Shown here: positions 1 to 64,000 of the stretch, in pieces | Numbering within the stretch: the first letter of the stretch is position 1 | Layout: each line of letters begins with the position of its first letter | DNA from: Enterobacter phage vB_ExiM_F4M1E | Sequence record: OL744216.1 | DNA: 64,000 nt | Direction: 5' to 3' (one strand) | Position numbers and translations under genes: made by a program | The notes under the pieces: generated by a model | Told to the model about the DNA's origin: nothing | What the model saw: the letters and a program-made list of their open reading frames with translations, nothing else | Databases searched by the model: none

Positions 1-6
1 CCAACC

Positions 7-765
7 TTGGCTTTCCCTGAGAAGGTCAAAGACATCTATTCCCAAGTCTCTGGTCCAGCGGTCCGTGTTGATTTGGATGGTACGCTGAAATACACAGGTG
101 TCAATGGTAACGCTGCCGTTGTTTCCACGTCTGCTGCACAGAATACCAACTACACTTGGGCCACTGTAGGGACCCCGGGCGTTGTTTATGAGAGAGCCAA
201 AGCTGTCAACGGACAGATTAGAGATCCAAACAGTGCGGGTGCTCTTCAGGTTGCTGCCTTGGTTGCACAAACCGCCGACGGAAAATGGTGGGGTAGTGGT
301 TCTCTCTCTATGCTGGGCGCTAGTAGTTCTGATGCTGCCGGACCTTCACTGCAACCGTTGGATAGTATCCCGGTCGGTTGTGAATTGTACGTCTCTCAGA
401 TGGTCAGTCAGAACATCCCTGGCATTAGTTGGCGTAGAGGTTTGCAGTCGTTCATTGTAGACAAACAGGCGGGAATTTACAAGTCAGCGGGAACTCAAGG
501 AGGGGCATACTCTCTGTTCAGGAATTTGGCAACCTCTTCCAGTTCTACTGTTTATACGGATGTTGACCAAGCGATCCTTGATGATGGCGGTATTGATTAC
601 GTTGTCGAGGGATATGGGGACCAATTCACTGCCTTGGTTACAAACGGCGGGCACATCTTCTGGTGTGGTCGTGGATACACAGGCACTCAGTGGCCTGTGC
701 CATTCCGTGTTGCAAGTGCATACAATGGTCGTCTGGACGATGAAAAACTCCTTCCACCGGAGTAA
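7..765 (+). CDS. tail fibre / receptor-binding protein, C-terminal fragment (gene starts upstream of window)
   Basis: ORF open to the window edge; Gly/Ser/Thr-rich sequence typical of fibre distal domains; followed by a strong terminator. Confidence 0.45.
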   Translation: MAFPEKVKDIYSQVSGPAVRVDLDGTLKYTGVNGNAAVVSTSAAQNTNYTWATVGTPGVVYERAKAVNGQIRDPNSAGALQVAALVAQTADGKWWGSGSLSMLGASSSDAAGPSLQPLDSIPVGCELYVSQMVSQNIPGISWRRGLQSFIVDKQAGIYKSAGTQGGAYSLFRNLATSSSSTVYTDVDQAILDDGGIDYVVEGYGDQFTALVTNGGHIFWCGRGYTGTQWPVPFRVASAYNGRLDDEKLLPPE

Positions 766-766
766 T

Positions 767-800
767 AAAAAAGGCACCCGATTGGGTGCCTTTTCTTTTA
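767..800. terminator. bidirectional rho-independent terminator between late (+) and replication (-) blocks
   Basis: AAGGCACCC-gatt-GGGTGCCTT stem flanked by an A-run and TTTTCTTTT. Confidence 0.7.
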
Positions 801-807
801 TCACAAC

Positions 808-2034
808 TTAAAACGGAATATCGTCATCGAAATCAACGTCCGGAGGGGTCATGTCAATGTGACCATTGTTGACCACCGGAGCCTGCGGGGTTTCAACTTT
901 AGGTTGCGGATCAGGTGCAGTCTGAGACTGAGTCGTCTGAACCGTGTTATTACCAGAAGGTTGTTCGCCCTTGACGTATGCGGATACCCCGGGAACAACT
1001 TCACTCATCAGTCCACGGGCATAAGCCAGCAGCTTACCAGTAATCTCTTCTGGGTTGTCATTCTCGCCAACCTGAATATCACGAGTGGCGTTCAGAACCG
1101 CATGGCCTACCATCGCACCCAGATCGTAATCAGACATACCTTTGTTAGCCGGATCATTCGCAGCATCCAGTTTCAGATGCTTGGTAACATCATGAACAAC
1201 CTTGGCTACTTCCACAACCGGAGGGATAGTCAGACCGCTACGGCGCAGGTTCAGGGCACCGTTCAGTGCATGGCCCGTTTCCATACCGGAGTTGTCCTTC
1301 TTGAAACCCCCTTTGGAACCACCCGCGCCTGAACCCGCAGAACCTTTTGGCCCGTAGGCTTTGAAACCGGACAGCGTACCGTCTTCAGCACGTTGGCCCG
1401 CCAAGCGACCACCGACCTGAACCTGAGCAATCTGCTCTTTGTTCAGAACAACAGAGACTTCATTACCGTTCTCATCCTTCACCACAGCGCCTGTATCGCC
1501 CAGGGAGAGGATTTCTCCGTAAACCTTAGTGGTTTTGCCACCTGAAGCGTTGGACGTCGCAGAGGACGTCTGAGAGCCTCCTGCATTGCCTGCCGGGGCA
1601 GCATCACGGGCACCGGACTTGTCGGTAATAACGATCTTGGATTTCTTACCTTCTGGTGCAGATCGCTCGTTTCCGTCAGCGTCGGTCCACTTACGGATCT
1701 GAACAGGAACACGAATAGCCATACCCGGCTTCAGATCAATCCACACGTCACCTTCTTTCACCTGATACTGATTTTCGTACTTCGGATTCTTAACTTCGTG
1801 GGTTCCGAAGCTGATCCACACTTGATCTTCCCCGTTTTTAACGAGCAGGGACGCCTTGTGTGTTGCCACGATAGTTTTACCCTTGTTAGGACCCTTGTTG
1901 ATAGGGGTAATTTTAGGGCTACCGTCCTCGTTCAGGCGTTTAATGTTGATACGCTCAATAGTACCAACAGCCAGGCTTACCGTAGAGTTGTCGATCGGGT
2001 TAACTACTTCGGTAATTACTTTAACATCAGACAT
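808..2034 (-). CDS. ssb: single-stranded DNA-binding protein with acidic C-terminal tail
   Basis: Gly-rich linkers; C-terminus DVDFDDDIPF, the last six residues identical to the E. coli SSB tail tip DDDIPF. Confidence 0.6.
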   Translation of the reverse strand: MSDVKVITEVVNPIDNSTVSLAVGTIERINIKRLNEDGSPKITPINKGPNKGKTIVATHKASLLVKNGEDQVWISFGTHEVKNPKYENQYQVKEGDVWIDLKPGMAIRVPVQIRKWTDADGNERSAPEGKKSKIVITDKSGARDAAPAGNAGGSQTSSATSNASGGKTTKVYGEILSLGDTGAVVKDENGNEVSVVLNKEQIAQVQVGGRLAGQRAEDGTLSGFKAYGPKGSAGSGAGGSKGGFKKDNSGMETGHALNGALNLRRSGLTIPPVVEVAKVVHDVTKHLKLDAANDPANKGMSDYDLGAMVGHAVLNATRDIQVGENDNPEEITGKLLAYARGLMSEVVPGVSAYVKGEQPSGNNTVQTTQSQTAPDPQPKVETPQAPVVNNGHIDMTPPDVDFDDDIPF

Positions 2035-2119
2035 TCACTTCTCCTTCGAGGATAAACAAGGCCCCAGAATTGAGGCCAGAACAACAGGTTACCACATTTA
2101 CTCAGAGTTGCAAGGTGCC

Positions 2120-2305
2120 TTACCAGACACCGAACCAAACACCAATGCCGTGGACAACACCGATCGGGGCGAAGATAGCGCCAGCAATCAGGAACAGCCA
2201 AGATGCAGTTTTGATACACACCACAACGTGGGTGAACCATGCAACGATGGATGCGATTACCAGTGCCAGCCAACCCAGACCTAAACCTGCCAGTAGCTTG
2301 TTCAT
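2120..2305 (-). CDS. small membrane protein (2 TM helices)
   Basis: hydrophobic 61 aa; AGGAGAGG RBS 6 nt upstream. Confidence 0.5.
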   Translation of the reverse strand: MNKLLAGLGLGWLALVIASIVAWFTHVVVCIKTASWLFLIAGAIFAPIGVVHGIGVWFGVW

Positions 2306-2317
2306 TTCCTCTCCTTT

Positions 2318-2695
2318 TTACAAATAAACGCGCTGCACCTCTTTGTCTGCTTGATCAAACATCAAGTTTGCAGCATTAATGTCCTTAATCATCTCCTCCG
2401 TCATCTGATCCGGGCGGAAGGCCCGCAGTGAACGTTTGAAGAGGACTTTCGGATCTTCAGTTACATCTCCCGACACATCGAACATCTTGATGATCATCTT
2501 CACCGGAACCTCACGAGAAATCTGCCCGCCGACGTTGATGGCATATGTCGCCCCTACTTCAACTTGACGGTGGTCCAGTTCGTACATCAGGTTCAGGTTA
2601 ACGTATTTGTATTCGTCGCAGCGAGTAATGTTCTTCTGTGCCTGAACACAAACCCAGCCCGGCTCAACAAAAGTGTTATCGAAAATGCTCATCAT
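2318..2695 (-). CDS. hypothetical protein
   Basis: 125 aa ORF with GAGGAAG RBS. Confidence 0.5.
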   Translation of the reverse strand: MMSIFDNTFVEPGWVCVQAQKNITRCDEYKYVNLNLMYELDHRQVEVGATYAINVGGQISREVPVKMIIKMFDVSGDVTEDPKVLFKRSLRAFRPDQMTEEMIKDINAANLMFDQADKEVQRVYL

Positions 2696-2747
2696 GTCTT
2701 CCTCATCAGTTAATGTTGTGACCAGTATACCTACATTCCCGCAGAAG

Positions 2748-3401
2748 TCAACTTACTTTTGAAATTACCAGTTTTTGAACGTAGCCCTGCAACAGGGCGT
2801 AAGTTACACCACCTACATAACTACCGCCGACAGAGAGTCTCTCCCCGGCACCGAACCAATTGGGCACAGAAAAGTTCTGAACTTCCCCGCTCACCATATT
2901 TCTCACACGGATCTGCCGAGAGTCCGGGTAAGTTTCGATTCGCAGATTAAAAACTTGGCCCTGATTACCATTGATCGAGCAACGAACATAATTTCCGCTG
3001 TTGTCTGTTGGGAACAATTGGTGCCCTCCAACCCCGACCATTCCATAATGCGCCAGTCCGGCGACGATCCTTGTGGCGTAGTCGCCAGAACACCACACCA
3101 TCTGGGTTGCAGAAGGACTAAGGCTTTGGAAAACAACCTCAATCACCATAGGATCTGTGGACAGATCCACTGAAGACTGAGTTTGGAAATACCCTTGGCC
3201 TTGGGCAGGTATGAACTGCATGACCCTTCCAATCCCTGCAACATCGACTATCCTTGGGCCTGTGCCGACCAAAGAGAAGGTGTGGTTTTCAGACCAGTCC
3301 TTCAAGACAGTCTCGCCGAGAGATTGCCGTGTGGCATCCACATAGAGAATGGCGTCCTCTTTGCGAGATGACTTCCCTATAATCATTATCTCGTTCATCA
3401 A
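2748..3401 (-). CDS. hypothetical protein
   Basis: 217 aa ORF, GGAGAAA RBS, stop overlaps next start. Confidence 0.5.
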   Translation of the reverse strand: MMNEIMIIGKSSRKEDAILYVDATRQSLGETVLKDWSENHTFSLVGTGPRIVDVAGIGRVMQFIPAQGQGYFQTQSSVDLSTDPMVIEVVFQSLSPSATQMVWCSGDYATRIVAGLAHYGMVGVGGHQLFPTDNSGNYVRCSINGNQGQVFNLRIETYPDSRQIRVRNMVSGEVQNFSVPNWFGAGERLSVGGSYVGGVTYALLQGYVQKLVISKVS

Positions 3402-3769
3402 TTTCTCCGAGGTTTTAAAACACCTGATTTTGAAAGAGGAATCTCATCGGCATCTCTGCCTTTCTCTCCATCTTTCCCATCCTTTCCGGCCTTTCCTGGT
3501 TTGCCCTCCGGGCCTGCCGGACCCGCTGGACCTGGCACATAAACATACTGCGGTTCAGTCAACGCTGCAATAAACAGTAGTATTGCCCAAGCAACACCAT
3601 TGACCCACAATGCAGGCCACATCGAAAAGAATACAGACAGGGCCAAGATCAATGTCGCATTGCGATGATCTCTTCGCCGAGCGATCAAGTACGGGGCCAT
3701 CCAGAACAACACGAACAGCCATGCAGAACCTGTGAACAAAGACCACATCAGATCAACAAACTCTGTCAT
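3398..3769 (-). CDS. membrane protein with collagen-like G-X-Y repeat (GPAGPAGPEGKPGKAGKDGKDGEKG)
   Basis: 3 hydrophobic helices N-terminal, collagen-like tract C-terminal. Confidence 0.5.
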   Translation of the reverse strand: MTEFVDLMWSLFTGSAWLFVLFWMAPYLIARRRDHRNATLILALSVFFSMWPALWVNGVAWAILLFIAALTEPQYVYVPGPAGPAGPEGKPGKAGKDGKDGEKGRDADEIPLSKSGVLKPRRN

Positions 3770-4062
3770 TTCAGACCCTCCTGAATCTTAATGCGGAGTA
3801 CCTCTGCGTCAACAGCGTATGTGTTCTTTACCACTGCGTCCGAATCCCGGTATCGGCACATAACGCCCTTGGCCTCTCCGTTACGAGAAATAACCCAACT
3901 CATGTCATAATTGGGTTGGCTCCTGCATACCTTGTGCAACTCAACAACCTCTGTGGGAAAGAGGGACTTCTTCATACTGTAATGGTCAGGCTTTCCGTCA
4001 TCGAACAGGTCACAACCGCTAACCAAAAGCGCTGCCAGTAGAATTAATTTCTTCACATCCAC
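3766..4062 (-). CDS. lipoprotein
   Basis: signal peptide ending in lipobox LVSGC. Confidence 0.55.
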   Translation of the reverse strand: MDVKKLILLAALLVSGCDLFDDGKPDHYSMKKSLFPTEVVELHKVCRSQPNYDMSWVISRNGEAKGVMCRYRDSDAVVKNTYAVDAEVLRIKIQEGLK

Positions 4063-4198
4063 CCCGCAAATTTAGAAATTTCTGTGGAGATCATGATCCC
4101 CAAGATATACGTCATAGAGAAGGCGACAGTCCAGTACATAAATCGGGTTCCCGCCATCGCTACCAGAATGAACAATATAACAAAAGTTTCAGGCGATA

Positions 4199-4621
4199 TC
4201 AACATTTTGTTGCCCCCATGCGGAGTTTCTCCTCTTCCTCATCAACCTCATCCTCTGCCCGGGCCATGATTTGATAAATCGTCTCGGGATTGTCGAGAAA
4301 CTCGGTATACTTCTTGATCCTGACTGCCAGTTTGCCGCGAACCTTACGCTCTCGCATCTGCTGGTTTTGCATGAAGCCTTTTTGGAACAGGATGAAGTAG
4401 TAGACCTGTTTTGCCCTGTTACGATCACAACCGAGTGCGATGGCGAAGTCATTGAAGCAGTCACTCTCGTGTTTGACCATAAAAATGTCCCAGAACACCT
4501 CACGAGCCTTCGCAAGCTCTTCCGGGGTAACTCGGGGCCACTCAGGACTACCGTACTTAACACCTTTTGACACCCCGGTGCGGTTCGGCGCTTTAGGGTA
4601 AACTTTTCTTGTATTGCTCAT
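4199..4621 (-). CDS. hypothetical protein (start reassigned to MSNTRKVY)
   Basis: GAGGAGTGA RBS before internal ATG; upstream part of track ORF lacks RBS. Confidence 0.45.
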   Translation of the reverse strand: MSNTRKVYPKAPNRTGVSKGVKYGSPEWPRVTPEELAKAREVFWDIFMVKHESDCFNDFAIALGCDRNRAKQVYYFILFQKGFMQNQQMRERKVRGKLAVRIKKYTEFLDNPETIYQIMARAEDEVDEEEEKLRMGATKC

Positions 4622-4649
4622 TTCATCACTCCTCAAGGTAAAACGTTAT

Positions 4650-4682
4650 TCCACTGGATGGGGGCCGAAGCCCCCGGATATT
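4650..4682. repeat. intergenic GGGGGC-cgaa-GCCCCC hairpin (palindrome family, no -35/-10)
   Basis: 6-bp GC stem with tetraloop between two minus-strand genes. Confidence 0.4.
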
Positions 4683-4684
4683 AC

Positions 4685-5353
4685 TTAGTCGCAGGACGAG
4701 GAACTTGAACCACTGTCATACGAACTGGAGTCGTAAGAACTGCTGGAAGAAGAACCATAGCTCGAACTGCTGTAGCTGTCGTCAGAAGACGAGTAGCTTG
4801 AACTGTACGTTGAGGTCGCAGCGGAACTGCGGCACTCTTCCACCGGGGCAGGCTGCGCCGCCGGGGTGTCATCACTCAGGATCGCTCCGGCTGCATAGCC
4901 ATACAGCGCTGCGTTTACCGGATCAATACCGTGAGAAACGACATGACCACCTGTGCTGTGCGGAGTATCGTCCAGTCGGCGGGCAGGTGCCGGAGAACCG
5001 GACACTTTAGCCTGCTTAATGAACTGACGCTTCGCTTTTGGCGGCAAGGTTTTACCCTTCGCATAGCTTGGAAGTTCCACACCTTTAAGCTGCTCGTTCA
5101 GAGGCTTAGGTGGGGTCTTTTCCACCGGGACTTTTACCCCAGCGGCCTTCAGGTCTGCTTCAACCTGCGCCACGCTCTCCTGAGTAGACGGCTCAACGGT
5201 CACATTAACAACGGGACGTTCATAGCTGCGAGACTCCACAGTCACAACACGTTTAGTCTGTGATTGCTTGGCGATGTATTCGTCAACCTTCACGTCATCA
5301 ATCTTCGCCGGGGCGAACAGGGCTTTTACCCACGCTACAAACCTCTTGATCAT
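4685..5353 (-). CDS. protein with Ser/Tyr/Asp low-complexity C-terminal tail
   Basis: 222 aa; C-terminal about 45 residues almost exclusively S/Y/D. Confidence 0.5.
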   Translation of the reverse strand: MIKRFVAWVKALFAPAKIDDVKVDEYIAKQSQTKRVVTVESRSYERPVVNVTVEPSTQESVAQVEADLKAAGVKVPVEKTPPKPLNEQLKGVELPSYAKGKTLPPKAKRQFIKQAKVSGSPAPARRLDDTPHSTGGHVVSHGIDPVNAALYGYAAGAILSDDTPAAQPAPVEECRSSAATSTYSSSYSSSDDSYSSSSYGSSSSSSYDSSSYDSGSSSSSCD

Positions 5354-5565
5354 ACTTCCTCTCCTTCTTCGTTGAGAACAGTCAGCAAATTGGTGCCCAG
5401 CAGGCCAGCGGAGATCAGATCATCAATACCTGCCTGCCCGGTGAGTCCATCTTCAAAACAGTCAGCCAGATTTTCGTTCTCCAGCATCCAGTTATTAGCG
5501 GCCTTTTCGGAGGTGAACAACAAGCCTTCATGACCGATGTCCCACTCACAGAAAATCTCAAACAT
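5350..5565 (-). CDS. acidic hypothetical protein
   Basis: 71 aa ORF, ATGA-type overlap with neighbours. Confidence 0.45.
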   Translation of the reverse strand: MFEIFCEWDIGHEGLLFTSEKAANNWMLENENLADCFEDGLTGQAGIDDLISAGLLGTNLLTVLNEEGEEV

Positions 5566-5894
5566 TATCCTCTCCTCTTATTGTAAACTTCCCTCGCCCA
5601 TTTCACAGCCGCTTCAAGTACGTCTCCGTGACATGGATGGGGATGACAGAAGCATACCAGATCTTTACCTTCCAAAGCAAGAAGATCTTCAATGGTAATT
5701 TTCCCGGACCTGATCTGTTCCCACAACCAAACACGGTATCGTTCAATTGTGGCCCCTCTCGGCTCTTCTTTCGACAGCTTAAAGGGGTTGGCGAACTTAG
5801 ACTGCTTTAGCCCGAAGTGGGGCATGGCGCGGCCTATGTACACAGCATTATCCGGGATTACTTTACTCAGGTGGTAAAAGTTAAGGACCGCCAT
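5565..5894 (-). CDS. DUF4326-like protein
   Basis: VYIGR...NPF...C.C.P.PCHGDVL pattern reminiscent of DUF4326. Confidence 0.4.
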   Translation of the reverse strand: MAVLNFYHLSKVIPDNAVYIGRAMPHFGLKQSKFANPFKLSKEEPRGATIERYRVWLWEQIRSGKITIEDLLALEGKDLVCFCHPHPCHGDVLEAAVKWAREVYNKRRG

Positions 5895-6184
5895 TATCGG
5901 TCGGCCTTTAACTTCTTGTCAACCTCCGCCACCATACGGTTCAGTTCAGCCATTTCTTCGTCCAGCTTCTTGTTGATAGGTTTCCCAAACAACCAGAATT
6001 TATCCTTCGCAAAGTCCACCTTGTCGGCTGTCCACTGGCAAAGGTCTTCCAACTTTCCCGCCAGGAAACTGCCAAAGGCAGCGAGCAGGCTGAACGGGAT
6101 CAGTACGGCACGATGTGGGTTAAGCACAATGAGCACTGTCAGCAGAAGAATGACTTTACCAAACTTCGTTAGCACCTTCAACAT
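5894..6184 (-). CDS. membrane protein
   Basis: two hydrophobic helices. Confidence 0.5.
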   Translation of the reverse strand: MLKVLTKFGKVILLLTVLIVLNPHRAVLIPFSLLAAFGSFLAGKLEDLCQWTADKVDFAKDKFWLFGKPINKKLDEEMAELNRMVAEVDKKLKADR

Positions 6185-6586
6185 TTAATTCCCCTCCAAA
6201 CGAACATGTGGGTCAGCAAGATCATCCAACCCGTAATCCCAGAGGTCCATCCCAAAGTGACGAACACCATCCTCTGGCTCGTAGCCCGGTCGGGTGCATG
6301 GAGACACCCAAATACCTTCGACATTTGCTTCGACAAGCCCCTCTACACCAATACGGCTGTATGTCAGATAAGGGACCAACACCGGATCTTTTTCGCCGCA
6401 ACCGCAGTCACAGACCCATGCTTTTCCTTCCCCGACATACGGAAGTTTCTCTGCCGGGATGAAATTTAACTGCGCCAGAGGGAATCTTTGGATCATCGCC
6501 GCTTGGTAGTCCGGGCCTACCAACCCGGATACGAAAGCATTGACTTCTTCAGATTGCTTCTCAACGAGTTCGCCGTTATTTAGCAT
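6185..6586 (-). CDS. hypothetical protein
   Basis: 133 aa ORF with CDCGCGE Cys cluster. Confidence 0.5.
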   Translation of the reverse strand: MLNNGELVEKQSEEVNAFVSGLVGPDYQAAMIQRFPLAQLNFIPAEKLPYVGEGKAWVCDCGCGEKDPVLVPYLTYSRIGVEGLVEANVEGIWVSPCTRPGYEPEDGVRHFGMDLWDYGLDDLADPHVRLEGN

Positions 6587-6923
6587 CCAAAAGCTCCTTC
6601 TTGGTTTTGATTTCCTGATTAACTTTCACGTAAACATCCTTGGCGATCGGCTTGTAACAACGATCGTCAGAGAAGATGTACCCGGCCTGCTTGGCTTCAT
6701 ACTTCTCGCATGTCGCATAGTGGCGCTTATAGTCGCCGTAGTCCATACGGATAATCAGCGGAGACAAAATGAATCCCCAGAAGATAACACCGACCCCAAC
6801 ACCCGCCAGTTTATACTTCCATGACTCACCAAGACCCTGTACAAACCCAAAAAGCGCGCCCGCAATCACAAACACCAGAACCATGTCTGCATTTTTAAAC
6901 AAAAACTCAAAGAAACCGATCAT
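6576..6923 (-). CDS. membrane protein
   Basis: hydrophobic N-terminal half. Confidence 0.5.
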   Translation of the reverse strand: MIGFFEFLFKNADMVLVFVIAGALFGFVQGLGESWKYKLAGVGVGVIFWGFILSPLIIRMDYGDYKRHYATCEKYEAKQAGYIFSDDRCYKPIAKDVYVKVNQEIKTKKELLDAK

Positions 6924-6934
6924 ATGTACTTCCC

Positions 6935-7120
6935 CTATTTTAAATTTTTCTGAAGGTTGTCAACTTGATTTTCAAGTTCCTTGGCAAGGGCCAGTGCCTT
7001 GTTGTGGTACTTGTCTTTGAACGCCTGCTTGGTCGTCCATTTCAGCCCGGGAGTTGTGATAATCGCCATCATCAGCGAAATACCAAATAACTTAACGGCT
7101 TTTGAAAATAAACCTTTCAT
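6935..7120 (-). CDS. small membrane/secreted protein
   Basis: 61 aa with hydrophobic core. Confidence 0.35.
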   Translation of the reverse strand: MKGLFSKAVKLFGISLMMAIITTPGLKWTTKQAFKDKYHNKALALAKELENQVDNLQKNLK

Positions 7121-7128
7121 GATCCTCC

Positions 7129-7350
7129 TTAAAAATCAAACTGTTTAGTTAACTTTTTCATCGTGCCTTGATATGACGGGTGCAGTTTGTAATTGCACCC
7201 CTTCTCAACACACCAATCCGAAGCCGGGTTACGAAGCGCCACCAAACCACACCAGGCACAGACTTGCTTGCCTGCGTGTTTGTCCAGATAGAAGTGGTGA
7301 CGCTCATAATGATACTCTTCTTTCTGCCCCTTGTCTACCTTTTTCACCAT
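7129..7350 (-). CDS. Cys/His-rich putative zinc-binding protein
   Basis: CAWCG...C..C/H pattern. Confidence 0.45.
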   Translation of the reverse strand: MVKKVDKGQKEEYHYERHHFYLDKHAGKQVCAWCGLVALRNPASDWCVEKGCNYKLHPSYQGTMKKLTKQFDF

Positions 7351-8018
7351 CCGAATTTCTCCGTTGGAAGATAAACTTGCTGCTGGTTACGAAGTACCAG
7401 TCGCAGATCTTTTTGTGGCTCAAGATAGTCAGTCTCGGTCACACGAATAAGGTATCGCCAGCCCGGCGCACGGGCCTGTTGTGCGGTGTGCAGTTCCCAC
7501 CAGTCCCATTCAACCACCTGACCGTCCGGCGCGTCGTAGGTGTCAAGGAGGCCCTTGTTATCCATCTCACAAACCTGGCTGGAGATCCCGGCGTACAGAT
7601 TCGGGAGGTTCTCCGTGACCAAGTTGATATTGCGTGAGGCAATGAACTTCGTCGGGCAATCCCCACCGACAACCAGCAGATGGTAGCGAGGGGACTCAGT
7701 GCCTTCCTGCATGTGGATGTGCGGAGCGCCAGAGGCTGGGGACAGAGACTTCCCACCACGAGGAACGCCATCCGTGTGCCAACCAGGGATCGCAGGGATC
7801 ATGCCCGACATCAGCATGTGGGTTTTCACATCAACCACGATATGCTTTTTATCGCCACGCAGGTTAATAGCCTGGAGGGCCGCACGGGTTACGTCCCCGC
7901 CGAAGCGGAAAGCATCATCGAACGATGCGTTCCACAGACCCTGTGTGTTCTTGATGTCGTCCTGAGACGGCTTCTCGATCTTATTGCCAAACTGTACTTC
8001 GCCACGGTTAAATTTCAT
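7344..8018 (-). CDS. 2OG-Fe(II) oxygenase superfamily protein (PhyH-like)
   Basis: PGWHTDG (WHxD) facial-triad motif plus downstream HIHM histidine. Confidence 0.45.
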   Translation of the reverse strand: MKFNRGEVQFGNKIEKPSQDDIKNTQGLWNASFDDAFRFGGDVTRAALQAINLRGDKKHIVVDVKTHMLMSGMIPAIPGWHTDGVPRGGKSLSPASGAPHIHMQEGTESPRYHLLVVGGDCPTKFIASRNINLVTENLPNLYAGISSQVCEMDNKGLLDTYDAPDGQVVEWDWWELHTAQQARAPGWRYLIRVTETDYLEPQKDLRLVLRNQQQVYLPTEKFGW

Positions 8019-8027
8019 TTCGTCACC

Positions 8028-8273
8028 TCATTGATATTGGGCTTTCCAGGTAATTCGTCCGGTCTTGCACACAAACTTATCTTCAACCACCAATCCGCTG
8101 AACGCCCCGTCCGGGGCATTGACAACGGAGTTGACCATTCTCTGCTCCCCGGTCTTTACGCAACCGTCTTGGTAGTCCTGATACTCTTGCATTCCGTAAC
8201 TGACAAGAGAGATTATAATCAAACAGCCGATTAAAGTAAACCACAATTTGAACCAAATGCTGCTGTTTTTCAT
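8028..8273 (-). CDS. secreted/membrane-anchored protein
   Basis: N-terminal signal/TM (LIGCLIIISLVSYG). Confidence 0.45.
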   Translation of the reverse strand: MKNSSIWFKLWFTLIGCLIIISLVSYGMQEYQDYQDGCVKTGEQRMVNSVVNAPDGAFSGLVVEDKFVCKTGRITWKAQYQ

Positions 8274-8536
8274 GATAATACCCCTGCATAAATGTCGATA
8301 GCTTCCTCTTTCGAGATGTGCCCATTTACCGTGTGTACTTCCTGTTTCAGGCAGTATTTACACACCCTCGACACCTGAGTTTCATGGCTCTGTGGGACCA
8401 CATATGTCGGGGTGTCGTGATGCCGGGTGATCTGAAGGGCCTCTGTTACTCTCCAGTTGTGCATGACACATTCGTCTTTCTTTTTTGTCGTGAACCAACC
8501 CATGTTACACCTCCGGTGGTAAGGTAACGCCGCCAA
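8270..8536 (-). CDS. hypothetical Cys-containing protein
   Basis: 88 aa ORF. Confidence 0.45.
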   Translation of the reverse strand: MAALPYHRRCNMGWFTTKKKDECVMHNWRVTEALQITRHHDTPTYVVPQSHETQVSRVCKYCLKQEVHTVNGHISKEEAIDIYAGVLS

Positions 8537-8720
8537 CGCTGCGGCAACGTGACAGGTATGCGGTGTTGGCCCGAGTAGCCTGATCCCTAAGCTCGTCGTT
8601 CTCTTTGGCCTGGTATTCGATGAACTTTAGCATTTCCCACAACTTGTCAATAAGTACATCCTTCTTCAAGGATTTCCAGTGTTTACGGAAGGCGATCTCG
8701 TCTTCACTCATCAGCCTTTT
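8505..8720 (-). CDS. hypothetical protein (start at MKRLMSEDE)
   Basis: GAGGAAA RBS before internal ATG. Confidence 0.4.
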   Translation of the reverse strand, partial: KRLMSEDEIAFRKHWKSLKKDVLIDKLWEMLKFIEYQAKENDELRDQATRANTAYLSRCRSVGGVTLPPEV

Positions 8721-8722
8721 CA

Positions 8723-9091
8723 TTACAGTTTCCTCATTTTCTTGATGTTTTTTGGGGACACGTAAGAGATATTGTTGAAAATCTTCATCTCTTCTGTGGT
8801 TACGCATACATTATCTGTTTCTGCACAGAACGTGCTGCCAAGCCATACGTACATGCAGCGTACATCACCGATGCCGAAGCATGGCTTATCCCGGAGGTCA
8901 CCGAAGATAAAGTTTTCATCCTTGCCCATCGGTTTTCCGTCGATAAAGATAATATACCCCTCGTCCTTGAGTTGCTGAATCTCAAAGGCCCGGTCAAAAC
9001 CCTTCATGAAGCGACGGTATGAAGACTTATTCATGAAATCACTTTCGTGAATGATTGCAGAACTTACCTGCGTGATTTTGGTGTTGTTCAT
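8723..9091 (-). CDS. hypothetical protein
   Basis: 122 aa ORF. Confidence 0.5.
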   Translation of the reverse strand: MNNTKITQVSSAIIHESDFMNKSSYRRFMKGFDRAFEIQQLKDEGYIIFIDGKPMGKDENFIFGDLRDKPCFGIGDVRCMYVWLGSTFCAETDNVCVTTEEMKIFNNISYVSPKNIKKMRKL

Positions 9092-9160
9092 GTCTTTTCC
9101 TCTTTGTTGTCGATGAGAGGATTATGCGGGAAATCAGGAGGGAAGTCAACAATTTTGTGC

Positions 9161-9187
9161 AAATAAAAAGGCCACCCGAAGGTGGCC
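9161..9187 (-). terminator. rho-independent terminator
   Basis: GGCCACC-cgaa-GGTGGCC stem followed by a T-run on the minus strand. Confidence 0.65.
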
Positions 9188-9193
9188 TCAATC

Positions 9194-9592
9194 TTATTCA
9201 GCGTCCAGCGCCGCCAGTTCCGCACGAAGCTCTTCTGGGGTCTTGGACTGAACTTCACGCTGCTCGGCTTCCGCCAGAGCGTTGATCAGTTTCTGACGCT
9301 GCGCCGCCTTGGTCTGTGCAGCCACGCGCTCTGCCGCTTCGGTCTCTTTCACGCCGATCACGTGCTTAACGATCTCCAGCTTCAGTTCCAGATCTTTACG
9401 CACAGCGTTTTTGTTCTGGGACAGGAAGGACTCTTCCTTCTCTGCATTGATCTGGCGGTTGATACCCTTCGCCACTTCGTCCAGTTGGGTCAGAGACAGA
9501 TCGAACAGGTCTTCAGTCGCCAGTGACGCGAAGCGTGGGGAAGCGAAACGGATTTTGGAACGTGCTGCGATTTCAAAAATGTTGGTAGACAT
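9194..9592 (-). CDS. Ala/Glu/Lys-rich coiled-coil protein (start MSTNIFEIA), monocistronic unit
   Basis: GAGGAGAA RBS; flanked by its own family promoter and a terminator. Confidence 0.55.
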   Translation of the reverse strand: MSTNIFEIAARSKIRFASPRFASLATEDLFDLSLTQLDEVAKGINRQINAEKEESFLSQNKNAVRKDLELKLEIVKHVIGVKETEAAERVAAQTKAAQRQKLINALAEAEQREVQSKTPEELRAELAALDAE

Positions 9593-9623
9593 TGTATTCT
9601 CCTCAGTAATTAAGTTCGGGTTC

Positions 9624-9652
9624 ATTATGGGGCCTTCCGGCCCCGTTGTCAA
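9624..9652 (-). promoter_or_regulatory. sigma70-type promoter of the palindromic-spacer family
   Basis: minus strand reads TTGACA-acGGGGCCggaaGGCCCC-ATAAT with a 17-nt spacer. Confidence 0.6.
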
Positions 9653-11656
9653 TCAGAAAATCACTTTCAGTGTGCGGGTGAATGCACCAGTCACTTTCAC
9701 CGTCAGTTCGTTGCGCTGGGTATCAGAGAAGCCCAGGCCAGACAGTTGTTCGTCAGAGGCCGGAACCTTCATCTTACCTGCCAGATGCTCGAACACTTTA
9801 CGGTGCTCGTTCAGTTCGTTACGCAGATACTCGTTGTAGAAACCGCGAGTAGTGCCCGGCTGTTTTGCGCCTTCCAGCATGAAGAAGTAATGCTTGTTAC
9901 CAATCGCCTGACCGTCCCAGTGGTTCGGAGAGTTCATGATCACAGACACCTTCTGGAACTGCTCAGTCGCAACACCCCACACATCTTTGGACTGCTTGGT
10001 GTGCGGCAGTGATTCGATGACTTCCACGCCACCTTTACGGGTGTAACGGAAGGTGATCACATCCACATTGCTACCACGAGCCATCGCCTGTGGGCGGTTG
10101 AACTCCAGCGTTGTATTGCCATGTTCCAGTTGCAGGGTAAAGCCGATACGGTCACGAGATCGGACATTGTACTGATTCACCCACACCTTGTAAATACCTT
10201 CCTGAATCTGATCTTCACGTTCGAAGATGATGTTCTCAACCGGGTTCAGATCGTCATGTTTGTCCATGCCGTTCATATCCAGGTCCAGATACGCACCTGA
10301 CCCGCGACGGTTTCCGTAGTACAGATGGTCACCACGAGGTGTACGCATGTGGAGGTCGAGATCATCACCGTTGCTCCACGCAAGAGAGATACGCAGCGCA
10401 CCCTCCACCTTACCACCTGCCGCTTTCACACGCTCTTTGATGGAGTCAGTAACTTCACCGTTGTAAGACCAAGAGAAGTTGTTGTCCCACTTCAGCATGT
10501 TCGGAGCGTCCGGATATACCGGGGCCACCAGAGAAACCAGGTTACCAGTGTGGCGGTTTTCAACCATCGCTTCGATGCTTGTCGCCGTCGGCAGAACTTC
10601 ACGGATGAATTTCTCGATGGAGATCTCTTCCACGTTAGCCGGGCCTTTGACAGGTTTCTTCGCGCCTTTCAGCAGGTCACCGAACACATCTGTGGCCTTC
10701 TGGGTGTTACGGTCAGCAAACAGCACGTTGTTAACGGTCAGGTCTTCCAGTACAGCGTAGCGGCGAGGCAGAGAGTCCATCAGACCCAGTTCCTGAACCT
10801 TCTCCTGTGCCTTCTTGATCATCGCTTCGGTAACCAGCGCGGTTGGGCGCTTGTAGTTTGCCGGGGCCATAACCTTTTCCCAACGCTTAACCGCAGATTC
10901 AATATCCATACCACCGGACAGATCTTCCAGCAGGGTGCCGATCGCAGTATTACGGAACTTACCGCGCTCACCCAGCTTCAGGCCGTTTGTCCACACGAAC
11001 GCTTCTTTACCTGCGGCATCCAGAGCATCGTATTTGTTCTTCAGATCGAGGAACAGGTTGACGCTGGCGATCTGCTCGTTCCCACGGTACAGGGAACCCT
11101 GTGCGTTCAGTTCGATGATCGTTTCTGCTGCGTCGGCAGTCAGTTCGATCAGGCTGCGCTCCAGAACCTGCACGTTGCTACGAGAGCGGCTCAGGGCAGT
11201 TGCGATGTCTGAGTTTGGCTTCACGAAGTTCTGTGGCAGAACGGCGTGGAAGTGGTTATACGTCACGACCTGATCGTTTTCCAGAACGTTGCTTTGCGCC
11301 GTACCCACCTTAGTGGTGAAGTGCAGGAACTCGTCAGCGATCGGTGCTGCATGGATCATTTTGGACAGTGCGTCAACAACGGTCTGGTAGTAACCCGGCA
11401 CTTTGATGTCCCAGATAGAGACACGTTTACCATCCACAAAGGTCACCACACGACCCACATCACGGATGAACTGCTTGCAGCAGTTGCAGTCGTACTCACG
11501 GCGCTCACGGAACACGAGGTTGGTGCCCGCCGGGAATGAATCCAGATAGTGGTTCCACACCGCATCTTTGTCAGCAGCCACTTCAAACAGGCCAGTTTTA
11601 GCCATTTTGGTCAGTTGTTTCTGGATAGCCAGTACGAAGTTATGATAGTTGTTCAT
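9653..11656 (-). CDS. large protein of unknown function (667 aa)
   Basis: long ORF with good RBS; no catalytic motif recognised; C-terminal SLAWSNGDDLDLH...YYGN...LDLDMNG region. Confidence 0.6.
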   Translation of the reverse strand: MNNYHNFVLAIQKQLTKMAKTGLFEVAADKDAVWNHYLDSFPAGTNLVFRERREYDCNCCKQFIRDVGRVVTFVDGKRVSIWDIKVPGYYQTVVDALSKMIHAAPIADEFLHFTTKVGTAQSNVLENDQVVTYNHFHAVLPQNFVKPNSDIATALSRSRSNVQVLERSLIELTADAAETIIELNAQGSLYRGNEQIASVNLFLDLKNKYDALDAAGKEAFVWTNGLKLGERGKFRNTAIGTLLEDLSGGMDIESAVKRWEKVMAPANYKRPTALVTEAMIKKAQEKVQELGLMDSLPRRYAVLEDLTVNNVLFADRNTQKATDVFGDLLKGAKKPVKGPANVEEISIEKFIREVLPTATSIEAMVENRHTGNLVSLVAPVYPDAPNMLKWDNNFSWSYNGEVTDSIKERVKAAGGKVEGALRISLAWSNGDDLDLHMRTPRGDHLYYGNRRGSGAYLDLDMNGMDKHDDLNPVENIIFEREDQIQEGIYKVWVNQYNVRSRDRIGFTLQLEHGNTTLEFNRPQAMARGSNVDVITFRYTRKGGVEVIESLPHTKQSKDVWGVATEQFQKVSVIMNSPNHWDGQAIGNKHYFFMLEGAKQPGTTRGFYNEYLRNELNEHRKVFEHLAGKMKVPASDEQLSGLGFSDTQRNELTVKVTGAFTRTLKVIF

Positions 11657-11665
11657 TTAAATCTC

Positions 11666-12352
11666 CTATTTGGAATTAATCAGGTTAGTTAAACATTTTT
11701 TAACAGAATGCGGCAGTTGTTGATGAACCTTGGGTATATCACTATCCTTTACTACCCTGATGGTTTTCACGTCAGCGCCGGATGACATAAGAGTATCCTC
11801 TATAATACTTTCAGTCAACTCCTTTATTACATTGTCCGTAGGATTTATACCCATAGAGGAGAAAACTTTCAAAATGTCTTCTTTCTTTATCACCAAGGAG
11901 AGGTCCCTCCGTCTTTCTGCGGCAGGTGTAACCTCCAAGACGGGCTTTTGAGGTGAAGTGAAAACCTGCCCCGATTGCCCCCTTATCATATCCTTGGCAA
12001 GATCGTCAAAATGTTTTGCAGACCGCAAGAGAAAATCTGAAACACCTTTTGAGTTCAGGAAGGTTTTATCTCTCTGAGCAAAAGACCGTATATCATCAAC
12101 CTTTGAAAACAAAGAGTTGGTTGGGATGTTCTTCCAGACAATATTAAAATAACTTGCCTTCCGACAGATCATCGCTGATCTGAACCCAAGCCCGGAGAAT
12201 AGGTTAGCCGCGCAACTCTTACCTCGGCTCTTGAGGGCAGAAAATACATCTGCATTCCTAACCCACACCTTACCACCACTCACAACAAATGTGAAAATAA
12301 CCCCGTTGAAATCCTTCTTGAAACAAAGGTCTCTTCCGATATTGTCATTCAT
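11666..12352 (-). CDS. KilA-N/Bro-N-like DNA-binding domain protein, in an AT-rich island
   Basis: N-terminal FTFVVSGGKVWVRNADVFSAL pattern resembling KilA-N/Bro-N; local AT-rich composition. Confidence 0.35.
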   Translation of the reverse strand: MNDNIGRDLCFKKDFNGVIFTFVVSGGKVWVRNADVFSALKSRGKSCAANLFSGLGFRSAMICRKASYFNIVWKNIPTNSLFSKVDDIRSFAQRDKTFLNSKGVSDFLLRSAKHFDDLAKDMIRGQSGQVFTSPQKPVLEVTPAAERRRDLSLVIKKEDILKVFSSMGINPTDNVIKELTESIIEDTLMSSGADVKTIRVVKDSDIPKVHQQLPHSVKKCLTNLINSK

Positions 12353-12368
12353 TTTTCAGCCTCATTGC

Positions 12369-12680
12369 TTAGTTAACTGTTACGAAGTCTACACCAGCTT
12401 GCTCAAGGATGTCAATACGTAATTGACGCTCTTTTTTACGGTAGTCGTTTTTCAGAGACTCCCGCTGTCTGTTAAGGGTATTGTACTGATCATCCGGGAA
12501 AATACGGATTACCGACTCGGCGGAGAAAATGCCAAGACCTTCAGCCCGGACCCCTCCATTATTGAGCAGTTTGCCCTTGGCGACAACATAGTATGGGAAT
12601 ACATCATACTTCACAATTGCCGTCACTGACGGCAGCAGGTCATCAGGATTCATCAGACTTGCCCTCCACTTTTCCAACAT
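12369..12680 (-). CDS. hypothetical protein
   Basis: 103 aa ORF in AT-rich island. Confidence 0.45.
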   Translation of the reverse strand: MLEKWRASLMNPDDLLPSVTAIVKYDVFPYYVVAKGKLLNNGGVRAEGLGIFSAESVIRIFPDDQYNTLNRQRESLKNDYRKKERQLRIDILEQAGVDFVTVN

Positions 12681-12834
12681 ATGTCATATCCAGCTTGCTG
12701 CTGAATGTTTCGAGTCCGAGTTCATAAACCCCGTTCTCAACCAGACCAACACCCGGGATTTCGTGATTAATAACTTTTCCAGTGATGGTCCCGTCAGGGT
12801 GAATAGTCACTTGGGCCAGTGCTTTAAATGACAT
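12643..12834 (-). CDS. small hypothetical protein
   Basis: 63 aa ORF. Confidence 0.35.
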   Translation of the reverse strand: MSFKALAQVTIHPDGTITGKVINHEIPGVGLVENGVYELGLETFSSKLDMTYVGKVEGKSDES

Positions 12835-13060
12835 AATCCGTCTCCTTTATCTTCGTCAGATCTTTTATCAGTTGTGCCAGCGAATAGTTCTTTGCCACCC
12901 ACGTGTTGTCTTTGCCAACTCGTTCCGGGTCACCAAGATATTGCACTATTTCTTCCAGCGTGTCAAACGATTTGTTGTCACGGGTTTTCATTTTTCCACT
13001 CCTGAAACTCTTCCCATTCATCGAACCAGCGACGGTACTTGGCAATAGCCTTGTCCGCAC
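12824..13060 (-). CDS. small hypothetical protein
   Basis: 78 aa ORF; start uncertain (overlaps upstream gene). Confidence 0.3.
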   Translation of the reverse strand: MRTRLLPSTVAGSMNGKSFRSGKMKTRDNKSFDTLEEIVQYLGDPERVGKDNTWVAKNYSLAQLIKDLTKIKETDYVI

Positions 13061-13274
13061 GGTCCTTTGACTTAATTTTTCCCTTTACAGGATAGATGTC
13101 TGTTGCCATCACAAGGCTCGGATCAATACTTCCCGGCCCGACCACCCAGATCTTGTAGTGGAGATCGTAATAGTCGTTGTAATATTCCAGGCGCAGACCT
13201 GCCGGGGAATAATTCTTCTTGGCGAAAAGATCCTTGGCCCGGTCCAAGAGGTCGAAGAAGTCTTCCTTATTCAC
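12978..13274 (-). CDS. hypothetical protein, GTG start (replaces TTG-started 133-aa track ORF)
   Basis: GAGGAG RBS 7 nt before GTG; N-terminal part of the track ORF is occupied by a better small gene in another frame. Confidence 0.4.
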   Translation of the reverse strand: MNKEDFFDLLDRAKDLFAKKNYSPAGLRLEYYNDYYDLHYKIWVVGPGSIDPSLVMATDIYPVKGKIKSKDRADKAIAKYRRWFDEWEEFQEWKNENP

Positions 13275-13434
13275 GGATGAACTCCTCAATAAGTCCCAGA
13301 AGCTGTTTAGCTTGTTCCTTGTCGAGGATGACAGAGTCTTCTCCGTGGTAAATCTCAATAGTGTCGGAGAACAGGACAACTTCTTTTTCGTCCCAGTCCT
13401 CTGTCCCCTTCAAGAATTTTTTGGTCTCTTTCAT
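13267..13434 (-). CDS. small acidic protein (55 aa), absent from ORF track
   Basis: TAAGGAG RBS; its stop overlaps the GTG start of the downstream gene. Confidence 0.4.
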   Translation of the reverse strand: MKETKKFLKGTEDWDEKEVVLFSDTIEIYHGEDSVILDKEQAKQLLGLIEEFIRE

Positions 13435-13443
13435 GATTGCTCC

Positions 13444-13665
13444 TTAATGACCGTAGTTGCAGCCGATGATGTACTTGACACCCTTGTACTCAAACTTATG
13501 GTCGAACTGACCGCAGCAGCCGCGCTGTACCAGACGGGCATACTCCGCCATTTCTTCTTCGTTATCCACACGGGCATAACGGAAGTTGTCTGCATAATCC
13601 AGACCACAACGTGCGATATGGTAGGACAACTCTTCGTGCAGGAACATTTTAATTTCAGGTATCAT
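13444..13665 (-). CDS. Cys-rich hypothetical protein (start MIPEIKMF)
   Basis: CGLDY...GCCGQFDHK...GCNYGH motif. Confidence 0.4.
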   Translation of the reverse strand: MIPEIKMFLHEELSYHIARCGLDYADNFRYARVDNEEEMAEYARLVQRGCCGQFDHKFEYKGVKYIIGCNYGH

Positions 13666-13732
13666 ATGACCTCCTTTGTTTCGATGGGTGCATATTACCA
13701 GAATGAATCTGGAAGTCAACACTTTTCTTCAG

Positions 13733-13760
13733 ATAATAAAAAACCGCCCCGAAGGGCGGT
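13733..13760 (-). terminator. rho-independent terminator after DNA polymerase gene
   Basis: ACCGCCC-cgaa-GGGCGGT stem followed by a T-run on the minus strand. Confidence 0.65.
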
Positions 13761-13765
13761 TCTGA

Positions 13766-16402
13766 TCAGTGACAATCTCCCCAACTTGTCCCTGTCAGGT
13801 ATTCACCTGTGATGTGGACTGGTGACTTCATCATCTTGGCTGCCTGCTCTACGCATTTGACCACCATCTGCCCCACCGGGCAATGAATAATCGTGTACAC
13901 GCCGTTCTCGTCCGGATCACACTTGAACTTACCTTCTTTCACACAGTGACCATCCAGAACCAGACCTTTCGCCAGGCACTGTTCAACAAAGGCTTTTGCA
14001 GTCGCCTCGTCGTTGAACTTCCATTCCTTCTTGAACTTGTGCGGCACCTCAAGCTGGTATTCATCGTGGTAGTAGATGATACGGCGGACGCCTTCATCAT
14101 ACCAGCCTCGTTTAACCAACTGCCAGTGCAACAGGATACCAACCAAGTCGAACAGTGCGGCACCGCCGTTCTGCTGGTATGCGTTCAGCAGGGAGTGTTT
14201 GGATCGGGTGTAGATCTTACGACCATCAAGACCGTAGATAAACCGTTTCCCAGTCAACTCCCAGAACTTCTCAAGGGCTTCTTTACGACCTTTCAAGCCG
14301 ATGTTGCTATCCCAGAATGCGTCGATTACCGCCTGTGCTTTGTCGAGGGAAATACCCAACATAGAGGCGATCTTCGCCGCTTGGGCACCGTACATGATGC
14401 CATATGTTACACCCTTACCTTCGCCACGGGAAACCTTCTTGCCCGCCGCCTTGGTATACGCCTCGGCGTTTCGGCTGTGGGCGTCACCAGACTCCATGAT
14501 GCGGAGATAAGCGCCACCATCGAACTCATAAGCACCCCATGCCGCGATCATACCTTCGAGGTTTGACCCGTCAATACCCACCTGATACTTCCCTTCCGAC
14601 GCCTTGAACAGCGCTCGCATTTCCTTGCCCAGCAGAACCTTCTCGTCTGGTTTAGGAACGTTAGCCACGATCGTGTGCTTACGGCGTCCGGTGTTGGTAA
14701 TACCAGAATAACGCGCCGGGAGCTTCCCGTCAATACGCAGTCGTGGATGGTTCAACCACCCCGTGTCAACCTTGTCTTCCTTGAGTGGGTCAAGTACAGA
14801 ACGGCGGTTTCGCAGGGAGAGCCATTTCACGATCTGCTTCGCCATATGACCATCAACCTTCTCAAGGTTAGGGCACAGGCCGCTCATATCCTTCAGCTGA
14901 GGCGATGTTGGCAGACCACGGGCTTTACGGCGGAGGAGTTTATACATCTTCTCCTTATCCTGCCACGCCTTCAGGGTGATCCCGAGGTACTCCAAGATCA
15001 GATCCCGGTACTCAACCTGGTCCAACTGCTCGATGTACTCACGCACAAGGCCGTCAACCTCGTTGTCAGGACGCTGTTTCTTAAACTGGTCCTTGGTAAC
15101 ATCTTTGCTGCGCCACAGCGTAGGCTTCCATCCTGCATCACGGATCAGGAACTTCTTCACGTCGTCCTGGTTACCGATTCGCATCGGGATCATGATGTCC
15201 GGCATCGTCTGATTCTTCAGGTCCAACATTGCTCGTGCCATGTCCTCTGGTGAGAGAGGGATCAGGGTCGTTTGCTTGTTGTTCTGGTCCCGGATAAACT
15301 GTGGCATCGCTGCCTCATCCTCGACACCATGCTCATTGCAATACTTGATTGCTGCCGCCGTCAGGCTACCGTCTGCCTTGAAAGACTTCGCCGGAGGGCC
15401 TTTGAAATCAAGGGCCTCCCAGTTGATGTTATATCCCAACTTCTCAAGCCACTTCCACCCGGTCCCGGACAGAGATCCGTCACCCTTGAAAGGTTTAGAT
15501 GGGAACGTGGGCTGTGCCGACTTAGCCATCTCTTTCTTGGGCAGGTGTGGTTCAACATCGCCCTCGATGTCCCGCATCATTGTGTCGATACGGTCACGAA
15601 GTTTCAGCGCCGCCTCTTCGTCGAAGGTTACGCCTTGGATCTCTTGCTCGATCATCAGGTAGTCGGTGAGCATCCCCCGGCGCAGGCCATTCTTCCAGTT
15701 GATCAGTTTGTACTTTTTGGCGTCCTTATCCTTATCTTCATCCTTGTACATGAAGCGTTTGTCATCTACCAGCTTGCCGTCGCAGGCGATCTCCTCCATG
15801 AGGGCCGTCCACACCATTTCGTTGATGATGACGTCTTCGATGATACGATCGCAATACTTCCACAGCGGCAATCCGCGCCAGTCCTCGATTGCCACCTTCT
15901 GGTTGGCAACACGCATACCCCAGGCTTCCAAACCGTGAGGGCCGACAGGTTTCATCTTCCCGGTCACCGGGTTCTTCACCATCTCAGGACAGCCACGGGG
16001 CAGCGGGCGGTCCGGGTAAAGAGTTCGAGACATTGATAAAGTGTCGAACAGGTTAACCTGTTTGCCGTTCAGGGTGCCCATGCACTTGGGATCACCGAAC
16101 ATATCATACTGAGTCCCCAGCATCTTTTTGAACAGACGCAGGTCGTAGCCGAACAGGTTGTGGATCGCAATTGAGCGAGGCTCAGTCTTGAACCAATCGT
16201 TCAACTCCTCAAAGGTGCGGATCTTGAAGTTCTTCCCCTTCGACTCGATGAATTTGATGGCCTGATCGTACCCTTCCCGATTGGGATCGAGGAAGATATT
16301 CCAGTTATCGACCTTATACTCCTTGAACAGGATCACGTGAAGCTGGTCTACCTCATCGAGCAGACCGTTGGCTTCAGCATCTCCTACAAACAACCCTTTC
16401 AT
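13766..16402 (-). CDS. DNA polymerase, family A, with 3'-5' exonuclease domain
   Basis: exo motif FVGDAEANG; pol motifs GKGVTYGIMYG (B-like) and YYHDEYQLEV (C); AAGGAGAG RBS before second ATG (MKGLF). Confidence 0.85.
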   Translation of the reverse strand: MKGLFVGDAEANGLLDEVDQLHVILFKEYKVDNWNIFLDPNREGYDQAIKFIESKGKNFKIRTFEELNDWFKTEPRSIAIHNLFGYDLRLFKKMLGTQYDMFGDPKCMGTLNGKQVNLFDTLSMSRTLYPDRPLPRGCPEMVKNPVTGKMKPVGPHGLEAWGMRVANQKVAIEDWRGLPLWKYCDRIIEDVIINEMVWTALMEEIACDGKLVDDKRFMYKDEDKDKDAKKYKLINWKNGLRRGMLTDYLMIEQEIQGVTFDEEAALKLRDRIDTMMRDIEGDVEPHLPKKEMAKSAQPTFPSKPFKGDGSLSGTGWKWLEKLGYNINWEALDFKGPPAKSFKADGSLTAAAIKYCNEHGVEDEAAMPQFIRDQNNKQTTLIPLSPEDMARAMLDLKNQTMPDIMIPMRIGNQDDVKKFLIRDAGWKPTLWRSKDVTKDQFKKQRPDNEVDGLVREYIEQLDQVEYRDLILEYLGITLKAWQDKEKMYKLLRRKARGLPTSPQLKDMSGLCPNLEKVDGHMAKQIVKWLSLRNRRSVLDPLKEDKVDTGWLNHPRLRIDGKLPARYSGITNTGRRKHTIVANVPKPDEKVLLGKEMRALFKASEGKYQVGIDGSNLEGMIAAWGAYEFDGGAYLRIMESGDAHSRNAEAYTKAAGKKVSRGEGKGVTYGIMYGAQAAKIASMLGISLDKAQAVIDAFWDSNIGLKGRKEALEKFWELTGKRFIYGLDGRKIYTRSKHSLLNAYQQNGGAALFDLVGILLHWQLVKRGWYDEGVRRIIYYHDEYQLEVPHKFKKEWKFNDEATAKAFVEQCLAKGLVLDGHCVKEGKFKCDPDENGVYTIIHCPVGQMVVKCVEQAAKMMKSPVHITGEYLTGTSWGDCH

Positions 16403-16464
16403 ACTCTCTCCTTTTTGGCATACCTCCACTCAGGATATCCCAATGCCTCGTAAAGATCAACCTA

Positions 16465-16644
16465 TCAATCCGGCAGCTTGACCATGCAATTCCCATCTTT
16501 CCACTTGCTGATGGTGCCCAAGACCTCGACCTTGGCCTTCCTGCCTTTTATTTGGCGGATAATTCCGCCCTGAAGCTCATTGTAGCCCCAATAAATAGCC
16601 ACCTTGTCGCCCTCTTTAAGAGGGGTCCCGCGATAATCAGTCAT
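16465..16644 (-). CDS. small protein (59 aa), absent from ORF track
   Basis: ORF MTDYRGTPLKEGDKVAIYW... in the gap between pol and the next gene. Confidence 0.3.
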   Translation of the reverse strand: MTDYRGTPLKEGDKVAIYWGYNELQGGIIRQIKGRKAKVEVLGTISKWKDGNCMVKLPD

Positions 16645-16728
16645 TGTGATTCCTTATGTCCAGAATGTACATGACAACACAGAGGAGGCCCACGGCCCCC
16701 AAGAACGCCAATCCAACCCAATCCGGCA

Positions 16729-17196
16729 TTAGTTCACCTCGACAGGCTCAATGAAGTAGTTCTGTCCCTTCTTAACCTGCATGAAGGTCCCCTCTACCCA
16801 AGTCCCTGAACCTTGAATACGGGTTTCAGAGATGTCATACTTCGTGTTTGGATCACGTTTTCGGTGAAGCAGTTGGAGAATCAACTCCAGACTGTTGAAG
16901 GAGATTTTATACTCAAACCCCTCTTTGTCTTCAAACACGGCTACCGCAGAACTTCTTCCTTTTTCAGTGTGCGAGAATTGGAGAGACATTTTACGAACTT
17001 CGTGCTCAATCTCCTCAACACGTTTGCTTTCCCCACCTGGCCGAAACAGATGATCAAAATCGCAGAGGGGAAATCGGGCAGCATATGCCGCCTCCGCCTT
17101 TTCTGTAAAGGCAAAACCTTCCCAGCCTGTGAACCACTTCCCGCCTGATCCGGCTTCTGCCAAGGCAGGGTATGAACGCTTTTTCAGCTTCCTCAT
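16729..17196 (-). CDS. hypothetical protein
   Basis: 155 aa ORF. Confidence 0.5.
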   Translation of the reverse strand: MRKLKKRSYPALAEAGSGGKWFTGWEGFAFTEKAEAAYAARFPLCDFDHLFRPGGESKRVEEIEHEVRKMSLQFSHTEKGRSSAVAVFEDKEGFEYKISFNSLELILQLLHRKRDPNTKYDISETRIQGSGTWVEGTFMQVKKGQNYFIEPVEVN

Positions 17197-17398
17197 TGGG
17201 GAACCTCCCGATAATCCAGTAGTGGGTATCGTTTAGGGTAAATCTCCATCCGGGCGCACACATTGCAATAGTGCGGATACTTCGGAGGGGAGGTTAAGAA
17301 AGCCTCCCCGTTGTTCATCATTTCCCCGGTGCAACCGTTAAACCCGCAATCCATGTGGACTCTGACCTGGACTACCGGAACGACACGCTCAGTCATCT
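17193..17398 (-). CDS. zinc-ribbon protein (start MTERVV)
   Basis: CGFNGC...CNVC; AAGGAGTGG RBS; ATGA overlap with upstream stop. Confidence 0.45.
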
Positions 17399-17763
17399 GT
17401 CCACTCCTTTTCATAACCCGCTTGTTGCTGGGTGATGGCAATATGCGGCGCATCGCAGCCGTCGTACCAGTTATCGACAAACATTTTCTCGGACCCTTCT
17501 ACGATGAACAGTCCCGCCAGCCGTAATTCCTCTTGCAGGTTGCCAAACATATTATCGTTCTGGTCGAAGATCACCAAGCCTGCATCATACGACGGGCCGT
17601 CCTCGTGGCGGTAAACGACCATATCACCGCCGTAAGTGATCTTCAGCTTGGAATCGATCTCGTCAAGCCTGTCGGAAACCTCTTGCCAAGAATCCGTGTG
17701 TAGATTGCCCAGTGGTGGGTCTAACAGTGCAATAACGCCTACAGTTACACGTTGTTCGCTCAT
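17389..17763 (-). CDS. hypothetical protein (start MSEQRVTV)
   Basis: GGGGAGTGGAGAA RBS. Confidence 0.5.
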   Translation of the reverse strand: MSEQRVTVGVIALLDPPLGNLHTDSWQEVSDRLDEIDSKLKITYGGDMVVYRHEDGPSYDAGLVIFDQNDNMFGNLQEELRLAGLFIVEGSEKMFVDNWYDGCDAPHIAITQQQAGYEKEWTDD

Positions 17764-18038
17764 TTCTCCACTCCCCATATCTCGTAGCTTGGCTCGAAGC
17801 ACAATGCCACTTTACATTTGAAGACGACTTCTCCGTTTGCCGGGTTGAACAGTTCAAGCTCTGCATCTCCCCGGTTCCAAGTCTCCCAGCCATCGTGATT
17901 ATCACGGAAATCCGCACATGCTTCTTCCGCTGCTATCTCAAGGTCCCATTCGTCACTTACGTCAAACAACGGATGACTTGGCTTGAAAGTGTACTCGTAA
18001 GGCCCGCAAGGCCCAATACTTATCCGATAACCGATCAT
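17760..18038 (-). CDS. hypothetical protein
   Basis: 92 aa ORF, ATGA coupling. Confidence 0.5.
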   Translation of the reverse strand: MIGYRISIGPCGPYEYTFKPSHPLFDVSDEWDLEIAAEEACADFRDNHDGWETWNRGDAELELFNPANGEVVFKCKVALCFEPSYEIWGVEK

Positions 18039-18141
18039 TCTTACTCCTTACTTGCTGCAATATACAGCATGTGAATAGTTTTCTTTAACTCACGAACGGG
18101 CCAGTGCCTTCGTAAATTGGGGGAGTGCTCCCCCGTCATAG

Positions 18142-18795
18142 TTAGTCAAGAACAAATGGTGCCGTCGGCACCGAGAAATTACCGTCGTAACGGGCTACTT
18201 TGCTGATACGGAATTGGTCAAGCCCACCAAACATCGTTTGTTCGCCGAACCCGATCCTTGCGAAACGGCTTACGTCACTCCACCCTCCAGAAACAAAGGA
18301 TGTGGTGGTTGGTGCCACTTTACCGTTAATATATAACTTCGTGACCCCTCCTTTGCTCACAATGGCGATATGTGCCCAGTTGGAAAGAGGCCAGTAGTTG
18401 GTACTAAAGCTCAAATAATTCTTCTGGTCCTGAAGATAAACCACGCTTTGGTAAACCTTGAGGCAACTCTGCGTACCTGTTCCAAAGTACATCCACCAAG
18501 AAGAGGCAACTGAAGAGTTTCTTGACCAAAATTCAATAGTGAACTCGTCCTCTGGTTTGAAGACGAGATCTGTTTTCTCTGTCGCCACCATCTCAAAATA
18601 GCTGGTAGCGGTAGTACAGTCAAAGTATTTGTTGTTGAATTTTCCGTAACTTCCGGTGCCTACTGTGGCTACCTTGGAAAATTGCCGGGTAGGCTTGGCA
18701 ACATCAATACCACCCTTGTCTGCTTGCAGGAGAAGGAGAGTCTTATCTCCCTTCACGCCGCCGCTTGCACCAGCCGCCAAAAGAATTTCCTGCAC
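18142..18795 (-). CDS. concanavalin-A-like lectin/glucanase (LamG-like) domain protein
   Basis: beta-sandwich signature ...FGGLDQFRISKVARY... at C-terminus. Confidence 0.4.
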   Translation of the reverse strand: MQEILLAAGASGGVKGDKTLLLLQADKGGIDVAKPTRQFSKVATVGTGSYGKFNNKYFDCTTATSYFEMVATEKTDLVFKPEDEFTIEFWSRNSSVASSWWMYFGTGTQSCLKVYQSVVYLQDQKNYLSFSTNYWPLSNWAHIAIVSKGGVTKLYINGKVAPTTTSFVSGGWSDVSRFARIGFGEQTMFGGLDQFRISKVARYDGNFSVPTAPFVLD

Positions 18796-18805
18796 TTTTT
18801 ACTCC

Positions 18806-19477
18806 TTAATGATTGAAGTGGTAAACAGCCCGGGCAAACCCTTCGGGGGTCAGCGATCGTAACTGTTTGGTCCTCTCCGACTTACCGCCTAAAAACTTCC
18901 ACCCCCAGAAGCAGCCTATATGAGGTACAGGCTTCTTGTCGGGCATCACAAAGCCATTCCCTACCCAGAGGCAAGTTTTCTTTGTGTAGGCGTTCCTGTA
19001 CGGCATTTTTGGGTGATACGAGCCTTCAATCTGGCTCAGGTATCCGCCATACTCGTAAGGGTCGAAGTAATGGTCCGGCTTACGCCAGAGCGTACTCATT
19101 TTCCCAACCGGATTTTCAACCATCCACGGGCAGTCGAAAACGTTGGCAACACGCTCTACCATTTTAGCATTATCTATCGACTCCATCAACTCTGATTTTG
19201 TCCGGGTGTGTTTGGCCCCGGCAACTGACAGGTTGGTGCAGCTTGGGAATGCGAAGATGATGTCCGGCTTAGGGATGCCCGCACCCATCGCAAAGGCCAA
19301 GAAATCTTCGTCGATCCAGCAATTAACATACTGGATGTTTGGATGCTCCCGGCGCAGTTCATACTGCCCATGATCGGCGGTGTCTGCATTGAAGCAGAAC
19401 ACCTTCCAACCATTGAGGGCGTACTCGTACCCCATGAAGCCGGAGCCATCAAAGAGGCTCCAGACGACTTTAGACAT
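18806..19477 (-). CDS. DNA (cytosine-5)-methyltransferase
   Basis: motif I LFDGSG, motif IV FPSCTNLSVAG (PC), motif VI WMVENP (ENV); GAGGAA RBS at MSKVVW. Confidence 0.7.
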   Translation of the reverse strand: MSKVVWSLFDGSGFMGYEYALNGWKVFCFNADTADHGQYELRREHPNIQYVNCWIDEDFLAFAMGAGIPKPDIIFAFPSCTNLSVAGAKHTRTKSELMESIDNAKMVERVANVFDCPWMVENPVGKMSTLWRKPDHYFDPYEYGGYLSQIEGSYHPKMPYRNAYTKKTCLWVGNGFVMPDKKPVPHIGCFWGWKFLGGKSERTKQLRSLTPEGFARAVYHFNH

Positions 19478-19478
19478 A

Positions 19479-19733
19479 TTATTCCTCACAAACAGGGGCG
19501 ATGATGATACACGGGGTGTATACGGATCGGCCCTGACTATCTGTCAGGTTTACCTGACTCTGCCCATGAAGGATGTCTTCTTCATCCGCTGAGAAAGTAC
19601 CTGCACCATACTGAATCAGAAAACGAAGTTGAAGGATCAGGTAGATCGAATCCATACCGGAAGAGTCCAGCAGATCTTCCATATCGAAATCCACCATGAT
19701 TCGCTCTTTGTCCAAACGTACCCAATATTTCAT
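19479..19733 (-). CDS. hypothetical protein (start MKYWVRL)
   Basis: internal ATG with GAAGGGGA RBS. Confidence 0.4.
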   Translation of the reverse strand: MKYWVRLDKERIMVDFDMEDLLDSSGMDSIYLILQLRFLIQYGAGTFSADEEDILHGQSQVNLTDSQGRSVYTPCIIIAPVCEE

Positions 19734-19963
19734 AAATTTTCCCCTTCGATGTTTACGACCCGATCGTGATGAGATACTACGTACCCTGATGCCCGGCAGT
19801 TCCACGCCTCCAGGGCAGACATCGGTTTATATGTCCCCTCTATTTCTGCGAAGCACTCAAGGCACATAACCCGATCATTCATCCGAGTCTCTTTATTCCC
19901 CTTCGTCCAAGTCGCCGGGCTGGCGCAGAACGGACAGCCTTTGAGGATCATCTTCTTAGCCAT
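19730..19963 (-). CDS. zinc-ribbon protein (start MAKKMILKGCPFC)
   Basis: CPFC...CLEC; GGAGAG RBS. Confidence 0.45.
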   Translation of the reverse strand: MAKKMILKGCPFCASPATWTKGNKETRMNDRVMCLECFAEIEGTYKPMSALEAWNCRASGYVVSHHDRVVNIEGENL

Positions 19964-20138
19964 GAAGTCTCTCCAGTACGATCCCTGCTTCTTTTGCCTC
20001 TTTGACCGGAACATAACCGCCGTACCAATCGAGGATGAACTCTTTCCCACCACGGACGAACACTTGGTATCGCCCGTTCACCGTCAGCGCCGGGACCTTG
20101 CGGGTGGTGCTTACCACCCTTACTGTACCGCCCATCAT
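19956..20138 (-). CDS. hypothetical protein
   Basis: 60 aa, GAGGGG RBS. Confidence 0.4.
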   Translation of the reverse strand: MMGGTVRVVSTTRKVPALTVNGRYQVFVRGGKEFILDWYGGYVPVKEAKEAGIVLERLHG

Positions 20139-20303
20139 AGCACACCCCTCGACACCAGTCCACCAAAAGTCATCATGACCGCGATGAAGTTGACAGTGAA
20201 CACTATCCGGCTCCAGATCCCATCCCCGAACACTTGGGGCCAGTACACTGCAATCAGCATAAAGGCACCATTGGTGACGAGGGCAAGCATATCGAAATGG
20301 TCT
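20127..20303 (-). CDS. small membrane protein (about 58 aa, GTG start), absent from ORF track
   Basis: GGAAGGAG RBS then GTG; hydrophobic; stop overlaps downstream ATG (ATGA). Confidence 0.3.
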
Positions 20304-20660
20304 TTACTCACGGTTAACTCCTTCCACAGAAATGACTACCAACACCCTCAAAGCACACAAAAGTAGTGCCAGGCCAAAGGTGGATACTACGGCAACAACC
20401 AACACAGGAAGCATGTATAAGCAGCCTGTCATTATTGCACCTGCAAGCGCGGCAATCACAAGCTCAGGACCTTCCAGTTCAAAAGCTGCATCCCCGTACT
20501 TTTTGTAGTCATTCCTCAGCATTAAGAACAGGAAAATAAACGACCAAACCACAATACTGGTAACAACCCAATTGGCGTTGCAAACTGGCTCGATAAATGC
20601 CATCCACTTATCAAAGACGACACCAAAATTGTGGGCAATCCATTCAAACATAGCGATCAT
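20304..20660 (-). CDS. membrane protein (3-4 TM)
   Basis: very hydrophobic 118 aa. Confidence 0.5.
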   Translation of the reverse strand: MIAMFEWIAHNFGVVFDKWMAFIEPVCNANWVVTSIVVWSFIFLFLMLRNDYKKYGDAAFELEGPELVIAALAGAIMTGCLYMLPVLVVAVVSTFGLALLLCALRVLVVISVEGVNRE

Positions 20661-20956
20661 GATCCGTACCTCACCTCATATAAAAACGTATCCAAGTCGG
20701 TCTTATCGTCCCAACCTTCAATTGACAGTGGCATCAGGCAGTTGGCATCAACAACCAACATGTCTCCGGCCCGGTCAATGCTCTCCCACCACCCGAACTT
20801 ATCTTTCTCGACAAGGAACACCACCTTGCCTAAGAACTCCGGCTGACCGCCGTGAATAAGGGCGTACCCACCCGAGAAGAGTTCACCTTCCGGGGGCAGG
20901 CACTTGTCCTTCCGTCCCAAATCACTCATTCTCGTCAACCTCTGTAAAAGTTCCAA
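20657..20956 (-). CDS. hypothetical protein
   Basis: 99 aa ORF. Confidence 0.45.
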   Translation of the reverse strand: MELLQRLTRMSDLGRKDKCLPPEGELFSGGYALIHGGQPEFLGKVVFLVEKDKFGWWESIDRAGDMLVVDANCLMPLSIEGWDDKTDLDTFLYEVRYGS

Positions 20957-21116
20957 AGATCGAGTGCTTCGCCCCTACGAACGTCACGTCCCCGGGGAAA
21001 CGCTCAACGTTCCAAGCCTTGCCATTTGGAGCCGTGGCGAGGATTTTGTATTTCTTACCCGAGGTAAATACTTCCTCAAACCCCTTGTTTACCCGGCAGC
21101 ACATCAGCATTTTCAT
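20922..21116 (-). CDS. hypothetical protein
   Basis: 64 aa ORF. Confidence 0.4.
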   Translation of the reverse strand: MKMLMCCRVNKGFEEVFTSGKKYKILATAPNGKAWNVERFPGDVTFVGAKHSIFGTFTEVDENE

Positions 21117-21322
21117 TTCTTTGCTTTCCTCTTTGATTGTGGCTCACATACCCGCGCCCGATAAGCATTGTACTCAACATAGCGCCAAGTCTTCTTTAAG
21201 TGCTCTACCAGTTCCTTCAGGTTCTCTTCATCCCTTGCCCAGCCGCAGACGTAATAACAGTCGCCAACTGACATTCGACACTTAACACTGTAATGGGTTT
21301 CAAAATCCTTGTCAAGCATCAT
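21113..21322 (-). CDS. hypothetical protein
   Basis: 69 aa ORF. Confidence 0.45.
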   Translation of the reverse strand: MMLDKDFETHYSVKCRMSVGDCYYVCGWARDEENLKELVEHLKKTWRYVEYNAYRARVCEPQSKRKAKK

Positions 21323-21494
21323 ATCTCCCCACTATCTCATCCCCAAGCCGGGCAGTCTGCTTAATCTCTTCGAGAATGTAAGAGGCATGTTCCTTACTGA
21401 TCGCCATAATGCTGAAGGAGAACTTCCGGCCCTCTACATCGTTCCACTCGATCGAGTATTCTTTCCACTCCCGTCCCTCCACGATAACACTCAT
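21312..21494 (-). CDS. hypothetical protein
   Basis: 60 aa ORF. Confidence 0.4.
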   Translation of the reverse strand: MSVIVEGREWKEYSIEWNDVEGRKFSFSIMAISKEHASYILEEIKQTARLGDEIVGRYDA

Positions 21495-21630
21495 TTGAGC
21501 ATCTCTCCGATCATTAGTCCTGTTATCATGATCTCTAATGCACCGAGCATCATCACAATGATCCAGATAACCTCGTCAACAGGTCGTCTTCCGAAGCAAT
21601 GGGCCATCAATGTCGTCAAGAAAGTGATCA
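21491..21630 (-). CDS. small membrane protein (46 aa), absent from ORF track
   Basis: GGCGGAGGAA RBS; hydrophobic; ATGA overlaps on both sides. Confidence 0.35.
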
Positions 21631-21924
21631 TAATCCCAGTTCCTCCGCCGAGTAGATGTCGTTTCCGGCGTAGCCTTGGAACAGTACCATCACTGGGTCA
21701 CAGCGACCCTTGGTGGACATGAAACGGGACTTCTCGGCATTCACCAGATAGACATCTTTGTTCACCGGGAAGGTCTTTGGCTGACCCATGCCGGGCGTTG
21801 ACACCGTGATACGGCTGTGCTTAGGGATCTTTTTGACGACTTCTACCTGCTTTCCGACCAGCGATTCGATCCCTTCACGTTCTGCTACCATATCCCGCAC
21901 TACAGGGACCATTAATTTTACCAT
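21628..21924 (-). CDS. hypothetical protein
   Basis: 98 aa ORF. Confidence 0.45.
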   Translation of the reverse strand: MVKLMVPVVRDMVAEREGIESLVGKQVEVVKKIPKHSRITVSTPGMGQPKTFPVNKDVYLVNAEKSRFMSTKGRCDPVMVLFQGYAGNDIYSAEELGL

Positions 21925-21984
21925 GATATCCTCCTCCTCTTGGGTAATACTTGAAGTCTACAGAAGTTATTGCGGGGTGTCAAA

Positions 21985-22012
21985 CGAAAAAAGGCCCCCG
22001 AAGGGACCTTTT
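21985..22012 (-). terminator. rho-independent terminator (possibly bidirectional)
   Basis: AAGGcCCC-cgaa-GGGaCCTT stem with T-runs on both sides. Confidence 0.55.
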
Positions 22013-22013
22013 A

Positions 22014-22538
22014 TTATTCTGCCGCTGCTTCCGGCATTGCTTCAGCAACTTCCGGCTCCGGAGTGAATACACGGAAAGAGGTTTCTGTCTCGATAGAGAA
22101 ACGGTCATTGTGCCGACGCAGGAATGCGTATACCGAACGGGCCTGCGTGTTTGCGTACATGATCATATCTGCCGGATGGAACTCCAAACAGGAGTGGCCT
22201 GACGCCTGCACACGCTGAATAACGTTATTCGCCTGCACGGTGATCACTTGGGCGATAAAGTTACGCAGTTCGGTAGATGCTGTTCCGGTACGAACAAACT
22301 CCGACAGATGCGGATAGAGATATTGTGGCACATTCCGATCCAGCGGGTAGAACTGCGAGTCGTTCGGCACAGACGTCGAGAAGGTCACCTTCACCGAGTT
22401 ACCAAGATTCTGCAAGATCGCATTCTCAAAAGCGGTTGTCACAATGTCAGTGATGTCCACAACCGCACCATTTTTCATCGGTGGGATGTCAAAATCGTTA
22501 CGTTCGCCACCACGTTGACGTTCAATAATCATAAACAC
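22014..22538 (-). CDS. hypothetical protein
   Basis: 174 aa ORF after primase-helicase. Confidence 0.55.
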   Translation of the reverse strand: MFMIIERQRGGERNDFDIPPMKNGAVVDITDIVTTAFENAILQNLGNSVKVTFSTSVPNDSQFYPLDRNVPQYLYPHLSEFVRTGTASTELRNFIAQVITVQANNVIQRVQASGHSCLEFHPADMIMYANTQARSVYAFLRRHNDRFSIETETSFRVFTPEPEVAEAMPEAAAE

Positions 22539-22540
22539 CT

Positions 22541-22566
22541 CAAGTTAAATGGGGCCGAAGCCCCGT
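22541..22566. repeat. intergenic GGGGC-cgaa-GCCCC hairpin (palindrome family)
   Basis: GC hairpin immediately after primase-helicase stop, no strong T-run. Confidence 0.4.
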
Positions 22567-22568
22567 TA

Positions 22569-24641
22569 TCAGAACGGACACTCATCATCCATGTCATCTT
22601 CAGGCATGTCCGGAACATCCGGGATGTCTGGTATTGCAGAAGTTACTGGCTGAATAGGTTCAGGGGTTTCCTCCTTTACCTCTTCAACGGGTTCGTCCAG
22701 GTTCAGGTCTTGCTGCTCAACCTGCTGTTCCTTGGCCTCTTCCTGTGCTGCCAAGAACTGCTCGTCCGCCGGAGGGATGTCATCATCCGTCAGGTCAGAT
22801 CCGGTCTTATCTTGGTTCTCCGGAGAGAGCGGTTGTGCTGCACTTCCCGTCGGCTCCTGATAAGAAGCGTTGCTCGGATCATGTTCCGGGTGGACCGCAT
22901 ACCACTCACGGAGAGTTTCGTATGGACTGTCCAAGAACCCTTCAGGCGGCTCCAGATAATCTCCCGTATCAATGTCATAAAACACCGGGAACTTACCAGC
23001 ACGACCGTGTTTACGGTCATCCAGGATAACGAACCACGACGTGTTACGCTGCTTCATCGGCAACTCTGGGTCTTTGTTACGCTCGATGCCCCACATGTAG
23101 TAGGTGTTACGCATCATTGCACGGGACCCGGCGAACTGTGCCGACTGCACCTGACCGCCGAACTCGTGCGGCTTACCCGCTTCCGGTTTGTTCAGGTGAC
23201 AGAAGCAATAATACGTGAAGCCCAGTTCTTTTGCAAGTTTGGAGATCTCATCCGAGAAACGCTCCAGTTCCTGGTTTGCCTCAGATGCCGACATACCCTG
23301 TACCAGACGGGTGATCGGGTCGATGAAGATGTCCTCACAACCTTCCACGATGACGGCATGTCGGATTGCACCTTTCAGTTCATCCCATACTGCACGACCG
23401 TAGTTGTTGTAGTAGATGACAGAATCACCAACTTCATCCGTTGCTGCGATCAGTTCTTCCTGTTTGAAGTAACCGCGCTGGCCCTCGAACACCTCGTTGC
23501 CCCAGATGTCACGATAGGTTCCATCTTCCTGCGGGATCATCACCTTCTCTGCGTTAACAAAGTCCTTGTGATAACGCTTCCCGGCAATCTTCTTACAAGT
23601 GATCTCGTTCTCTTCCTCGAACTTGAACACTGCGGCCTTGGCCTTCTCCACCCCGGTGATGTATTCGACCATCTGGTTGAGGAGTTCACTCTTACCCATC
23701 TTAACGCCTGCGCCGATGAAGTAACCTTCACCTTTACGACGGCCCAGTGTCAGGCGGGTCATAGTAGGCCACGGGAATTTCTTCCCGAGCTTAGGGATCT
23801 CGTGGGCCTTATCTCGGAACTGGCTGTACGTAGAGAACCCGTCCGGCACATATTCCTTCGGCTTCATCGCGGCCCAGAAAAGCTGCTGCGCCAGGCCCTT
23901 GTTGTACATGTCACAAGGGTCCATGTCTTCAGGGATATCGACCACTTTCATCTGCGGGATAACGGAATACACCGCTGCCACAGCGTCTTTACCCTTCATG
24001 ATCCCCTTGGCTTTCTCAGTTTCGTTCGCCCGGTCGGCGTCGAAAGCCACAATGATCTCTTCGAACTTACTCAGGAGCTTATAGTTGTTCTTCTGAGACA
24101 GGTTCTGTACTGCGTTGGATGTGCCGTTGGAGATTGACACAACCGTGAAGTTAGGCTTACGGGAATTGCCGTCCTTCGATTTGTAGTTCTCGCGGAGAAC
24201 TTGCCACAGAATCGCTGCATCGTACTCACCTTCGGTGATGAAGATCATACGCTTGGACGACTTGTTGGCACCCTCCAGGCCAAACAGATCACAGGCTACC
24301 GATTGGAAGCCGATGGTGCTGAAATGGCCCTTCTGCTGCTTAGGGATGGTCAGATCGCGCTTCTTAAAGCCAACGATCTTTCCTTCCAAAGTATATGGAA
24401 AATAATGCGCTTCCGGCGTCATACCGTCCTTAGCAGACAGTTTTGTGCGAATACCGAAGCGTTCAGCCGTCTTCTCATCAATCCCGCGCTCCGGGATCGC
24501 CTTGAAGGGATACGTCTTTACATCTTCAACTGTCTCTTCAACTCGCTGCACTCCGCCTCCAAAACCCCGTGTGGTTGACGCCTTCGGGTTGGTGTACCCC
24601 GTCTTGTAGCCACCGAACAATCCTTCACCAAATGTGCTCAC
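22569..24641 (-). CDS. bifunctional primase-helicase (TOPRIM primase + DnaB-like helicase, T7 gp4-like)
   Basis: TOPRIM ITEGEYDA and AFDADRANE; Walker A GAGVKMGKSELLN; C-terminal acidic tail. Confidence 0.85.
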   Translation of the reverse strand: MSTFGEGLFGGYKTGYTNPKASTTRGFGGGVQRVEETVEDVKTYPFKAIPERGIDEKTAERFGIRTKLSAKDGMTPEAHYFPYTLEGKIVGFKKRDLTIPKQQKGHFSTIGFQSVACDLFGLEGANKSSKRMIFITEGEYDAAILWQVLRENYKSKDGNSRKPNFTVVSISNGTSNAVQNLSQKNNYKLLSKFEEIIVAFDADRANETEKAKGIMKGKDAVAAVYSVIPQMKVVDIPEDMDPCDMYNKGLAQQLFWAAMKPKEYVPDGFSTYSQFRDKAHEIPKLGKKFPWPTMTRLTLGRRKGEGYFIGAGVKMGKSELLNQMVEYITGVEKAKAAVFKFEEENEITCKKIAGKRYHKDFVNAEKVMIPQEDGTYRDIWGNEVFEGQRGYFKQEELIAATDEVGDSVIYYNNYGRAVWDELKGAIRHAVIVEGCEDIFIDPITRLVQGMSASEANQELERFSDEISKLAKELGFTYYCFCHLNKPEAGKPHEFGGQVQSAQFAGSRAMMRNTYYMWGIERNKDPELPMKQRNTSWFVILDDRKHGRAGKFPVFYDIDTGDYLEPPEGFLDSPYETLREWYAVHPEHDPSNASYQEPTGSAAQPLSPENQDKTGSDLTDDDIPPADEQFLAAQEEAKEQQVEQQDLNLDEPVEEVKEETPEPIQPVTSAIPDIPDVPDMPEDDMDDECPF

Positions 24642-24651
24642 ACTTCCCCCT

Positions 24652-24805
24652 TAGTCAACGTTGCAACGTAAATCGTATTGCCGTGCATGTTGACACCAAC
24701 AGTGACCGGGCCTTTGAGTGAATAATCAAACTCATTGACCCACTTCTTGATGTTGGTTTGCAACTCAATCGGGTTTGTGTAAACCAGAATCTTAACTTCC
24801 ATCAA
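24652..24805 (-). CDS. small protein (50 aa), absent from ORF track
   Basis: MEVKILVYTNPIELQ... ORF between primase gene and next gene; weak G-run RBS. Confidence 0.3.
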
Positions 24806-25077
24806 AAACCCCCGTCTTCTTCCAAAAACGCACGTGACATTTCGGCATCACGAATTTGAGCCGAGATCTCAGCATAAATCACTTGACGGGGAATGTCAAT
24901 GTCCAGCACATCACCTTCGAAGTAGACGGCAACCGAAATGATGTCGAGGTAATCCTCAGCATCCCAGTCGCTTGCGGCATTAGGAATGCCCTTATACAGC
25001 ATCACTTCGGCTTCGACTACAACTTCCTGACCGAAATCCTTGTGAAAATATGGGAACTCTACAGTTGTGCTACGCAT
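24802..25077 (-). CDS. hypothetical acidic protein
   Basis: 91 aa ORF. Confidence 0.45.
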   Translation of the reverse strand: MRSTTVEFPYFHKDFGQEVVVEAEVMLYKGIPNAASDWDAEDYLDIISVAVYFEGDVLDIDIPRQVIYAEISAQIRDAEMSRAFLEEDGGF

Positions 25078-25112
25078 GATAACTCCTTATTGATGATTTC
25101 TTAACTGATCTG

Positions 25113-25304
25113 TTACTTCTTGCCGGAAATTTGGTCTTCTCTGACCTGTGTTTTAACTCCATCCGGCATTTCGACCAGATAAGCATTGCAGGTCAGGTAT
25201 TCCTGTTGAAGCAGGACCTTACCTTCCCCGCGATAATCCCAGCGCTGATTGCCCTGGTCAAAGAGAACAACGTCGTTGATCTCATACGCAAAAACAGGTT
25301 TCAC
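25113..25304 (-). CDS. hypothetical protein (GTG start MKPVFAYE)
   Basis: TGGGAGC RBS then GTG. Confidence 0.4.
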   Translation of the reverse strand: MKPVFAYEINDVVLFDQGNQRWDYRGEGKVLLQQEYLTCNAYLVEMPDGVKTQVREDQISGKK

Positions 25305-25480
25305 CAGATATGCTCCCAATACCTACCATCGTTAGTAACGATGTGTGAATAACCAACCCGGACACACACCACCCGGCGAGCGTCGATATTCTTGGCAGTG
25401 ATCACCCTGATGTACGGCAAACCGACAATAAGAATGAACAAGGATACCATGAATATTGCCAAAGGAATAAGCATAATCAT
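25301..25480 (-). CDS. small membrane protein (59 aa), absent from ORF track
   Basis: GGTGGAG RBS; MIMLIPLAIFMVSLFILIVGLPYI... TM helix; stop overlaps downstream GTG. Confidence 0.3.
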   Translation of the reverse strand: MIMLIPLAIFMVSLFILIVGLPYIRVITAKNIDARRVVCVRVGYSHIVTNDGRYWEHIW

Positions 25481-25692
25481 CGGAACTCCACCGCAGATAC
25501 CTTTTCGAAACCATCCTCTGCGAGGTGCTTTTCGAACAGCTTCAGTAAACGTTCAGGGGTCGTACAGGCGCTCCCCGGGTAAATCAACCACATATAACCC
25601 TCAGCACAGTTCAGGTTGATGGCGTACCCAAGGCCAGCGGCCCGATCAAAATCCCCTTCACCCTTCTTCACCAAACAACGGACATCTTTCAT
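25477..25692 (-). CDS. hypothetical protein
   Basis: 71 aa ORF. Confidence 0.4.
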   Translation of the reverse strand: MKDVRCLVKKGEGDFDRAAGLGYAINLNCAEGYMWLIYPGSACTTPERLLKLFEKHLAEDGFEKVSAVEFR

Positions 25693-25988
25693 GTTGGCCT
25701 CGTGTGTGGATGATCAGGGGCAACATACCCGGAGATAATCTGCACGAGGTGGGTACGCATCTGTTGCGTGGCCCCGTACTTATTCATCGCCGACATGATG
25801 TCGATGATCATTTGGTTGAACAAATGAGGCTTCAGTCGAGGAGTTTCACGCTCACGCTGTAAAAGCTCCTCAATCGCGCTCTCAGCGATTTCTGCCATTT
25901 GCTGGGCGTTTCCATGACATGCCTCGTCAAAACGCTCCCAGTGGCGATCTGCGGTCATTCTGACCCTATTCTGCTGCTCGCTTCCCAC
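25689..25988 (-). CDS. hypothetical protein
   Basis: 99 aa ORF. Confidence 0.45.
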   Translation of the reverse strand: MGSEQQNRVRMTADRHWERFDEACHGNAQQMAEIAESAIEELLQRERETPRLKPHLFNQMIIDIMSAMNKYGATQQMRTHLVQIISGYVAPDHPHTRPT

Positions 25989-26130
25989 GGATCTCGATCT
26001 CCAGCTTAATGTTGATCAACATCTGTTCCAAGTCTGCCTTTTGCTTCTCTACACGGCGAAGATCATCACGGCCCAGATCACGCAGGGCCAGAAGGTGACT
26101 CATGGACAGATTGCTCAGGTCTTTAGTCAT
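25966..26130 (-). CDS. small coiled-coil protein (start MTKDLSNLS)
   Basis: TGAGGAG RBS; ATGACTAA overlap with upstream stop. Confidence 0.4.
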   Translation of the reverse strand: MTKDLSNLSMSHLLALRDLGRDDLRRVEKQKADLEQMLINIKLEIEIRGKRAAE

Positions 26131-26551
26131 TGAGAGACTCCTCATATTTTTCCACCAAAGCATCAACAAAGTGGGCATGGTGAATACATGCAGATGCACA
26201 TCCGTCTTTGTGAAGCTCTTCAGAGATTTCTCTACGAAGTTCTGCCGCAGGACCAACAATATTGCGGACGTGTTTGTCAAACGACTCCCAAGCGTTGGCC
26301 CGGCCCTCTTTGCCGGGGTCTCGTTTCGCCGTGTCGATTACGAAACAACCCTCGCCCCGGCGAAGCTCGTCGGAAGAAGAACGGTACATGGACCCGGTTT
26401 TACCGGAGAAGAAAACGGATTTCTCCGTCATCTTCGTAATCACCGCCATCTCGAACGGCTTGGCTCCGGCGTTACCCCGGGAAAAGGCGATGTGGTCACC
26501 CACACGCGCCTCAATTCCGAAACAGTCCTTAATCACCACACACCTCGACAT
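26123..26551 (-). CDS. hypothetical protein (start MSRCVVIKD)
   Basis: 143 aa ORF. Confidence 0.45.
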   Translation of the reverse strand: MSRCVVIKDCFGIEARVGDHIAFSRGNAGAKPFEMAVITKMTEKSVFFSGKTGSMYRSSSDELRRGEGCFVIDTAKRDPGKEGRANAWESFDKHVRNIVGPAAELRREISEELHKDGCASACIHHAHFVDALVEKYEESLND

Positions 26552-26747
26552 CAGTTTCGAAACAGAAGAAGCCCTCGCATACCGTGCCGTCTTGGCGGGT
26601 AAAGTTGACGATGACCTCATCGTCGTCGGCGTCAATAGAGACTACGACGCCCTTATCCCCCGGATTAACCCCGTCGAGGCTGTAATCTTGCAGGTTTTCC
26701 GGATTGAAGATAACCTTTTCGCCTACCGCTACCAGTTTGTTGCTCAT
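26529..26747 (-). CDS. hypothetical acidic protein
   Basis: 72 aa ORF. Confidence 0.4.
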   Translation of the reverse strand: MSNKLVAVGEKVIFNPENLQDYSLDGVNPGDKGVVVSIDADDDEVIVNFTRQDGTVCEGFFCFETDVEVCGD

Positions 26748-28105
26748 ACCTCACCTCCAAAAATTTCAGGGAACGTTTCATGATAGAACTTACGGACACC
26801 CTGGTCAACAATAATGTCCTTCACACGCAGGCGCTTCATCAGGCGAAGACCTTCAGTGCTCGTTGCTCGGGACAGCATAACATAGGCTTGGCCCGGCGTG
26901 AAGGTGCCGAAACCTAAATCAATGTTCACTTTGCCCAGCGTCAGGCCCTGTGCTTTGTGTCCGGTGATAGCATAGCCCAATTTGAACGGGAATTGCAAGT
27001 ATTTCCCGATCTCTTTGTCAACCAGAACGGTTTGCTTCTCCATCACCTTGACAGTCTGCTTGGTGCCGTCTTCCAGTTCGATCTCTTTTTCAACCTGAAC
27101 CATCTTTTCTTCCGGGACCTGTGTCACGTTGGTCCACTCGTACTTGCCGATATGGATCGGCTTGCCGTCAATGTCCACGATGACGAAGGTCTTGGCGATT
27201 TTCTTGATGATCCCTACCGTACCGTTAACGTAATCTGGCTCCTTTTTCTTCTGGTCATTGTCGTTCACAACGATCATGACCTTCAGACCTTCTTTCAGGT
27301 TCAGAACTTCGTTGACCGGGCGCTCCGGGAACTCACCTGAGATCTTGGCTTCGAAAACATGAGGCTCGGCCTTGATCTTCTCAAACTCGCGCTGATTGAT
27401 TTGCTCTGCCAGTTTGTTGGTGGTTGTCAGAGTGACAGCACCTGGCAACGCCGGGCCGAAGCACTTCTCGTTGAAGTAATCAACTGCCGCACCAACATTA
27501 TTACCCACACGAATGTTGTTCAGGTGTTCAGCAAACACCGGGTCGGTCTGTCGGTGGACCTTCGGCAGATACGCATTCGTGAAATTCAGTTCGTTCCAGA
27601 TATCGCAGCCGAACGGGATTTCATTACCATGCAATTCACGGAACATCGCCGTTTCTTCACGCTTCAGCACAGGCTTGATCTGGAAGCCGTCGCCAAACAT
27701 GATGACCTGAAGACCACCAAAAGGCTTATTTACCTTACGATGATAGCGCAGTTTCATGTCGATCTCACGCAGCTTGTCACTACGGGTCATAGAGATCTCG
27801 TCAAAGACGATAGCATCTAACGCATCTGACGCCATCAGCATCGCAGGCTTCTTAGACTTCGCTTTGTAGTCTTCCTTGGTTGTAACACCAAAGGTAAGGC
27901 CAAATGCCTTATGGGTGGTAATGCCGTTAATATTCAGCGCCGCAATCCCGGTTGGTGCAACAAACAGGAAGCTGTCGGCAAAGAACTCACGCAGAGTGGC
28001 GATCATCAAACTCTTGCCCGAACCACCCGGGCCTGTGATGAACACGTTTTCACCTGCCATGATGGCTCGCATTGCTTCTTCGTTACCAATTACTGTCTTA
28101 CCCAT
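26744..28105 (-). CDS. SF1B DNA helicase (Dda/RecD/Pif1-like)
   Basis: Walker A GPGGSGKS, Walker B IVFDEISM, motif III FGDGFQIKPV. Confidence 0.8.
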   Translation of the reverse strand: MGKTVIGNEEAMRAIMAGENVFITGPGGSGKSLMIATLREFFADSFLFVAPTGIAALNINGITTHKAFGLTFGVTTKEDYKAKSKKPAMLMASDALDAIVFDEISMTRSDKLREIDMKLRYHRKVNKPFGGLQVIMFGDGFQIKPVLKREETAMFRELHGNEIPFGCDIWNELNFTNAYLPKVHRQTDPVFAEHLNNIRVGNNVGAAVDYFNEKCFGPALPGAVTLTTTNKLAEQINQREFEKIKAEPHVFEAKISGEFPERPVNEVLNLKEGLKVMIVVNDNDQKKKEPDYVNGTVGIIKKIAKTFVIVDIDGKPIHIGKYEWTNVTQVPEEKMVQVEKEIELEDGTKQTVKVMEKQTVLVDKEIGKYLQFPFKLGYAITGHKAQGLTLGKVNIDLGFGTFTPGQAYVMLSRATSTEGLRLMKRLRVKDIIVDQGVRKFYHETFPEIFGGEV

Positions 28106-28290
28106 TACGCCTCTGCCTCAAATTTTGTGGTACTGATGATTTTGGCCTCACTGATTTCAATATTCGTGTGACCTTTCTTCGCCAAACGGCTGGCCTTCAG
28201 TGTTGCCGCCTGCGGATCGTCAACCTTGGCGCGAACGCTTTGACCATAGCCCGCATCGGATGATACCAGAAAAACAGACTTCTCTTCCAT
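28105..28290 (-). CDS. hypothetical protein
   Basis: 61 aa ORF. Confidence 0.4.
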   Translation of the reverse strand: MEEKSVFLVSSDAGYGQSVRAKVDDPQAATLKASRLAKKGHTNIEISEAKIISTTKFEAEA

Positions 28291-28299
28291 AAAACCCCC

Positions 28300-28497
28300 T
28301 TATTCGTTACCCACGGTATGGATAAATAGGTTTAAAACTATTGCCACGCCAGTTAACAGCCCGCCGAAGAACATGACCAGCGGAACCTCATTGGCAAAAG
28401 GAGAGGCCATGAGTTCAGGGAACATCTTTTCAACACCCCATTTTCCCAAGCCGATCCAAATCAAGGCATTTACCACCACTGCAATAAGAAATCTCAT
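28300..28497 (-). CDS. small membrane protein
   Basis: two TM helices. Confidence 0.45.
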   Translation of the reverse strand: MRFLIAVVVNALIWIGLGKWGVEKMFPELMASPFANEVPLVMFFGGLLTGVAIVLNLFIHTVGNE

Positions 28498-29024
28498 GCT
28501 TTCATCTCCTTGGGTTTATAAAATACATGGTAGCCGATAGTGGCTGTCTTCGTAAAGAACTTTCTCCAGTATGGTTTGACCTTCTTCGTGTGGAAGTGAG
28601 TTGCGCCATGTGTTGGGTCCAGCTTGTTATACAATACATCATTGTTCCGGATCTTGTAAAGGAATTTCGCAATATCCTGTGCAACCATCCAAGACTCTTT
28701 ATCACGAACGGCGTACCCGCTACGGATCATCGTCCAAGAGAATTGAGAGGATTGATATACGACTTTCCTCACTGACTCCGGATAACCGTCATGTTTCAGC
28801 CTGTTCAGAGTAACAAATCCAACCGCCATCTGTCCACTGATATTTTCCCCACGCGACTCGAAATAAATATTGCAGGCCAAGGCATTGACCGACGAGTCAT
28901 TCTTTTTGCACACATGAACAACCGGGGCGAGCTTTTTCTTCGGTGTATTCTCTTTAGCTAAGGCGGATGCCGGGGCTAAAGAAAGTACGCTGGCTGCAAT
29001 GAGGGCAGCGGTGCTCTTTCTCAT
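28494..29024 (-). CDS. secreted cell-wall hydrolase, SleB/CwlJ (Hydrolase_2)-like
   Basis: signal peptide MRKSTAALIAASVLSLAPASALA; NIYFESRGE...GQMAVGFVTLNR motif; TAGGAG RBS. Confidence 0.55.
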   Translation of the reverse strand: MRKSTAALIAASVLSLAPASALAKENTPKKKLAPVVHVCKKNDSSVNALACNIYFESRGENISGQMAVGFVTLNRLKHDGYPESVRKVVYQSSQFSWTMIRSGYAVRDKESWMVAQDIAKFLYKIRNNDVLYNKLDPTHGATHFHTKKVKPYWRKFFTKTATIGYHVFYKPKEMKA

Positions 29025-29073
29025 ACAAACTCCTAAATAAGAAAGGCCCAGTTTATCACTGAGCCTTTGGAAG

Positions 29074-29475
29074 TCAAGCCTTTTTGGAGGCTTGAGCGAG
29101 GACGCCCTTCTTAACATCTTCCCAAAGGGAATTGAGGAAAGGGTCGTTCTTGATCACATCCGGATACCAAGGCCCGTAGATACGGTATACGGAATCCACA
29201 GTGATCGCATACAACTGCCCGCCATTAACTGCGAGGCCAGTTACGTAGCCCGTTCGGACTTGGGTGCCATCTTTGCCAGTCTTCCGGCGCTTCGCCTCAT
29301 TGAACTCGATATAGCCCGTCAATGTAACGATCTTCTCGGGGACTTGCAGGTCGGGCAGCTTTTCATGATTGATTAGCTGATTACCGGACTTGCTGCCCTC
29401 CAGGCAAAGATTACCCCCGTACTTCTTGCCGTACTTCCTGGCAAACTCAGCCATTTTAGTCGTGGACAATTTCAC
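29074..29475 (-). CDS. hypothetical protein
   Basis: 133 aa ORF. Confidence 0.5.
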   Translation of the reverse strand: MKLSTTKMAEFARKYGKKYGGNLCLEGSKSGNQLINHEKLPDLQVPEKIVTLTGYIEFNEAKRRKTGKDGTQVRTGYVTGLAVNGGQLYAITVDSVYRIYGPWYPDVIKNDPFLNSLWEDVKKGVLAQASKKA

Positions 29476-29977
29476 TCTCCTTCAGAACATAGATGGTCAC
29501 ATCGAAGTCTCGCAGGCGACCCTCGATCATCCGGGAGATGATACCCCAATCACCCCCGGCAAGTCCAGCCCCGATTTTAGGCAGACCGATCTTCAGATCG
29601 TGGGTTGGCATGTCAAGAATACGACACTTGGCATGAAGAGACACCGCCATCGCTGACAGCGCCGAACGCAGTGCCCAGTAATCGAGGTCCATCTTACCCT
29701 CTTTGCGACCCGTGAAGGTGTACTGGCTGTACAGGTTGTACACCAGCAGACCATTCTCGGAGAACGCGCAGGATAATGTCCCCAACTTTGCCTTATCTCC
29801 CCGTACTGTCATCTGGTCCGCCGTCCATGCCTCTGGGAACGCCTCGGCTATCTTCGGGGCAATACCAGACTTCATTGTATTCATGCAGTTGCAGCCGTGG
29901 GCGATGACATTCACCTCCCCGGCCTTTGCAGCCGTGATCAGGTTGCCTACCTTGTACCGTATTTTACCACATGGCAT
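29456..29977 (-). CDS. macro-domain (ADP-ribose binding/processing) protein
   Basis: VNVIAHGCNCMNTMKSGIAPKI and LPKIGAGLAGGDWGI segments matching macro-domain motifs; GAGGTGAA RBS at MPCGKIRY. Confidence 0.5.
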   Translation of the reverse strand: MPCGKIRYKVGNLITAAKAGEVNVIAHGCNCMNTMKSGIAPKIAEAFPEAWTADQMTVRGDKAKLGTLSCAFSENGLLVYNLYSQYTFTGRKEGKMDLDYWALRSALSAMAVSLHAKCRILDMPTHDLKIGLPKIGAGLAGGDWGIISRMIEGRLRDFDVTIYVLKESEIVHD

Positions 29978-29978
29978 C

Positions 29979-30191
29979 TTAAAGTTCACCTCGCTTCGCT
30001 CTCTGGCAGATCTGGAGAACATCGTAGCACGACTGCTTCACAATCCAAGGCTCCCCACGATACAGGGTGATGAGGGTCCCTTTACGATCTGTCCCCTCGA
30101 TCTGTGTCACTTGTGGGTGAAACTCCCGGATATTTGCAACATCGAGGCAGATCGATTCCTCAGAAGCCAGTTGATTGAGATATACAAACAT
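29979..30191 (-). CDS. hypothetical protein
   Basis: 70 aa ORF. Confidence 0.4.
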   Translation of the reverse strand: MFVYLNQLASEESICLDVANIREFHPQVTQIEGTDRKGTLITLYRGEPWIVKQSCYDVLQICQRAKRGEL

Positions 30192-30199
30192 GAACCCTC

Positions 30200-30466
30200 C
30201 TACAGGTATTGGCTTTCAAGCCACTGCGCCGCCTCGTCAGGTGACTTACAGTCTCGCTTTTCGTTGATGGTAAACCAGCCGTCGATGCAATTACACGCCC
30301 AGTCTTCCTCGTCCTCTTCCTCCGCACGTTCTTGAACCTCAACATGCCAAGTGCCGTCCCAGCTCTGGTCGATAATTACCTGAACCTCATTGTGGAGTTC
30401 TTTTTCCACACGGTCAGCAACCTCATTGAACTGGTCCATAATATCAATTTCATTTTCCACTTTCAA
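30200..30466 (-). CDS. acidic hypothetical protein
   Basis: 88 aa, EEEDEED tract. Confidence 0.45.
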   Translation of the reverse strand: MKVENEIDIMDQFNEVADRVEKELHNEVQVIIDQSWDGTWHVEVQERAEEEDEEDWACNCIDGWFTINEKRDCKSPDEAAQWLESQYL

Positions 30467-30827
30467 TCTCCTTCAGTTTGAGAGACAGAGCCTCAACCTC
30501 ACGCTTGAGGTCTTCAGCCTTCAACACTGTTCGGGACCACTCTTGGGCTTTATCCATGAGTTGCCTACCAATAGCGATCGCCTCTGTAGCGCACACAATT
30601 TCGCCTTTACTATAGCGAACCTTGACAGTCCTGTTGTATGGCACAGCACACCAACCCACCGCACCAAGGTTAGTGTAGTGGCTGAATTTGTACGGCCCCC
30701 AAACTTTACCCGTCTTTTGGTTGAAGACCCAAAAGTCATCACCCCATTTCAGTTGTGGGTTCCAACTTTTATCGATCTCGTCCTGATATCGGTAGTCACT
30801 CGGTTTGTATTCCGGTCGTCTGCTCAT
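30450..30827 (-). CDS. hypothetical protein
   Basis: 125 aa ORF. Confidence 0.5.
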   Translation of the reverse strand: MSRRPEYKPSDYRYQDEIDKSWNPQLKWGDDFWVFNQKTGKVWGPYKFSHYTNLGAVGWCAVPYNRTVKVRYSKGEIVCATEAIAIGRQLMDKAQEWSRTVLKAEDLKREVEALSLKLKEIESGK

Positions 30828-31270
30828 TCTTCAGACCCCATCATGTTGAGTTTACGGCCCGCCCGCATCTCTAAAAATGCTTTCAGGTCCCCAAACTTCC
30901 CTGTCGCCACCGCTCCCGCTGGCGCTCGGTTGTAGTCCCAGGCTTCCTTCGCCTCCTCGATATCACCAACACGGGCTTCGATCTGCTTTCTCAGAGAATA
31001 CGCAGAATAGCCAGAACGGATGACTCTGGGCGGAACATAGCGAATAATACCTGCATCAATTGCACGTTGGGACATTGCGACCTTGTTCCTGTGCATCTTG
31101 ATACATTTCACTACGTACTCCTCGAACTCTTTCTTGAACGCCGGATGGATCAGTGCCTCCGGGGCATAGAAATGCACCACACGATATTGACCATCCTCAC
31201 CTTTGAGGTACTGAATCTCTGGACGACCAAATTGCACTGTCACATCAAAATCTTCAATCGTAAATTTCAT
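30824..31270 (-). CDS. hypothetical protein
   Basis: 148 aa ORF. Confidence 0.5.
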   Translation of the reverse strand: MKFTIEDFDVTVQFGRPEIQYLKGEDGQYRVVHFYAPEALIHPAFKKEFEEYVVKCIKMHRNKVAMSQRAIDAGIIRYVPPRVIRSGYSAYSLRKQIEARVGDIEEAKEAWDYNRAPAGAVATGKFGDLKAFLEMRAGRKLNMMGSEE

Positions 31271-31313
31271 CTAAAAAGCCCTCTCTGTTTCCAATGAGGG
31301 CAGATTACATGAC

Positions 31314-31505
31314 TTACTCTTCGGTGTCAACCTTTTCGACGAACACAATGTCGCCATATTTCAGCTTACGACGAGAGTCATCGTCATTTTCAACACGGTT
31401 CACGTTGAAAGAACCCTTGGCATTAGAGCGTCGCCAGCCGGACGCGCCGCCAAACTGAGTGCATAAAGCACGAAAGTCTTCGCTGGACACTTCGATCTTG
31501 TGCAT
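31314..31505 (-). CDS. hypothetical protein
   Basis: 63 aa ORF. Confidence 0.4.
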   Translation of the reverse strand: MHKIEVSSEDFRALCTQFGGASGWRRSNAKGSFNVNRVENDDDSRRKLKYGDIVFVEKVDTEE

Positions 31506-31828
31506 TACAGGCTCCCCGGCAGTACCAGTTTAGGACCTTCACCTTTCTTCGACTCACGGATACGTTCACGGACGTAAACCTCGATGTCGGTAGGACGCCA
31601 CAGTTCAACCGCAACAACCTGGAAGCGACCAATGTGGGCACCCGGCTGCTTGTCCATGTGACTCGCCATCAGCTTCGCACTGTCTTCATCAGCGAAGACT
31701 GCCTTGACCGTGATCGCATGACCGTCATCCGTCTGACCGAGGCTCATGGAGGGCACATTGTGCCCGGCGGCAGTATCATCAATCGCAAACATGAGGGTAG
31801 TCCCGCAAACGGTATTAGTCAGTTCCAT
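31505..31828 (-). CDS. hypothetical protein (start MELTNTV)
   Basis: GGAGAAAA RBS. Confidence 0.45.
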   Translation of the reverse strand: MELTNTVCGTTLMFAIDDTAAGHNVPSMSLGQTDDGHAITVKAVFADEDSAKLMASHMDKQPGAHIGRFQVVAVELWRPTDIEVYVRERIRESKKGEGPKLVLPGSL

Positions 31829-32075
31829 CAATTTTCTCCACTTTGTCGCCAAAACAGGCCATGAAAGTACGGCCTTCATCACCACCGAACGGGATCATTA
31901 CCTGAGTCCCGATCACAATTGCATCATCGCTTGCCAAAATAGGCTGGCTCATGATGGCTTTTCCGAGTATATCCCAGTCACATGCGTACCGGAAAGTGTC
32001 TCCACACTTTATATCATGTGCATATACAAACATAATCACCCCACGCAGACTTCGTACCAGCCGCATTTTGTGCAT
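31815..32075 (-). CDS. hypothetical protein
   Basis: 86 aa ORF. Confidence 0.4.
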   Translation of the reverse strand: MHKMRLVRSLRGVIMFVYAHDIKCGDTFRYACDWDILGKAIMSQPILASDDAIVIGTQVMIPFGGDEGRTFMACFGDKVEKIDGTD

Positions 32076-32155
32076 TCACGAACGAAAGCGTGAACGCTAC
32101 CAGTGGTTACGAACTTGTGTTGACAATTCTGTTGTTTCACGGACTTTACTGTCAT
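32036..32155 (-). CDS. small zinc-ribbon protein (39 aa, start MTVKSVKQQNC)
   Basis: CQHK...CTKCGWYEVC; AAGGGGTG RBS; ATGA overlap. Confidence 0.35.
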   Translation of the reverse strand: MTVKSVKQQNCQHKFVTTGSVHAFVRECTKCGWYEVCVG

Positions 32156-32496
32156 ACCACACCCCTTGGTTTTACCAGTTCCAGATCCGACTGCGGGATG
32201 AAATAGAACCCGCTGCGATAGAACCACTCGTACCCATCGCTGCCTTCCTGCACCTCGGCATCGCTCACATAAAACGACTTCCCGTTGAACTTATCACGTA
32301 CAAAGTCCCCACGGGTAAAGCCCGGGATACCGCATTTACGGACGTGATAAAGCTCATGACGAACTCCCTCAAACGCCCCACGGAGATCCATAACCTCACG
32401 AAGTTCGAACTCCACGTCCTCTTCGTCGTTACCGATCCCGTGGATCTTGGCATCAATCCGGGTCAGCAGGTCCTCTACTGTATCCCAATCTGTCAT
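32152..32496 (-). CDS. hypothetical protein
   Basis: 114 aa ORF. Confidence 0.45.
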   Translation of the reverse strand: MTDWDTVEDLLTRIDAKIHGIGNDEEDVEFELREVMDLRGAFEGVRHELYHVRKCGIPGFTRGDFVRDKFNGKSFYVSDAEVQEGSDGYEWFYRSGFYFIPQSDLELVKPRGVV

Positions 32497-33224
32497 CCTT
32501 TGTCCTCCAACTCCAGAGGCTTCATACCCAGAGCCTTGATCCCGGTACGCTGGATCAGGCTGTTCAGGGACGCTTCAATCTCTGCGTTGGCACGAGCCAT
32601 CACCGTCTCTGAATGCTCAGTGAAGGTATGGAGTGCATAGGCCGTTACTTCTGGCAGCTTGGCATGAATGGTCTGGAACTTCTCCATCGCCGCCTGCAAC
32701 TCACCCTTATTGGCTTTACCTTTGGCAATCAACGCCGACAGGGCTTCAAGGCCCTCTGCATGGCGTTTCATCATGATTTTGAGGGATGCCTCAATCTCAC
32801 GATTAGCCTGCTCGGTACTGGTGTTCTGCCCATCGATCAGAGGAAGGTTGCCCTGCCCATGAGGGGTAATGTAACGCAAGGTACACGGTACACCATTCCC
32901 GCTGTGGGATGCAACCAAACCTGCCCACTGGTAAGCTGTCAGTTCCAGTTCCAGCACACGCCCTCCACGGCTCTGTGGCTGGCTGCGGTAATTAGGAATA
33001 CCGTAGGCCGTCTCTTCATACGCCAGGTCAATACGAAGCGCTATGCGCTCATTATGGACGATGTCTGAACCAAACATCTCAGTATTGCCACCTGACGGAT
33101 GGGTCAGTGTGATTCGACCATATGCCGGGTGTTCCTGAATAATACGATCACAACCTGAACCCGTCATTTCGGAACGGATCGTTGGTCGCTCCTTCGGATA
33201 CGGTTTGCCTTCTTCTCTGCTCAT
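32493..33224 (-). CDS. hypothetical protein
   Basis: 243 aa ORF. Confidence 0.5.
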   Translation of the reverse strand: MSREEGKPYPKERPTIRSEMTGSGCDRIIQEHPAYGRITLTHPSGGNTEMFGSDIVHNERIALRIDLAYEETAYGIPNYRSQPQSRGGRVLELELTAYQWAGLVASHSGNGVPCTLRYITPHGQGNLPLIDGQNTSTEQANREIEASLKIMMKRHAEGLEALSALIAKGKANKGELQAAMEKFQTIHAKLPEVTAYALHTFTEHSETVMARANAEIEASLNSLIQRTGIKALGMKPLELEDKG

Positions 33225-33445
33225 TTCACCACCTTCACTACATAGCCCGAAGTTTTCTTTGTCTTGCGAACAGAACCACCATCTGTGGTGTACTCAATGC
33301 TCGCCATATTCAAAGCCTTCGAGAAGCCAATAATCTTGCCACGAGACATCCCGTGACGGTTGTACTCAGTAAACACCACTTCATCACCGATTGCAAGTGC
33401 GTTTCCGACAAAATCATTCATTTCCATTCGCTCGCTGCTCCTCAA
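33221..33445 (-). CDS. hypothetical protein
   Basis: 74 aa ORF. Confidence 0.45.
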   Translation of the reverse strand: MRSSERMEMNDFVGNALAIGDEVVFTEYNRHGMSRGKIIGFSKALNMASIEYTTDGGSVRKTKKTSGYVVKVVK

Positions 33446-33650
33446 AAAACAGTTCGTCTGCCATGTCGTTTAAGACTTGGGCCAGTTCCCGTGCCTTCTC
33501 CCGAGAAAGGTACATAAACTCCTCTCCGAGGCAACAAGGCCCACCAGTCCGGCGGACAGCCAAAACTATTTGGCGATACCCTCGTGGTTCAACCACCGCC
33601 GTGGTCGAAGAGTATTTATCCTCACGATCACCATCAATATACTTTCTCAT
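33414..33650 (-). CDS. hypothetical protein
   Basis: 78 aa ORF. Confidence 0.4.
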   Translation of the reverse strand: MRKYIDGDREDKYSSTTAVVEPRGYRQIVLAVRRTGGPCCLGEEFMYLSREKARELAQVLNDMADELFFEEQRANGNE

Positions 33651-34681
33651 TTCTTCCCCTTACGCTTAAATTTGTTGTGACCCTTACCACGGCGGAGCTT
33701 AGTGTGCTCCCAATCACGTGCTGGTTTCTCGACCTTAGCGATAGCTGCAAGCTCGTTAAGGTTCCACGTATCGAAAGAATGACCAATTACAGCCAACTCT
33801 TCTTTTCGGAACCCGGTAAGTGCAGCGGCGAGAGAAGCACCAATCCCAGTGCCGCCAACTATAGCTACTTTACGCTGCTTGTCAAGAAATTCTTTGGCCT
33901 TTTCCACAGAGATCTCTTCCACCTCTGAAAGGTCGAGATCCTTTTTACGTGCGCCGTACATCCACGCCCACATAACAGGTTTCAAAGCCTGCTTGGTGCC
34001 AAAGTAAACATCCACATTGAACTCCCGGCAGAGCTTCATCAGTTCCCTCATGGTTTCATCGGCAGTGCGGACCAAGATGTTTGCATCTGGGATGGCCTCC
34101 ACAAAGATCGGATGTTTACGAACACCCATGAACTGATAAACCTCGTCAGATCGTTCCAATCGGGCGCGGAGTCGCTTGAACTCTTCCGGGTCCTCCACCA
34201 AGTCCGTGATTTTGAACATCAGCGGATGCTTCGGTTTCGGAACGTCCTGTAAACACATCTCCTCCAGCTTGGCAAAGTCCCCTTCCAATTGGAGGGTGAA
34301 CTCAGTATTCTTGTCGATGGGGCGCATCTTTCCTCCCGGCATCTGCCATTCCATAACCAGACGGGCTGGAATACGGCGTCCTGTTGGGCTGGTCACAACC
34401 TTCAAATCGTGTTTACGGACGAGTTCACGAACCTCTTCCACGACCTTGGCGATTGCCGGATCGTCACCGGAGAAATTAATATCCGGGCGAGCCGCCAGAA
34501 ATTGATCCATATCTACCATTACCGTGCGGGCCTTTTCCATGTCGATTTCAAATCCCTCTGCACGTTGCTTTCTGAGGTTTTTCAAGTGGTCCTTGAAGAA
34601 CGGGTCTTCGATAAAAATACCTTCGTCCAAAGTTACACGGGCTTCTTCGAAAGTCTGACCTTGGGATTTGAAATTGTTCAT
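33647..34681 (-). CDS. hypothetical protein (344 aa, basic C-terminus)
   Basis: long ORF; Gly-rich IVGGTGIGASLAAALTG segment; function not recognised. Confidence 0.55.
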   Translation of the reverse strand: MNNFKSQGQTFEEARVTLDEGIFIEDPFFKDHLKNLRKQRAEGFEIDMEKARTVMVDMDQFLAARPDINFSGDDPAIAKVVEEVRELVRKHDLKVVTSPTGRRIPARLVMEWQMPGGKMRPIDKNTEFTLQLEGDFAKLEEMCLQDVPKPKHPLMFKITDLVEDPEEFKRLRARLERSDEVYQFMGVRKHPIFVEAIPDANILVRTADETMRELMKLCREFNVDVYFGTKQALKPVMWAWMYGARKKDLDLSEVEEISVEKAKEFLDKQRKVAIVGGTGIGASLAAALTGFRKEELAVIGHSFDTWNLNELAAIAKVEKPARDWEHTKLRRGKGHNKFKRKGKK

Positions 34682-34738
34682 GTTTACTTCCTCATTTGTG
34701 TTGGTATGGGGCCATATTACAGGCCCCGATCTCTACTG

Positions 34739-35002
34739 TCAACCGAATTTTAATACTTCAGTGAAAAACTGGAAGAGAACCTGCGGAAGGATGATGATGA
34801 CGAACAGGCGCACAGGCATCCAGACCGCAGTGTGCCAGGTGAACAGGCCACGGGTAGCCGGGCTGAACAGGTAGCGAATACGACGAGCGGTCGCAAACAC
34901 TTCGTTAACCCAACCATAGATGATCCAGAACACACCAAAGAACAGCACAAAAATCAGAGCTTCCGGTGGGGTTACGGTGAAGAAATTAATTAGCGCTTGC
35001 AT
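34739..35002 (-). CDS. membrane protein
   Basis: two TM helices. Confidence 0.45.
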   Translation of the reverse strand: MQALINFFTVTPPEALIFVLFFGVFWIIYGWVNEVFATARRIRYLFSPATRGLFTWHTAVWMPVRLFVIIILPQVLFQFFTEVLKFG

Positions 35003-35267
35003 AAGTCTCCCTTAAATCAGATTCACATTGATAGAAATTATATGTCGGGACATAGTACACCCAAGAGTGCAATAAATCCGACCAGAACATCCCTTGCACT
35101 ACAAACTCATGACCCTCTGTCGAAGAGTCCCCGCCACAGATAGCCACTGGCGTACCGCAACGGTATTTCGGCATCCCGAAATTCTTTATCGCCCAACGGT
35201 CATGCTGGCACAAATCTTTACCGAAGTAAAGTCCCAGTGTGTCCAGTTCAACTTCATTAGTACCCAT
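34986..35267 (-). CDS. hypothetical protein (start MGTNEVELD)
   Basis: GAGGGGG RBS. Confidence 0.4.
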   Translation of the reverse strand: MGTNEVELDTLGLYFGKDLCQHDRWAIKNFGMPKYRCGTPVAICGGDSSTEGHEFVVQGMFWSDLLHSWVYYVPTYNFYQCESDLRETYASAN

Positions 35268-35529
35268 AATCAACCCCCTCGTCAATCGTGGTGACTGTTC
35301 TCGACTGTTTCCCACTTCTATATTCTGAGGTGACGGTCGCCCCTGGGCAGTAAACCACGTTCAAAGTGCTGGCGTTTTTCCCCTCCATGTAATAGATTTT
35401 ACAACCCTTTTCTGCCAACTCTTTCGGCAGAATGTAGCTGTCTGTGGATTCAGTTGTACTGGCATCACAACCAACCAAGACCCCGGCGGTAAGAACTGCC
35501 GCCACCAACATCCAAATTTTAGCCTTCAT
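35257..35529 (-). CDS. lipoprotein
   Basis: signal peptide with lipobox LVGC; GGAGAGC RBS. Confidence 0.5.
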   Translation of the reverse strand: MKAKIWMLVAAVLTAGVLVGCDASTTESTDSYILPKELAEKGCKIYYMEGKNASTLNVVYCPGATVTSEYRSGKQSRTVTTIDEGVDYGY

Positions 35530-35758
35530 ATTTGCTCTCCAAAGTTAAACGATCGTTCACTTCTTTCTTTTCGACCTTGTAGCCACGGGACTGTAGCAGC
35601 AACACACAGTATTGCTCCAATGTTTCAGAGAACCACCCCATACTTGGGAGTTCGTCCTTGTCAATCACAAAGCCGATAAGGCGTTTGTCCGGCTCGTTGG
35701 TTTTTGGCGCATTGGACAGGCGCAGATTGATACGTTCTGGCTCGTTAATTTTCATCAT
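35519..35758 (-). CDS. hypothetical protein
   Basis: 79 aa ORF. Confidence 0.4.
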   Translation of the reverse strand: MMKINEPERINLRLSNAPKTNEPDKRLIGFVIDKDELPSMGWFSETLEQYCVLLLQSRGYKVEKKEVNDRLTLESKYEG

Positions 35759-36081
35759 ACCTCCGAGTATGAATAAAAGGCCCTTATAATCACGATCTCC
35801 AGTTTAAGACCGGGATTATCTCTTGTCAATGAATTTTTCTTTCTCTGTGCATTCTCCAAATCACAAAAGACTTGAAATTTTTTATTAATGTCGGGAAGAG
35901 TATCGCACCCTTTTATTTTTACAGCATAGTAAACGTCACCGCCCTTCAGTTGCTGCCCCAGCTTATGCTGGAACCAAGCGTTAAAGTGGTCGGGTGTTGT
36001 GTCAATTGGTTCCGGGAACAGCCTCAGCCACCAACCTTTTAGCATCTTCTTCATCCGTGGCACTCCACGCGATAGTGCCAT
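35755..36081 (-). CDS. hypothetical protein (AT-rich local composition)
   Basis: 108 aa ORF. Confidence 0.4.
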   Translation of the reverse strand: MALSRGVPRMKKMLKGWWLRLFPEPIDTTPDHFNAWFQHKLGQQLKGGDVYYAVKIKGCDTLPDINKKFQVFCDLENAQRKKNSLTRDNPGLKLEIVIIRAFYSYSEV

Positions 36082-36281
36082 TCTTCAGACCAATGGCGTG
36101 TCTCGTCCGAAGAGTACACATACAAAACCGAATTTTTGCTCGTCGAAAAGAACTTCTGGATCGATTTTTCATTTACCGGGGTCCCATCTTCAAGAAAGAA
36201 ACCATCCAGAAGAATTGCCAAGCCTTTTCTGGTCTTGGATACAGAAACGTTGTAACCTTCATCAACGGTGGTGTAGATCAT
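36051..36281 (-). CDS. hypothetical protein
   Basis: 76 aa ORF. Confidence 0.4.
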   Translation of the reverse strand: MIYTTVDEGYNVSVSKTRKGLAILLDGFFLEDGTPVNEKSIQKFFSTSKNSVLYVYSSDETRHWSEEWHYRVECHG

Positions 36282-36808
36282 TATTCGTCATCCTCATTTT
36301 TGTATCGGCTTCCCTTGACATTAAAACCAACATCAGCCAAGGCATGAGCAGGCAGTCTGCCATCATCTGTCCAGAAACTCAAGGACTTTTTCTTCTCTTC
36401 CAATTCCTTATCCATCAGGGCCAATAAGACTGCCGGATTAGTCTTCGGCATAGCCTGCTGGCATTTAGAAAGCGCGGCATTGAACTGGCGGGTAATGATA
36501 TCGATCTGGTCCACCATGTCAAGTTCATCCATCGCTTCTTTACACACACAGCAGTGACCAATGTTTTTGTATTCATCCTGCCCGGTGCGGTGGCTGTACT
36601 GCTTCTTCTGGATAGGGAGCGCCCGGCGACCACAGTAAGCACACGCCCGCATTCGATCACCCTTGCCGAGGGTGGCTGTTGGGCGGAGACCTTCTTTGGT
36701 GCTGTCCCAACCTTTATGGTTTCCATTACGCCCGTACATCCAAGAGAAGAACTTTTGTGCTCTCTCATCGACATGATCTTCGCCTGCGTGTTCTGTGTGT
36801 TCAAACAT
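36281..36808 (-). CDS. HNH-type endonuclease-like protein
   Basis: CAYCG...H...N.GHCCVC arrangement consistent with HNH/zinc-finger nuclease fold. Confidence 0.4.
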   Translation of the reverse strand: MFEHTEHAGEDHVDERAQKFFSWMYGRNGNHKGWDSTKEGLRPTATLGKGDRMRACAYCGRRALPIQKKQYSHRTGQDEYKNIGHCCVCKEAMDELDMVDQIDIITRQFNAALSKCQQAMPKTNPAVLLALMDKELEEKKKSLSFWTDDGRLPAHALADVGFNVKGSRYKNEDDE

Positions 36809-37007
36809 TCCCCTCTCCTTTCATAAATTGAGCGAATGCCAACAAGTCCGCCGGAGACATGTGCTTTACATACGCCCCGTACTCACCATACAAGTTCTCC
36901 AAGACTTCCGGGCATTTGCCGGGGTGGAAGCCGAGGTTCTGGAGATTCTCGATAGTGGTGGCGATCAGCAGTAATTTTTTGAAGTCTTCTTCTTTCATTC
37001 TTAACAT
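36801..37007 (-). CDS. hypothetical protein, first gene of the leftward block
   Basis: 68 aa ORF directly downstream of leftward promoter. Confidence 0.45.
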   Translation of the reverse strand: MLRMKEEDFKKLLLIATTIENLQNLGFHPGKCPEVLENLYGEYGAYVKHMSPADLLAFAQFMKGEGNV

Positions 37008-37038
37008 TTATCGTTCCTCGTCTGTGTTTGATGAGAGT

Positions 37039-37067
37039 AATATACAGGGTCTCGATCGAGAAATCAA
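37039..37067 (-). promoter_or_regulatory. leftward sigma70-type promoter TTGATT-N17-TATATT with operator-like palindrome in spacer
   Basis: perfect 12-bp palindrome TCTCGATCGAGA (37050-37061) sits in the spacer; it shares the GGTCTCGATCG word with iterons at 48.4 kb. Confidence 0.5.
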
Positions 37068-37130
37068 TACTTGAATCGTATTTTTGTTCATGCTACCTTA
37101 TTGTTCACTAAACATGAACAGGAGAGCACC

Positions 37131-37694
37131 ATGAACAAAGTCTTATCCCCGGCAGAGCAGCTTGCCATGATGATCAAGCTGGCAGCAACCCACCATATGA
37201 AGCAATTCGATAAGGGTGGTCGCCCTTACGTCCTGCACGTCCTGAAGGTGATGCATTACCTTAAAGACAAGGATGATGACGAACTAAACTGTATCGCAGT
37301 TGGTCACGATCTGATCGAAGACACTCCGGTTCAACAGTGCGACCTGGAACGCTTAGGTATCTCCGATCGTGTCATCGACGGGATCACCCGCTTAACCAAG
37401 GTCCAGTTCCAGTCTCATGATGAATATCTGAAGGATATTCTGAAGAGCCATGACGCCTGCCGTGTTAAGCTGGCTGACCTGCGCCACAACACAGATATCC
37501 GCCGTCTGAAAGGTTTGCGTCAAAAAGACTTGCAGAGAATCCAAAAGTACCATAAAATGCACATGCAGATTAAGGACATGATTGCATGGTACGAAGACAA
37601 CCATTTGAGCATGTTCTCTTTCCCGGGTGATTACTTTGATGCCCGCAACGAGCAGGTAAAATCAATCATGGAGAAAGAATACGATGCGAATTAA
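37131..37694 (+). CDS. small alarmone hydrolase ((p)ppGpp/(p)ppApp hydrolase, HD domain, Mesh1/SpoT-hydrolase-like)
   Basis: HD-domain motif GGRPYVLHVLKVM...AVGHDLIEDT; AGGAGAG RBS; first gene of rightward block. Confidence 0.65.
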   Translation: MNKVLSPAEQLAMMIKLAATHHMKQFDKGGRPYVLHVLKVMHYLKDKDDDELNCIAVGHDLIEDTPVQQCDLERLGISDRVIDGITRLTKVQFQSHDEYLKDILKSHDACRVKLADLRHNTDIRRLKGLRQKDLQRIQKYHKMHMQIKDMIAWYEDNHLSMFSFPGDYFDARNEQVKSIMEKEYDAN

Positions 37695-37851
37695 AGTTTT
37701 AGATGCCCCGCTGGGGCATAAGTTTGACCCGGACACTCACTATCGGGTGTTCCGTCCGACAGAACCGGGCAAGGCTTTCGTTGTTGATGATGACTGCGAG
37801 GCTTGCTTCTTGAATGATATGGAGTGGGAGGAGGTGACAAGTGAAATTTGA
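37684..37851 (+). CDS. small protein (55 aa), absent from ORF track
   Basis: MRIKVLDAPLGHKFDPDTHYRV...; ATG overlaps upstream stop. Confidence 0.3.
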   Translation: MRIKVLDAPLGHKFDPDTHYRVFRPTEPGKAFVVDDDCEACFLNDMEWEEVTSEI

Positions 37852-38029
37852 GATCGTAAAAGGTATTAATGAAATCCAGCTATACACTGGGCGAGTCAAT
37901 GCAACCTTCGTATGCCCTCGCAAAAATGAAACGGTTGTGGTCAATGGAAAACGACACTTTGTCAGGGAAGTTGTTCACCAGTACGATCGTATTGAGGATG
38001 TCCTGAAGATTTTTGTGGAGGAAGAATGA
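37841..38029 (+). CDS. hypothetical protein (GTG start)
   Basis: GGAGGAGG RBS then GTG. Confidence 0.4.
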   Translation: MKFEIVKGINEIQLYTGRVNATFVCPRKNETVVVNGKRHFVREVVHQYDRIEDVLKIFVEEE

Positions 38030-38556
38030 AAAAGACCCTGAGCATTGAACCAGTTGTTTCTACGTACCTCGGTCGCCCCTATGGTATGGGTGACGATTCT
38101 GTACTTGACGATGGTGACTGGCTGGATCTGGAGGATGACAAGCAGTATACGATCACCCGACTCGGATGCCGGATCAACAAGGTGGAACCGTCGGAAACGT
38201 ACTGCATGTATTACTTCCTTCACGCCATGAAGCCTGGCTGGAAGGGTGATTACCAGAAAGGTTGGACGTGGGATTCTTTCTTCACCTGTTCCTGTGGACA
38301 CGGCGGCTGTGCCGGGTATCACGAGAACGTCCGTATCCATCGCAAGAAGGCCACTGTCCGGGTAATGGGTAAGGTATCAGACGGGTACAAGGACGGAGTT
38401 GTCGGGACCGGGCAGGATGTTGTATACTTCGACAAGAAGCAGTGGGACGGTGTACGGGAATATTATCTCGACCTGTTCCGCAAGAACCCGGAAGGTATCT
38501 TCCAGGATAACGAAATGTTCTTCACCGGGCGATTTGGCCTGGCAACATGGGGTTGA
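38026..38556 (+). CDS. hypothetical protein
   Basis: 176 aa ORF, ATGA overlap. Confidence 0.5.
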   Translation: MKKTLSIEPVVSTYLGRPYGMGDDSVLDDGDWLDLEDDKQYTITRLGCRINKVEPSETYCMYYFLHAMKPGWKGDYQKGWTWDSFFTCSCGHGGCAGYHENVRIHRKKATVRVMGKVSDGYKDGVVGTGQDVVYFDKKQWDGVREYYLDLFRKNPEGIFQDNEMFFTGRFGLATWG

Positions 38557-38558
38557 GA

Positions 38559-39173
38559 ATGAAGCGTACCAAAGTAATGAACAAAGCGCGATTCCGCAAA
38601 TCCTTTTTGGGCTTTGCTGTCGCGGCTGTTGTAACCTTCACCCTGTCCGGCTGTGAGCAGGCTGACGAAACGGTGAAGCTGTACATGAACTCTGAGCAGT
38701 GTGCCAAAGAAAGTGGCAATACTCTCGAACAGTGCCAAACTGCGGAGAAAGAAGCCCAAAAGGTTGCCGCAGAAACGGCACCGAAGTTTGGGACGTATGC
38801 GGAGTGCTACGAAGAGTTTGGCAGTATGTGTCAGCACAACACAGCGGCTGCTGCCAGCACGGGCGGAGAATCGCCTTGGATGCCCCTGATGATGGGCTAC
38901 ATGCTGGGCAATATGATGGGGTCAAGTAACTCTTATCATGCGGCACCGATGTATCAGAGCCGTTCTGGTAAGTGGGTGGATAACAAGGCCCGGTCTTACG
39001 ATGTGAAGCCGGGCAAATCGTTCAAAGTAACGAAGTCTGCCATTAAGCCAAAGGTTGAGGCACCGCGATCCACTTGGTCCGGTTCCAAATCCAGCTTCTC
39101 CTCGTCAAAGACAACCACCCGTGGCGGGTTCGGTTCCTCTGTGGGGCGTAGTAGCAGTTCTTTTGGTGGATAA
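38559..39173 (+). CDS. lipoprotein with Gly/Ser-rich C-terminus
   Basis: signal peptide with lipobox LSGC. Confidence 0.5.
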   Translation: MKRTKVMNKARFRKSFLGFAVAAVVTFTLSGCEQADETVKLYMNSEQCAKESGNTLEQCQTAEKEAQKVAAETAPKFGTYAECYEEFGSMCQHNTAAAASTGGESPWMPLMMGYMLGNMMGSSNSYHAAPMYQSRSGKWVDNKARSYDVKPGKSFKVTKSAIKPKVEAPRSTWSGSKSSFSSSKTTTRGGFGSSVGRSSSSFGG

Positions 39174-39178
39174 AAGTA

Positions 39179-39206
39179 TTGACTTATCAGATGGCCCATA
39201 TATAAT
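39179..39206 (+). promoter_or_regulatory. sigma70-type promoter TTGACT-N16-TATAAT with -10 embedded in GGCCC...GGGCC palindrome
   Basis: GGCCCATATATAATGGGCC spans the -10 element upstream of the MoxR gene. Confidence 0.5.
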
Positions 39207-39238
39207 GGGCCTTATTGACAACAAAGAGGAGAAATTCA

Positions 39239-40477
39239 ATGCAGCAGACTTACAAACGTACTGACCAGACGATGTTCAAGAAACGTATTTCCATTCGTCA
39301 AATGGAAGATCTGATCCGTCTCGGTGCCCGTATCGGTAAAACCACCTTCTTCTTCGGCGGCGCGGGCCTCGGTAAGTCCCAGAAAGTGTTGCAGATTGCA
39401 AATAGTATGTTCCCCCATCGTGTTGGGGACAATCTTTGTGACGTGCGTCTGTCTGACAAAGAACCACAGGATATCGCAGGTATCCCGGTCCCGGTAACCT
39501 ATTTCGATCCGGTTCAAGGCAAAGAAGTTACCCGTACTGTGTACGCATGTCCGAGTTTCTGGCCTACTGACCCAAACTGGGAAGGTATCGTGTTCTTGGA
39601 TGAACTGCCGAACGCAATGCTGGGCACTCAGCACTCTGCGTATCAGGTCATTCTGGATCACGTTGCAGGTGACCACCGATTCCCGAAAGGCTGTGTGTTC
39701 GTTGGCGCAGGCAACCGTGACACAGACAACGCAGGCACTACCGAGATGCCGGGGCCGCTGGTTAACCGTATGATCATGGCGGAGGTTGAGTACAACTTGG
39801 ATGTTTGGATCGAGGACTATGCTGTTCCGTTCAAACTTCACCCGCACGTGATCGGTTTCCTGAAACAGTTCCCTGAGCATTTTTACACAGGTGACGTAGA
39901 GAAGCGCTCTACCCCTGTGTTTGCATCACCTCGCCAGTGGAAAACTGTTTCTGATATCCTGTACGATTACGAAGTAGAGAAGAACGAGTACATCACTGAG
40001 ATCGCGATCGCGGGTTCTGTCGGTGAAGGTCTGGAAACCGCTGTTCTGGCGTACCATTTACGTGCCGCCGAACTGCCGAAAGTAGAAGACATCTTCTCCG
40101 GTAAAGTTAAGAAGCACGAACTATCTCGTGAGAAGAACGACCTGGTTTACGTACTGGCGCAGACCTGCTTACGTCAACTGGAAAAAGAAGTGATGGATAA
40201 TAACATGAACGATGAAGATTTCATCGAACGTGCCAGCAATTTCCTGAACTTCATGTTCAATAACTACTACAAGGCGAATAAAGATACCATGATCGCACTC
40301 ATGATTGGCATCTTCCGTGCATCCAATACGGATCAGCAGGCGATTCTGAGCATGAACCCGAAACGTACCAAGATGATCCCGGCCCTGCGTAAAAATTGCG
40401 AAGCAGTCATGACTATCGTAATGGAATACCAGACCCGTTACGGTAAAATCATGGAAGATTTCAACGCGAAGGCTTGA
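39239..40477 (+). CDS. MoxR-family AAA+ ATPase
   Basis: Walker A GGAGLGKS, Walker B VFLDELPNA; AGAGGAGAAA RBS at MQQTYKRT. Confidence 0.75.
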   Translation: MQQTYKRTDQTMFKKRISIRQMEDLIRLGARIGKTTFFFGGAGLGKSQKVLQIANSMFPHRVGDNLCDVRLSDKEPQDIAGIPVPVTYFDPVQGKEVTRTVYACPSFWPTDPNWEGIVFLDELPNAMLGTQHSAYQVILDHVAGDHRFPKGCVFVGAGNRDTDNAGTTEMPGPLVNRMIMAEVEYNLDVWIEDYAVPFKLHPHVIGFLKQFPEHFYTGDVEKRSTPVFASPRQWKTVSDILYDYEVEKNEYITEIAIAGSVGEGLETAVLAYHLRAAELPKVEDIFSGKVKKHELSREKNDLVYVLAQTCLRQLEKEVMDNNMNDEDFIERASNFLNFMFNNYYKANKDTMIALMIGIFRASNTDQQAILSMNPKRTKMIPALRKNCEAVMTIVMEYQTRYGKIMEDFNAKA

Positions 40478-40543
40478 CATCACAACCTGAACTGATAAAA
40501 TTGGGTCATCTTTCGAGATGGCCCTTTTTCTTTTGGAGGAAAT

Positions 40544-42100
40544 ATGTTCGACAATATTATGAGTGCCGAGGAGCTTGAACTTGCCAACGCAAATACCGAA
40601 GAGGCAGAGAAACTCCTTGAGGCGGCAAGTCTTCAATTGATGCGCTACAAGCCCTTCTATGGGGTAATGCTGGCATCAATGCCGATCACCCGTGCCACAG
40701 AGACCATCAATACGATGGCTACCAACGGGCGTGACCTGTTTTATTCTCCGGAGTTCGTCGCCGGGATGTGTGACAAGCGCAAGGCGCTGGTAAAACAGCG
40801 TATTGACCAGCAGATCACGGACAAGAAAAAGAACGCAGAGATGAAGTTGATGATCGATGTGTTTTATCGTCGCAAGACTGCCCGTGAGGTGGCCTTGGTG
40901 CTGGAGCACGAATGCGATCACGTCGTTTCTGAGCACATGTACCGTGGGAAAGGATACAACTTCGCGCTGTTCAACATTGCAGCCGACCACCGTATCAATA
41001 CGAACGCTGTTCTCAACCACACGACGAATAATGAGATGGGTACAGCTTGGTTCCCTATGGGTGCCAAAACGGTGTTCGACCCAGACAAAGAATTTGGCTT
41101 CATGAAGTGGGCATACTGTGATTTCCAGTACGCAGATATGTATGCGGAACAGATCTATGAGCTTCTCGTTAAGCAGACCCCTCCCCCTCCGCCGAGCGGT
41201 GGTGGCGGTGGTGCATCGGGAAGCGGAGAGGAAGGTCAAGGTGATTCCGGTGGTCAGGGTAATGGCCCGATGGGTACTGACCAACACCCAAATGCAGACG
41301 GGACCTTCAGTGAGCAGGATGGGGAAGACGATCTGTCCAAAGCAATGGGCACTGACCCGGGGGCTATGAAGCCGCTGACCCAGGATCAAAAGAACTATAA
41401 CGACACGGTAATGCGCCGGGCCATCGAAAACGCTGTTCAGGCAGCGGGCAAGGGAGCGCCAGCAGATGCCCGTAAGTTTGTGGAAGAGGCCGGAAAGCCG
41501 AAGGTTAACTACCTGCGCCTGTTACGTCGGACAATTGAGCGTCTGTTCAAAGACAACGTTTCATACCGCCGTTTAAACCGCCGCAGTTACTCCCTGACGC
41601 GATCTTTACGCCAGGCGGGGTATCTGACCTCTCGACAGACGATCGGCCTTCCTTCGTACACCAAGGCCAAGACAATCCGTGCCCACGTGTTCTTCGACGT
41701 GTCTGGATCGTTCACCGATGATCTTCTGGGGCCGACCAAACGGGAAATCAAGGGGCTGTGCAATCAGTATGAGGACTTTGAGGTCACAATGGCGGCTTGG
41801 TCCACAAAGGTTGGTAACATTTGCACGTACACGAAGAAGAACCTGAAGGAGATTGATAACTATAAGATCAAGACGACTTACGGGACGGATGTGAAGTGCG
41901 TGTTCGAATGTCTTGATGAACTTGACAAAGAGCCGGACCAGATTGTAATCTATACAGATGGTTACTTCTCCGATGTATCTCAGACCAAAAACTGGGCAGA
42001 GAAGTATGGCAAGAAGACTCTGTGGATCATTTTGGGCCGTCATGGGCCGGAATGGACGCCACCGTTTGGAACTGCAATTGACTTTGACAAATACCTGTAA
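40544..42100 (+). CDS. VWA-domain protein with N-terminal HExxH putative metallopeptidase module (DUF2201-like partner of MoxR)
   Basis: MIDAS-like FDVSGSF...YTDGYF; HECDH zinc-peptidase-type motif; immediately downstream of the MoxR ATPase. Confidence 0.6.
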   Translation: MFDNIMSAEELELANANTEEAEKLLEAASLQLMRYKPFYGVMLASMPITRATETINTMATNGRDLFYSPEFVAGMCDKRKALVKQRIDQQITDKKKNAEMKLMIDVFYRRKTAREVALVLEHECDHVVSEHMYRGKGYNFALFNIAADHRINTNAVLNHTTNNEMGTAWFPMGAKTVFDPDKEFGFMKWAYCDFQYADMYAEQIYELLVKQTPPPPPSGGGGGASGSGEEGQGDSGGQGNGPMGTDQHPNADGTFSEQDGEDDLSKAMGTDPGAMKPLTQDQKNYNDTVMRRAIENAVQAAGKGAPADARKFVEEAGKPKVNYLRLLRRTIERLFKDNVSYRRLNRRSYSLTRSLRQAGYLTSRQTIGLPSYTKAKTIRAHVFFDVSGSFTDDLLGPTKREIKGLCNQYEDFEVTMAAWSTKVGNICTYTKKNLKEIDNYKIKTTYGTDVKCVFECLDELDKEPDQIVIYTDGYFSDVSQTKNWAEKYGKKTLWIILGRHGPEWTPPFGTAIDFDKYL

Positions 42101-42108
42101 GGAGAATT

Positions 42109-42486
42109 ATGTCACAGTACGGTTATCAATTGGAGTGTGGTCGCCGGGGGGCGACTCTCTCTGTCTTCCGCCTGGATGCATCCGGCGGCGTGGAGTACAC
42201 TTGGAAAGCGATTTTTAACAGCCGGGGCATGGAAGTGGTAAGGTCCACAGGGGAGGGTATTGAAACTCAACTGGCGCACTTTGAGACATTCCTGTACCCA
42301 GATCGTGTTGAAGAGGATGAACTGGCATTCGTGGATCTTCTTTCGATGTCTCCTGTGGAGGAGGATCATGATTTTATCCGGTTGTGTTCCTTCTTGGTTG
42401 CCAAGTGGGCAGCGGGCCACAATGAAGAGATGTTGCACGATGTGATCCGATCCACAATCAAAAGGTGGTCAGAAAAGACAACATGA
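42109..42486 (+). CDS. hypothetical protein, third gene of MoxR operon
   Basis: 125 aa ORF, GGAGAA RBS. Confidence 0.5.
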   Translation: MSQYGYQLECGRRGATLSVFRLDASGGVEYTWKAIFNSRGMEVVRSTGEGIETQLAHFETFLYPDRVEEDELAFVDLLSMSPVEEDHDFIRLCSFLVAKWAAGHNEEMLHDVIRSTIKRWSEKTT

Positions 42487-42492
42487 CCCTAT

Positions 42493-42521
42493 GTGCCCCG
42501 GAAGGCACACAAAACAATAAT
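42493..42521 (+). terminator. weak terminator-like hairpin
   Basis: TGTGCC-ccggaa-GGCACA followed by an A/T-rich stretch. Confidence 0.3.
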
Positions 42522-42645
42522 AGATCTAACACCTTCGCTACGCTCACCCATCCGGGCCTACGGGGTGTTGATCTGATCTTATAATAAAACTTCCCCACTC
42601 ACATTCGTTCGGGGTCAGTTTTATTAAATTTCTTCGAAATTGTCA

Positions 42646-42674
42646 TTGACAACAACATTCCCTTCATGTATCTT
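42646..42674 (+). promoter_or_regulatory. candidate sigma70 promoter TTGACA-N17-TATCTT
   Basis: consensus -35 with weak -10 upstream of the 42728 gene. Confidence 0.3.
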
Positions 42675-42727
42675 TATGTTTAAGGGAGATTACTCCCACA
42701 CAACAAATAACATGAAGGAGAGACAAT

Positions 42728-42970
42728 ATGAGAGTACGTCAGCATCGTGGTTCATTGGTGGAAAGCCTGAAGACAGTTAAGCAGATCCCTGCCACCAAAG
42801 AAGCATTGGCAGATCACATCAACATGGTGATGGATTTCCCTGTTAAGTTTGGACCTGGCTCCATCAGTCTGATTCATCAGGGTATGGATGATCGAATCGG
42901 TTGGGATACTTATCTCATCACGGTTTCAGGTTTGGGTGTGTTTGGTTATTGTGATGAGGAGGTCAAATGA
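42728..42970 (+). CDS. hypothetical protein
   Basis: 80 aa, AAGGAGAGA RBS. Confidence 0.45.
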   Translation: MRVRQHRGSLVESLKTVKQIPATKEALADHINMVMDFPVKFGPGSISLIHQGMDDRIGWDTYLITVSGLGVFGYCDEEVK

Positions 42971-43059
42971 ACATCCTGTTTGCAGGTATTGTATTGATCC
43001 TCGTTGTGGATTTCTTCTATTCAAAATATCGAAGGAATCCGTATGGAACTTGGGGATAA
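42967..43059 (+). CDS. micro membrane peptide (30 aa)
   Basis: ATGA overlap; single TM helix. Confidence 0.25.
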   Translation: MNILFAGIVLILVVDFFYSKYRRNPYGTWG

Positions 43060-43165
43060 GATCTCAATAGGTCTTGTGCTCCTTGGTGGATCTATGCTAC
43101 TGTTTGGACTGATCGGAAAGATCATTATGTTCTTCATAACACTCTGTGGAGGTTTCAGTGGGTAA
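43043..43165 (+). CDS. micro membrane peptide (40 aa)
   Basis: single TM helix; overlaps previous peptide. Confidence 0.25.
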   Translation: MELGDKISIGLVLLGGSMLLFGLIGKIIMFFITLCGGFSG

Positions 43166-43279
43166 TATCAAATGGTGGGCACTAATGCCTGCGGCAAATG
43201 AGAACGAAGGTGGCGACGGGAAACGTGCTGTGGCACAACAGTATTTTTGGTGGCCTTCTAACATTAATCCGGGGGCGTA

Positions 43280-43630
43280 ATGGAAAACATCGTATTTTAT
43301 TCCCTTTGGGCACTGTCCTCAGTTGTCGGGGTATGGCGTATGATCAACCTGATGTCCATGTCAGGTCGCGTGGGTAACGACGATCGTGTGATGGTCCTCT
43401 TCATCCTCACGCCAGCCAGTTTACTGATGACTCCGGTCATACTGGTTGTGGAACTTCTGTTCTGGGCGGGGAAGAAGATTGACAATTTCCGAGAATCTCC
43501 CGGCTACGTGACTTGGAAGATCCAACGTCAGATCCGTAAACGTCGCCGGGGGCCTCTGGTTCGTGTTGTTGAGCATTTGTACAATAAGCGTAAGGAGAGG
43601 GCACGTGAAAAAGACGTATCTGAAGTATAA
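43280..43630 (+). CDS. membrane protein
   Basis: three TM helices, basic C-terminus. Confidence 0.5.
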   Translation: MENIVFYSLWALSSVVGVWRMINLMSMSGRVGNDDRVMVLFILTPASLLMTPVILVVELLFWAGKKIDNFRESPGYVTWKIQRQIRKRRRGPLVRVVEHLYNKRKERAREKDVSEV

Positions 43631-43763
43631 ATGGCGCTTCTGGGAGCATACTCTGGTCTTTACTGGGTGGCTCTTCGGATACGGTCATGATGTCTACTAC
43701 GGCGTCAAGGATAGCCGCAACAAGGCATACTTCGCCTATACTTTCCACAAGGAGCGAGTATGA
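43605..43763 (+). CDS. small hypothetical protein (GTG start)
   Basis: GGAGAGGG RBS then GTG. Confidence 0.3.
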   Translation: MKKTYLKYKWRFWEHTLVFTGWLFGYGHDVYYGVKDSRNKAYFAYTFHKERV

Positions 43764-44017
43764 AGCTCGGAAGTGTTCAAATCAGTGTGTTGCATGTCTT
43801 GGCAACCCGGGATCGTGGGTGGGTTGACCACCCCTACGGACCAGGGTGGGTTTGGGATAGTGTTGGCGGGACCCGGAGAACCTTGGAAGCCTTGGTTAAA
43901 CGCGGACTGGTTGACAAAGGGGAGTATGTTTCACCAGACACCGGGCATAAGTGTCCCCAGTATAGAATCTCACAGGCCGGAAAGGTATTCCTTCTGGGGC
44001 GTCCCTACGGGAAATAG
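43760..44017 (+). CDS. hypothetical protein
   Basis: 85 aa ORF. Confidence 0.45.
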   Translation: MKLGSVQISVLHVLATRDRGWVDHPYGPGWVWDSVGGTRRTLEALVKRGLVDKGEYVSPDTGHKCPQYRISQAGKVFLLGRPYGK

Positions 44018-44059
44018 TGGGAAGACCCTCCGAGAATCCTATTGATAAAGAGGTAAATA

Positions 44060-44257
44060 ATGGCTAAACTAACTAAACCCCAGCAAAAGTTTCTGCTGGC
44101 TGCACTGGGCGGCGACCACAACCGTGACCTAAAGGGCAAAGTTCAGGACAACCTTGCTTCGCAAGGGCTGATTCGTTATCTTCCGCCGTTTGGCTGGGTT
44201 CTCACTTCAGAAGGTGGGGAAATTGCCCGTGAACTGGAGGCCCGCCGTGCAGATTAA
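44060..44257 (+). CDS. hypothetical protein
   Basis: 65 aa, AGAGGTAAATA RBS. Confidence 0.45.
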   Translation: MAKLTKPQQKFLLAALGGDHNRDLKGKVQDNLASQGLIRYLPPFGWVLTSEGGEIARELEARRAD

Positions 44258-44786
44258 GCGTTCCACAATCGAAAAGATCCGTATCGAAGACATTCAGGAT
44301 TCACATCGCCTTGACCCGGTTGAGGTTATTGTGGAGAACTTTGAACCCGGCGCAGGCAAGATTACCATCTCTTGCTACGGTCAGGTCTGGACAGGCTTCT
44401 GGGGAAGCATGGGCGGCACAGTGGAGGAGTTCTTCCAGCGTGTCTCTAATGACTACCTGATCGATAAGATGTCTGACTACCGGGCAACGGAGCCGGACCC
44501 AGATAAGGACCCGGAGTATCTGAAGTCTTTGATCCTGAAACACCGCCGTTCCCGAGACATCACCAAAGACCAAGCGAAGCAGGCGTGGTACTACGTTGAT
44601 AGCTACGGGCCGGATCGTAACTCTCTTTGTTACGGCTACGTTCCGGAGGAGTTGCAGGTTATCGAGGGTATGTGTGAACCTTGGTACTTTGACTGGCCTC
44701 AAATTCCAAGCACTAACTACGCATATCTGGAGCGTATTCTTGATCTCGTTCGTGAAGTTATAAAACCCGGAGGAAACAATGAATAA
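44247..44786 (+). CDS. hypothetical protein (GTG start VQIKRSTIEK)
   Basis: GGAGG RBS then GTG. Confidence 0.5.
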   Translation: MQIKRSTIEKIRIEDIQDSHRLDPVEVIVENFEPGAGKITISCYGQVWTGFWGSMGGTVEEFFQRVSNDYLIDKMSDYRATEPDPDKDPEYLKSLILKHRRSRDITKDQAKQAWYYVDSYGPDRNSLCYGYVPEELQVIEGMCEPWYFDWPQIPSTNYAYLERILDLVREVIKPGGNNE

Positions 44787-44988
44787 GGTACGCTGTACGT
44801 ATGTCGAAGAGGATATGGAATGCCACTTCACCGTTGGTAAAGAATATGCCTGCAAGGTTGACGAATCGGCAGCAGATCCTAACTCGATGATTGTCATTGG
44901 GGAGGATAAGGAGCCGTGGTACGCCGAACGCTTAGATGACAATAACGTATCTCTGTTGGGCATTTTCGTAAAATTTGAATTTATTTAA
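44779..44988 (+). CDS. hypothetical protein
   Basis: 69 aa, GGAGGAAAC RBS. Confidence 0.4.
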   Translation: MNKVRCTYVEEDMECHFTVGKEYACKVDESAADPNSMIVIGEDKEPWYAERLDDNNVSLLGIFVKFEFI

Positions 44989-44994
44989 TGAAAA

Positions 44995-45024
44995 GGGGTT
45001 GACTTCGGTCAGCCCCTTTTGCTA
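44995..45024 (+). terminator. rho-independent terminator (with possible overlapping TTGACT promoter)
   Basis: GGGGTTGAC-ttcg-GTCAGCCCC stem followed by TTTTGCTATTCTT. Confidence 0.6.
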
Positions 45025-45066
45025 TTCTTACCTAATCGAAACGAAACAGACGAAAGGAACAACAAA

Positions 45067-45297
45067 ATGAGCATGAAGAAAAAAGCAAACGACCTGGCAC
45101 GTGTAGCAGTACAGAAAGGCCACATCGAAGCAGTTCGTCGCTTGCAGCAGGCTTTCGAACTTGAACTCCGCGCCGCTGGCGTGAAGGGAGAGGAAGTGAA
45201 CAAGGCTCTCGCAGTTATCAATGCCAACATCGGTTTCTACGAAGACAAGATTGGCGGTGAGTATGACAACGCACTGTTCGAGATGGAGGACCTGTAA
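45067..45297 (+). CDS. hypothetical protein
   Basis: 76 aa. Confidence 0.5.
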   Translation: MSMKKKANDLARVAVQKGHIEAVRRLQQAFELELRAAGVKGEEVNKALAVINANIGFYEDKIGGEYDNALFEMEDL

Positions 45298-45491
45298 TGG
45301 CTAAAGCAACTGTACGCCTGAGCCAAGGTGCTGAATGGGTGGTTGACAGGATGCCAAACGTTCTGTACCCTCAGTTTCAGAAAGACCTCGAAGAGGCCAT
45401 TACTGCAATAATGCACCAGTATGGCTACGACAACGGGATCGCAATGGCGTTCCATGAATCTACCCCGGTATACGTGGAGAGAAGCAAATGA
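45297..45491 (+). CDS. hypothetical protein
   Basis: 64 aa, ATGA coupling. Confidence 0.45.
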   Translation: MAKATVRLSQGAEWVVDRMPNVLYPQFQKDLEEAITAIMHQYGYDNGIAMAFHESTPVYVERSK

Positions 45492-45850
45492 ATATCAAAA
45501 CAATCGTCCCACAATACATGGTTCGCCAGGGTCTTGGTGACTGTGAGTGCCACATCAACGACTCCTGCGACTGTATGCCGGAGTTAGTCCTGACCAAAAA
45601 CGGTCTTGGCGGTCAGGGTGTGGCGTACTGGACATACACCGACGATACTTGCCCGGCGGATATCGACGATGCAGGAAAGGCGTATTGGTGTGAGTTCCTT
45701 GGTCTGCCGGGTTTCTGGGCAATGGGTGAGGACGATGCAGCAGAAACTTTGCTGGCACGTCTTGACTCTATGGGTCAGTGTGCTACAGTTAACTTCCGAA
45801 ACACGAAACAGGCGAGCGAAGTCATCGCCGAACTGGAGAAAAATAAATGA
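45488..45850 (+). CDS. Cys-rich hypothetical protein
   Basis: GDCECHINDSCDCMPE motif. Confidence 0.5.
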   Translation: MNIKTIVPQYMVRQGLGDCECHINDSCDCMPELVLTKNGLGGQGVAYWTYTDDTCPADIDDAGKAYWCEFLGLPGFWAMGEDDAAETLLARLDSMGQCATVNFRNTKQASEVIAELEKNK

Positions 45851-46188
45851 GCATCTTTGAAAATATCCGCACACTCGAAGCATCAGCAGAAATTTGCGTG
45901 AAAGACACCCGTCAGTACATCGCTATGCGAGAAGGTGACGCTGAACGTTGGGAACTGGACGCTTTCATCCCACGCATGGATGACAACTGCTTCCACTTTA
46001 CTGAAGCGGTGGAGAAGCTGAACCTGGACAACCCAGTCAATATGCTTCGTTTCATCAAGGCTATCAAGGCGCTGGGTGCGGTTGAGACACTGGAACGTAT
46101 GCAGGAGAGCGAAGAGTTCTCCACCTTCGTAAACATCCGCCTTGAAGGCTGGGTAAACCGTATCACCTCGGAGGCCACAGATGACTAA
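45847..46188 (+). CDS. hypothetical protein
   Basis: 113 aa. Confidence 0.5.
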   Translation: MSIFENIRTLEASAEICVKDTRQYIAMREGDAERWELDAFIPRMDDNCFHFTEAVEKLNLDNPVNMLRFIKAIKALGAVETLERMQESEEFSTFVNIRLEGWVNRITSEATDD

Positions 46189-46408
46189 GTTGATCAGTCA
46201 CAAAGAAGCTGGTAAACTCATCAACCGTGCATATGAGTTGACCCGGGCGCACCCTCAGTTACGTGTGGGCCAGAATCTCTGGAACTACGTTAACGAGGAT
46301 TACCCGGACGTGGCAGCGTTGTTTCATGGTGGGGAGCATGACTTCTTCTATCAGCCAAATGCGGCAGTAGCCGTTGAAACATTCCTTATCTATTACGTGG
46401 AGAAATAA
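46181..46408 (+). CDS. hypothetical protein
   Basis: 75 aa. Confidence 0.45.
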   Translation: MTKLISHKEAGKLINRAYELTRAHPQLRVGQNLWNYVNEDYPDVAALFHGGEHDFFYQPNAAVAVETFLIYYVEK

Positions 46409-46409
46409 A

Positions 46410-46685
46410 ATGAGCATCGACCTGAAAATCACACGCACTATCAGTACCGGGGTAATGTTCTTCGTCCCCCATGACGAAGACCGTTATGACGAAATTGAAA
46501 CCACGATCCTGAATGAGTTTATCGATCTGGATTGCGGGTCTGTCGCGCTTCACGCCGATGATGCTGAGTTCTGTCAGTATTACCTAACTGCCGACATCGA
46601 GGATGAGGAAGAGTTCCACAAGGTGTGCCAGTGGCTCCTGAAGCGCATGGAAGAACTGGGCACCACACTGGATTTCGTATCATGA
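46410..46685 (+). CDS. hypothetical acidic protein
   Basis: start MSIDLKI. Confidence 0.45.
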   Translation: MSIDLKITRTISTGVMFFVPHDEDRYDEIETTILNEFIDLDCGSVALHADDAEFCQYYLTADIEDEEEFHKVCQWLLKRMEELGTTLDFVS

Positions 46686-46909
46686 CAAAGTACGTTTTCT
46701 TGTCCAACATCATGTACAACAGCATGGCTATCCGCCGGGTTCGTTGGTGGCATAAGCTGTTCGGTCATGCAGGAGAGGTTGTCCTTGATTACGTATATGT
46801 AAATCAGGTTGACAATGAGGACGGGTTCCGCAAGGCGGTCATCTACTTCCGTAATCGGGGCCTGGAGGCCCAAGTTATGGGTATGAAAATGCACGAGGGT
46901 ATCGTATGA
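46682..46909 (+). CDS. hypothetical protein
   Basis: start MTKYVFLSN; ATGA coupling. Confidence 0.45.
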   Translation: MTKYVFLSNIMYNSMAIRRVRWWHKLFGHAGEVVLDYVYVNQVDNEDGFRKAVIYFRNRGLEAQVMGMKMHEGIV

Positions 46910-47178
46910 TCTGCTACGACAAATATGGTAAGATGACGCCAGAGTTTCAGGCTTACCAACAAGAGGCTTGGGACAAGCTGCGGGCCATTGCCGGGCAACT
47001 GACGAAGCAAGCCATTGCCAGTGGTGTTTGTCCCAATGCAATGCGGGATACAATGGTCAAGGCTATCGAGTGCGGATGTGTTGTTGCCTGTGCAGAGGTC
47101 TTCGTTGAAGAGAACAAGAAGGATGTGCCCCAGAAAGGCTCTCCTGAGTGGCACATGGGGTTCGTGAACGGACTTTGA
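46906..47178 (+). CDS. hypothetical protein
   Basis: 90 aa. Confidence 0.45.
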   Translation: MICYDKYGKMTPEFQAYQQEAWDKLRAIAGQLTKQAIASGVCPNAMRDTMVKAIECGCVVACAEVFVEENKKDVPQKGSPEWHMGFVNGL

Positions 47179-47236
47179 TAAATCATACCGGGAGAGGCTT
47201 GCGCCTCTCCTGATGCGTTACAGGAGCAAATAGAGC

Positions 47237-48097
47237 ATGTCCTCATTTGATGCGGTTTTCTTACACGGTGTTGCTGACTATTCCAAAGGCACCAGCCCAA
47301 CACCCGAGATCCCGGACTGGAAAAATTTACAGCGCCGCCTGTCCGACGTGGAGAGCACCGCCAGGTCAGAGTGGCAGAATAATGATTCAATAGCATCTGA
47401 CATTAAAGATATCGCCAGCGACTTTGATTTCGACTCCTCGCTTGAGGATTTCGTAATCAGGGCAAATGACAAGATAGATCATCTCCACCAAGGTATCCGC
47501 GATGCCAGCTATGATCTCGATACCAACTGGGACCCTGACGCGATGACCCGTGATCAAATGGTGATTTTTGTCGAGAACCTTAAAGATCACCTCCAAGAAT
47601 ACCTTCCCAACTCCCGGCAAATGAAAGAGGTGGCTATGGGTTGGTATGGTTACAACGTTGCCCGGTTTGTTGAGGAGTATCATCCACTGGGCCAAGTGTG
47701 GCTCTGCTACACCCATGATGACACATACATGGGGGATTTGCACGACTCCAAGTTGGGCGACCTTACCATAAAGGCTTGTGCCAATGGTATCTTGAGATTC
47801 ACGACTCAGTGGGTCCCTGGGTATCTTCACTTTACCAGCGACAATAAGATTGTCATGGGTGAACGTGAAGGTAAAGGCAATATCGTCATTAAGGTGGATG
47901 AGTTCAAGACATACTTCGAAGACTGGAGGCGTCCAACAGAAGAGGAGATAGGCTTGTTTGATGTCCTCCACCCGGGGGCGAACTGGTCCGTATTCCGATA
48001 CTTGCGAGACTACGAAGGGAAGAACTACATCTCAAACAAGAAGGTCATCACCACCATACCGACCAGCAGTTTGATATCGGTGAGCACAGCACTGTGA
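47237..48097 (+). CDS. hypothetical protein (286 aa), last gene before non-coding region
   Basis: preceded by GGAGAGGC-ttgc-GCCTCTCC hairpin and CAGGAGCAAA RBS. Confidence 0.55.
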   Translation: MSSFDAVFLHGVADYSKGTSPTPEIPDWKNLQRRLSDVESTARSEWQNNDSIASDIKDIASDFDFDSSLEDFVIRANDKIDHLHQGIRDASYDLDTNWDPDAMTRDQMVIFVENLKDHLQEYLPNSRQMKEVAMGWYGYNVARFVEEYHPLGQVWLCYTHDDTYMGDLHDSKLGDLTIKACANGILRFTTQWVPGYLHFTSDNKIVMGEREGKGNIVIKVDEFKTYFEDWRRPTEEEIGLFDVLHPGANWSVFRYLRDYEGKNYISNKKVITTIPTSSLISVSTAL

Positions 48098-48127
48098 TAT
48101 TTGTGAGCTAAGGACGGCTCAGATTTC

Positions 48128-48290
48128 AGATCGGTTTTCGATTTGATATTTTCGCCTGATATTTGCGTAGATATTTGAAATCAGATTTCAATTCGAAATT
48201 CAATTTGAGATTTGATTTGGGATGGGGCTGCTGACCGGAACCCAGATCTGATTTCTTTTTCAGATTTACTGACCAGTGTATCAAACCGTC
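48128..48290. repeat. AT-rich degenerate short repeats (AGATTTCA / GATTTGA / GATATTT) - candidate DNA-unwinding element
   Basis: more than 10 copies of GATTT-based words in 160 bp, no ORF. Confidence 0.4.
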
Positions 48291-48402
48291 TGACCTGTGG
48301 TCAATACCTAATGCATCATAAATGTTACATTAAGGGACTTATGCACCACTAATGGTACATATATGTTACAATGCTGGAGTTATCCTCTATCAGAAAATTT
48401 GA

Positions 48403-48582
48403 GGGTCTCGATCGACTTTTCACTTTGCCAATCGTATTCTCTGCCCGGCGGGCGGGGCCGGAGTCTCGGTACAAAAACCGGGGTCTCGATCGGTTTTTCG
48501 ATTTCCAGATCGTATTCTCGATACAGGTACAGGTCTCGCGCCGGGGTCTCGATCGAAAATTCATTTTCGAAAACGTATTCTC
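48403..48582. repeat. iteron array: 3-4 units of GGGTCTCGATCG ... CGTATTCTC
   Basis: GGGTCTCGATCG at 48403, 48481, 48545 (variants 48460, 48531); CGTATTCTC at 48433, 48511, 48574. Confidence 0.5.
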
Positions 48583-48618
48583 AAAATCTATACAGAGGTT
48601 CAAATCGAAATGCAAATC

Positions 48619-48720
48619 GTTATCATTCTCACCTCTACCGGGTCGGAGTGAGAATCGTTCTCATTTGCAAATGCAACTAATAATCATTCGCATTCAGCTT
48701 GTTGAATGATAATCATTTTC
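48619..48720. promoter_or_regulatory. cluster of ATTCTCAT-core operator-like boxes including an exact Fur-box core
   Basis: TTGAATGATAATCATTTTC (48702-48720) contains AATGATAATCATT, the central 13-mer of the Fur consensus; also GAGAATCGTTCTCATT and ATAATCATTCGCAT. Confidence 0.4.
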
Positions 48721-48758
48721 ATCTCCAGAATAGCGGGCAGGTCCGGTGATTGTCTCCG

Positions 48759-48786
48759 GGTCAATTCTCCCCGCTATGTGTATAAT
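48759..48786 (+). promoter_or_regulatory. candidate promoter (GGTCAA-N-TGTGTATAAT) with no ORF downstream
   Basis: consensus TATAAT preceded by TGTG; -35 weak. Confidence 0.3.
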
Positions 48787-48792
48787 ATAACC

Positions 48793-48995
48793 CAAGCCCG
48801 GCCCGGTTGCAAGCGTCTTTACAGTTCTTTACAAAACTATTTTAGGCGAACTACCGGCGATCCACCTTCCGACCTGGCCCCGGTGCCCGGTACGTTAGCC
48901 CCGCCTTTTCGCCGTGGGGTGGCGTCTCCTCTCCTGTATGTGTACATTATGCACCAGGCCCGGCGGGCCGTCAATACAAAAATCAAAATAAATTT
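48793..48995 (+). ncRNA. candidate non-coding RNA between orphan promoter and GGCCCGgcGGGCC hairpin + A/T-rich end
   Basis: 200 nt GC-rich structured segment without ORF, bounded by promoter-like and terminator-like elements. Confidence 0.2.
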
Positions 48996-48998
48996 TTC

Positions 48999-49027
48999 TT
49001 GACCTGCCAGGCAAGCCGGGCCACAAT
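48999..49027 (+). promoter_or_regulatory. promoter of array gene 1: TTGACC-N17-CACAAT
   Basis: spacer contains GGCAAGCCGGGCC. Confidence 0.45.
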
Positions 49028-49057
49028 GCAGGCACACCAACAAAAGGAGATCGACCC

Positions 49058-49390
49058 ATGCAACAGACGAAATATTTTATTGAAGGAACAGCCGCCGCCC
49101 ACGCCGGGCAGATCCGCGCCTGCCGCTACAATAAAGAAGAGAACCGCCGCGAATGGTTCGCCGGGTTCGATAGTGTGGATCGTGGTTTCGCCGTGTTTAA
49201 GATCCTCCCTGGCCCCGGCGCTGTTAAGCTGGCTGACCTGGACCCCGTTTATATTGGTGGCGTTAAACAATGCCAGGATCGCGCCGTTACCCTGCAACAG
49301 ACAGACCGCGCCGGGCGCTATGTCATTTATGATATGGCAACGGGCAAGCCGTACCAGGAAAGCACAAAATTAAATTACAAAAATATTTAA
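49058..49390 (+). CDS. array gene 1, hypothetical (110 aa)
   Basis: AAAAGGAGA RBS; GC-rich codons. Confidence 0.55.
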   Translation: MQQTKYFIEGTAAAHAGQIRACRYNKEENRREWFAGFDSVDRGFAVFKILPGPGAVKLADLDPVYIGGVKQCQDRAVTLQQTDRAGRYVIYDMATGKPYQESTKLNYKNI

Positions 49391-49417
49391 AATAATGCTT
49401 GACGGGGCCGACGATAG
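49389..49417 (+). promoter_or_regulatory. family promoter TTGACG-GGGCCgacgataGGCCC-CATAAT
   Basis: 17-nt spacer with GGGGCC/GGCCCC inverted repeat; CACATAGCGACGCAC motif follows. Confidence 0.6.
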
Positions 49418-49479
49418 GCCCCATAATTCACCACATAGCGACGCACACCGCGCCGCACTAACAAAGAGAGACCGTCATC

Positions 49480-49917
49480 ATGTTACATTCAATCAATAAA
49501 GAGCAAAAACTGTACGTCCTGAAGTGTGGCAACGGCTTTACCTGCTATGGGTTCGAAGTGCTGGACACAAACGCCCGCAAGGTTAAGCAGTGGTTAGAAT
49601 CTGAAGGTGCAACAGTTGAGGATCTGCCATATCGCAAGGGCACAAAGAAGCATTATAAAGCCTGTCAAGATATGATCGCCGCTGGTTGTGCTTATCATGC
49701 CAGAACGGGCAAACGCTGCCTTGCTGGACTCACCAAACAATTAAAGGGCCTGGAGGGTCGCCGGGTAGAAGTGATCACAATGTACGGCGAAAAGCGCCGC
49801 TTTATTGTGGGTCGCTCTACTGGCTGGATGCCTGCCCACCTGGAGATCGCCCGCGCTAACAGTAGCGGCGGCATGAGTGCAGAGCAGCAATATAAATCTG
49901 TAACCATCGTAAAATAA
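49480..49917 (+). CDS. array gene 2, hypothetical (145 aa, Cys-containing)
   Basis: CA-rich leader CTAACAAAGAGAGACCGTCATC-ATG. Confidence 0.55.
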   Translation: MLHSINKEQKLYVLKCGNGFTCYGFEVLDTNARKVKQWLESEGATVEDLPYRKGTKKHYKACQDMIAAGCAYHARTGKRCLAGLTKQLKGLEGRRVEVITMYGEKRRFIVGRSTGWMPAHLEIARANSSGGMSAEQQYKSVTIVK

Positions 49918-49930
49918 TTTAAAAAGAGTA

Positions 49931-49959
49931 TTGACACCGGGGCCACCTGGCCCCATAAT
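49931..49959 (+). promoter_or_regulatory. family promoter TTGACA-ccGGGGCCAccTGGCCCC-ATAAT
   Basis: consensus -35/-10, palindromic spacer; GCCCGGCAAA direct repeat follows. Confidence 0.6.
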
Positions 49960-50007
49960 ACAAACAAGCCCGGCAAATGGTGCCCGGCAAAATCAGAGAG
50001 TAAAGAA

Positions 50008-50230
50008 AATGGCTAAAGTAACCTATAAAAAATCACGTGGCGTCTCCTCTGTTAACCTGGCGGCGGTTGTAACCCTGCCCGCATACCGTACCCGTGACGA
50101 GGCGCGCGCCGTTGCCAGTAAGATCCGCGCCGCTGGCGTGACTCCGACAACGCCAACCAAAACGGCGGACGGCTGGCGCGTTACCGCAAAGCATAACGGC
50201 GGCACACTTTCCCGCAACACTCACCGCTAA
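50008..50230 (+). CDS. array gene 3, hypothetical (73 aa, start MAKVTYKK)
   Basis: AGAGAGTAAAGAAA RBS. Confidence 0.5.
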
Positions 50231-50239
50231 CCAATTGCA

Positions 50240-50262
50240 GGCCCCGCCGGGGGCCTTTTGTG
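50240..50262 (+). terminator. terminator-like hairpin GGCCCC-gccg-GGGGCC + TTTTGTGT
   Basis: same palindrome as promoter spacers, here followed by a T-run. Confidence 0.45.
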
Positions 50263-50275
50263 TGGAGTCAGTACC

Positions 50276-50620
50276 ATGACCAAACAGATCTACCATGTAC
50301 CGATCACGCCGCTTTTCCGTTGTCATATCTTTTATGACTGTAATGATCTTGCGGGGCAATGGATCGGCGATACCGATCAACAATATGATTTCCCGGAATG
50401 GGACGAACTAAACCGCCGTGTAAGCAACGCCGCACACAATGCCGATCCTGATAGCCTGGCGGACGTGGAACACTTCCCCGGCGGGGCCGCTTGCTTTCCT
50501 TATATTGAGATCACCGCGCCAACGTGGGCGCTATGTAAAGCGATGGGCGACGCCGTGATCCGTTGCATCCTGGACAATGGCGGGATCGTCGAACCAAAAG
50601 ACAACGGAATAAATATTTAA
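50276..50620 (+). CDS. array gene 4, hypothetical (114 aa, start MTKQIYHV)
   Basis: GGAGTCAGTACC RBS. Confidence 0.5.
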   Translation: MTKQIYHVPITPLFRCHIFYDCNDLAGQWIGDTDQQYDFPEWDELNRRVSNAAHNADPDSLADVEHFPGGAACFPYIEITAPTWALCKAMGDAVIRCILDNGGIVEPKDNGINI

Positions 50621-50639
50621 ATTATTTTCGTTTTAGGGG

Positions 50640-50668
50640 TTGACGCCGCCCGGGGTTACCCTCATAAT
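50640..50668 (+). promoter_or_regulatory. family promoter TTGACG-N17-CATAAT
   Basis: followed by CACATAGGGCGACGG motif. Confidence 0.55.
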
Positions 50669-50720
50669 GTACCACATAGGGCGACGGAATAACCCGCCGC
50701 CAAAACCAAAAGGTAACAGT

Positions 50721-50960
50721 ATGCAAACCGTAATGATTAGCCACCCGGATCACGCTTCAGACTTCTACGCCCCGATCTACGCCCCGCTTGATTGGCAACG
50801 CCAGGGCCTGCAAAAAACCGCCACGGGCTATGGCACAAAGATCCCAACGTCCTATATGTTGGACTATCAAGGCAAGCGCCGTCGGATCTACGTTGACCAG
50901 TACAGCAACAGCGGCCACACTTACATCATGATCAAAGGCGAAAAAATTACGGTCTGCTAA
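50721..50960 (+). CDS. array gene 5, hypothetical (79 aa, start MQTVMISH)
   Basis: CA-rich leader + AAAAGGTAACAGT. Confidence 0.5.
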   Translation: MQTVMISHPDHASDFYAPIYAPLDWQRQGLQKTATGYGTKIPTSYMLDYQGKRRRIYVDQYSNSGHTYIMIKGEKITVC

Positions 50961-50969
50961 AAATAATTG

Positions 50970-50998
50970 TTGACCGGGGGCCGGAAAGGCCCCATAAT
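50970..50998 (+). promoter_or_regulatory. family promoter TTGACC-GGGGGCCggaaaGGCCCC-ATAAT
   Basis: 17-nt palindromic spacer. Confidence 0.6.
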
Positions 50999-51030
50999 AC
51001 CAGACATACCAAACAAACGAGGCTTTACAA

Positions 51031-51261
51031 ATGAATCTGACTACTATCGGCGCTAACCAAACTATGATCACCCTGGCAAATGGCGCACAGGTTTTCTTTT
51101 CCTACAATACCCCGGTTGCGGCATACCTGCCCGGAGAGGGCTACTTGGTGACCGCCACAAAGCACAGCGCCACCACCTCAAAGCATGTTAATGCTTGGGC
51201 TGGCAAAGGTTGCGAGACCCGCCCACAGGAATTTTTTGATAATCTTATCAAATCCGCTTGA
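51031..51261 (+). CDS. array gene 6, hypothetical (76 aa)
   Basis: leader ACCAAACAAACGAGGC. Confidence 0.5.
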   Translation: MNLTTIGANQTMITLANGAQVFFSYNTPVAAYLPGEGYLVTATKHSATTSKHVNAWAGKGCETRPQEFFDNLIKSA

Positions 51262-51287
51262 CGCTGGTTTCTGCCGGGGTATATAAT
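51258..51287 (+). promoter_or_regulatory. family promoter TTGACG-N18-TATAAT with CCGGGG-tatataat-CCCCGG palindrome spanning -10
   Basis: palindrome arms flank the -10 hexamer. Confidence 0.55.
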
Positions 51288-51339
51288 CCCCGGCATAGGC
51301 AAGCGAAAGCAAACAACCAAACCGAAAGGATACCAAACG

Positions 51340-51720
51340 ATGAATATTTTCAACACTGTAAACGCCGCCGACATCAAAGAAATTTCCGTAACTGGCAAAC
51401 GTTGGTTTCAGCGTAGCTATGGCAACACGTATCACAGCGTAAGCGTCGCCGCCGTGGTATCACGTGAGACAGCCGAAAACTTGGGGGCTAATCCATCCCC
51501 GGCGGGATCTGGCGACGTGTGGATCGACCTGGGTTATGTTGGGTTCGCTTATGGTTATGATCGCGGGTTCGAACAAACCGCCCTGGCTATCCTGATCGAG
51601 GCTGTAAGCGATGCGCCGCAGGACTGGAAACAAAATTCATACGCTTGCCAGGTGGCAACGGCTTTAAATGTGCCTTACTCCGAAAACGTTTATGATGTTA
51701 GCCGCAAAAAGGATTTATAA
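51340..51720 (+). CDS. array gene 7, hypothetical (126 aa)
   Basis: leader CAAACAACCAAACCGAAAGGATACC. Confidence 0.55.
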   Translation: MNIFNTVNAADIKEISVTGKRWFQRSYGNTYHSVSVAAVVSRETAENLGANPSPAGSGDVWIDLGYVGFAYGYDRGFEQTALAILIEAVSDAPQDWKQNSYACQVATALNVPYSENVYDVSRKKDL

Positions 51721-51726
51721 TTTAGG

Positions 51727-51756
51727 TTGACACGGGGCCGGGTTAGGCCCCATAAT
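51727..51756 (+). promoter_or_regulatory. family promoter TTGACA-cGGGGCCgggttaGGCCCC-ATAAT
   Basis: palindromic spacer. Confidence 0.6.
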
Positions 51757-51788
51757 ACCCACAGACCCAAACAAAAGAGTAAAACGCG

Positions 51789-51998
51789 ATGATTAACGAG
51801 CAGCAAGTAAACGACGTAAAACATGAGGCTTATCAGGTGGCGATCCGTAGTGGTTCCCGCGCCGCCTTCAATCTGGTTGTTGAGTTGTACCCTGAACAGG
51901 CGGAAAATATTTTAATGCAGGTTTCCGTATTACTGGAAGCAACAAAGCACACCAAATTAAGCGCCGGGATCGATAAGCTGGCAAAAAGTTTAAAATAG
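51789..51998 (+). CDS. array gene 8, hypothetical (69 aa)
   Basis: leader CCCAAACAAAAGAGTAAAACGCG. Confidence 0.5.
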   Translation: MINEQQVNDVKHEAYQVAIRSGSRAAFNLVVELYPEQAENILMQVSVLLEATKHTKLSAGIDKLAKSLK

Positions 51999-52002
51999 TT
52001 GT

Positions 52003-52031
52003 TGACTCTTACCCCGTCCCGCTGGCATAAT
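52003..52031 (+). promoter_or_regulatory. family promoter TTGACT-N17-CATAAT with GTCCCGCT...AGCGGGAC palindrome spanning -10
   Basis: 8-bp arms flank the -10. Confidence 0.55.
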
Positions 52032-52086
52032 AGCGGGACTGATTAAGAGAAACACCACACAAACCAAACTAAAGAGAGTAAACATT

Positions 52087-52476
52087 ATGAACGCTAATTA
52101 TGACTTTTCCCAAATGGTTGTCGCATCCTCTACCGATCTGCGTAACTTCCGCAAAGAAAATAACTTTTACAAGGCCGTTCACCTGGTCGGGCTGGTAGAC
52201 GGGGAGATCAAAGATCTGGCGGAGGTTTCATTCTACGGCACCGGGAAAACCAACACGGCTATTTTGTGGATTCACTCCCCGATCCTGTCTCTCTATGGTT
52301 CAAGCGCTGGCAAGGCTGGCGGCTACGGTTACAACCGTGAGGACGCCGCTTTTCAAAGCGCCTTGCGGGGAATGGGGATCAAAAGTACAGGTTACGAATT
52401 GCCACGTGATTTTTTCCCGGCGCTTGCAAAGCATTTAGGGGTTGATGTATACTCAATCATCGAATCACACGGTTAA
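52087..52476 (+). CDS. array gene 9, hypothetical (129 aa)
   Basis: leader ACCACACAAACCAAACTAAAGAGAGTAAAC. Confidence 0.55.
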   Translation: MNANYDFSQMVVASSTDLRNFRKENNFYKAVHLVGLVDGEIKDLAEVSFYGTGKTNTAILWIHSPILSLYGSSAGKAGGYGYNREDAAFQSALRGMGIKSTGYELPRDFFPALAKHLGVDVYSIIESHG

Positions 52477-52481
52477 TATGA

Positions 52482-52796
52482 ATGATAACTATTCTCACAA
52501 TGCTGGGACTTGCGGCGGCGGCGATTTACTGCGTCGCTACTTATAAAGCGTCTGTATGGCGAAAGGGTCAAAAAATGTACGGCTATTTTGAATATGAGTA
52601 CAAAGGGGAGAAGGGATCAAGCCGGGACTATGGCGCGATGTTAGAGATCGATATGGTTGGCGCGATGAACTACCGCCAGGAGTTGGGCGCGGTGATCACG
52701 TATGAAGTTTACAAGTCATCTGAGGATGAGATCGGGCAGATAATTGATCAACGTTACTATATGGAACAGCAACAAAACAAACGCCGGAGAAAATGA
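52482..52796 (+). CDS. array gene 10, membrane-anchored protein (104 aa)
   Basis: N-terminal TM helix ILTMLGLAAAAIYCVATY. Confidence 0.5.
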   Translation: MITILTMLGLAAAAIYCVATYKASVWRKGQKMYGYFEYEYKGEKGSSRDYGAMLEIDMVGAMNYRQELGAVITYEVYKSSEDEIGQIIDQRYYMEQQQNKRRRK

Positions 52797-52933
52797 GAAT
52801 GATTCACACTAACGAGAACCGCCAAAAGGCACGACCCCGCGCCCGCCTGTCATATGCTGAAGCCGAGGACCGCCTACAGCGTGAAAAGAGCAACAAACAA
52901 CAGCGCCGCAAAACGCGCTATAACTGGGAGTAA
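52793..52933 (+). CDS. array gene 11, basic micro-protein (46 aa, MRMIHTNEN...)
   Basis: ATGA overlap; its start codon context AAATGAGAATGATT is itself a Fur-like/ATTCTCAT box. Confidence 0.3.
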   Translation: MRMIHTNENRQKARPRARLSYAEAEDRLQREKSNKQQRRKTRYNWE

Positions 52934-52977
52934 GCGCCCCGGCAGGGAAACACTAGGCCAAACCGTTTAAACCGCAC

Positions 52978-53005
52978 AGGGGGCCTTACAGGCCCCTTAT
53001 TTTTG
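52978..53005 (+). terminator. rho-independent terminator GGGGCC-ttaca-GGCCCC + TTATTTTT
   Basis: family palindrome used as terminator stem with a T-run. Confidence 0.6.
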
Positions 53006-53009
53006 ATCT

Positions 53010-53249
53010 ATGGGGTACACAATGCAAAACCTTTACAGCATGACAGAATTTATCCGCCTCCTGGCGGGCCGTCCGATGGGCTTTACCTGCCTTTACTTGG
53101 TAAACGACGGCAAAGGCTACCGGATAACCTCAAAGTCATTAGCCGCCATTGCAGCGCGGGAAGGGGTGAAGATCTCCACCTCTCAGGCGCTCATTGTTGA
53201 CCCGGCGACCGTGGCGACGATTGAGGCGATCCGAGTCACCGTAAAATAA
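53010..53249 (+). CDS. array gene 12, hypothetical (79 aa; alternative start 53022)
   Basis: no dedicated promoter, may be read through. Confidence 0.4.
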   Translation: MGYTMQNLYSMTEFIRLLAGRPMGFTCLYLVNDGKGYRITSKSLAAIAAREGVKISTSQALIVDPATVATIEAIRVTVK

Positions 53250-53273
53250 TTCAAATATTTTCATTCCGGGGCT

Positions 53274-53301
53274 TGACGCCCGGCCCCGGTTCCCCCATAA
53301 T
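53274..53301 (+). promoter_or_regulatory. family promoter TTGACG-N16-CATAAT
   Basis: followed by CACATAGCGACGCACACCGCGACGCAC direct repeat. Confidence 0.55.
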
Positions 53302-53352
53302 ACACCACATAGCGACGCACACCGCGACGCACCAAACAAAAGAGAGTCCGTA

Positions 53353-53772
53353 ATGTCTACTAAAAATCCTTTCCGCATCAAATCAGGTTTATCCGTTTAC
53401 GCACTGGCTTGCGGCTACGTTCAGCAAATCGACACCGAAGTAACCGGGGAAAGTATCCGGGTACAATTGAGAATGGAACACGGCGCGTTTCACGTGCAGG
53501 CGTACAACTTCACCGAACACGGGCGGATCGAATGGGTAGTAGAGGACATGATCGGCGACGCTCGCACACAATGGCAACGCCTTGTAAATCAGATTTTTGG
53601 CGACACCATAAAGGCGACCAAAAAGGATCGCCGCTATACGGTAAATCGTGAGTATCGCGGGGAGAGTGACCCGGCGTATGTGACCCGCTTTTGTGGGGAG
53701 TATGTAGACTACAGCGACACCGCCGCCGCTGGCTGGATTAAGGCCGCAGAACACAAGGCCGGAAAACTTTAA
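53353..53772 (+). CDS. array gene 13, hypothetical (139 aa)
   Basis: leader CACCAAACAAAAGAGAGTCCGTA. Confidence 0.55.
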   Translation: MSTKNPFRIKSGLSVYALACGYVQQIDTEVTGESIRVQLRMEHGAFHVQAYNFTEHGRIEWVVEDMIGDARTQWQRLVNQIFGDTIKATKKDRRYTVNREYRGESDPAYVTRFCGEYVDYSDTAAAGWIKAAEHKAGKL

Positions 53773-53780
53773 AATAGTTG

Positions 53781-53810
53781 TTGACGCCGGGCACCGTCCC
53801 GGCTTACAAT
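53781..53810 (+). promoter_or_regulatory. family promoter TTGACG-CCGGGcaccgtCCCGG-cttACAAT
   Basis: variant palindrome CCGGG/CCCGG. Confidence 0.55.
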
Positions 53811-53841
53811 ACCCAAACACAAACAAAAGAGAGTCAACACC

Positions 53842-53994
53842 ATGAAACATTATTTAGTAAACATCCCTGGCGTGGCTGGCCCGCTGAAAGTTTACGGCTA
53901 CGACGAACAGGACGCAAGAAAGCGCCTACGTGATCGGGAAGGGTACGGATCACGCCTCCCACGTGGCACAAAACTTTATTTGCAAAACGCTTGA
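53842..53994 (+). CDS. array gene 14, micro-protein (50 aa)
   Basis: leader CACAAACAAAAGAGAGTCAACACC; 3' end overlaps the next promoter. Confidence 0.4.
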   Translation: MKHYLVNIPGVAGPLKVYGYDEQDARKRLRDREGYGSRLPRGTKLYLQNA

Positions 53995-54020
53995 CGTGTG
54001 GTTATGCCGTCGCCTACAAT
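53991..54020 (+). promoter_or_regulatory. family promoter TTGACG-N18-TACAAT with TATGCCGT...ACGGCATA palindrome spanning -10
   Basis: 8-bp arms flank the -10. Confidence 0.5.
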
Positions 54021-54066
54021 TACGGCATAGACAAACGAAAGCAGACAACCAAACGAGGGTTAAATT

Positions 54067-54360
54067 ATGTTTGAAGTATTCGCCGGAATGTGCTTTTATG
54101 CCGCCGCCGCTTTAAAGCAGTGTGATGATTTTGTTGTGGAGTCCTACGACGATCCGCTGACGTGTGAGATCGTGGCGACCGATTACCGCCAGGACACCCG
54201 CTGGATTAACCCGGCTTGTATTCCATCGCCAGAAGTCGAACCGATGCCAGAAGGCGAAGAGATTCAAGATCCTGCCGTGGCTGTTACCTCGTTTTTTGTG
54301 GATAATCTGGACGCCGCCGCGCTGGTCCAAATGTACGCAAGCCAGGAGGCCGCACAATGA
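54067..54360 (+). CDS. array gene 15, acidic hypothetical (97 aa)
   Basis: leader CAAACGAAAGCAGACAACCAAACGAGGG. Confidence 0.5.
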   Translation: MFEVFAGMCFYAAAALKQCDDFVVESYDDPLTCEIVATDYRQDTRWINPACIPSPEVEPMPEGEEIQDPAVAVTSFFVDNLDAAALVQMYASQEAAQ

Positions 54361-54500
54361 ACCACAGCCGCAACATTGCAAAGCGCCGCCGCCCTAATTC
54401 CAGCGCCGCCAATGATGAGCGCCGGATCGCTGGTTTCATCGCTTGCGGCTACACCGTACAGCAGGCCCGGCAAATGGTAAAAGCAAAAGGCAGAAAATAA
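54357..54500 (+). CDS. array gene 16, basic micro-protein (47 aa)
   Basis: ATGA overlap with gene 15. Confidence 0.35.
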   Translation: MNHSRNIAKRRRPNSSAANDERRIAGFIACGYTVQQARQMVKAKGRK

Positions 54501-54503
54501 TTG

Positions 54504-54533
54504 TTGACACCGGGCACCGTCCCGGCTTATAAT
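54504..54533 (+). promoter_or_regulatory. family promoter TTGACA-CCGGGcaccgtCCCGG-cttATAAT
   Basis: near-duplicate of promoters at 53781 and 54755. Confidence 0.55.
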
Positions 54534-54571
54534 TCAGCTACACCAAACAAAACAGGCAAACGAGGCCACAA

Positions 54572-54751
54572 ATGAAATCATCCTTACTTTTCGCCCTGGT
54601 AGACATAGTGATCGGCAATGGTTGCGGTCAACATACCTTCATTGCAAACCGTCCCTATCCGCTCAAATCGTTGCAGGCCGACGCCCGCCTAACCGCCGGG
54701 CAGATCCGCCGCTACTTTCGTGAACCACACCCGGCAAAAACTGCAAAATAA
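54572..54751 (+). CDS. array gene 17, micro-protein (59 aa)
   Basis: leader ACACCAAACAAAACAGGCAAACGAGGCC. Confidence 0.4.
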   Translation: MKSSLLFALVDIVIGNGCGQHTFIANRPYPLKSLQADARLTAGQIRRYFREPHPAKTAK

Positions 54752-54754
54752 TTG

Positions 54755-54784
54755 TTGACGCCGGGCACCGCCCCGGCTTATAAT
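54755..54784 (+). promoter_or_regulatory. family promoter TTGACG-CCGGGcaccgcCCCGG-cttATAAT
   Basis: near-duplicate. Confidence 0.55.
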
Positions 54785-54814
54785 TACCGAACACAAACAA
54801 ACGAGGCTACAAAA

Positions 54815-55114
54815 ATGCAACAGGCAAACACTCTTTTCATTCTGGCAAACGTAGCGGATCACGTTGTGGCGTCACTGTCCAACGTGGCGGGCACCGTGCA
54901 GATCATTTGCCGCCATATGGATGACACCGCGCCGAACCGCCTACAAATCAACGTAGACCGTAAAGGGGCCGACTTTGTGATCTCTTATGATGCCATTTAC
55001 AACGGGCGGCGCTTTATGCAGGCCAAAAGCGACCCGATCCCGGCTAACTACATTCAGGAGGCGATCGCCGTCCTGGTAAACGACACTATCCCGGCGGGGG
55101 CTATGTTACCATGA
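54815..55114 (+). CDS. array gene 18, hypothetical (99 aa, start MQQANTLF)
   Basis: leader ACACAAACAAACGAGGCTAC. Confidence 0.5.
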   Translation: MQQANTLFILANVADHVVASLSNVAGTVQIICRHMDDTAPNRLQINVDRKGADFVISYDAIYNGRRFMQAKSDPIPANYIQEAIAVLVNDTIPAGAMLP

Positions 55115-55266
55115 ATCCGCATAAACTTTTAATCACCGCCTACCCAAACAAGGCGGATCGCCGTGAAACTTTGGACCGCTTAACCCTGTATTATCAGGAG
55201 GCCGGGCACAGTAAAGCGACGGCCCGCGCCTTGGCTAAAAAACGTTTACGTTTTGGTAAAAATTAG
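55111..55266 (+). CDS. array gene 19, basic micro-protein (51 aa)
   Basis: ATGA overlap. Confidence 0.35.
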   Translation: MNPHKLLITAYPNKADRRETLDRLTLYYQEAGHSKATARALAKKRLRFGKN

Positions 55267-55267
55267 C

Positions 55268-55296
55268 TTGACGCCCGGCCCGAAAGGGCCGATAAT
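55268..55296 (+). promoter_or_regulatory. family promoter TTGACG-cCGGCCCgaaaGGGCCG-ATAAT
   Basis: followed by CACATAGGGCG + GCGGGGA-atggt-TCCCCGC hairpin. Confidence 0.6.
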
Positions 55297-55342
55297 CTCT
55301 CACATAGGGCGGGGAATGGTTCCCCGCATTATCTAAGAGGTT

Positions 55343-55501
55343 ATGAATATGTTTACTTTGATGACTTGGGAACACGAATCAAGCGCCCCTGTCCGCCGGA
55401 CCTTTGAAAACTTATGCGCCGCTTATCGCCTGGCGCAAGGCGGTTACTATAAAGCCCAAATCATCGACGAAAATAATATTGTAATGTACGAATTTAAATG
55501 A
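55343..55501 (+). CDS. array gene 20, micro-protein (about 51 aa)
   Basis: TAAGAGG RBS; two in-frame ATGs. Confidence 0.4.
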   Translation: MNMFTLMTWEHESSAPVRRTFENLCAAYRLAQGGYYKAQIIDENNIVMYEFK

Positions 55502-55530
55502 TTGACATCCGGCCCGAAAGGGCCGATAAT
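55502..55530 (+). promoter_or_regulatory. family promoter TTGACA-tCCGGCCCgaaaGGGCCG-ATAAT
   Basis: duplicate of 55268 promoter. Confidence 0.6.
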
Positions 55531-55566
55531 GACCCCACACCAAACAAAAGAGAGAGAGACCGTAAA

Positions 55567-55773
55567 ATGATTACTATGATTCTTCAAAAGTCCCGCCTGA
55601 TTGATGTTACCGTTACCCTGTCCGCTTGCGGTGACACGTCCCGCCGGGCCGATCATTACCAGGTGACCGCTGTTAGTGATCGCGGCGCTGTCCTGCTGTC
55701 TGAAGTAACAGAGCATTTGCACGAGGCTTTTAAAACCTATTCAAAGTGGAAAGGCGACGAAGAAATAAAATAA
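55567..55773 (+). CDS. array gene 21, hypothetical (68 aa, start MITMILQK)
   Basis: leader CACCAAACAAAAGAGAGAGAGACCG. Confidence 0.45.
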   Translation: MITMILQKSRLIDVTVTLSACGDTSRRADHYQVTAVSDRGAVLLSEVTEHLHEAFKTYSKWKGDEEIK

Positions 55774-55781
55774 AAATCCGC

Positions 55782-55811
55782 TTGACGCCGGGGCCACGTT
55801 GGCCCCATAAT
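55782..55811 (+). promoter_or_regulatory. family promoter TTGACG-ccGGGGCCAcgtTGGCCCC-ATAAT
   Basis: palindromic spacer. Confidence 0.6.
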
Positions 55812-55845
55812 GCCACCACACCAAACGAATAAAGAGAATCACAAA

Positions 55846-56100
55846 ATGTTAAAATTCATCAAATCACTTTTCACCCGCACCACCCCGGCTTGCAAGTTGC
55901 CACCCCTGGAGGCTAAAGGCGTGATCGCTCGCAAAGTCTCAGAATTGTTTATCATTTCATTGGTTCACAACGGCGGAGACTGTTACGAAATCATCGAAAT
56001 GGGCCGCTACACTAAAACAGGGTCAAGCCGTGTCCGTTACGGTGAACACCGCGCCCGGAATCATTTTGATTCTGTATGCTGTATGGTGGGTGCAAAATAA
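55846..56100 (+). CDS. array gene 22, hypothetical (84 aa, start MLKFIKSL)
   Basis: leader CACCAAACGAATAAAGAGAATCAC. Confidence 0.5.
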   Translation: MLKFIKSLFTRTTPACKLPPLEAKGVIARKVSELFIISLVHNGGDCYEIIEMGRYTKTGSSRVRYGEHRARNHFDSVCCMVGAK

Positions 56101-56103
56101 ACC

Positions 56104-56132
56104 TTGACGGGGCCAACGTTAGGCCCCATAAT
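56104..56132 (+). promoter_or_regulatory. family promoter TTGACG-GGGCCaacgttaGGCCC-CATAAT
   Basis: followed by CACATAGGGCGACAC motif. Confidence 0.6.
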
Positions 56133-56184
56133 GTAACACATAGGGCGACACAACGCCGCCCACAAACAGAAAAGAGATCGTAAA

Positions 56185-56544
56185 ATGAGCAAATACACCC
56201 CGTGGGAACCAATGTACAAAATCACCCTGTCCGAGTGCAGCAAAAACGAACTGGATGGAATTGTCCGCGCCGCTACTGCCGTGATCCGTGGGCTTAACTT
56301 CAAACGTTTAACCTTCAAAGAAGTAAAACAAATTTTTGAAATGCCGGATCACAAGGCCGCTTCCCGCTTGGGGCTTACTGTAACATCGCAAGGGCTTTAC
56401 AAAGATCACGACCTTAAAGGGCCGCACGTGTGGCTTTTAGCTTGCGCCGTGGGCCGCACCATTGCCGACACTATCAAAGAGATGAAAGCGCTACGCGATG
56501 ACGCAAAAGCCCGCCGGGCCGCGCTGGAAGTGGCACAAAAATAA
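56185..56544 (+). CDS. array gene 23, hypothetical (119 aa)
   Basis: leader CACAAACAGAAAAGAGATCG. Confidence 0.55.
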   Translation: MSKYTPWEPMYKITLSECSKNELDGIVRAATAVIRGLNFKRLTFKEVKQIFEMPDHKAASRLGLTVTSQGLYKDHDLKGPHVWLLACAVGRTIADTIKEMKALRDDAKARRAALEVAQK

Positions 56545-56557
56545 TTTAAAAATAAAG

Positions 56558-56587
56558 TTGACGCCGGGAAGCGTTACGGGCTATACT
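56558..56587 (+). promoter_or_regulatory. family promoter TTGACG-N18-TATACT
   Basis: degenerate palindrome CCGGGaagcgttaCGGG. Confidence 0.45.
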
Positions 56588-56635
56588 CTTTTCATCGGGT
56601 CACAACAGACCAAAACAAACAAAGAGAGAAACAAA

Positions 56636-56713
56636 ATGAGCGTAATCTTCCTGGTATCTGTTTTCGTAGCTATCGCATCTTCTACCGCAATTTGTATCAA
56701 ACTGGGATACTAA
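56636..56713 (+). CDS. array gene 24, 25-aa hydrophobic peptide (MSVIFLVSVFVAIASSTAICIKLGY)
   Basis: own promoter and leader ACCAAAACAAACAAAGAGAGAAAC; single TM helix. Confidence 0.4.
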   Translation: MSVIFLVSVFVAIASSTAICIKLGY

Positions 56714-56717
56714 TAAA

Positions 56718-57110
56718 ATGACTACTTTCAACGTTTTAAACTTAAACGCTTTTATCGCGGGTTACATTGAGGCAATGTTTTTTGCAGAGTCCGCCACCGA
56801 TAGCGACGGCGAAGAAATCGAAAGTTTAGCCGGGTATGAGTTAAGCGCTGAAGCCCTGGACGCTGCCCGCATGGATTGCGCCCGCTTTATGGATGTTGCG
56901 CCGCTGTTACTCAAAGGGGCAATGTTGGCAGGGGTTGACTACGACCACACCCAGGCAGGCCGGGATCTATGGTTTAGCCGTCAAGGTCACGGCGTAGGAT
57001 TCTGGGATCGCGGACTTGGGACGATCGGTGATAAACTTCACGACGTGGCGCAGACTTTCGGATCAAAAAATCTGTTTATCAATGATGCTGGATTTATTGA
57101 GGTAGAATAA
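56718..57110 (+). CDS. array gene 25, acidic hypothetical (130 aa)
   Basis: follows peptide gene. Confidence 0.5.
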   Translation: MTTFNVLNLNAFIAGYIEAMFFAESATDSDGEEIESLAGYELSAEALDAARMDCARFMDVAPLLLKGAMLAGVDYDHTQAGRDLWFSRQGHGVGFWDRGLGTIGDKLHDVAQTFGSKNLFINDAGFIEVE

Positions 57111-57571
57111 TGAACCTTACAGATCTGAAGTATTACGATGAATTAACCCCAGCGGCGCAAGCTGAAGCCCGGCGCAACGTTGCCGCCAGTGTGCAGACTC
57201 ACCACGGGCGGGAAATCGGAAAGGCGTTTTTTAAATTCCAGCGGGACCCAAACAAGGCGATCAATGACCCGCTACACATCCGCCGGATCGTCAACGGCGG
57301 CGAAGCGTGGCGCAAGATCCGCCAGGAGGGCGACGCCTATCTAATCCGCTTTATCCGGTCCAATAAAGTGATCTTTACTGATTGCGGTGCGTATGTGGCG
57401 TATGTGGACGCCTTCACAATGTTTATTGATGGGTTGGAATACATACCCACAGCCGAACAGCAAAAGACGCTTAGAACGCCTTACATCGACGTTAACGGGC
57501 GCGGCCCGGCGTTTCATAATTGGCTATACCGTATGCACCACAAAATAAAGTTTTTCATGATCCGGGGTTGA
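57110..57571 (+). CDS. array gene 26, hypothetical (153 aa)
   Basis: ATGA coupling. Confidence 0.5.
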   Translation: MNLTDLKYYDELTPAAQAEARRNVAASVQTHHGREIGKAFFKFQRDPNKAINDPLHIRRIVNGGEAWRKIRQEGDAYLIRFIRSNKVIFTDCGAYVAYVDAFTMFIDGLEYIPTAEQQKTLRTPYIDVNGRGPAFHNWLYRMHHKIKFFMIRG

Positions 57572-57596
57572 CACCCGGCGGAATAGGGCCGATAAT
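57568..57596 (+). promoter_or_regulatory. family promoter TTGACA-N17-GATAAT
   Basis: followed by CTCATAGGGCG + CGGGGA-atgg-TCCCCG hairpin; overlaps the end of gene 26. Confidence 0.55.
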
Positions 57597-57649
57597 GTCT
57601 CTCATAGGGCGGGGAATGGTCCCCGGCCCAATGACCTGGAGTCAGTACA

Positions 57650-57901
57650 ATGGAAATCAAACACGTAATTTCTGCAAACGTCGCCGTTTTAGGTTCTGTA
57701 AGTGAAACCCGTGTGAGTCTCGCTAAATGGTGCGCCGCTCAAACTTTCGGGAGTTACGGCGAAAAGGTAACAGAGGTTAAGCGCTTGCTTTCCTTTGGTA
57801 ACGTGGGCCGCAAGTTGTTAACAGAGGATATCGCCCGCCGGGTTGAGATCCATTATTCACTTGCTCAAATCATCGTAAAAGAGATCGAAAGCGTAATTTA
57901 A
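57650..57901 (+). CDS. array gene 27, hypothetical (83 aa)
   Basis: GGAGTCAGTACA RBS. Confidence 0.5.
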   Translation: MEIKHVISANVAVLGSVSETRVSLAKWCAAQTFGSYGEKVTEVKRLLSFGNVGRKLLTEDIARRVEIHYSLAQIIVKEIESVI

Positions 57902-57909
57902 CCCGGCCC

Positions 57910-57925
57910 GGCCCCGCAAGGGGCC
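57910..57925. repeat. promoterless GGCCCC-gcaa-GGGGCC hairpin
   Basis: family palindrome without -35/-10 or T-run. Confidence 0.35.
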
Positions 57926-57937
57926 AACAGAGGACAA

Positions 57938-58162
57938 ATGAGAATGATTATCAAAAACACTTTGGGCAAAACTGATTTTCTGCGCTCGCTGGAGATCGGC
58001 AAGCCGCAAGCCTGGTATTGTAAAAAGCTGGCGCATGATGAAATGAAAGATTTTACAGCCACGTTAACCCGCGTTAAAATCAGCATTACCCAAAAGAAAG
58101 CGCTTTTAGTGATTGAGGGGCAGATCCCGCAAACCGTGATCATTGTTGAGAGGACCGCATAA
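57938..58162 (+). CDS. array gene 28, hypothetical (74 aa, MRMIIKN)
   Basis: AGAGGACAA RBS; start context AAATGAGAATGATTATCA is a Fur-like box. Confidence 0.45.
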   Translation: MRMIIKNTLGKTDFLRSLEIGKPQAWYCKKLAHDEMKDFTATLTRVKISITQKKALLVIEGQIPQTVIIVERTA

Positions 58163-58163
58163 A

Positions 58164-58388
58164 ATGGGGGCCAATACTCGCAACCGCTACGGCATAACGC
58201 GCCGTTTCGGGGTCTGCTATATGCTGGCAGATGATCCACAATATCGGGCCTTGCTGGAGGCTTACCAGGTCACCAAACTGGACGCCCAAAAGGGCCGGGC
58301 CGAACACGACGCCCACACCGCCAACATTAAAGCGCTTCACGACTTTTTAGCCGTCGCGGAAAAGCGTCACGACATCCGCCACAATTGA
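58164..58388 (+). CDS. array gene 29, hypothetical (74 aa, start MGANTRNRYG)
   Basis: GAGAGGACC RBS. Confidence 0.45.
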   Translation: MGANTRNRYGITRRFGVCYMLADDPQYRALLEAYQVTKLDAQKGRAEHDAHTANIKALHDFLAVAEKRHDIRHN

Positions 58389-58398
58389 GGGCCGAACC

Positions 58399-58593
58399 AT
58401 GATCACAGCTTCAGAGATCCGCCAAACGTTAGCCGCCTTGCGTTACCTCCACGCCTTACGCCGGGAAAGTGATCCGACTTATGCCGGGTCATGCCTGGCT
58501 AACGATGCCGAAAACGGGATCGCCACACTGAAAGAATTAAATGATCGCATGAGCGACAGCGACCGATCCGACTTTATCGGGGGCGAAATATGA
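58399..58593 (+). CDS. array gene 30, hypothetical (64 aa)
   Basis: ORF. Confidence 0.45.
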   Translation: MITASEIRQTLAALRYLHALRRESDPTYAGSCLANDAENGIATLKELNDRMSDSDRSDFIGGEI

Positions 58594-58898
58594 TCGCCAT
58601 TACGCCAACCGTTTTAGATTGGTATCGCCAGCAGATCGCGCCGCCGCTGGCTATCTTCAAACAGGCCGAAAGCAAACAGCGCCGGATCTCCATTCATGAG
58701 ATCATTACGCTTAACGCTGGGCAGAAAATGAATGTTTCCCGGTCCCATATGGGCAACACGTTAGCGCTTTTAAGTTTACGCCGCAAGCGTCAACGGTTAA
58801 CCCTGGAATCACTCCGCATGATGGGACAGCCGCACCAGGTCACCGGGGACAGGATCGCCAGGGCATGGAACCGGGCAAACAGTCGAAAGGCTGGATGA
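58590..58898 (+). CDS. array gene 31, hypothetical (102 aa)
   Basis: ATGA coupling. Confidence 0.45.
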   Translation: MIAITPTVLDWYRQQIAPPLAIFKQAESKQRRISIHEIITLNAGQKMNVSRSHMGNTLALLSLRRKRQRLTLESLRMMGQPHQVTGDRIARAWNRANSRKAG

Positions 58899-59041
58899 AT
58901 TAACAGTGTTCACAGGGGTTGACTTGTTCGCCCCTTTTTTGTTATCCTTTTGTCATGCGATGGCACCTGATGCAGGGGGAGACAAACACCGGACCTGCCC
59001 GCTATTCAGGGAGGCGGACCGGACCTGGGCCGCGCCGGGCA

Positions 59042-59063
59042 AATGAGAATGGTTATCATTCCC
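59042..59063. promoter_or_regulatory. Fur-like / ATTCTCAT box AATGAGAATGGTTATCATTCCC in intergenic region
   Basis: 14/19 match to Fur consensus. Confidence 0.35.
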
Positions 59064-59317
59064 AACAAAATCAAATACATACTTTAAAACCGTTGTCAAA
59101 TTTATTTCTTACCCCTGTATAAATGTACATGCCCGCCAAACGCTCTAAAACGCGTTTTAAGCCGTTTTGCCCTTCCCCGGTATCCTACACCATAAAAATA
59201 TAGATCGCCCGAAATCGGACTTTCGCACTTTTTGTCCTTGCAAACGTGAAATTTTTATGTTAGGCCTGAAGGGCTGAAAGCCGGGTGTACGTTGACAAAA
59301 CTTTACAAAACTCCCTA

Positions 59318-59346
59318 TTGACGCCCGGCCCGTTATCCCTGATAAT
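59318..59346 (+). promoter_or_regulatory. family promoter TTGACG-N17-GATAAT (second TTGACA 26 nt upstream)
   Basis: followed by CTCGTAGGGCGGC motif. Confidence 0.55.
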
Positions 59347-59398
59347 GTATCTCGTAGGGCGGCAATGATGCGACGGCCCACAAAGAGGGGACAGTAAA

Positions 59399-59638
59399 AT
59401 GAAAGAAATCATGACCTTGGTAAAATCCCGTATGTTACGTGGCGGATTCAACGCATACGCCGACGGCAATATCATTGCCACGGTCGCAAAAGTTACAAAA
59501 AATGATAATGATTCTCAGTTCGCCGGGCAGTATCGGATCTGTTTTACCCGTGGAAAGTTGCAAGGTAAAACGGCATACGCACCAGATTTTCAAGAGCTTA
59601 ATGATCGTATTTGCGCCGTTTTAGATTTTGCAAAATAA
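59399..59638 (+). CDS. array gene 32, hypothetical (79 aa)
   Basis: AAAGAGGGGACAGTAAA RBS. Confidence 0.5.
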   Translation: MKEIMTLVKSRMLRGGFNAYADGNIIATVAKVTKNDNDSQFAGQYRICFTRGKLQGKTAYAPDFQELNDRICAVLDFAK

Positions 59639-59641
59639 ATG

Positions 59642-59670
59642 TTGACGCTGGGGCCGAAAGGCCCCATAAT
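59642..59670 (+). promoter_or_regulatory. family promoter TTGACG-ctGGGGCCgaaaGGCCCC-ATAAT
   Basis: palindromic spacer. Confidence 0.6.
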
Positions 59671-59715
59671 ACCCACTCAAGCAACAAACCACTAAAAACA
59701 CTGGAGACCGTAAAA

Positions 59716-60030
59716 ATGACCAAATCTAAATTTTTCGAAATGCTGGATCGCTACCTGTCAAGCCATAACGAGTGGGCCAAACTGGGCAACGGGTACGACT
59801 CATACAAGGCCGAACAGTTAAAACCTTATGTTTTCCATGAGGACCCGGCGAACCTGGAGAAGTGGAAAGCGAAAGATCCGTCCTATCCTTGGACCGCTCA
59901 CGCTTCAGGCTTTACCCTGGCTGATTGTTGGCATGTTGAGGTAATGCAACATAAAACCGCTGAAGCCGCCGAAAAACAGCACGTAATTTTCACCCGCTGG
60001 ATCGCAGACTATCAAAAGGCCCGCGCTTAA
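59716..60030 (+). CDS. array gene 33, hypothetical (104 aa, start MTKSKFFEML)
   Basis: CTGGAGACCGTAAAA RBS. Confidence 0.5.
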   Translation: MTKSKFFEMLDRYLSSHNEWAKLGNGYDSYKAEQLKPYVFHEDPANLEKWKAKDPSYPWTAHASGFTLADCWHVEVMQHKTAEAAEKQHVIFTRWIADYQKARA

Positions 60031-60275
60031 TGTCCCGGCTTTTTAAAATCAATCTTCCATTGTGGGCCGCTTTAGCGGTCCTCATTGCCTTTTCTGGCGA
60101 TACGGTCAACAATTGGATTTTGTCCGCTGTACTTGGACCCGATCAAATGGTCACAACATTTTTAAACGCTTTCGGCGCTACACTGGCAACGGCCCGCCTT
60201 GCCTATCGTGGCAAATCAATAAACCGTTATGATCTGGCGCTATCACTGCCCGCCCTGGTTACCTGCCTAAACTGA
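60030..60275 (+). CDS. array gene 34, membrane protein (81 aa)
   Basis: two TM helices; ATGA overlap. Confidence 0.5.
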   Translation: MSRLFKINLPLWAALAVLIAFSGDTVNNWILSAVLGPDQMVTTFLNAFGATLATARLAYRGKSINRYDLALSLPALVTCLN

Positions 60276-60279
60276 AGAG

Positions 60280-60308
60280 GCCCGCCACCCCGGCGGGCTT
60301 TTCTTTTG
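60280..60308 (+). terminator. rho-independent terminator ending the plus-strand block
   Basis: GCCCGCC-acccc-GGCGGGC + TTTTCTTTT. Confidence 0.7.
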
Positions 60309-60547
60309 TCCCAAACGTGGCAAGCCTGGAGGCCCGGCCCGGTATCGGTCCGACTCCCCCAGTCAATCCCCTTATCACTTCCATTTGTGGAAATCAACAC
60401 TTAATTTTATTCACTTTAAAGCGCATAATTGAATAAACGAGGAGCTAACCCACTAACCAGGGTTGAGAGTAGCGGCCCGCATAGGGCCTTACAGCGCGTT
60501 TTAGCCCCTATTGACTTCTATCTGCAAACGTGTATCAAGCCGGATCG

Positions 60548-60623
60548 GTGAATCATCCATTTTCTTTACATAACTTGACACTATTTATTCATTTATCTGC
60601 ATAATGCTAGAATGATTCTCATT
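60548..60623. promoter_or_regulatory. promoter-like TTGACA...CATAAT overlapped by ATTCTCAT/Fur-like box GAATGATTCTCATT
   Basis: TTGACA 60575, CATAAT 60596, box 60610-60623: classic repressor-over-promoter layout. Confidence 0.3.
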
Positions 60624-60672
60624 TACTATCAATAACTTAACTTTTTATTGACTTCTGACAAAACACGGTTTT

Positions 60673-60818
60673 ACGTTCCCACGGATCAAGGGAGGGCGCG
60701 CCGTAGGCGCGACCAATAGAAAACAGGTAACGGATCACCCCCTTTGCTAACTCGCAAAGGATTGTGCTCACGTTCCCACGGTCAAGGGATGACCGCTATC
60801 ACCTGTTTTCTATTGGTC
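60673..60818. repeat. composite repeat: 21-bp direct repeat ACGTTCCCACGG(A)TCAAGGGA x2, perfect 18-bp inverted repeat GACCAATAGAAAACAGGT, two internal hairpins
   Basis: DR 60673/60770; IR 60711-60728 vs 60801-60818; hairpins CCTTTGC-taactc-GCAAAGG (60741-60760) and GCGCGCC-gta-GGCGCG (60696-60711). Confidence 0.5.
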
Positions 60819-61082
60819 ATTACGTAGTAATAAAACCGCTATTGTCAAGGGCTTTTTAGTGCCTACAGGCACAAATACGAATTATTCTCATCTGCATAAA
60901 GATTGGTTTTATCTGCATAAGTACGTAAACAGGCGGACCCGTACAGCGTAGCGGGGGCCGCATAGGCCCTACCGGGCAAGGGCCTTTATTGCTCACAAAA
61001 CAGCCGAAAGCGTAGTATTTGCCTGGCAAAATTCGCTCTTCGTGTCAAGCGAAAAATAATTTTTTTTTCTTTTTGCGTAAAC

Positions 61083-61226
61083 GATAATGATTCTCATCCG
61101 AGAACCATTCTCAAAGGGCTAATGCGAATCATTCTCATTATCATGCCACAAGGTGAGTGAGACTCATTCTCATCCAGGCCAGTGCTGGCGGGCCTCTCCA
61201 CGTGTTGGGAATGATTATCATTCACG
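61083..61226. promoter_or_regulatory. dense cluster of six ATTCTCAT / Fur-like boxes
   Basis: GATAATGATTCTCATC, GAGAACCATTCTCA, AATGCGAATCATTCTCATTATCATG, GAGACTCATTCTCATC, GGAATGATTATCATTCACG (AATGATTATCATT is 12/13 to the Fur core). Confidence 0.4.
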
Positions 61227-61589
61227 TCAGTGCGTATAAGGTGTATTATGTTAAATGGGGAAATGTTGGGGGAGGCACACCACGGCCCGGCTGTCAATAA
61301 GAGAAGTGTAAAGATGGGCAAGATGGTAGACATTTTGTGACTTTGATCGCGTAAAGTTAGGGGCTACCGATCTGGATTCAAGATTGAGAGGGAGAGGCTA
61401 AGTGATTGATTATTAAGGATATTTGGGAAAAATAACAGGTGCCCCTCCCCACCCCTGTTCGCCATGCCTGGCAGCTATATCCACACACTGAGATATTTTT
61501 CTGGTTTCTGGGCAAGAAGGGCCACCCCTGATCGCGTTCTAAAAATTTTGGCGGGAGGGTATTTTGACATAAAAAGAGGGCACAGCGCC

Positions 61590-61800
61590 TTACAGGTGAG
61601 CCTCTTCAGGCGTCCCTTGATATTTGGGCAATGTGGGAATACAGACGGGTACGTCTCTGTGGGAACAGGTATACCCGGCGGGAGAGGGCCTCCCGGACGG
61701 GGTATGGCGCTCGCAGAGTTATCAACAGGTCTGCCTCTTTAGGCAGTGGGTACAAGACAGGTTAGGCTCTTCAGGTCTACCAGTGTGGGAAACAAAATTG
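61590..61800. repeat. direct repeats CTCTTCAGG...GTGGGAA(C/T)A x3-4
   Basis: 61591, 61650, 61731, 61762; GTGGGAA at 61632, 61654, 61783. Confidence 0.35.
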
Positions 61801-61810
61801 TGGAGGGAGA

Positions 61811-61835
61811 TACAAAAATACCGCCCGAAGGCGGT
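61811..61835 (-). terminator. rho-independent terminator ending the right minus-strand block
   Basis: ACCGCC-cgaa-GGCGGT stem, T-run on minus strand. Confidence 0.7.
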
Positions 61836-62207
61836 TTATGGTTGGTATGGATCGTGGTAGTAATCCAGGTGGGACAGAGAGTTTCTGAGCACGGTCATAT
61901 GGATACCTGTCCATTCCGACTGTGTGGTGGGGTAATTGGCAACCCAATCCTGAAGACGTGCTTTCAGGACCGGATACTCAACACCGACCTTACCGTGTTT
62001 GGTTCGACACATCACAATACTGTGGCACAGTTGTCGATAGGCGGTCTCCCGCTCCAACCTGGCGACATACTCCTCGTTGCCTCTCTTCATACGGGCAATC
62101 TCCGCATTGAGTTTACGGCGCTCCCGGAGGTCAGCGCTCCACAGGTGAGCCACGGTAGGCGCAGTTTGGATGTAAGTGATGTGCCTCTTTGGCGTGGGTC
62201 CGTACAT
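61836..62207 (-). CDS. hypothetical protein (start MYGPTPKR)
   Basis: AGAGGAACACC RBS. Confidence 0.5.
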   Translation of the reverse strand: MYGPTPKRHITYIQTAPTVAHLWSADLRERRKLNAEIARMKRGNEEYVARLERETAYRQLCHSIVMCRTKHGKVGVEYPVLKARLQDWVANYPTTQSEWTGIHMTVLRNSLSHLDYYHDPYQP

Positions 62208-62289
62208 AGGTGTTCCTCTTTGGTATGTTTTGGAATATGTGGGGAGTATACGGGAGTTTTGGGAAGAGGTCAAGGGCCTTTCGGCCCTT

Positions 62290-62595
62290 TTATACGATTT
62301 CGAAGGATTTTCGGAACAGGTTCATGTGGTCATTGAGGAATACCCATGTGGCACTGTCTCCCTGCTCATAATCGTCGTTGTACACAACCACGACATCATA
62401 TGGTGGGAATTTCTCAGCGTATGTGGTGGTCCGGAACCTGTAGACCTGCCCAACCTGGAATCCATGCCCGTTGTGCTCAAGGCACCGGGCAACCCCGAAC
62501 TCCGGCACCGGGAAGTAGAGTTGCCTCCACTCGGGCCTCCTGGGCCGGGCCTTCAGGTTCCACCGGGTAGCAAGTTTGCACGGGATTCGACTCAT
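62290..62595 (-). CDS. hypothetical protein (start MSRIPCKL)
   Basis: GAGGACTACC RBS. Confidence 0.45.
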   Translation of the reverse strand: MSRIPCKLATRWNLKARPRRPEWRQLYFPVPEFGVARCLEHNGHGFQVGQVYRFRTTTYAEKFPPYDVVVVYNDDYEQGDSATWVFLNDHMNLFRKSFEIV

Positions 62596-62849
62596 AGGTA
62601 GTCCTCTAAAATTTGGAGATACCATCCAGACAGGTCCGGGCGTAACGGGTTTATTGGGCCATCATCGTGGATAAGGTAGATGACACCATCTGTGCCCTCG
62701 AAGATACGTAGGCCACAGTCTACCGCCAGATAGCGGATCTCCTTTTGGGTGTACCCATATTGTGGATAGAGCACACCAGTTTTTGGGCAGACCTCCTTAC
62801 TCATTGGATTCGGCCCCCGCCTGATAAGCGTCCCACAAATCCTCGACAT
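62592..62849 (-). CDS. hypothetical protein
   Basis: 85 aa, ATGA coupling. Confidence 0.45.
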   Translation of the reverse strand: MSRICGTLIRRGPNPMSKEVCPKTGVLYPQYGYTQKEIRYLAVDCGLRIFEGTDGVIYLIHDDGPINPLRPDLSGWYLQILEDYL

Positions 62850-62973
62850 ACTGCTTGTCCGGGTGGTCAGACGGCTCGTACCCGGTAAGGTCCTCGAAGA
62901 AGTCGTTGAACTTGTCTCGCAGGGTCCGGGGCGACCAATCAGGAACCCCGGTATAGTCTAAATCATAAGACAT
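62797..62973 (-). CDS. hypothetical acidic protein (start MSYDLDYT)
   Basis: TAGGAG RBS. Confidence 0.4.
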   Translation of the reverse strand: MSYDLDYTGVPDWSPRTLRDKFNDFFEDLTGYEPSDHPDKQYVEDLWDAYQAGAESNE

Positions 62974-62981
62974 AAAAACTC

Positions 62982-63302
62982 CTATAGGTTTCGGAAACCG
63001 TTGATGACGTGATCTCCCAATGCCCCGCCAACCCACAGTCGATAGAGGTTGTGCTCTCGACGCAGGACCTTTCCGTACACCGACATTCCCGGTTTGAACT
63101 CGTCGTACTTGTAGCCGTCCTCATCCTGATACCAGACACGGATAGTCAGACCCTTTTCCCAGCAGCGGTCCAAGAGGGCCATCTGGTAGGTATGAACATC
63201 ATTGAGGCCCTCCTTGAAGATGAGGTAATCGGTATACGAAAACGACGAATGCACGTTGAACCGGGTCGGCGCATCCGACGGATGAAAGTTTACAATATTC
63301 AC
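62982..63302 (-). CDS. hypothetical protein (GTG start)
   Basis: AAGGAG RBS then GTG. Confidence 0.45.
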   Translation of the reverse strand: MNIVNFHPSDAPTRFNVHSSFSYTDYLIFKEGLNDVHTYQMALLDRCWEKGLTIRVWYQDEDGYKYDEFKPGMSVYGKVLRREHNLYRLWVGGALGDHVINGFRNL

Positions 63303-63338
63303 AGGAACTCCTTAGTTATCAACAGGTTCGCCACATTT

Positions 63339-63530
63339 CTACAACACCGACGGGGGTGTGTAGTCGCATTCCAGCAAGGCCAAAAGCTGGTTCAGCTTCA
63401 GGTGCCCAGTGATTACGTGTTTCTCTTCCGACAAATCTTCTTTTGAAGTCAGGAAGACAACGGTGATCGGCAGCGAACGCTCACAGGACTGATAGAAGTG
63501 AGTCAGCACTTTGTCATTTCTCATCAGCAA
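63339..63530 (-). CDS. hypothetical protein
   Basis: 63 aa. Confidence 0.4.
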   Translation of the reverse strand: MLMRNDKVLTHFYQSCERSLPITVVFLTSKEDLSEEKHVITGHLKLNQLLALLECDYTPPSVL

Positions 63531-63730
63531 TCCCCCAGACGACGCATGAAGCTGGCTACATCATCTTCGTCCGCCGGGCGGACCGTGCAGGTCACCGGAA
63601 GGCTGCGGTTCCAGAAGCGAGCCGCCAGTGCCGCCGTGCGGTGGTTAAATGACAGCAACATAACGTCGCCATTACTGTCAACAACCACGTGGGGTAAGTT
63701 GAAAGTTTCTTCGCTTGGTGTGTAACTCAT
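63524..63730 (-). CDS. hypothetical protein
   Basis: 68 aa. Confidence 0.4.
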   Translation of the reverse strand: MSYTPSEETFNLPHVVVDSNGDVMLLSFNHRTAALAARFWNRSLPVTCTVRPADEDDVASFMRRLGDC

Positions 63731-63999
63731 TGTTTATCCTCCAATTCCGCCAATCGGGCGGTGTCTCGTGCGATACGTTCTTTGAGCAGGGCAATCTCCC
63801 GATCGCGGTGCTCCTCGTCTGTTGCCAGAGGGTACTCCACAACCAGTCCGGTAGACAGGATCTTCAGTTCGGTACGGTGCCCGTTAGCGTAGTGAATGAT
63901 GCGGGTCCCAGCCTTGTACATCTTCTCTAAATCCTTCATAGACCCTCCACAATGGTGCAGTACCCGGCGAAGATGAAGATCGACGCCAGCAGTGCCCAA
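63727..63999 (-). CDS. hypothetical protein, 5' end beyond window
   Basis: ORF open to window edge, coiled-coil-like. Confidence 0.4.
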   Translation of the reverse strand: MGTAGVDLHLRRVLHHCGGSMKDLEKMYKAGTRIIHYANGHRTELKILSTGLVVEYPLATDEEHRDREIALLKERIARDTARLAELEDKQ

Positions 64000-64000
64000 G

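Follow-up and report, generated by a model that had tools for sequence, protein, structure and literature searches.

Predicted 5'-terminal stem-loops in a subset of early-gene leaders of a Certrevirus-like phage

The promoter array and its leader hairpins

The window analyzed here is a 64,000-nt stretch of Enterobacter phage vB_ExiM_F4M1E (OL744216.1), an rV5-like, Certrevirus-like member of the Vequintavirinae. It holds an 11 kb array of 21 cassette promoters, and a promoter scan found 38 sigma70-like sites where 13.1 were expected. A preliminary description of this DNA named seven cassette promoters followed by a CACATAG(G/C)GCG motif, and all seven sites are present, each on the + strand. 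The -35 TTGAC of these promoters starts at 49399, 50640, 53273, 55268, 56104, 57568 and 59318 (the first and third had been placed at 49389 and 53274). All seven have a 17 bp spacer, and the -35 hexamer is TTGACG except at 57568, where it is TTGACA. The -10 hexamer is CATAAT in the promoters at 49399-49427, 50640-50668, 53273-53301 and 56104-56132 and GATAAT in those at 55268-55296, 57568-57596 and 59318-59346. The spacer of the promoter at 49399 carries an inverted repeat (GGGGCC/GGCCCC), and the promoter at 57568 heads a five-gene unit (57650-58898).

These sigma70-type promoters are already published. The consulted portion of Buttimer et al. 2020 (PMC7344957) gives a Certrevirus early promoter, AAAA(N3)TGTTGAC(N19)TATAAT, that is concentrated among short hypothetical ORFs of CB7, CR3, CR8 and CR9, and on that description the cassette promoters here are the same promoters. 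The same portion of text treats the promoter only, with no mention of a downstream motif, leader hairpins or leader classes, and the Certrevirus genome literature examined, as far as its consulted parts go, is likewise without mention of leader hairpins.

The motif starts exactly 4 nt past the -10 hexamer in 7/7 promoters, rather than at a distance varying from 3 to 6 nt. It occurs on the + strand as CACATAGGGCG (50673, 55301 and 56137), CACATAGCGACGC (49432 and 53306), CTCATAGGGCG (57601) and CTCGTAGGGCG (59351). With at most one mismatch, CACATAGSGCG has 5 matches where 1.34 are expected by chance, and the + strand holds five occurrences of TAGGGCG, every one of them among the seven motif sites.

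Only two of these sites had been said to run into a hairpin; in leader folds, all seven do. Folding the mRNA starts, a check that had been proposed, gives -8 to -20 kcal/mol for all seven motif-plus leaders and 0 to -3.6 kcal/mol for motif-minus leaders. The exception among the latter is the leader of the promoter at 49931-49959, which lacks the CATAG motif and has a different hairpin of its own, AGCCCGGCAAAUGGUGCCCGGC (49966-49988, + strand, -11.1 kcal/mol), upstream of ORF 50009-50230. In this phage, roughly one early-gene promoter in three is followed by a short G+C-rich hairpin at the predicted mRNA start.

The seven hairpins fall into several types, all on the + strand. Type B (49438-49456, in the element 49432-49456) reads CACATAG and then GCGACGC-ACACC-GCGCCGC, at -8.4 kcal/mol, upstream of ORF 49480-49917. 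Its relative B2 (53312-53330, element 53306-53330) follows CACATAG with GCGACGC-ACACC-GCGACGC, at -8.1 kcal/mol, upstream of ORF 53353-53772. A GCGACGCAC direct repeat had been noted in two cases; only 53312-53320 and 53324-53332 form an exact one, and because GCGNCGC is self-complementary, the repeat is better read as a hairpin of 3+1+3 bp. Type A1 (50680-50701, element 50673-50701) is CACATAG followed by GGCGaCGG-AAUAAC-CCGcCGCC, at -13.7 kcal/mol for the 47-nt leader, upstream of ORF 50721-50960, and type A2 (56143-56161, element 56137-56161) is CACATAG followed by GGGCGaC-ACAAC-GcCGCCC, at -9.2 kcal/mol, upstream of ORF 56185-56544. In type C (55309-55327, element 55301-55327; -15 kcal/mol), CACATAG precedes GCGGGGAA-UGG-UUCCCCGC upstream of ORF 55343-55501 (DUF7170), and AUAG could pair additionally with a downstream UUAU. 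In type C2 (57607-57629, element 57601-57629; -19.8 kcal/mol), CTCATAG precedes GGGCGGGGA-AUGG-UCCCCgGCCC, and CAU is able to pair with a downstream AUG; the hairpin at 57.6 kb, first given as GCGGGGA..TCCCCGC, is in fact GGGCGGGGAAUGGUCCCCGGCCC. Type D (59357-59379, element 59351-59379) is CTCGTAG followed by GGGC...GCCC, at -9.0 kcal/mol, upstream of ORF 59399-59638; it is the weakest of the hairpins, with a z of -0.3, no better than shuffled sequence.

When full leaders are folded through the start codon, the Shine-Dalgarno sequence and the AUG are unpaired. The sequence 3' of the stem in hairpin leaders is A/C-rich, with no U tract.

Conserved pairing and exchange among related phages

We scored 195 cassettes across ten related phages, a search for the motif that had also been proposed. 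Hairpins occur in 64/195 cassettes, with 3-9 hairpin leaders per phage in all ten, and a Vequintavirus has hairpins of the same kind. A hairpin is found in 52/79 CATAG leaders versus 12/116 others (Fisher p = 3e-16, counts not independent), and TAG stands at the identical offset in all 52 leaders having both. Motif counts are not independent events, since the copies are paralogues and orthologues. The other 27 CATAG leaders have no hairpin, and CACA(TA) is a start-site context common to nearly all cassette promoters; the G+C-rich hairpin has G(G/C)GCG as its 5' arm. What had been described as one conserved site is thus not a single unit; it is a start-site context joined to the 5' arm of a hairpin.

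Covariation was assessed in an ungapped alignment of 12 sequences, with 500 shuffles and slid controls. Paired cells make up 86.9% versus 70.6% in shuffles, with the observed value reached by 0/500 shuffles, and slid controls gave 18-56% paired. Both sides have changed in 3/7 pairs (G-C to C-G twice and G-C to A-U once). Read by eye from the alignment and folds, the Certrevirus GCGGGGAA/UUCCCCGC matches the Vequintavirus GGCGGGAA/UUCCCGCC with two stem levels swapped. From these alignments base pairing, not sequence, appears to be what is conserved in the leader hairpins, on few independent covariation events and with the folding strand ambiguous.

The strand matters for one alternative, namely that the opposite strand, or the DNA itself, carries the functional structure, as an antisense weak terminator of leftward transcription or as a palindrome or cruciform. 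The core GCGAC/GCCGC of types A1, A2 and B contains a conserved A.C mismatch, and their antisense hairpins are 4-6 kcal/mol more stable than the sense ones because A.C becomes G.U; in addition, a lenient scan flagged A2 on the minus strand, where TATGTGTT follows the hairpin, as terminator-like. However, A2 is the only one of the eight elements flagged, the antisense tail is CUAUGUG with no real U tract, inside the array the scan shows no strong promoter reading leftward, and the array is already closed by a bidirectional terminator at 60276-60302. The element is invariably at +4 of a rightward promoter, and three variants, and only these, have a G.U pair on the sense strand. We regard this alternative as highly improbable. 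As for an intrinsic antisense terminator in the strict sense, a G+C stem running directly into a U tract, none of the elements has this form, the sole A2 copy passing only the lenient scan.

The hairpins also move between genes. Ahead of the MSKYTP gene stands type A2 in the window, POP17 and P7_Pc but type B in CR3; ahead of the MSTKNP gene, the window has type B, whereas phiTE, PcCB7V and CR3 have an A2-like hairpin. Orthologues in SSBI34 have gained or lost the hairpin, which is therefore not essential for any one gene. The leader element thus behaves as an exchangeable module, which recombination between cassettes swaps, adds or removes.

A precedent is the promoter-early stem-loop (PeSL) cassettes of T4-type phages (PMC2839356, PMC4122927), which are unrelated to the Vequintavirinae. 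Like those, the array here consists of small ORFans behind strong sigma70-like, consensus-type early promoters, each with a G/C stem-loop, and its modules are shuffled by recombination. The PeSL stem-loop, however, lies upstream of the promoter as a terminator of incoming transcription, whereas the element here lies downstream of +1 and has no U tract (PMC2839356); one inverted repeat of this phage sits inside a promoter spacer.

Such shuffling (PMC2839356), together with the exchange of hairpin types ahead of MSKYTP and MSTKNP and the gains and losses relative to SSBI34, would be expected if the element were a functionless passenger of repeated promoter cassettes, spread and homogenized by recombination. 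We hold this to be improbable: pairing survives double substitutions and coordinated register shifts, 3-9 copies are kept in 10/10 phages as well as in the Vequintavirus, and the hairpin start is constrained to within a few nt. What the analysis shows is a motif at a fixed position together with hairpins that covary and behave as modules.

There are features beyond pairing. Sequence conservation in AUAG and in the 5' arm G(G/C)GCG exceeds what pure structure requires, the loop AAUGG(U) recurs on different stems (types C and C2, the 49931 leader and L007), the loop ACAMC recurs in types A2 and B, and the stem core keeps its unpaired A.C. These would fit a recognition tag, AUAG tail plus hairpin, bound by a phage or host protein or RNA and marking co-regulated early messages or promoters; such a tag could serve timed shut-off, translational control or protection. 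Against it, the loops vary by type (ACAAC, ACACC, AAUAAC, AAUGG, AAUGAC), stems covary freely, hairpin types interchange ahead of one gene, the neighboring proteins, none with an assigned function, yielded no candidate binder, and Rfam holds no match. A recognition tag is unlikely in our judgment, and its fuller form, a mobile post-transcriptional tag for a specific factor that defines an early-gene regulon through the AAUGG/ACAMC loops, the A.C mismatch and AUAG, is slightly less likely again. T1-like phages carry a module 33/40 nt identical to window positions 56127-56166; if the mobile tag were real, this copy would represent module exchange between unrelated coliphage families.

Start site and the initiating complex

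In E. coli, transcription starts at positions 6, 7, 8 and 9 past the -10 hexamer in 8, 55, 29 and 7% of cases, with a strong purine preference (PMC5730371). In the cassette leaders, position 7 is C, and an A with a C before it stands at both 6 and 8. The predicted start is the A 8 nt past the -10 hexamer; a start at the other A, 6 nt past it, is less likely. The earlier assignment of the motif to +1 to +12 thus holds in that its position fits these rules, the start itself being a predicted one. In a set of about 25 distinct hairpin sequences, which includes a Vequintavirus, SSBI34 and a T1-like phage, the hairpin begins 0-8 nt from the predicted +1 A, mostly 3 nt and at most 5 nt in 22/25.

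That the motif keeps a constant distance from the -10 hexamer is also what one would expect if the element acted on DNA or the initiating complex, with the initial transcribed sequence AUAGGGCG tuning start choice, abortive cycling, escape or early pausing and the hairpin being secondary. The prevalence of 17 bp spacers (50/64 hairpin leaders in the ten related phages and 8/8 in the window) is in line with this, and initial transcribed sequences modulate escape-limited phage promoters according to the consulted part of PMC12464699. This would leave unexplained the constant complementarity of the 3' arm and the covariation of pairs; moreover, 27 leaders have CATAG without a hairpin, and by inspection CATAGG lacks the last-position T of a -10-like sigma-dependent pause element. 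We consider a primary role in initiation to be a slim prospect.

The T7 promoter core is CACTATAGGGAGA, which the motif superficially resembles. In principle, a T7-like single-subunit phage RNA polymerase could use CACATAGGG as its promoter, which would then overlap the sigma70 one. Anchored on ATAGGG, however, about 4/7 upstream bases match T7 by inspection and a 1-nt gap is needed, and the bases upstream of ATAGGG are part of the sigma70 promoter, namely its -10 hexamer and spacer. At 2/7 sites GCGAC stands in place of GGG, and the Certrevirus phage CB7 is reported, in the consulted portion of PMC7344957, to lack an RNA polymerase gene. The chance of such a promoter is negligible. Measured against the ~23-bp T7-group consensus (-17 to +6), the alignment is limited to ATAGGG and parts of CAC.

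A candidate 5'-end stabilizer

The likeliest reading, to which we give about even odds, is that the leader hairpin is an ordinary stabilizer, a stem-loop at the 5' terminus of some early mRNAs that retards their 5'-end-dependent decay. Host sigma70 RNA polymerase would start at the A of CA|UAG, 8 nt past the -10 hexamer, and the transcript would therefore begin pppAUA(G), leading straight into a G+C-rich stem-loop of 5-10 bp, with the conserved G(G/C)GCG as its 5' arm, and leaving the ribosome-binding site unpaired. Base pairing so near the terminus would hinder RppH and 5'-end-dependent RNase E entry, and messages with the hairpin would be longer-lived than those with the unstructured, CA-rich leaders of adjacent cassettes. 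That transcription starts at this A, that the stem folds in vivo and that it stabilizes the message are inferences from the leaders.

The closest parallels are the stabilizing stem-loops of the ompA and papA 5' UTRs of E. coli mRNAs, reportedly described by Emory, Bouvet and Belasco in 1992 and by Bricker and Belasco in 1999. As there, a short stem-loop stands a few nt from the predicted 5' end, its structure is conserved and the ribosome-binding site is free. The phage early-gene leaders differ in being much shorter, in occurring as multiple exchangeable copies per genome, and in conserving both an AUAG tail and an A.C mismatch. An RNase E/RppH-dependent gain in mRNA half-life is a mark of the ompA/papA type and would be the expected effect here as well. 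ompA-type protection has a limit of 2-4 unpaired 5' nt. Starting at position 6 would make the single-stranded 5' tail 2 nt longer, at 5-6 nt, which is at or past this limit and speaks against a stabilizer if that position is used. Even with 3 unpaired 5' nt, RppH is still not fully excluded. Also weighing against the stabilizer reading are the type D fold, which does not beat shuffles, the gains and losses in SSBI34, the extra sequence conservation of AUAG and the 5' arm, the more stable antisense folds of types A1, A2 and B, and the small number of independent covariation events. The background on 5'-terminal stem-loops, RppH and RNase E is covered by references cited in PMC3997798, as far as its consulted part goes.

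Two further phage systems invite comparison. Lambda nut has a boxB with a fixed GNRA-like pentaloop plus a boxA, and HK022 put is an RNA of ~70 nt with two stem-loops; both, like the element here, are promoter-proximal hairpins of phage early transcripts. Here, in contrast, there is a single hairpin with loops that depend on its type, inspection of the leaders shows no boxA-like CGCTCTT, and most units are single genes reading directly into the next promoter. The leaders therefore do not match antitermination RNAs of the nut/put kind, and with a single short hairpin, variable loops and no Rfam family match for the leader element, the antitermination and riboregulator roles proposed at first do not fit. 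The T7 gene 10 (phi10) leader is a phage mRNA with a G-rich 5' hairpin just past +1, ahead of an unstructured, translation-enhancing leader. It shares the placement of the hairpin right after +1; it differs in that T7 RNA polymerase transcribes it from a class III promoter, and sequence likeness is limited to AUAGGG/GGGAGA.

Of the functions first put forward, a leader RNA element holds up, in that the motif opens a hairpin in which compensatory changes have preserved the pairing, and RNA stability is the variant that fits best. A division of the array genes into two regulatory classes is plausible, with the hairpin rather than the motif as the divider and with at least three leader types. If the hairpins are indeed 5'-end stabilizers, near-identical promoters would be driving two post-transcriptional classes of early message.

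Promoter array and flanking elements

By nucleotide similarity search, the 49-60 kb part of the window resembles Certrevirus and other Vequintavirinae (rV5-like) myophages. Matches cover 83% of it at 88% identity in Pectobacterium phages POP17 and POP18, 79% at 90% in Enterobacter phage SS-2025 and 44% at 92% in Klebsiella phage KaOmega; CR3, CR8, CR9 and phiTE match as well. About 21 near-consensus σ70 promoters lie on the plus strand between 49.0 and 59.7 kb, each with a small ORF behind it, and share the layout TTGAC(N), a 17-18 bp spacer with a G+C inverted repeat, and (C/G/T)ATAAT. A consensus scan returned 38 promoter-like sites versus 13.1 expected, with the 21 cassette promoters at the top of the list. 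This promoter family has been published for Certrevirus as AAAA(N3)TGTTGAC(N19)TATAAT (PMC7344957). Term searches of that paper and of the rV5 genome paper (PMC3606486) found no mention of a downstream motif or hairpin, and a literature search for Vequintavirinae transcriptomes or maps of start sites found none.

Three cassette promoters (51258-51300, 52002-52045 and 53991-54030) hold the -10 hexamer in the loop of an inverted repeat, for example TGCCGGGG-TATATAAT-CCCCGGCA or CCCGCT-GGCATAAT-AGCGGG, whereas in the remaining cassettes the inverted repeat is in the spacer; a GGCATAGRCAARCGAAAGCA leader follows two of the three. Intrinsic terminators lie within the array at 50239-50256 and 52978-52998. 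The next genes (50277-50620 and 53010-53249) have no promoter of their own, so their expression would need read-through. At the left edge of the array is a divergent leftward promoter of the cassette type (48946-48974, minus strand). In its PcCB7V counterpart (minus strand, 7975) the leader begins with ACATAGCGGG, which forms pairs with CCCGCTAT some 45 nt further downstream; ACATAC replaces ACATAGCGGG in the window copy.

Few ORFs lie in the stretch at 58900-59300 (conserved core 58936-59055), where 58919-58948 resembles a promoter. Many Vequintavirinae, Salmonella and Klebsiella phages among them, have this stretch at 80-89% conservation, and nothing is annotated beneath the match. It contains a near-repeat (ACCGGACCTGCCCGC / ACCGGACCTGGGCCGC) and shares CACCGGACCTGCCCGCTATTC with the leader of the PcCB7V minus-strand promoter. 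Either a conserved non-coding RNA or the remnant of a gene may lie here.

The downstream motif and the leader hairpin

The preliminary description placed CACATAG(G/C)GCG 3-6 nt behind the -10 of seven cassette promoters. All seven sites are present, behind -35 elements that start at 49399 (not 49389, as first given for this promoter), 50640, 53273, 55268, 56104, 57568 and 59318, and at each of them the motif starts at a fixed offset of exactly 4 nt from the hexamer. The sites read CACATAGGGCG (three), CACATAGCGACGC (two), CTCATAGGGCG (one) and CTCGTAGGGCG (one). TAGGGCG occurs five times on the plus strand of the 64 kb window, each time at a motif site, and a degenerate pattern of the motif gave 5 matches in the window versus 1.34 expected.

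Bases were then counted by position after the -10 in 195 cassettes from the window and nine phages (KaOmega, phiTE, POP17, SS-2025, CR3, PcCB7V, SSBI34, CR9 and P7_Pc). The start-site CA is common to nearly all of them, and CATAG stands in the identical register also in 27 hairpin-less leaders, such as the GGCATAG(A/G)CAA(A/G)CGAAAGCA family behind window promoters 51258 and 53991. What sets the seven-site subset apart is a G and the G(G/C)GCG after it, which form the 5' arm of a hairpin. The motif combines a common start-site context with the first arm of a leader hairpin at the predicted 5' terminus. A T7-like promoter at this position carries the least weight of the alternatives and was rejected because its consensus is matched poorly and the close relative CB7 has no RNA polymerase gene according to PMC7344957.

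Searching IMG/VR with ATAATNNNNCACATAGGGCG returned 20 loci, which fell on Certrevirus-like contigs and in a single T1-like family, besides several that look like chance matches; RTAGGGCGGGGAATGG added only CR3. The 14-mer CATAGCGACGCACA gave more than 120 loci, which were taken as chance and left out because nearly all are on contigs unrelated to the window phage.

When folded, all seven motif leaders form a hairpin of -8 to -20 kcal/mol: type B at 49438-49456, A1 at 50680-50701, B2 at 53312-53330, C at 55309-55327, A2 at 56143-56161, C2 at 57607-57629 and D at 59357-59379, the last folding no better than shuffled sequence. The GCGACGCAC element first read as a direct repeat forms a hairpin of 3+1+3 bp, since GCGNCGC is self-complementary. 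The remaining window leaders reach 0 to -3.6 kcal/mol, apart from the 49931 leader AGCCCGGCAAAUGGUGCCCGGC, which has a hairpin (49966-49988) and no motif. Across the ten phages, 64 of the 195 cassettes have a hairpin within the first 36 nt, with 3-9 such leaders in every phage. A hairpin is present in 52 of 79 CATAG leaders versus 12 of 116 others (Fisher p = 3e-16, on counts that are not independent). The leader hairpin is carried by about a third of early cassettes, conserved across Vequintavirinae and, by the term searches above, previously undescribed.

This downstream layer sorts near-identical promoters, for which two regulatory classes were first suggested, into at least three leader classes: leaders with a 5' hairpin, unstructured CA-rich leaders, and leaders with GGCAUAGRCAARCGAAAGCA. 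From about +3 to the Shine-Dalgarno, the hairpin-less leaders at 49.4-59.7 kb are nearly U-free and G-poor (typically CACACCAAACAAAAGAGAG); T at positions 10-16 of hairpin-less leaders numbers 7, 2, 7, 20, 1, 0 and 0 out of 131. For the products of the eight genes behind hairpin leaders, PHROGs and Pfam scans yielded just "unknown function" and DUF7170, with no functional theme dividing the classes.

Several other roles were considered for the hairpin. The Shine-Dalgarno and start codon are unpaired in the folded leaders, and translational occlusion was rejected on the free Shine-Dalgarno. A sense-direction attenuator or terminator was rejected for want of a U tract, and a sigma-dependent pause element was rejected on the evidence; the NAD-capping consensus was likewise rejected, since by inspection it does not fit. 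No evidence was found for antitermination (nut- or put-like) or a known riboregulator, readings of the kind raised in the preliminary description, and Rfam gave no relevant match in a gathering-threshold search of the whole window or an E-value search of 49-60 kb. The loops of the type C hairpin and the 49931 hairpin hold an AUG that opens a mini-ORF (55316-55336, MVPRII*; 49977-50003, MVPGKIRE*), and by inspection the UAA stop of each adjoins the Shine-Dalgarno of the real gene. No Shine-Dalgarno precedes these AUGs, so the mini-ORFs probably arise incidentally from the AAUGGU loop that both hairpins have.

Pairing in the hairpin stems and exchange between phages

We compared 25 distinct hairpin sequences, among them two from Vequintavirus EI-SP-GF, some from SSBI34 (an unclassified Vequintavirinae phage), one that T1-like phages carry and two on a metagenomic contig of 149 kb. 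Each of the 25 folds, starting 0-8 nt past the predicted +1 A (within 5 nt in 22). When 12 distinct relatives of types A2 and B were aligned without gaps, standard pairs filled 86.9% of cells versus 70.6% in shuffles, none of 500 of which reached the observed value; slid controls gave 18-56%. Both sides have changed at three of seven pairs (G-C to C-G twice, G-C to A-U once), representing few independent events. Types A1, A2 and B have the core GCGAC/GCCGC in common and differ by changes coordinated between the two arms, which preserve a stem of roughly 7 levels with the same starting G. Between Certrevirus GCGGGGAA/UUCCCCGC and Vequintavirus GGCGGGAA/UUCCCGCC two stem levels are swapped, as read by eye from alignment and folds; MAFFT had misaligned the type C family at loop indels, and its alignment served solely for this reading.

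Variation within types falls chiefly in the loops and at the mismatch position. The conservation of AUAG and the 5' arm exceeds what pairing alone demands, which could reflect recombination homogenisation, factor recognition or a constraint on the initially transcribed bases. The weightiest alternative to a stabilising stem-loop is a tag that a trans-acting factor would recognise, followed by an initial transcribed sequence that affects initiation or escape. An antisense or DNA-level structure ranks fourth. The antisense hairpins of A1, A2 and B are 4-6 kcal/mol more stable, because the core they have in common carries a conserved A.C mismatch, and a sense-strand G.U pair appears in three variants only (PcCB7V, the metagenomic contig and the T1-like phages); overall, stability and G.U versus A.C leave neither strand clearly preferred.

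One hairpin type is found ahead of unrelated genes, and one gene may carry different types. The MSKYTP gene follows a type A2 hairpin in the window, POP17 and P7_Pc and a type B one in CR3, and the MSTKNP gene follows type B in the window and an A2-like hairpin in phiTE, PcCB7V and CR3. Relative to SSBI34, the MNLTTIGANQ and MQQANTLF orthologues have gained a hairpin and the MSKYTP and MNMFTL orthologues have lost one. The leader hairpin evolves as an exchangeable module. Cassette shuffling is also described for T4-type PeSLs, but there the stem-loop is an upstream terminator (PMC2839356). A neutral passenger of cassette recombination, third in weight, would fit such shuffling and sits less easily with the two-sided pair changes.

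T1-like phages (Shigella phages 2019SD1 and pSf-1, Escherichia phage damhaus) share one leader, CATAAT-aaat-CACATAGGGCGGCACGGCGTCGCCC-ACAAAAC...AGGAG...ATG (L012 7560-7655; also L008, L013, L014, L017 and L018). It is identical to window 56127-56166 at 33 of 40 nt in otherwise dissimilar DNA and has no good -35 element upstream. The T1-like contig L018 also encodes (133-293, minus strand) a homologue of the window's 52-aa DUF7170 protein (55338-55495), preceded by a promoter of T1 type and a leader that lacks structure, so the two phage families exchange small early genes.

Predicted transcript start and proposed role

E. coli RNA polymerase starts at positions 6, 7, 8 and 9 past the -10 in 8, 55, 29 and 7% of cases, strongly favouring a purine as the first base and a pyrimidine just ahead of it (PMC5730371). 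In the hairpin leaders, position 7 is C in 57 of 64, position 8 is A in 60 and position 6 is A in 44, which makes the position-8 A the likeliest start. The predicted transcript would begin pppAUA and enter the stem directly; in types C and C2, folding indicates that even the nucleotides before the stem can pair with post-stem sequence.

A stem-loop a few nucleotides from the 5' end is a classic protection of E. coli mRNAs against 5'-end-dependent decay. Emory et al. reportedly set a limit of 2-4 nt for unpaired 5' nucleotides. Pyrophosphohydrolase favours single-stranded 5' ends. Work on this protection (Emory et al. 1992; Bouvet and Belasco 1992; Arnold et al. 1998; Bricker and Belasco 1999) is cited in PMC3997798. 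From these two properties, stem-loop protection and the enzyme's preference, we propose that hairpin leaders mark more stable early mRNAs. Computation supports the structure and position of the hairpin, and by analogy we infer that it acts as a 5' stabiliser stem-loop. T4 Srd stimulates RNase E. According to its genome paper, rV5 encodes an Srd homologue (PMC3606486), and 5' protection may therefore matter.

The hairpin layer refines the published Certrevirus early promoter, and the leader classes offer a simple possible reason for the unequal expression or persistence of dozens of early genes of unknown function. The hairpins also form a natural set of short, interchangeable 5' structures with compensatory variants for studying mRNA 5'-end protection in infection.

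Follow-up and report, generated by a model that had tools for sequence, protein, structure and literature searches.

A conserved non-coding region of Vequintavirinae genomes carries a candidate dif-type Xer recombination site

Why does the genome of a lytic phage keep 1.5 kb of DNA that carries no gene? The window analyzed here, 64,000 nucleotides of Enterobacter phage vB_ExiM_F4M1E (OL744216.1), is from the genome of a Certrevirus (Vequintavirinae, rV5-like). Between positions 60309 and 61835, it contains a gene-free stretch that is rich in repeats and hairpins. A non-coding region is found at the matching place in every relative examined, and it is syntenic in Certrevirus, Vequintavirus, Mydovirus, Henunavirus, SSBI34, and one further contig; the counterpart in phiTE spans 48,910–50,378. 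In comparisons between genera, the region ranks among the best-conserved DNA. The genome map of rV5 shows a box labeled “non-coding” at the syntenic place (PMC3606486). An initial annotation of the window had reasoned that relatives lacking the whole region would speak against a function, and the region proved to be present in all relatives examined.

The same annotation described the stretch as gene-free, packed with repeats and hairpins, and enclosed by convergent terminators, and this description holds, with the terminators placed at 60276–60302 and 61835–61820 (Table 1). Open reading frames of up to 92 amino acids do occur (61464–61742 on the plus strand, 61094–61333 and 60856–61029 on the minus strand), but stops or frameshifts interrupt them in most relatives, so that the earlier statement that there is no credible ORF is borne out. 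The small genes annotated in some relatives (e.g., KaOmega gp181–183 and P7_181/182) were rejected, as these ORFs are not conserved. A tRNA scan of the region found none, and a search against Rfam returned weak terminator-like matches only, none of them on the inverted-repeat (IR) unit described below. The pseudo-ToxI of phiTE, an antitoxin-mimic RNA, was considered and discarded: it lies at 106,714 in phiTE, elsewhere than the counterpart of the region, and a search of the region for ToxI-like sequence gave no match. In a tblastn search, the neighboring gp30.7-like protein matched mostly T4-like phages.

Table 1. Features of the non-coding region and its borders (positions in the window).
Feature	Position	Strand	Basis
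Intrinsic terminator, end of the plus-strand early-gene block	60276–60302	+	11-bp stem, then T tail; kept in relatives
Promoter-like P1 (putative): TTGACA (60575–60580), 19-nt spacer, CATAAT (60600–60605)	60575–60605	+	Sequence reading
Fur-box-like palindromic box TAGAATGATTCTCATTTAC at the predicted P1 start	60608–60626	+	Fur 19-mer match 13–14/19
Direct repeat copy 1, ACGTTCCCACGGATCAAGGGA, outside the IR	60673–60693	+	No variation among 13 Certrevirus/SSBI34 sequences
GC-rich hairpin GCGCC-GTA-GGCGC, immediately ahead of the left IR arm	60698–60710		Homologous GC-rich dyad in other genera
Left arm of the 18-bp perfect IR	60711–60728		Compensatory variants in phiTE/CB7 and CR9
Inner hairpin CCTTTGC-TAACTC-GCAAAGG	60741–60760		Two-sided changes in 4/6 pairs among relatives
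Direct repeat copy 2, inside the IR	60770–60789	+	Repeat analysis; compared in relatives
Inner hairpin CGGTCA-AGGGA-TGACCG	60779–60795		Folding
Right arm of the 18-bp perfect IR	60801–60818		Repeat analysis and relatives
Box and two TCTGCATAA repeats	60879–60920	+	Repeat analysis
A/T-rich tract after conserved GTCAAG	61050–61082		Sequence reading
Array of five Fur-box-like boxes (61083, 61100, 61124, 61159, 61207)	61083–61225	+	One orientation, abutting the XerC arm
Candidate dif-type Xer recombination site	61229–61256	+	AGTGCGTATAA-GGTGTA-TTATGTTAAAT, arm match to E. coli dif
XerC arm AGTGCGTATAA	61229–61239	+	Part of the 28-mer
Central hexamer GGTGTA	61240–61245	+	Part of the 28-mer
XerD arm TTATGTTAAAT	61246–61256	+	Part of the 28-mer
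ACAGGT..CTCTTCAGG (three copies) and GTGGGAA (three copies)	61592–61791	+	Conserved beside the minus-block terminator
Intrinsic terminator, end of the minus-strand gene block	61820–61835	−	Terminator scan

A site-specific recombination site had been listed among several possible functions of the region, and this suggestion is now backed by a dif-type XerC/XerD core at 61229–61256 that had escaped the first reading. The 28-mer agrees with dif of E. coli (GGTGCGCATAATGTATATTATGTTAAAT, reference sequence from PMC2731167) at 24 of 28 positions, and its XerD arm is that of dif throughout (11/11). A scan of the window with the dif arms returned this one match, which deviates at 2 of the 22 arm positions; 0.00 matches were expected. 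Among the related loci, all 25 contain exactly one dif-type site. In KaOmega, the complete genome of the closest relative, the one dif-type copy lies within non-coding DNA, and in rV5 all 22 arm positions are identical to dif (0 mismatches).

The XerD arm is invariant across all loci compared, whereas changes in the XerC arm are confined to positions 1 and 7, plus position 8 in SSBI34, so that this arm matches dif at 9–11 of its 11 positions among the phage loci. The 6-bp center is genus-specific (GGTGTA, CGTGTT, TAGGTA/TGGGTA, GGTATT, or CGTGTA) and never equals the host TGTATA in the loci compared, and the DNA immediately beside the 28-mer differs between genera. Published criteria for Xer sites describe an XerD arm that is more conserved than the XerC arm and a non-conserved center of 6–8 bp. 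The phage sites show the same pattern: two inverted 11-bp arms fit the family consensus, the XerD arm is the better conserved, and the 6-bp center takes at least five different hexamers while the arms stay fixed. A Xer site that serves recombination between phage copies, for example in the resolution of genome multimers, therefore seems to us the best reading of the locus and, on the sequence evidence, a moderately probable one. With comparable confidence, we regard the region as a non-coding, cis-acting module that Vequintavirinae genomes share by ancestry and that has the 28-bp Xer site as its core.

In the mechanism that we propose, host XerC and XerD would bind the two 11-bp arms and recombine two phage copies within one molecule, such as a circular dimer or a head-to-tail replication product, by which unit circles would be restored or the topology simplified. 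Strand exchange by XerC alone could give a Holliday junction to be finished by phage endonuclease VII or by replication. The annotation of KaOmega lists endonuclease VII and no recombinase, and phiTE is without an integrase (PMC3475682). Since the central hexamer is unlike that of host dif, the phage would be expected to recombine with itself, and fusion to the host chromosome would not be expected. The Fur-box-like array beside the XerC arm may provide sites for an accessory or regulatory protein, while the IR unit may act as an RNA transcribed from the box-controlled promoter P1 or as a DNA structure. Xer binding, the outcome of recombination, and any link among the three modules (site, boxes, and IR unit) are what we infer from sequence identity, conservation pattern, single copy, synteny, and covariation. 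A search of the literature found no paper linking Xer to these phages.

Several points weigh against the Xer reading. Concatemer resolution late in infection looks counter-productive for a phage that packages by the headful. In addition, the known 28-bp sites without accessory sequences require FtsK at the division septum, and this requirement fits an infected cell awkwardly. Further points come from the comparison with established Xer systems. Like the dif of E. coli and other Enterobacterales, on which XerC, XerD, and FtsK act, the phage site is 28 bp long with an 11-6-11 layout and occurs once per replicon, in non-coding DNA on which gene orientations converge. Unlike chromosomal dif, it lies on a virulent genome of ≈145–150 kb, has a center of its own, and lacks significant convergence of KOPS, of which 10 are directed to the site and 5 away from it in the KaOmega genome. 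The FtsK-dependent 28-bp xrs of large enterobacterial plasmids (e.g., R27) are similar in that they reside on replicons above 115 kb, and the catalogued plasmid xrs include some whose arms are exactly AGTGCGTATAA and TTATGTTAAAT. Here, however, the carrier is a lytic phage and not a stably inherited plasmid, so that a segregation-linked control by FtsK is not obviously applicable.

With cer of ColE1 and psi of pSC101, the locus shares a Xer core on a secondary replicon, a likely role in multimer resolution, and, in Certrevirus, ≈150–200 bp of conserved repeats that resemble protein sites and abut the XerC arm. In cer and psi, the XerC side is occupied by about 200 bp of accessory DNA, with a site for ArgR or ArcA at a distance of ≈100 bp from the core. 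The phage locus departs from this arrangement: neither an ARG box (≤3 mismatches) nor an ArcA site (≤4 mismatches) was present at the cer/psi position, where Fur-box-like repeats are found instead. In rV5, moreover, it is the XerD side of the site and not the XerC side that carries the Fur-like boxes, and this argues against a cer-like accessory role for them. Accessory sequences are used by small plasmids, which the phage replicon also exceeds by far in size.

Integration via dif-type sites is known from filamentous phages and gokushoviruses, which raises the question of whether the phage site could be an attP of the IMEX type, used for integration at host dif in a hidden carrier or lysogen-like state. 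Like the attP of CTXphi, VGJphi, TLCphi, and the gokushoviruses, it is a dif-like site on a viral genome without a recombinase of its own (reliance on XerCD being predicted here), its arms are of the host type, and dif-type sites occur on many small viral contigs of IMG/VR. However, IMEX are small and integrate at dif, whereas the phage studied here is large, tailed, and virulent. Integrated copies at host dif and a compatible center, by which such an attP would be recognized, were both missing: the center never equals that of the host, the Certrevirus-type site was unmatched in one genome per species from 185,579 species, the rV5 region was unmatched in 5,426 complete E. coli genomes, and no plasmid matched. 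As these phages are also described as strictly lytic (PMC3475682, PMC7344957), we regard integration through this site as very improbable.

A parallel in genome organization is offered by the loxP/Cre system of P1, in which a recombination site on a large, terminally redundant, permuted phage genome serves dimer resolution and cyclization. The difference is that P1 is temperate and brings its own recombinase, whereas the present phage is virulent and the enzymes acting on its candidate site would be those of the host. The parallel extends to packaging, and the region could hold pac, either by itself or, in a P1-like variant, near the recombination site, with first-headful genomes that carry two copies being cyclized by the host recombinase. 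The combination of direct and inverted repeats recalls the architecture of pac sites such as those of SPP1 and P1. The genomes are terminally redundant and circularly permuted (PMC3475682), and several database records start or stop inside the region. These record ends are, however, better explained otherwise. The record of PBES 02 lacks the 72-nt interior of the IR and has the two arms exactly at its ends, a pattern that indicates an assembly break, and the other records end at different repeats; record ends were accordingly rejected as physical termini and taken as assembly artefacts. With the terminase gene ≈56 kb distant in KaOmega, we consider a pac function of the region improbable.

On the XerC side of the core, the initial annotation had pointed to a promoter-like TTGACA...CATAAT overlapped by a Fur-like box. 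Both elements are present, but the box abuts the promoter and does not overlap the hexamers. P1 is directed toward the IR unit and is nearly invariant across Certrevirus; owing to its non-canonical spacer of 19 nt, it was not called by the promoter scan. The cluster of six boxes reported at 61083–61226 is likewise real, although only five boxes are clear and they end at 61225. Allowing up to 2 mismatches, GAGAATNATTCTC is matched 15 times in the window, where 2.5 matches would be expected. Scored against GATAATGATAATCATTATC, the 19-bp Fur consensus, the region gives 14 matches of at least 13/19 (best 15/19), against 0.3 in shuffles. The recurring half-box, ATTCTC, is unlike the ATTATC of Fur. 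The array is Fur-like by sequence and may be a set of Fur operator sites.

The array also bears on the possibility that the region is chiefly a replication origin, in which a protein would act on the box or iteron array by the A/T tract, the IR unit or the P1 transcript would aid priming, and the dif-like site would be secondary. Five dyad-symmetric boxes in one orientation adjoin a 33-bp A/T tract, with a palindrome nearby, a layout that resembles the lambda origin and other iteron origins. The order of GTCAAG, ≈35 nt of AT-rich sequence, and boxes is common to AV124 and pEp_SNUABM_01 and is retained across genera, in rV5 the interval from the IR unit to the dif-like site contains the repeat ACTGTTTACR in about ten copies, and the same boxes recur in a second repeat-rich non-coding region at 48.1–48.8 kb. 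Unlike iteron origins, the region has no linked initiator gene, and no initiator was identified; transcription converges at the site and does not diverge from it; and the sole DnaA-box-like 9-mer (61479) is lost in phiTE and CB7. GC skew tracks the direction of transcription only and gives no signal of an origin or terminus, in line with the published analysis (PMC3606486). An origin would, furthermore, leave the exact dif arms unexplained, and we judge it unlikely as the chief function of the region.

The third module is the IR unit, which lies ≈400–900 bp from the dif-type site on its XerC side. The 18-bp perfect inverted repeat enclosing two perfect hairpins was confirmed as first described, with arms that are 100% complementary and 72 nt apart. 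The 21-bp direct repeat, ACGTTCCCACGG(A)TCAAGGGA, exists as well, but it does not flank the inverted repeat as had been stated, since one copy lies outside and the other inside. The unit is single-copy in the complete genome of the relative, and its syntenic position is the same in five or more lineages of the Vequintavirinae. Its arms take at least seven different sequences and are perfectly complementary in every lineage. Two-sided changes were found at 9 pairs, compared with 4.3 ± 1.2 in shuffles (a value reached by 0 of 500), with 98.6% of the cells of the covariation set being paired; 8 further two-sided pairs were found in the Mydovirus-type set.

Arms that stay perfect despite differing sequences, together with covarying inner stems, indicate an ancestral folded element and not a MITE. 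The latter had been proposed at the outset, and in its full form this explanation would make the IR unit a MITE-like insertion and the remainder of the region decaying junk between terminators. The perfect 18-bp repeats do look like terminal repeats, and the interior is short. The comparison with related phages that had been suggested as a check for an insertion nevertheless found the unit in every lineage at one and the same position, in one copy per genome and with changes that compensate each other, and the high conservation of the region between genera does not agree with decay. This explanation is refuted, and the probability left to it is negligible.

A folded element could instead be the main product of the region, as a structured ncRNA of ≈150–250 nt transcribed rightward from the box-controlled P1. 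Four helices covary, the folding z-scores are strong (−6.4 as RNA, −7.9 as DNA), AV124, too, has a −10 element and then a box ahead of the unit, and the pseudo-ToxI of phiTE sets a precedent in the genus, at another locus. On the other hand, the unit matches no Rfam family, it is followed by no canonical terminator, the spacer of P1 is 19 nt, and folding energies do not discriminate between the strands, the minus strand folding marginally better than the plus strand. Moreover, wobble intermediates are nearly absent (2 one-sided against 26 two-sided cells) and the long arms are all perfect Watson–Crick duplexes, so that the pattern looks more like a constraint at the DNA level or on a strict duplex. 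We therefore find an ncRNA as the main product of the region quite unlikely.

Xer sites are already known from chromosomes, from plasmids, and from integrating elements of small size, CTXphi among them. With a strictly conserved Xer site of the host type in all examined genera, a subfamily of large lytic phages would add a new class of Xer clients, and the sequences suggest that virulent phages throughout this subfamily make use of the enzymes with which the host resolves its chromosome dimers. A wider proposal, which we put forward tentatively and hold to be less probable than the Xer site itself, is that all Vequintavirinae (virulent myoviruses of Enterobacterales, ≈135–155 kb) may use host XerCD at a private dif-like site in normal lytic replication or maturation, jointly with the Fur-box-like array and the folded IR element. 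If true, these would be the first virulent tailed phages to exploit the Xer system, possibly under an iron-sensing or structural control unseen at dif, cer, or psi. A conserved host-type site would also reveal that phages with wide proposed use in therapy and biocontrol depend on the host in a way so far unrecognized; among them are rV5, PVP-SE1, and relatives of phi92 as well as phages of Cronobacter, Pectobacterium, and Klebsiella. The candidate site is a first tangible clue to the “non-coding” box of the rV5 map, unexplained since 2013, and the covarying structured element and the Fur-like box array are now defined and open to functional probing.

Several smaller repeats complete the picture of the region. 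Of the fragments that had been interpreted as decayed promoter cassettes, GGGGCCGCATAGGCCC is present at 60954–60969, and GGCCCGCATAGGGCC exists as well, at 60474–60488 and not at 60468. Their interpretation is unsupported: the GGCCC-GCATA-GGGCC elements are simple hairpins and are unlike the early-promoter cassette of these phages, TGTTGAC-N19-TATAAT (PMC7344957), which does not occur in the region. Both the CTCTTCAGG and the GTGGGAA repeats were found as reported. In the Pectobacterium phages, extra copies of a unit of ≈57 nt occur at the place of 60879–60920, and phiTE, CB7, PcCB7V, and DU_PP_I have insertions of 56–57 nt at 60862 and 60901. Copies of CCTGAAGAG are found in the rV5 region, too.

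The 2.2 kb around the gene-free region of vB_ExiM_F4M1E is 84-93% identical to Certrevirus phages (Vequintavirinae, rV5-like), including Klebsiella phage KaOmega, Enterobacter phage SS-2025, Cronobacter phages CR3, CR8, CR9 and PBES 02, and Pectobacterium phages P7_Pc, phiTE and CB7. The equivalent stretch is gene-free in carefully annotated relatives; its phiTE counterpart (48,910-50,378) has annotated terminators at both ends. Annotations of other relatives place short hypothetical ORFs there. Both terminators described in the initial annotation were recovered by a terminator scan, and its statement that no credible ORF is present was borne out: most of 13 relatives have stops or frameshifts within the longest ORFs (92, 79, and 57 aa), and the region is therefore regarded as non-coding. 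Some of the original coordinates were shifted by a few bases. The Certrevirus-type alignment (n = 14) consists of nearly invariant blocks interspersed with variable or indel-rich stretches. Additional copies of a box-containing 57-nt unit are present in the Pectobacterium phages. At ~60306, the plus-block terminator is followed in KaOmega, PcCB7V, and DU_PP_I by an ORF of 66 aa that has a terminator of its own, and in SS-2025 by an unrelated-looking insert of ~286 nt; at ~61715, an HNH homing endonuclease is inserted in phiTE (phiTE_097) and CB7 (CB7_143). Insertions are thus tolerated at the margins of the region but not in its core modules.

Features of the gene-free region and of the upstream early block (window coordinates)
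Feature	Position	Strand
Short GATTTC/GATATTT-type repeats	48110-48225	
GGGTCTCGATCG...CGTATTCTC units (at least three)	48400-48585	
Four further Fur-like boxes	48618-48720	
Early-promoter cassettes, TGTTGAC-N19-TATAAT	51256-56587	+
Plus-block terminator	60276-60302	
Promoter-like site P1	60575-60605	
IR unit, 18-bp arms	60711-60728 / 60801-60818	
Five Fur-like boxes	61083-61225	
dif-type Xer site	61229-61256	
DnaA-box-like sequence, ATATCCACA	61479-61487	
CTCTTCAGG and GTGGGAA repeats	61592-61791	
Minus-block terminator	61820-61835	

The best-conserved piece, 61226-61264, was also found by a more sensitive search in the Mydovirus phages AV124 and KP12 and in the Henunavirus phage pEp_SNUABM_01 (90-97% identity). 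Between the convergent blocks of these phages, the corresponding position is likewise occupied by 1.3-1.8 kb that is almost devoid of genes. In rV5, 2.6 kb without genes separate ORF163 from ORF164, a stretch drawn in the rV5 genome paper as an unexplained 'non-coding' box (PMC3606486). This most conserved block is a Xer site of the dif type (61229-61256), composed of the XerC arm AGTGCGTATAA, the 6-bp centre GGTGTA, and the XerD arm TTATGTTAAAT. The dif site of E. coli consists of GGTGCGCATAA, TGTATA, and TTATGTTAAAT, and that of Pectobacterium atrosepticum is GGTTCGCATAATGTATATTATGTTAAAT (PMC2731167); the identical arm pair, AGTGCGTATAA and TTATGTTAAAT, has been catalogued in xrs of enterobacterial plasmids (PMC11724359 supplement). 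When the two dif arms were used as a query with a free centre, the 64-kb window gave one site (0.00 expected) and each of the related loci exactly one (25/25), rV5 matching both arms perfectly. The XerD arm is invariant across these loci, and changes in the XerC arm are confined to positions 1 and 7, plus position 8 once (SSBI34). The centre is lineage-specific (GGTGTA, CGTGTT, TAGGTA, or GGTATT, with TGGGTA and CGTGTA in further IMG/VR contigs of Vequintavirinae size), and the host centre TGTATA was not found among the phage centres of the related loci compared. This pattern, with the XerD arm more conserved than the XerC arm and a variable centre, agrees with the published signature of Xer sites; the immediate flanks vary from genus to genus. 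In the complete KaOmega genome the site is single-copy, at 93,297; the annotation lists an endonuclease VII and no recombinase, and phiTE has been reported to be without integrases. These phages, which have no recombinase of their own, therefore carry a Xer site of the host type that is strongly maintained by purifying selection and present once, within a conserved non-coding module.

The initial observation is confirmed. Its interpretation is partly supported, because one listed candidate, a site-specific recombination site, was right in kind, although the decisive dif-type element was overlooked. A search of the full-text open-access literature for Xer terms together with Vequintavirinae, Vequintavirus, Certrevirus, or rV5-like found no paper, although earlier notice elsewhere is possible; the genome papers of rV5 and CB7 do not mention the site. 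It is a member of a known site family, and what is new is its occurrence in virulent tailed phages and its association with the IR unit and the Fur-like array. The finding merits experimental follow-up.

The phage site is inferred to be a substrate of host XerCD. Xer strand exchange needs matching centres, and differing centres keep replicons apart (PMC2731167); since the phage centre differs from that of host dif, productive exchange should be confined to phage-phage events. The simplest role would be the conversion of circularised-genome dimers or multimers to monomers, or topological simplification, in early replication. However, the packaging substrate is concatemers, FtsK control in infected cells is hard to picture, and the orientation of KOPS in KaOmega is unsupportive (10 toward the site versus 5 away). 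In a variant of this role, XerC would make Holliday junctions, and either replication or the endonuclease VII of the phage would complete them. Integration through the site in the manner of IMEX is opposed by database searches: the Certrevirus-type site was not found in one genome per species across 185,579 species, nor the rV5 region among 5,426 complete E. coli genomes, and the region has no plasmid match.

The inverted repeat of the IR unit is perfect, as originally described, and encloses two perfect hairpins, with a third, GC-rich hairpin just upstream. The direct repeat of 21 nt was confirmed, although it does not flank the unit, one copy lying outside and the other inside. With the loci oriented by the Xer site, every lineage has a perfect 18-21 bp inverted repeat 380-900 bp from the site in the XerC direction, with the lineage-specific arms GACCAATAGAAAACAGGT, ...AAAAGGGTAA, ...AAAAGGGGTA, GACACAATAACACTAGGG, ...CGAGGG, ...CGAGAG, ...GGGAG, GACACTATAACACGAGAG, GACATAATATAAAAGCAG, GCCACCTATAAAAGCAAGTAG, and CCGCCATAGTCAGTTATGGAG. 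RNAalifold predicted 50 pairs in Certrevirus, 9 of them changed on both sides, a count above 500/500 shuffles (slid controls, at most 2); 98.6% of cells in the named IR-unit structure are paired. The Mydovirus/Seunavirus-type set contributes 8 further doubly changed pairs in a larger, multi-branched fold. The unit in the window folds far more stably than shuffles (z = -6.4 as RNA, -7.9 as DNA), and its motifs are single-copy in one complete genome. With its perfect arms, covariation, folding, and single copy, the unit is therefore an ancestral folded element rather than the MITE-like insertion considered initially, a reading also countered by the presence of the unit in all lineages compared. 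The folded form may be RNA, single-stranded DNA, or a DNA cruciform.

A non-coding RNA made from the IR unit would fit the covariation, and P1, followed by a box, is directed into the unit; AV124 has a similar -10 element and box ahead of it. Such an RNA, however, would be without a terminator, a strand assignment, or an Rfam match, and folding energies favour neither strand. Wobble intermediates are rare (2 one-sided versus 26 two-sided cells) and every long arm is perfect, a pattern that leans toward constraint at the strict-duplex or DNA level. In AV124 (locus L014, ~1975) and the IMG/VR contig L124, a second right arm (GTGTTATTGTGTCGCT) lies ~100 nt downstream of the first, so the left arm could pair in two alternative ways. 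A packaging (pac) site is suggested solely by record ends, which prove to be assembly breaks. The PBES 02 record (KT353109; L005 1-20, L026 end) starts in the right arm and ends in the left, the 72-nt interior being absent, almost certainly because the assembly broke at the inverted repeat. The rV5-like records MT884010, OR844766, OR062943, and OX460980 likewise begin or finish inside the region.

The box repeats noted initially are well above expectation, with 15 matches to GAGAAT-N-ATTCTC in the window versus 2.5 expected, all but one between 48.6 and 61.2 kb. The boxes agree with the 19-bp Fur consensus at 13-15 of 19 positions, and the region holds 14 such sequences versus 0.3 in shuffles. 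By a stricter motif (GAATNATTCTCAT, at most one mismatch), KaOmega boxes are almost confined to two non-coding regions, the second ~13 kb upstream of the dif-bearing region and equivalent to window 48.1-48.8 kb. Each Vequintavirinae locus has 3-8 boxes, whereas boxes are missing from most dif-bearing viral contigs of unrelated origin. The 150 bp adjoining the XerC arm in Certrevirus are taken up by five boxes, at the position of the accessory sequences of cer and psi; unlike in those systems, no ArgR or ArcA site was found there. The rV5 boxes are located beside the XerD arm, and the XerC side is filled by ~10 copies of an ACTGTTTACR repeat. Any link between the boxes and Xer function is therefore hypothetical. 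The rV5 array (ACTGTTTACR / ACTGTTCACG; L025 2960-3140, NC_011041 ~105,460-105,640) lies between the IR unit and the dif-like site; it is iteron-like and has no same-sequence counterpart in Certrevirus.

The box array, the A/T tract, and the repeats of rV5 would all be compatible with an iteron-type replication origin, for which skew and initiator support are absent; the published rV5 skew analysis merely followed transcription direction (PMC3606486). The DnaA-box-like sequence matches the consensus TTATCCACA at 8/9 positions and is kept in most Certrevirus phages, not in phiTE or CB7. The rival explanations (an origin, a non-coding RNA, a pac site, and IMEX-type integration) address different modules, and not all are mutually exclusive with the Xer site.

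A second repeat-rich, apparently non-coding stretch, 48100-48800, lies within the plus-strand early block and may be an origin or a region of early control. Motifs related to it (GGTCTCGA, GATATTT, TTCGAAAT) occur within the dif-bearing region of other genera. The early-promoter cassettes agree with the published CB7 Certrevirus consensus, and none lies within the gene-free region; a GC-rich hairpin (CCGGGCACCGTCCCGG) occupies the cassette spacer at 53779, 54502, and 54753. At 52793, 57938, 59043, and 59502, small early ORFs or ORF-like starts open with ATGAGAATGATT or ATGATAATGATT, a box-like sequence overlapping the start codon; these overlaps are lost under a stricter box motif and may be due to chance. 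The CTCTTCAGG repeats, often GCC-TCTTCA-GGC mini-hairpins, are conserved with GTGGGAA next to the minus-block terminator. CCTGAAGAG has four further copies in the rV5 region (L025 1867-2410) and one at 60272, before the plus-block terminator. The IMG/VR loci L027-L140 hold 114 dif-type sites, with the host centre TGTATA in 42 and CACCCA in 42. Most are on 4-15 kb contigs, probably IMEX-like small viruses; on a 262-kb contig (L054), an additional XerD arm in inverted orientation comes after a dif-like site.
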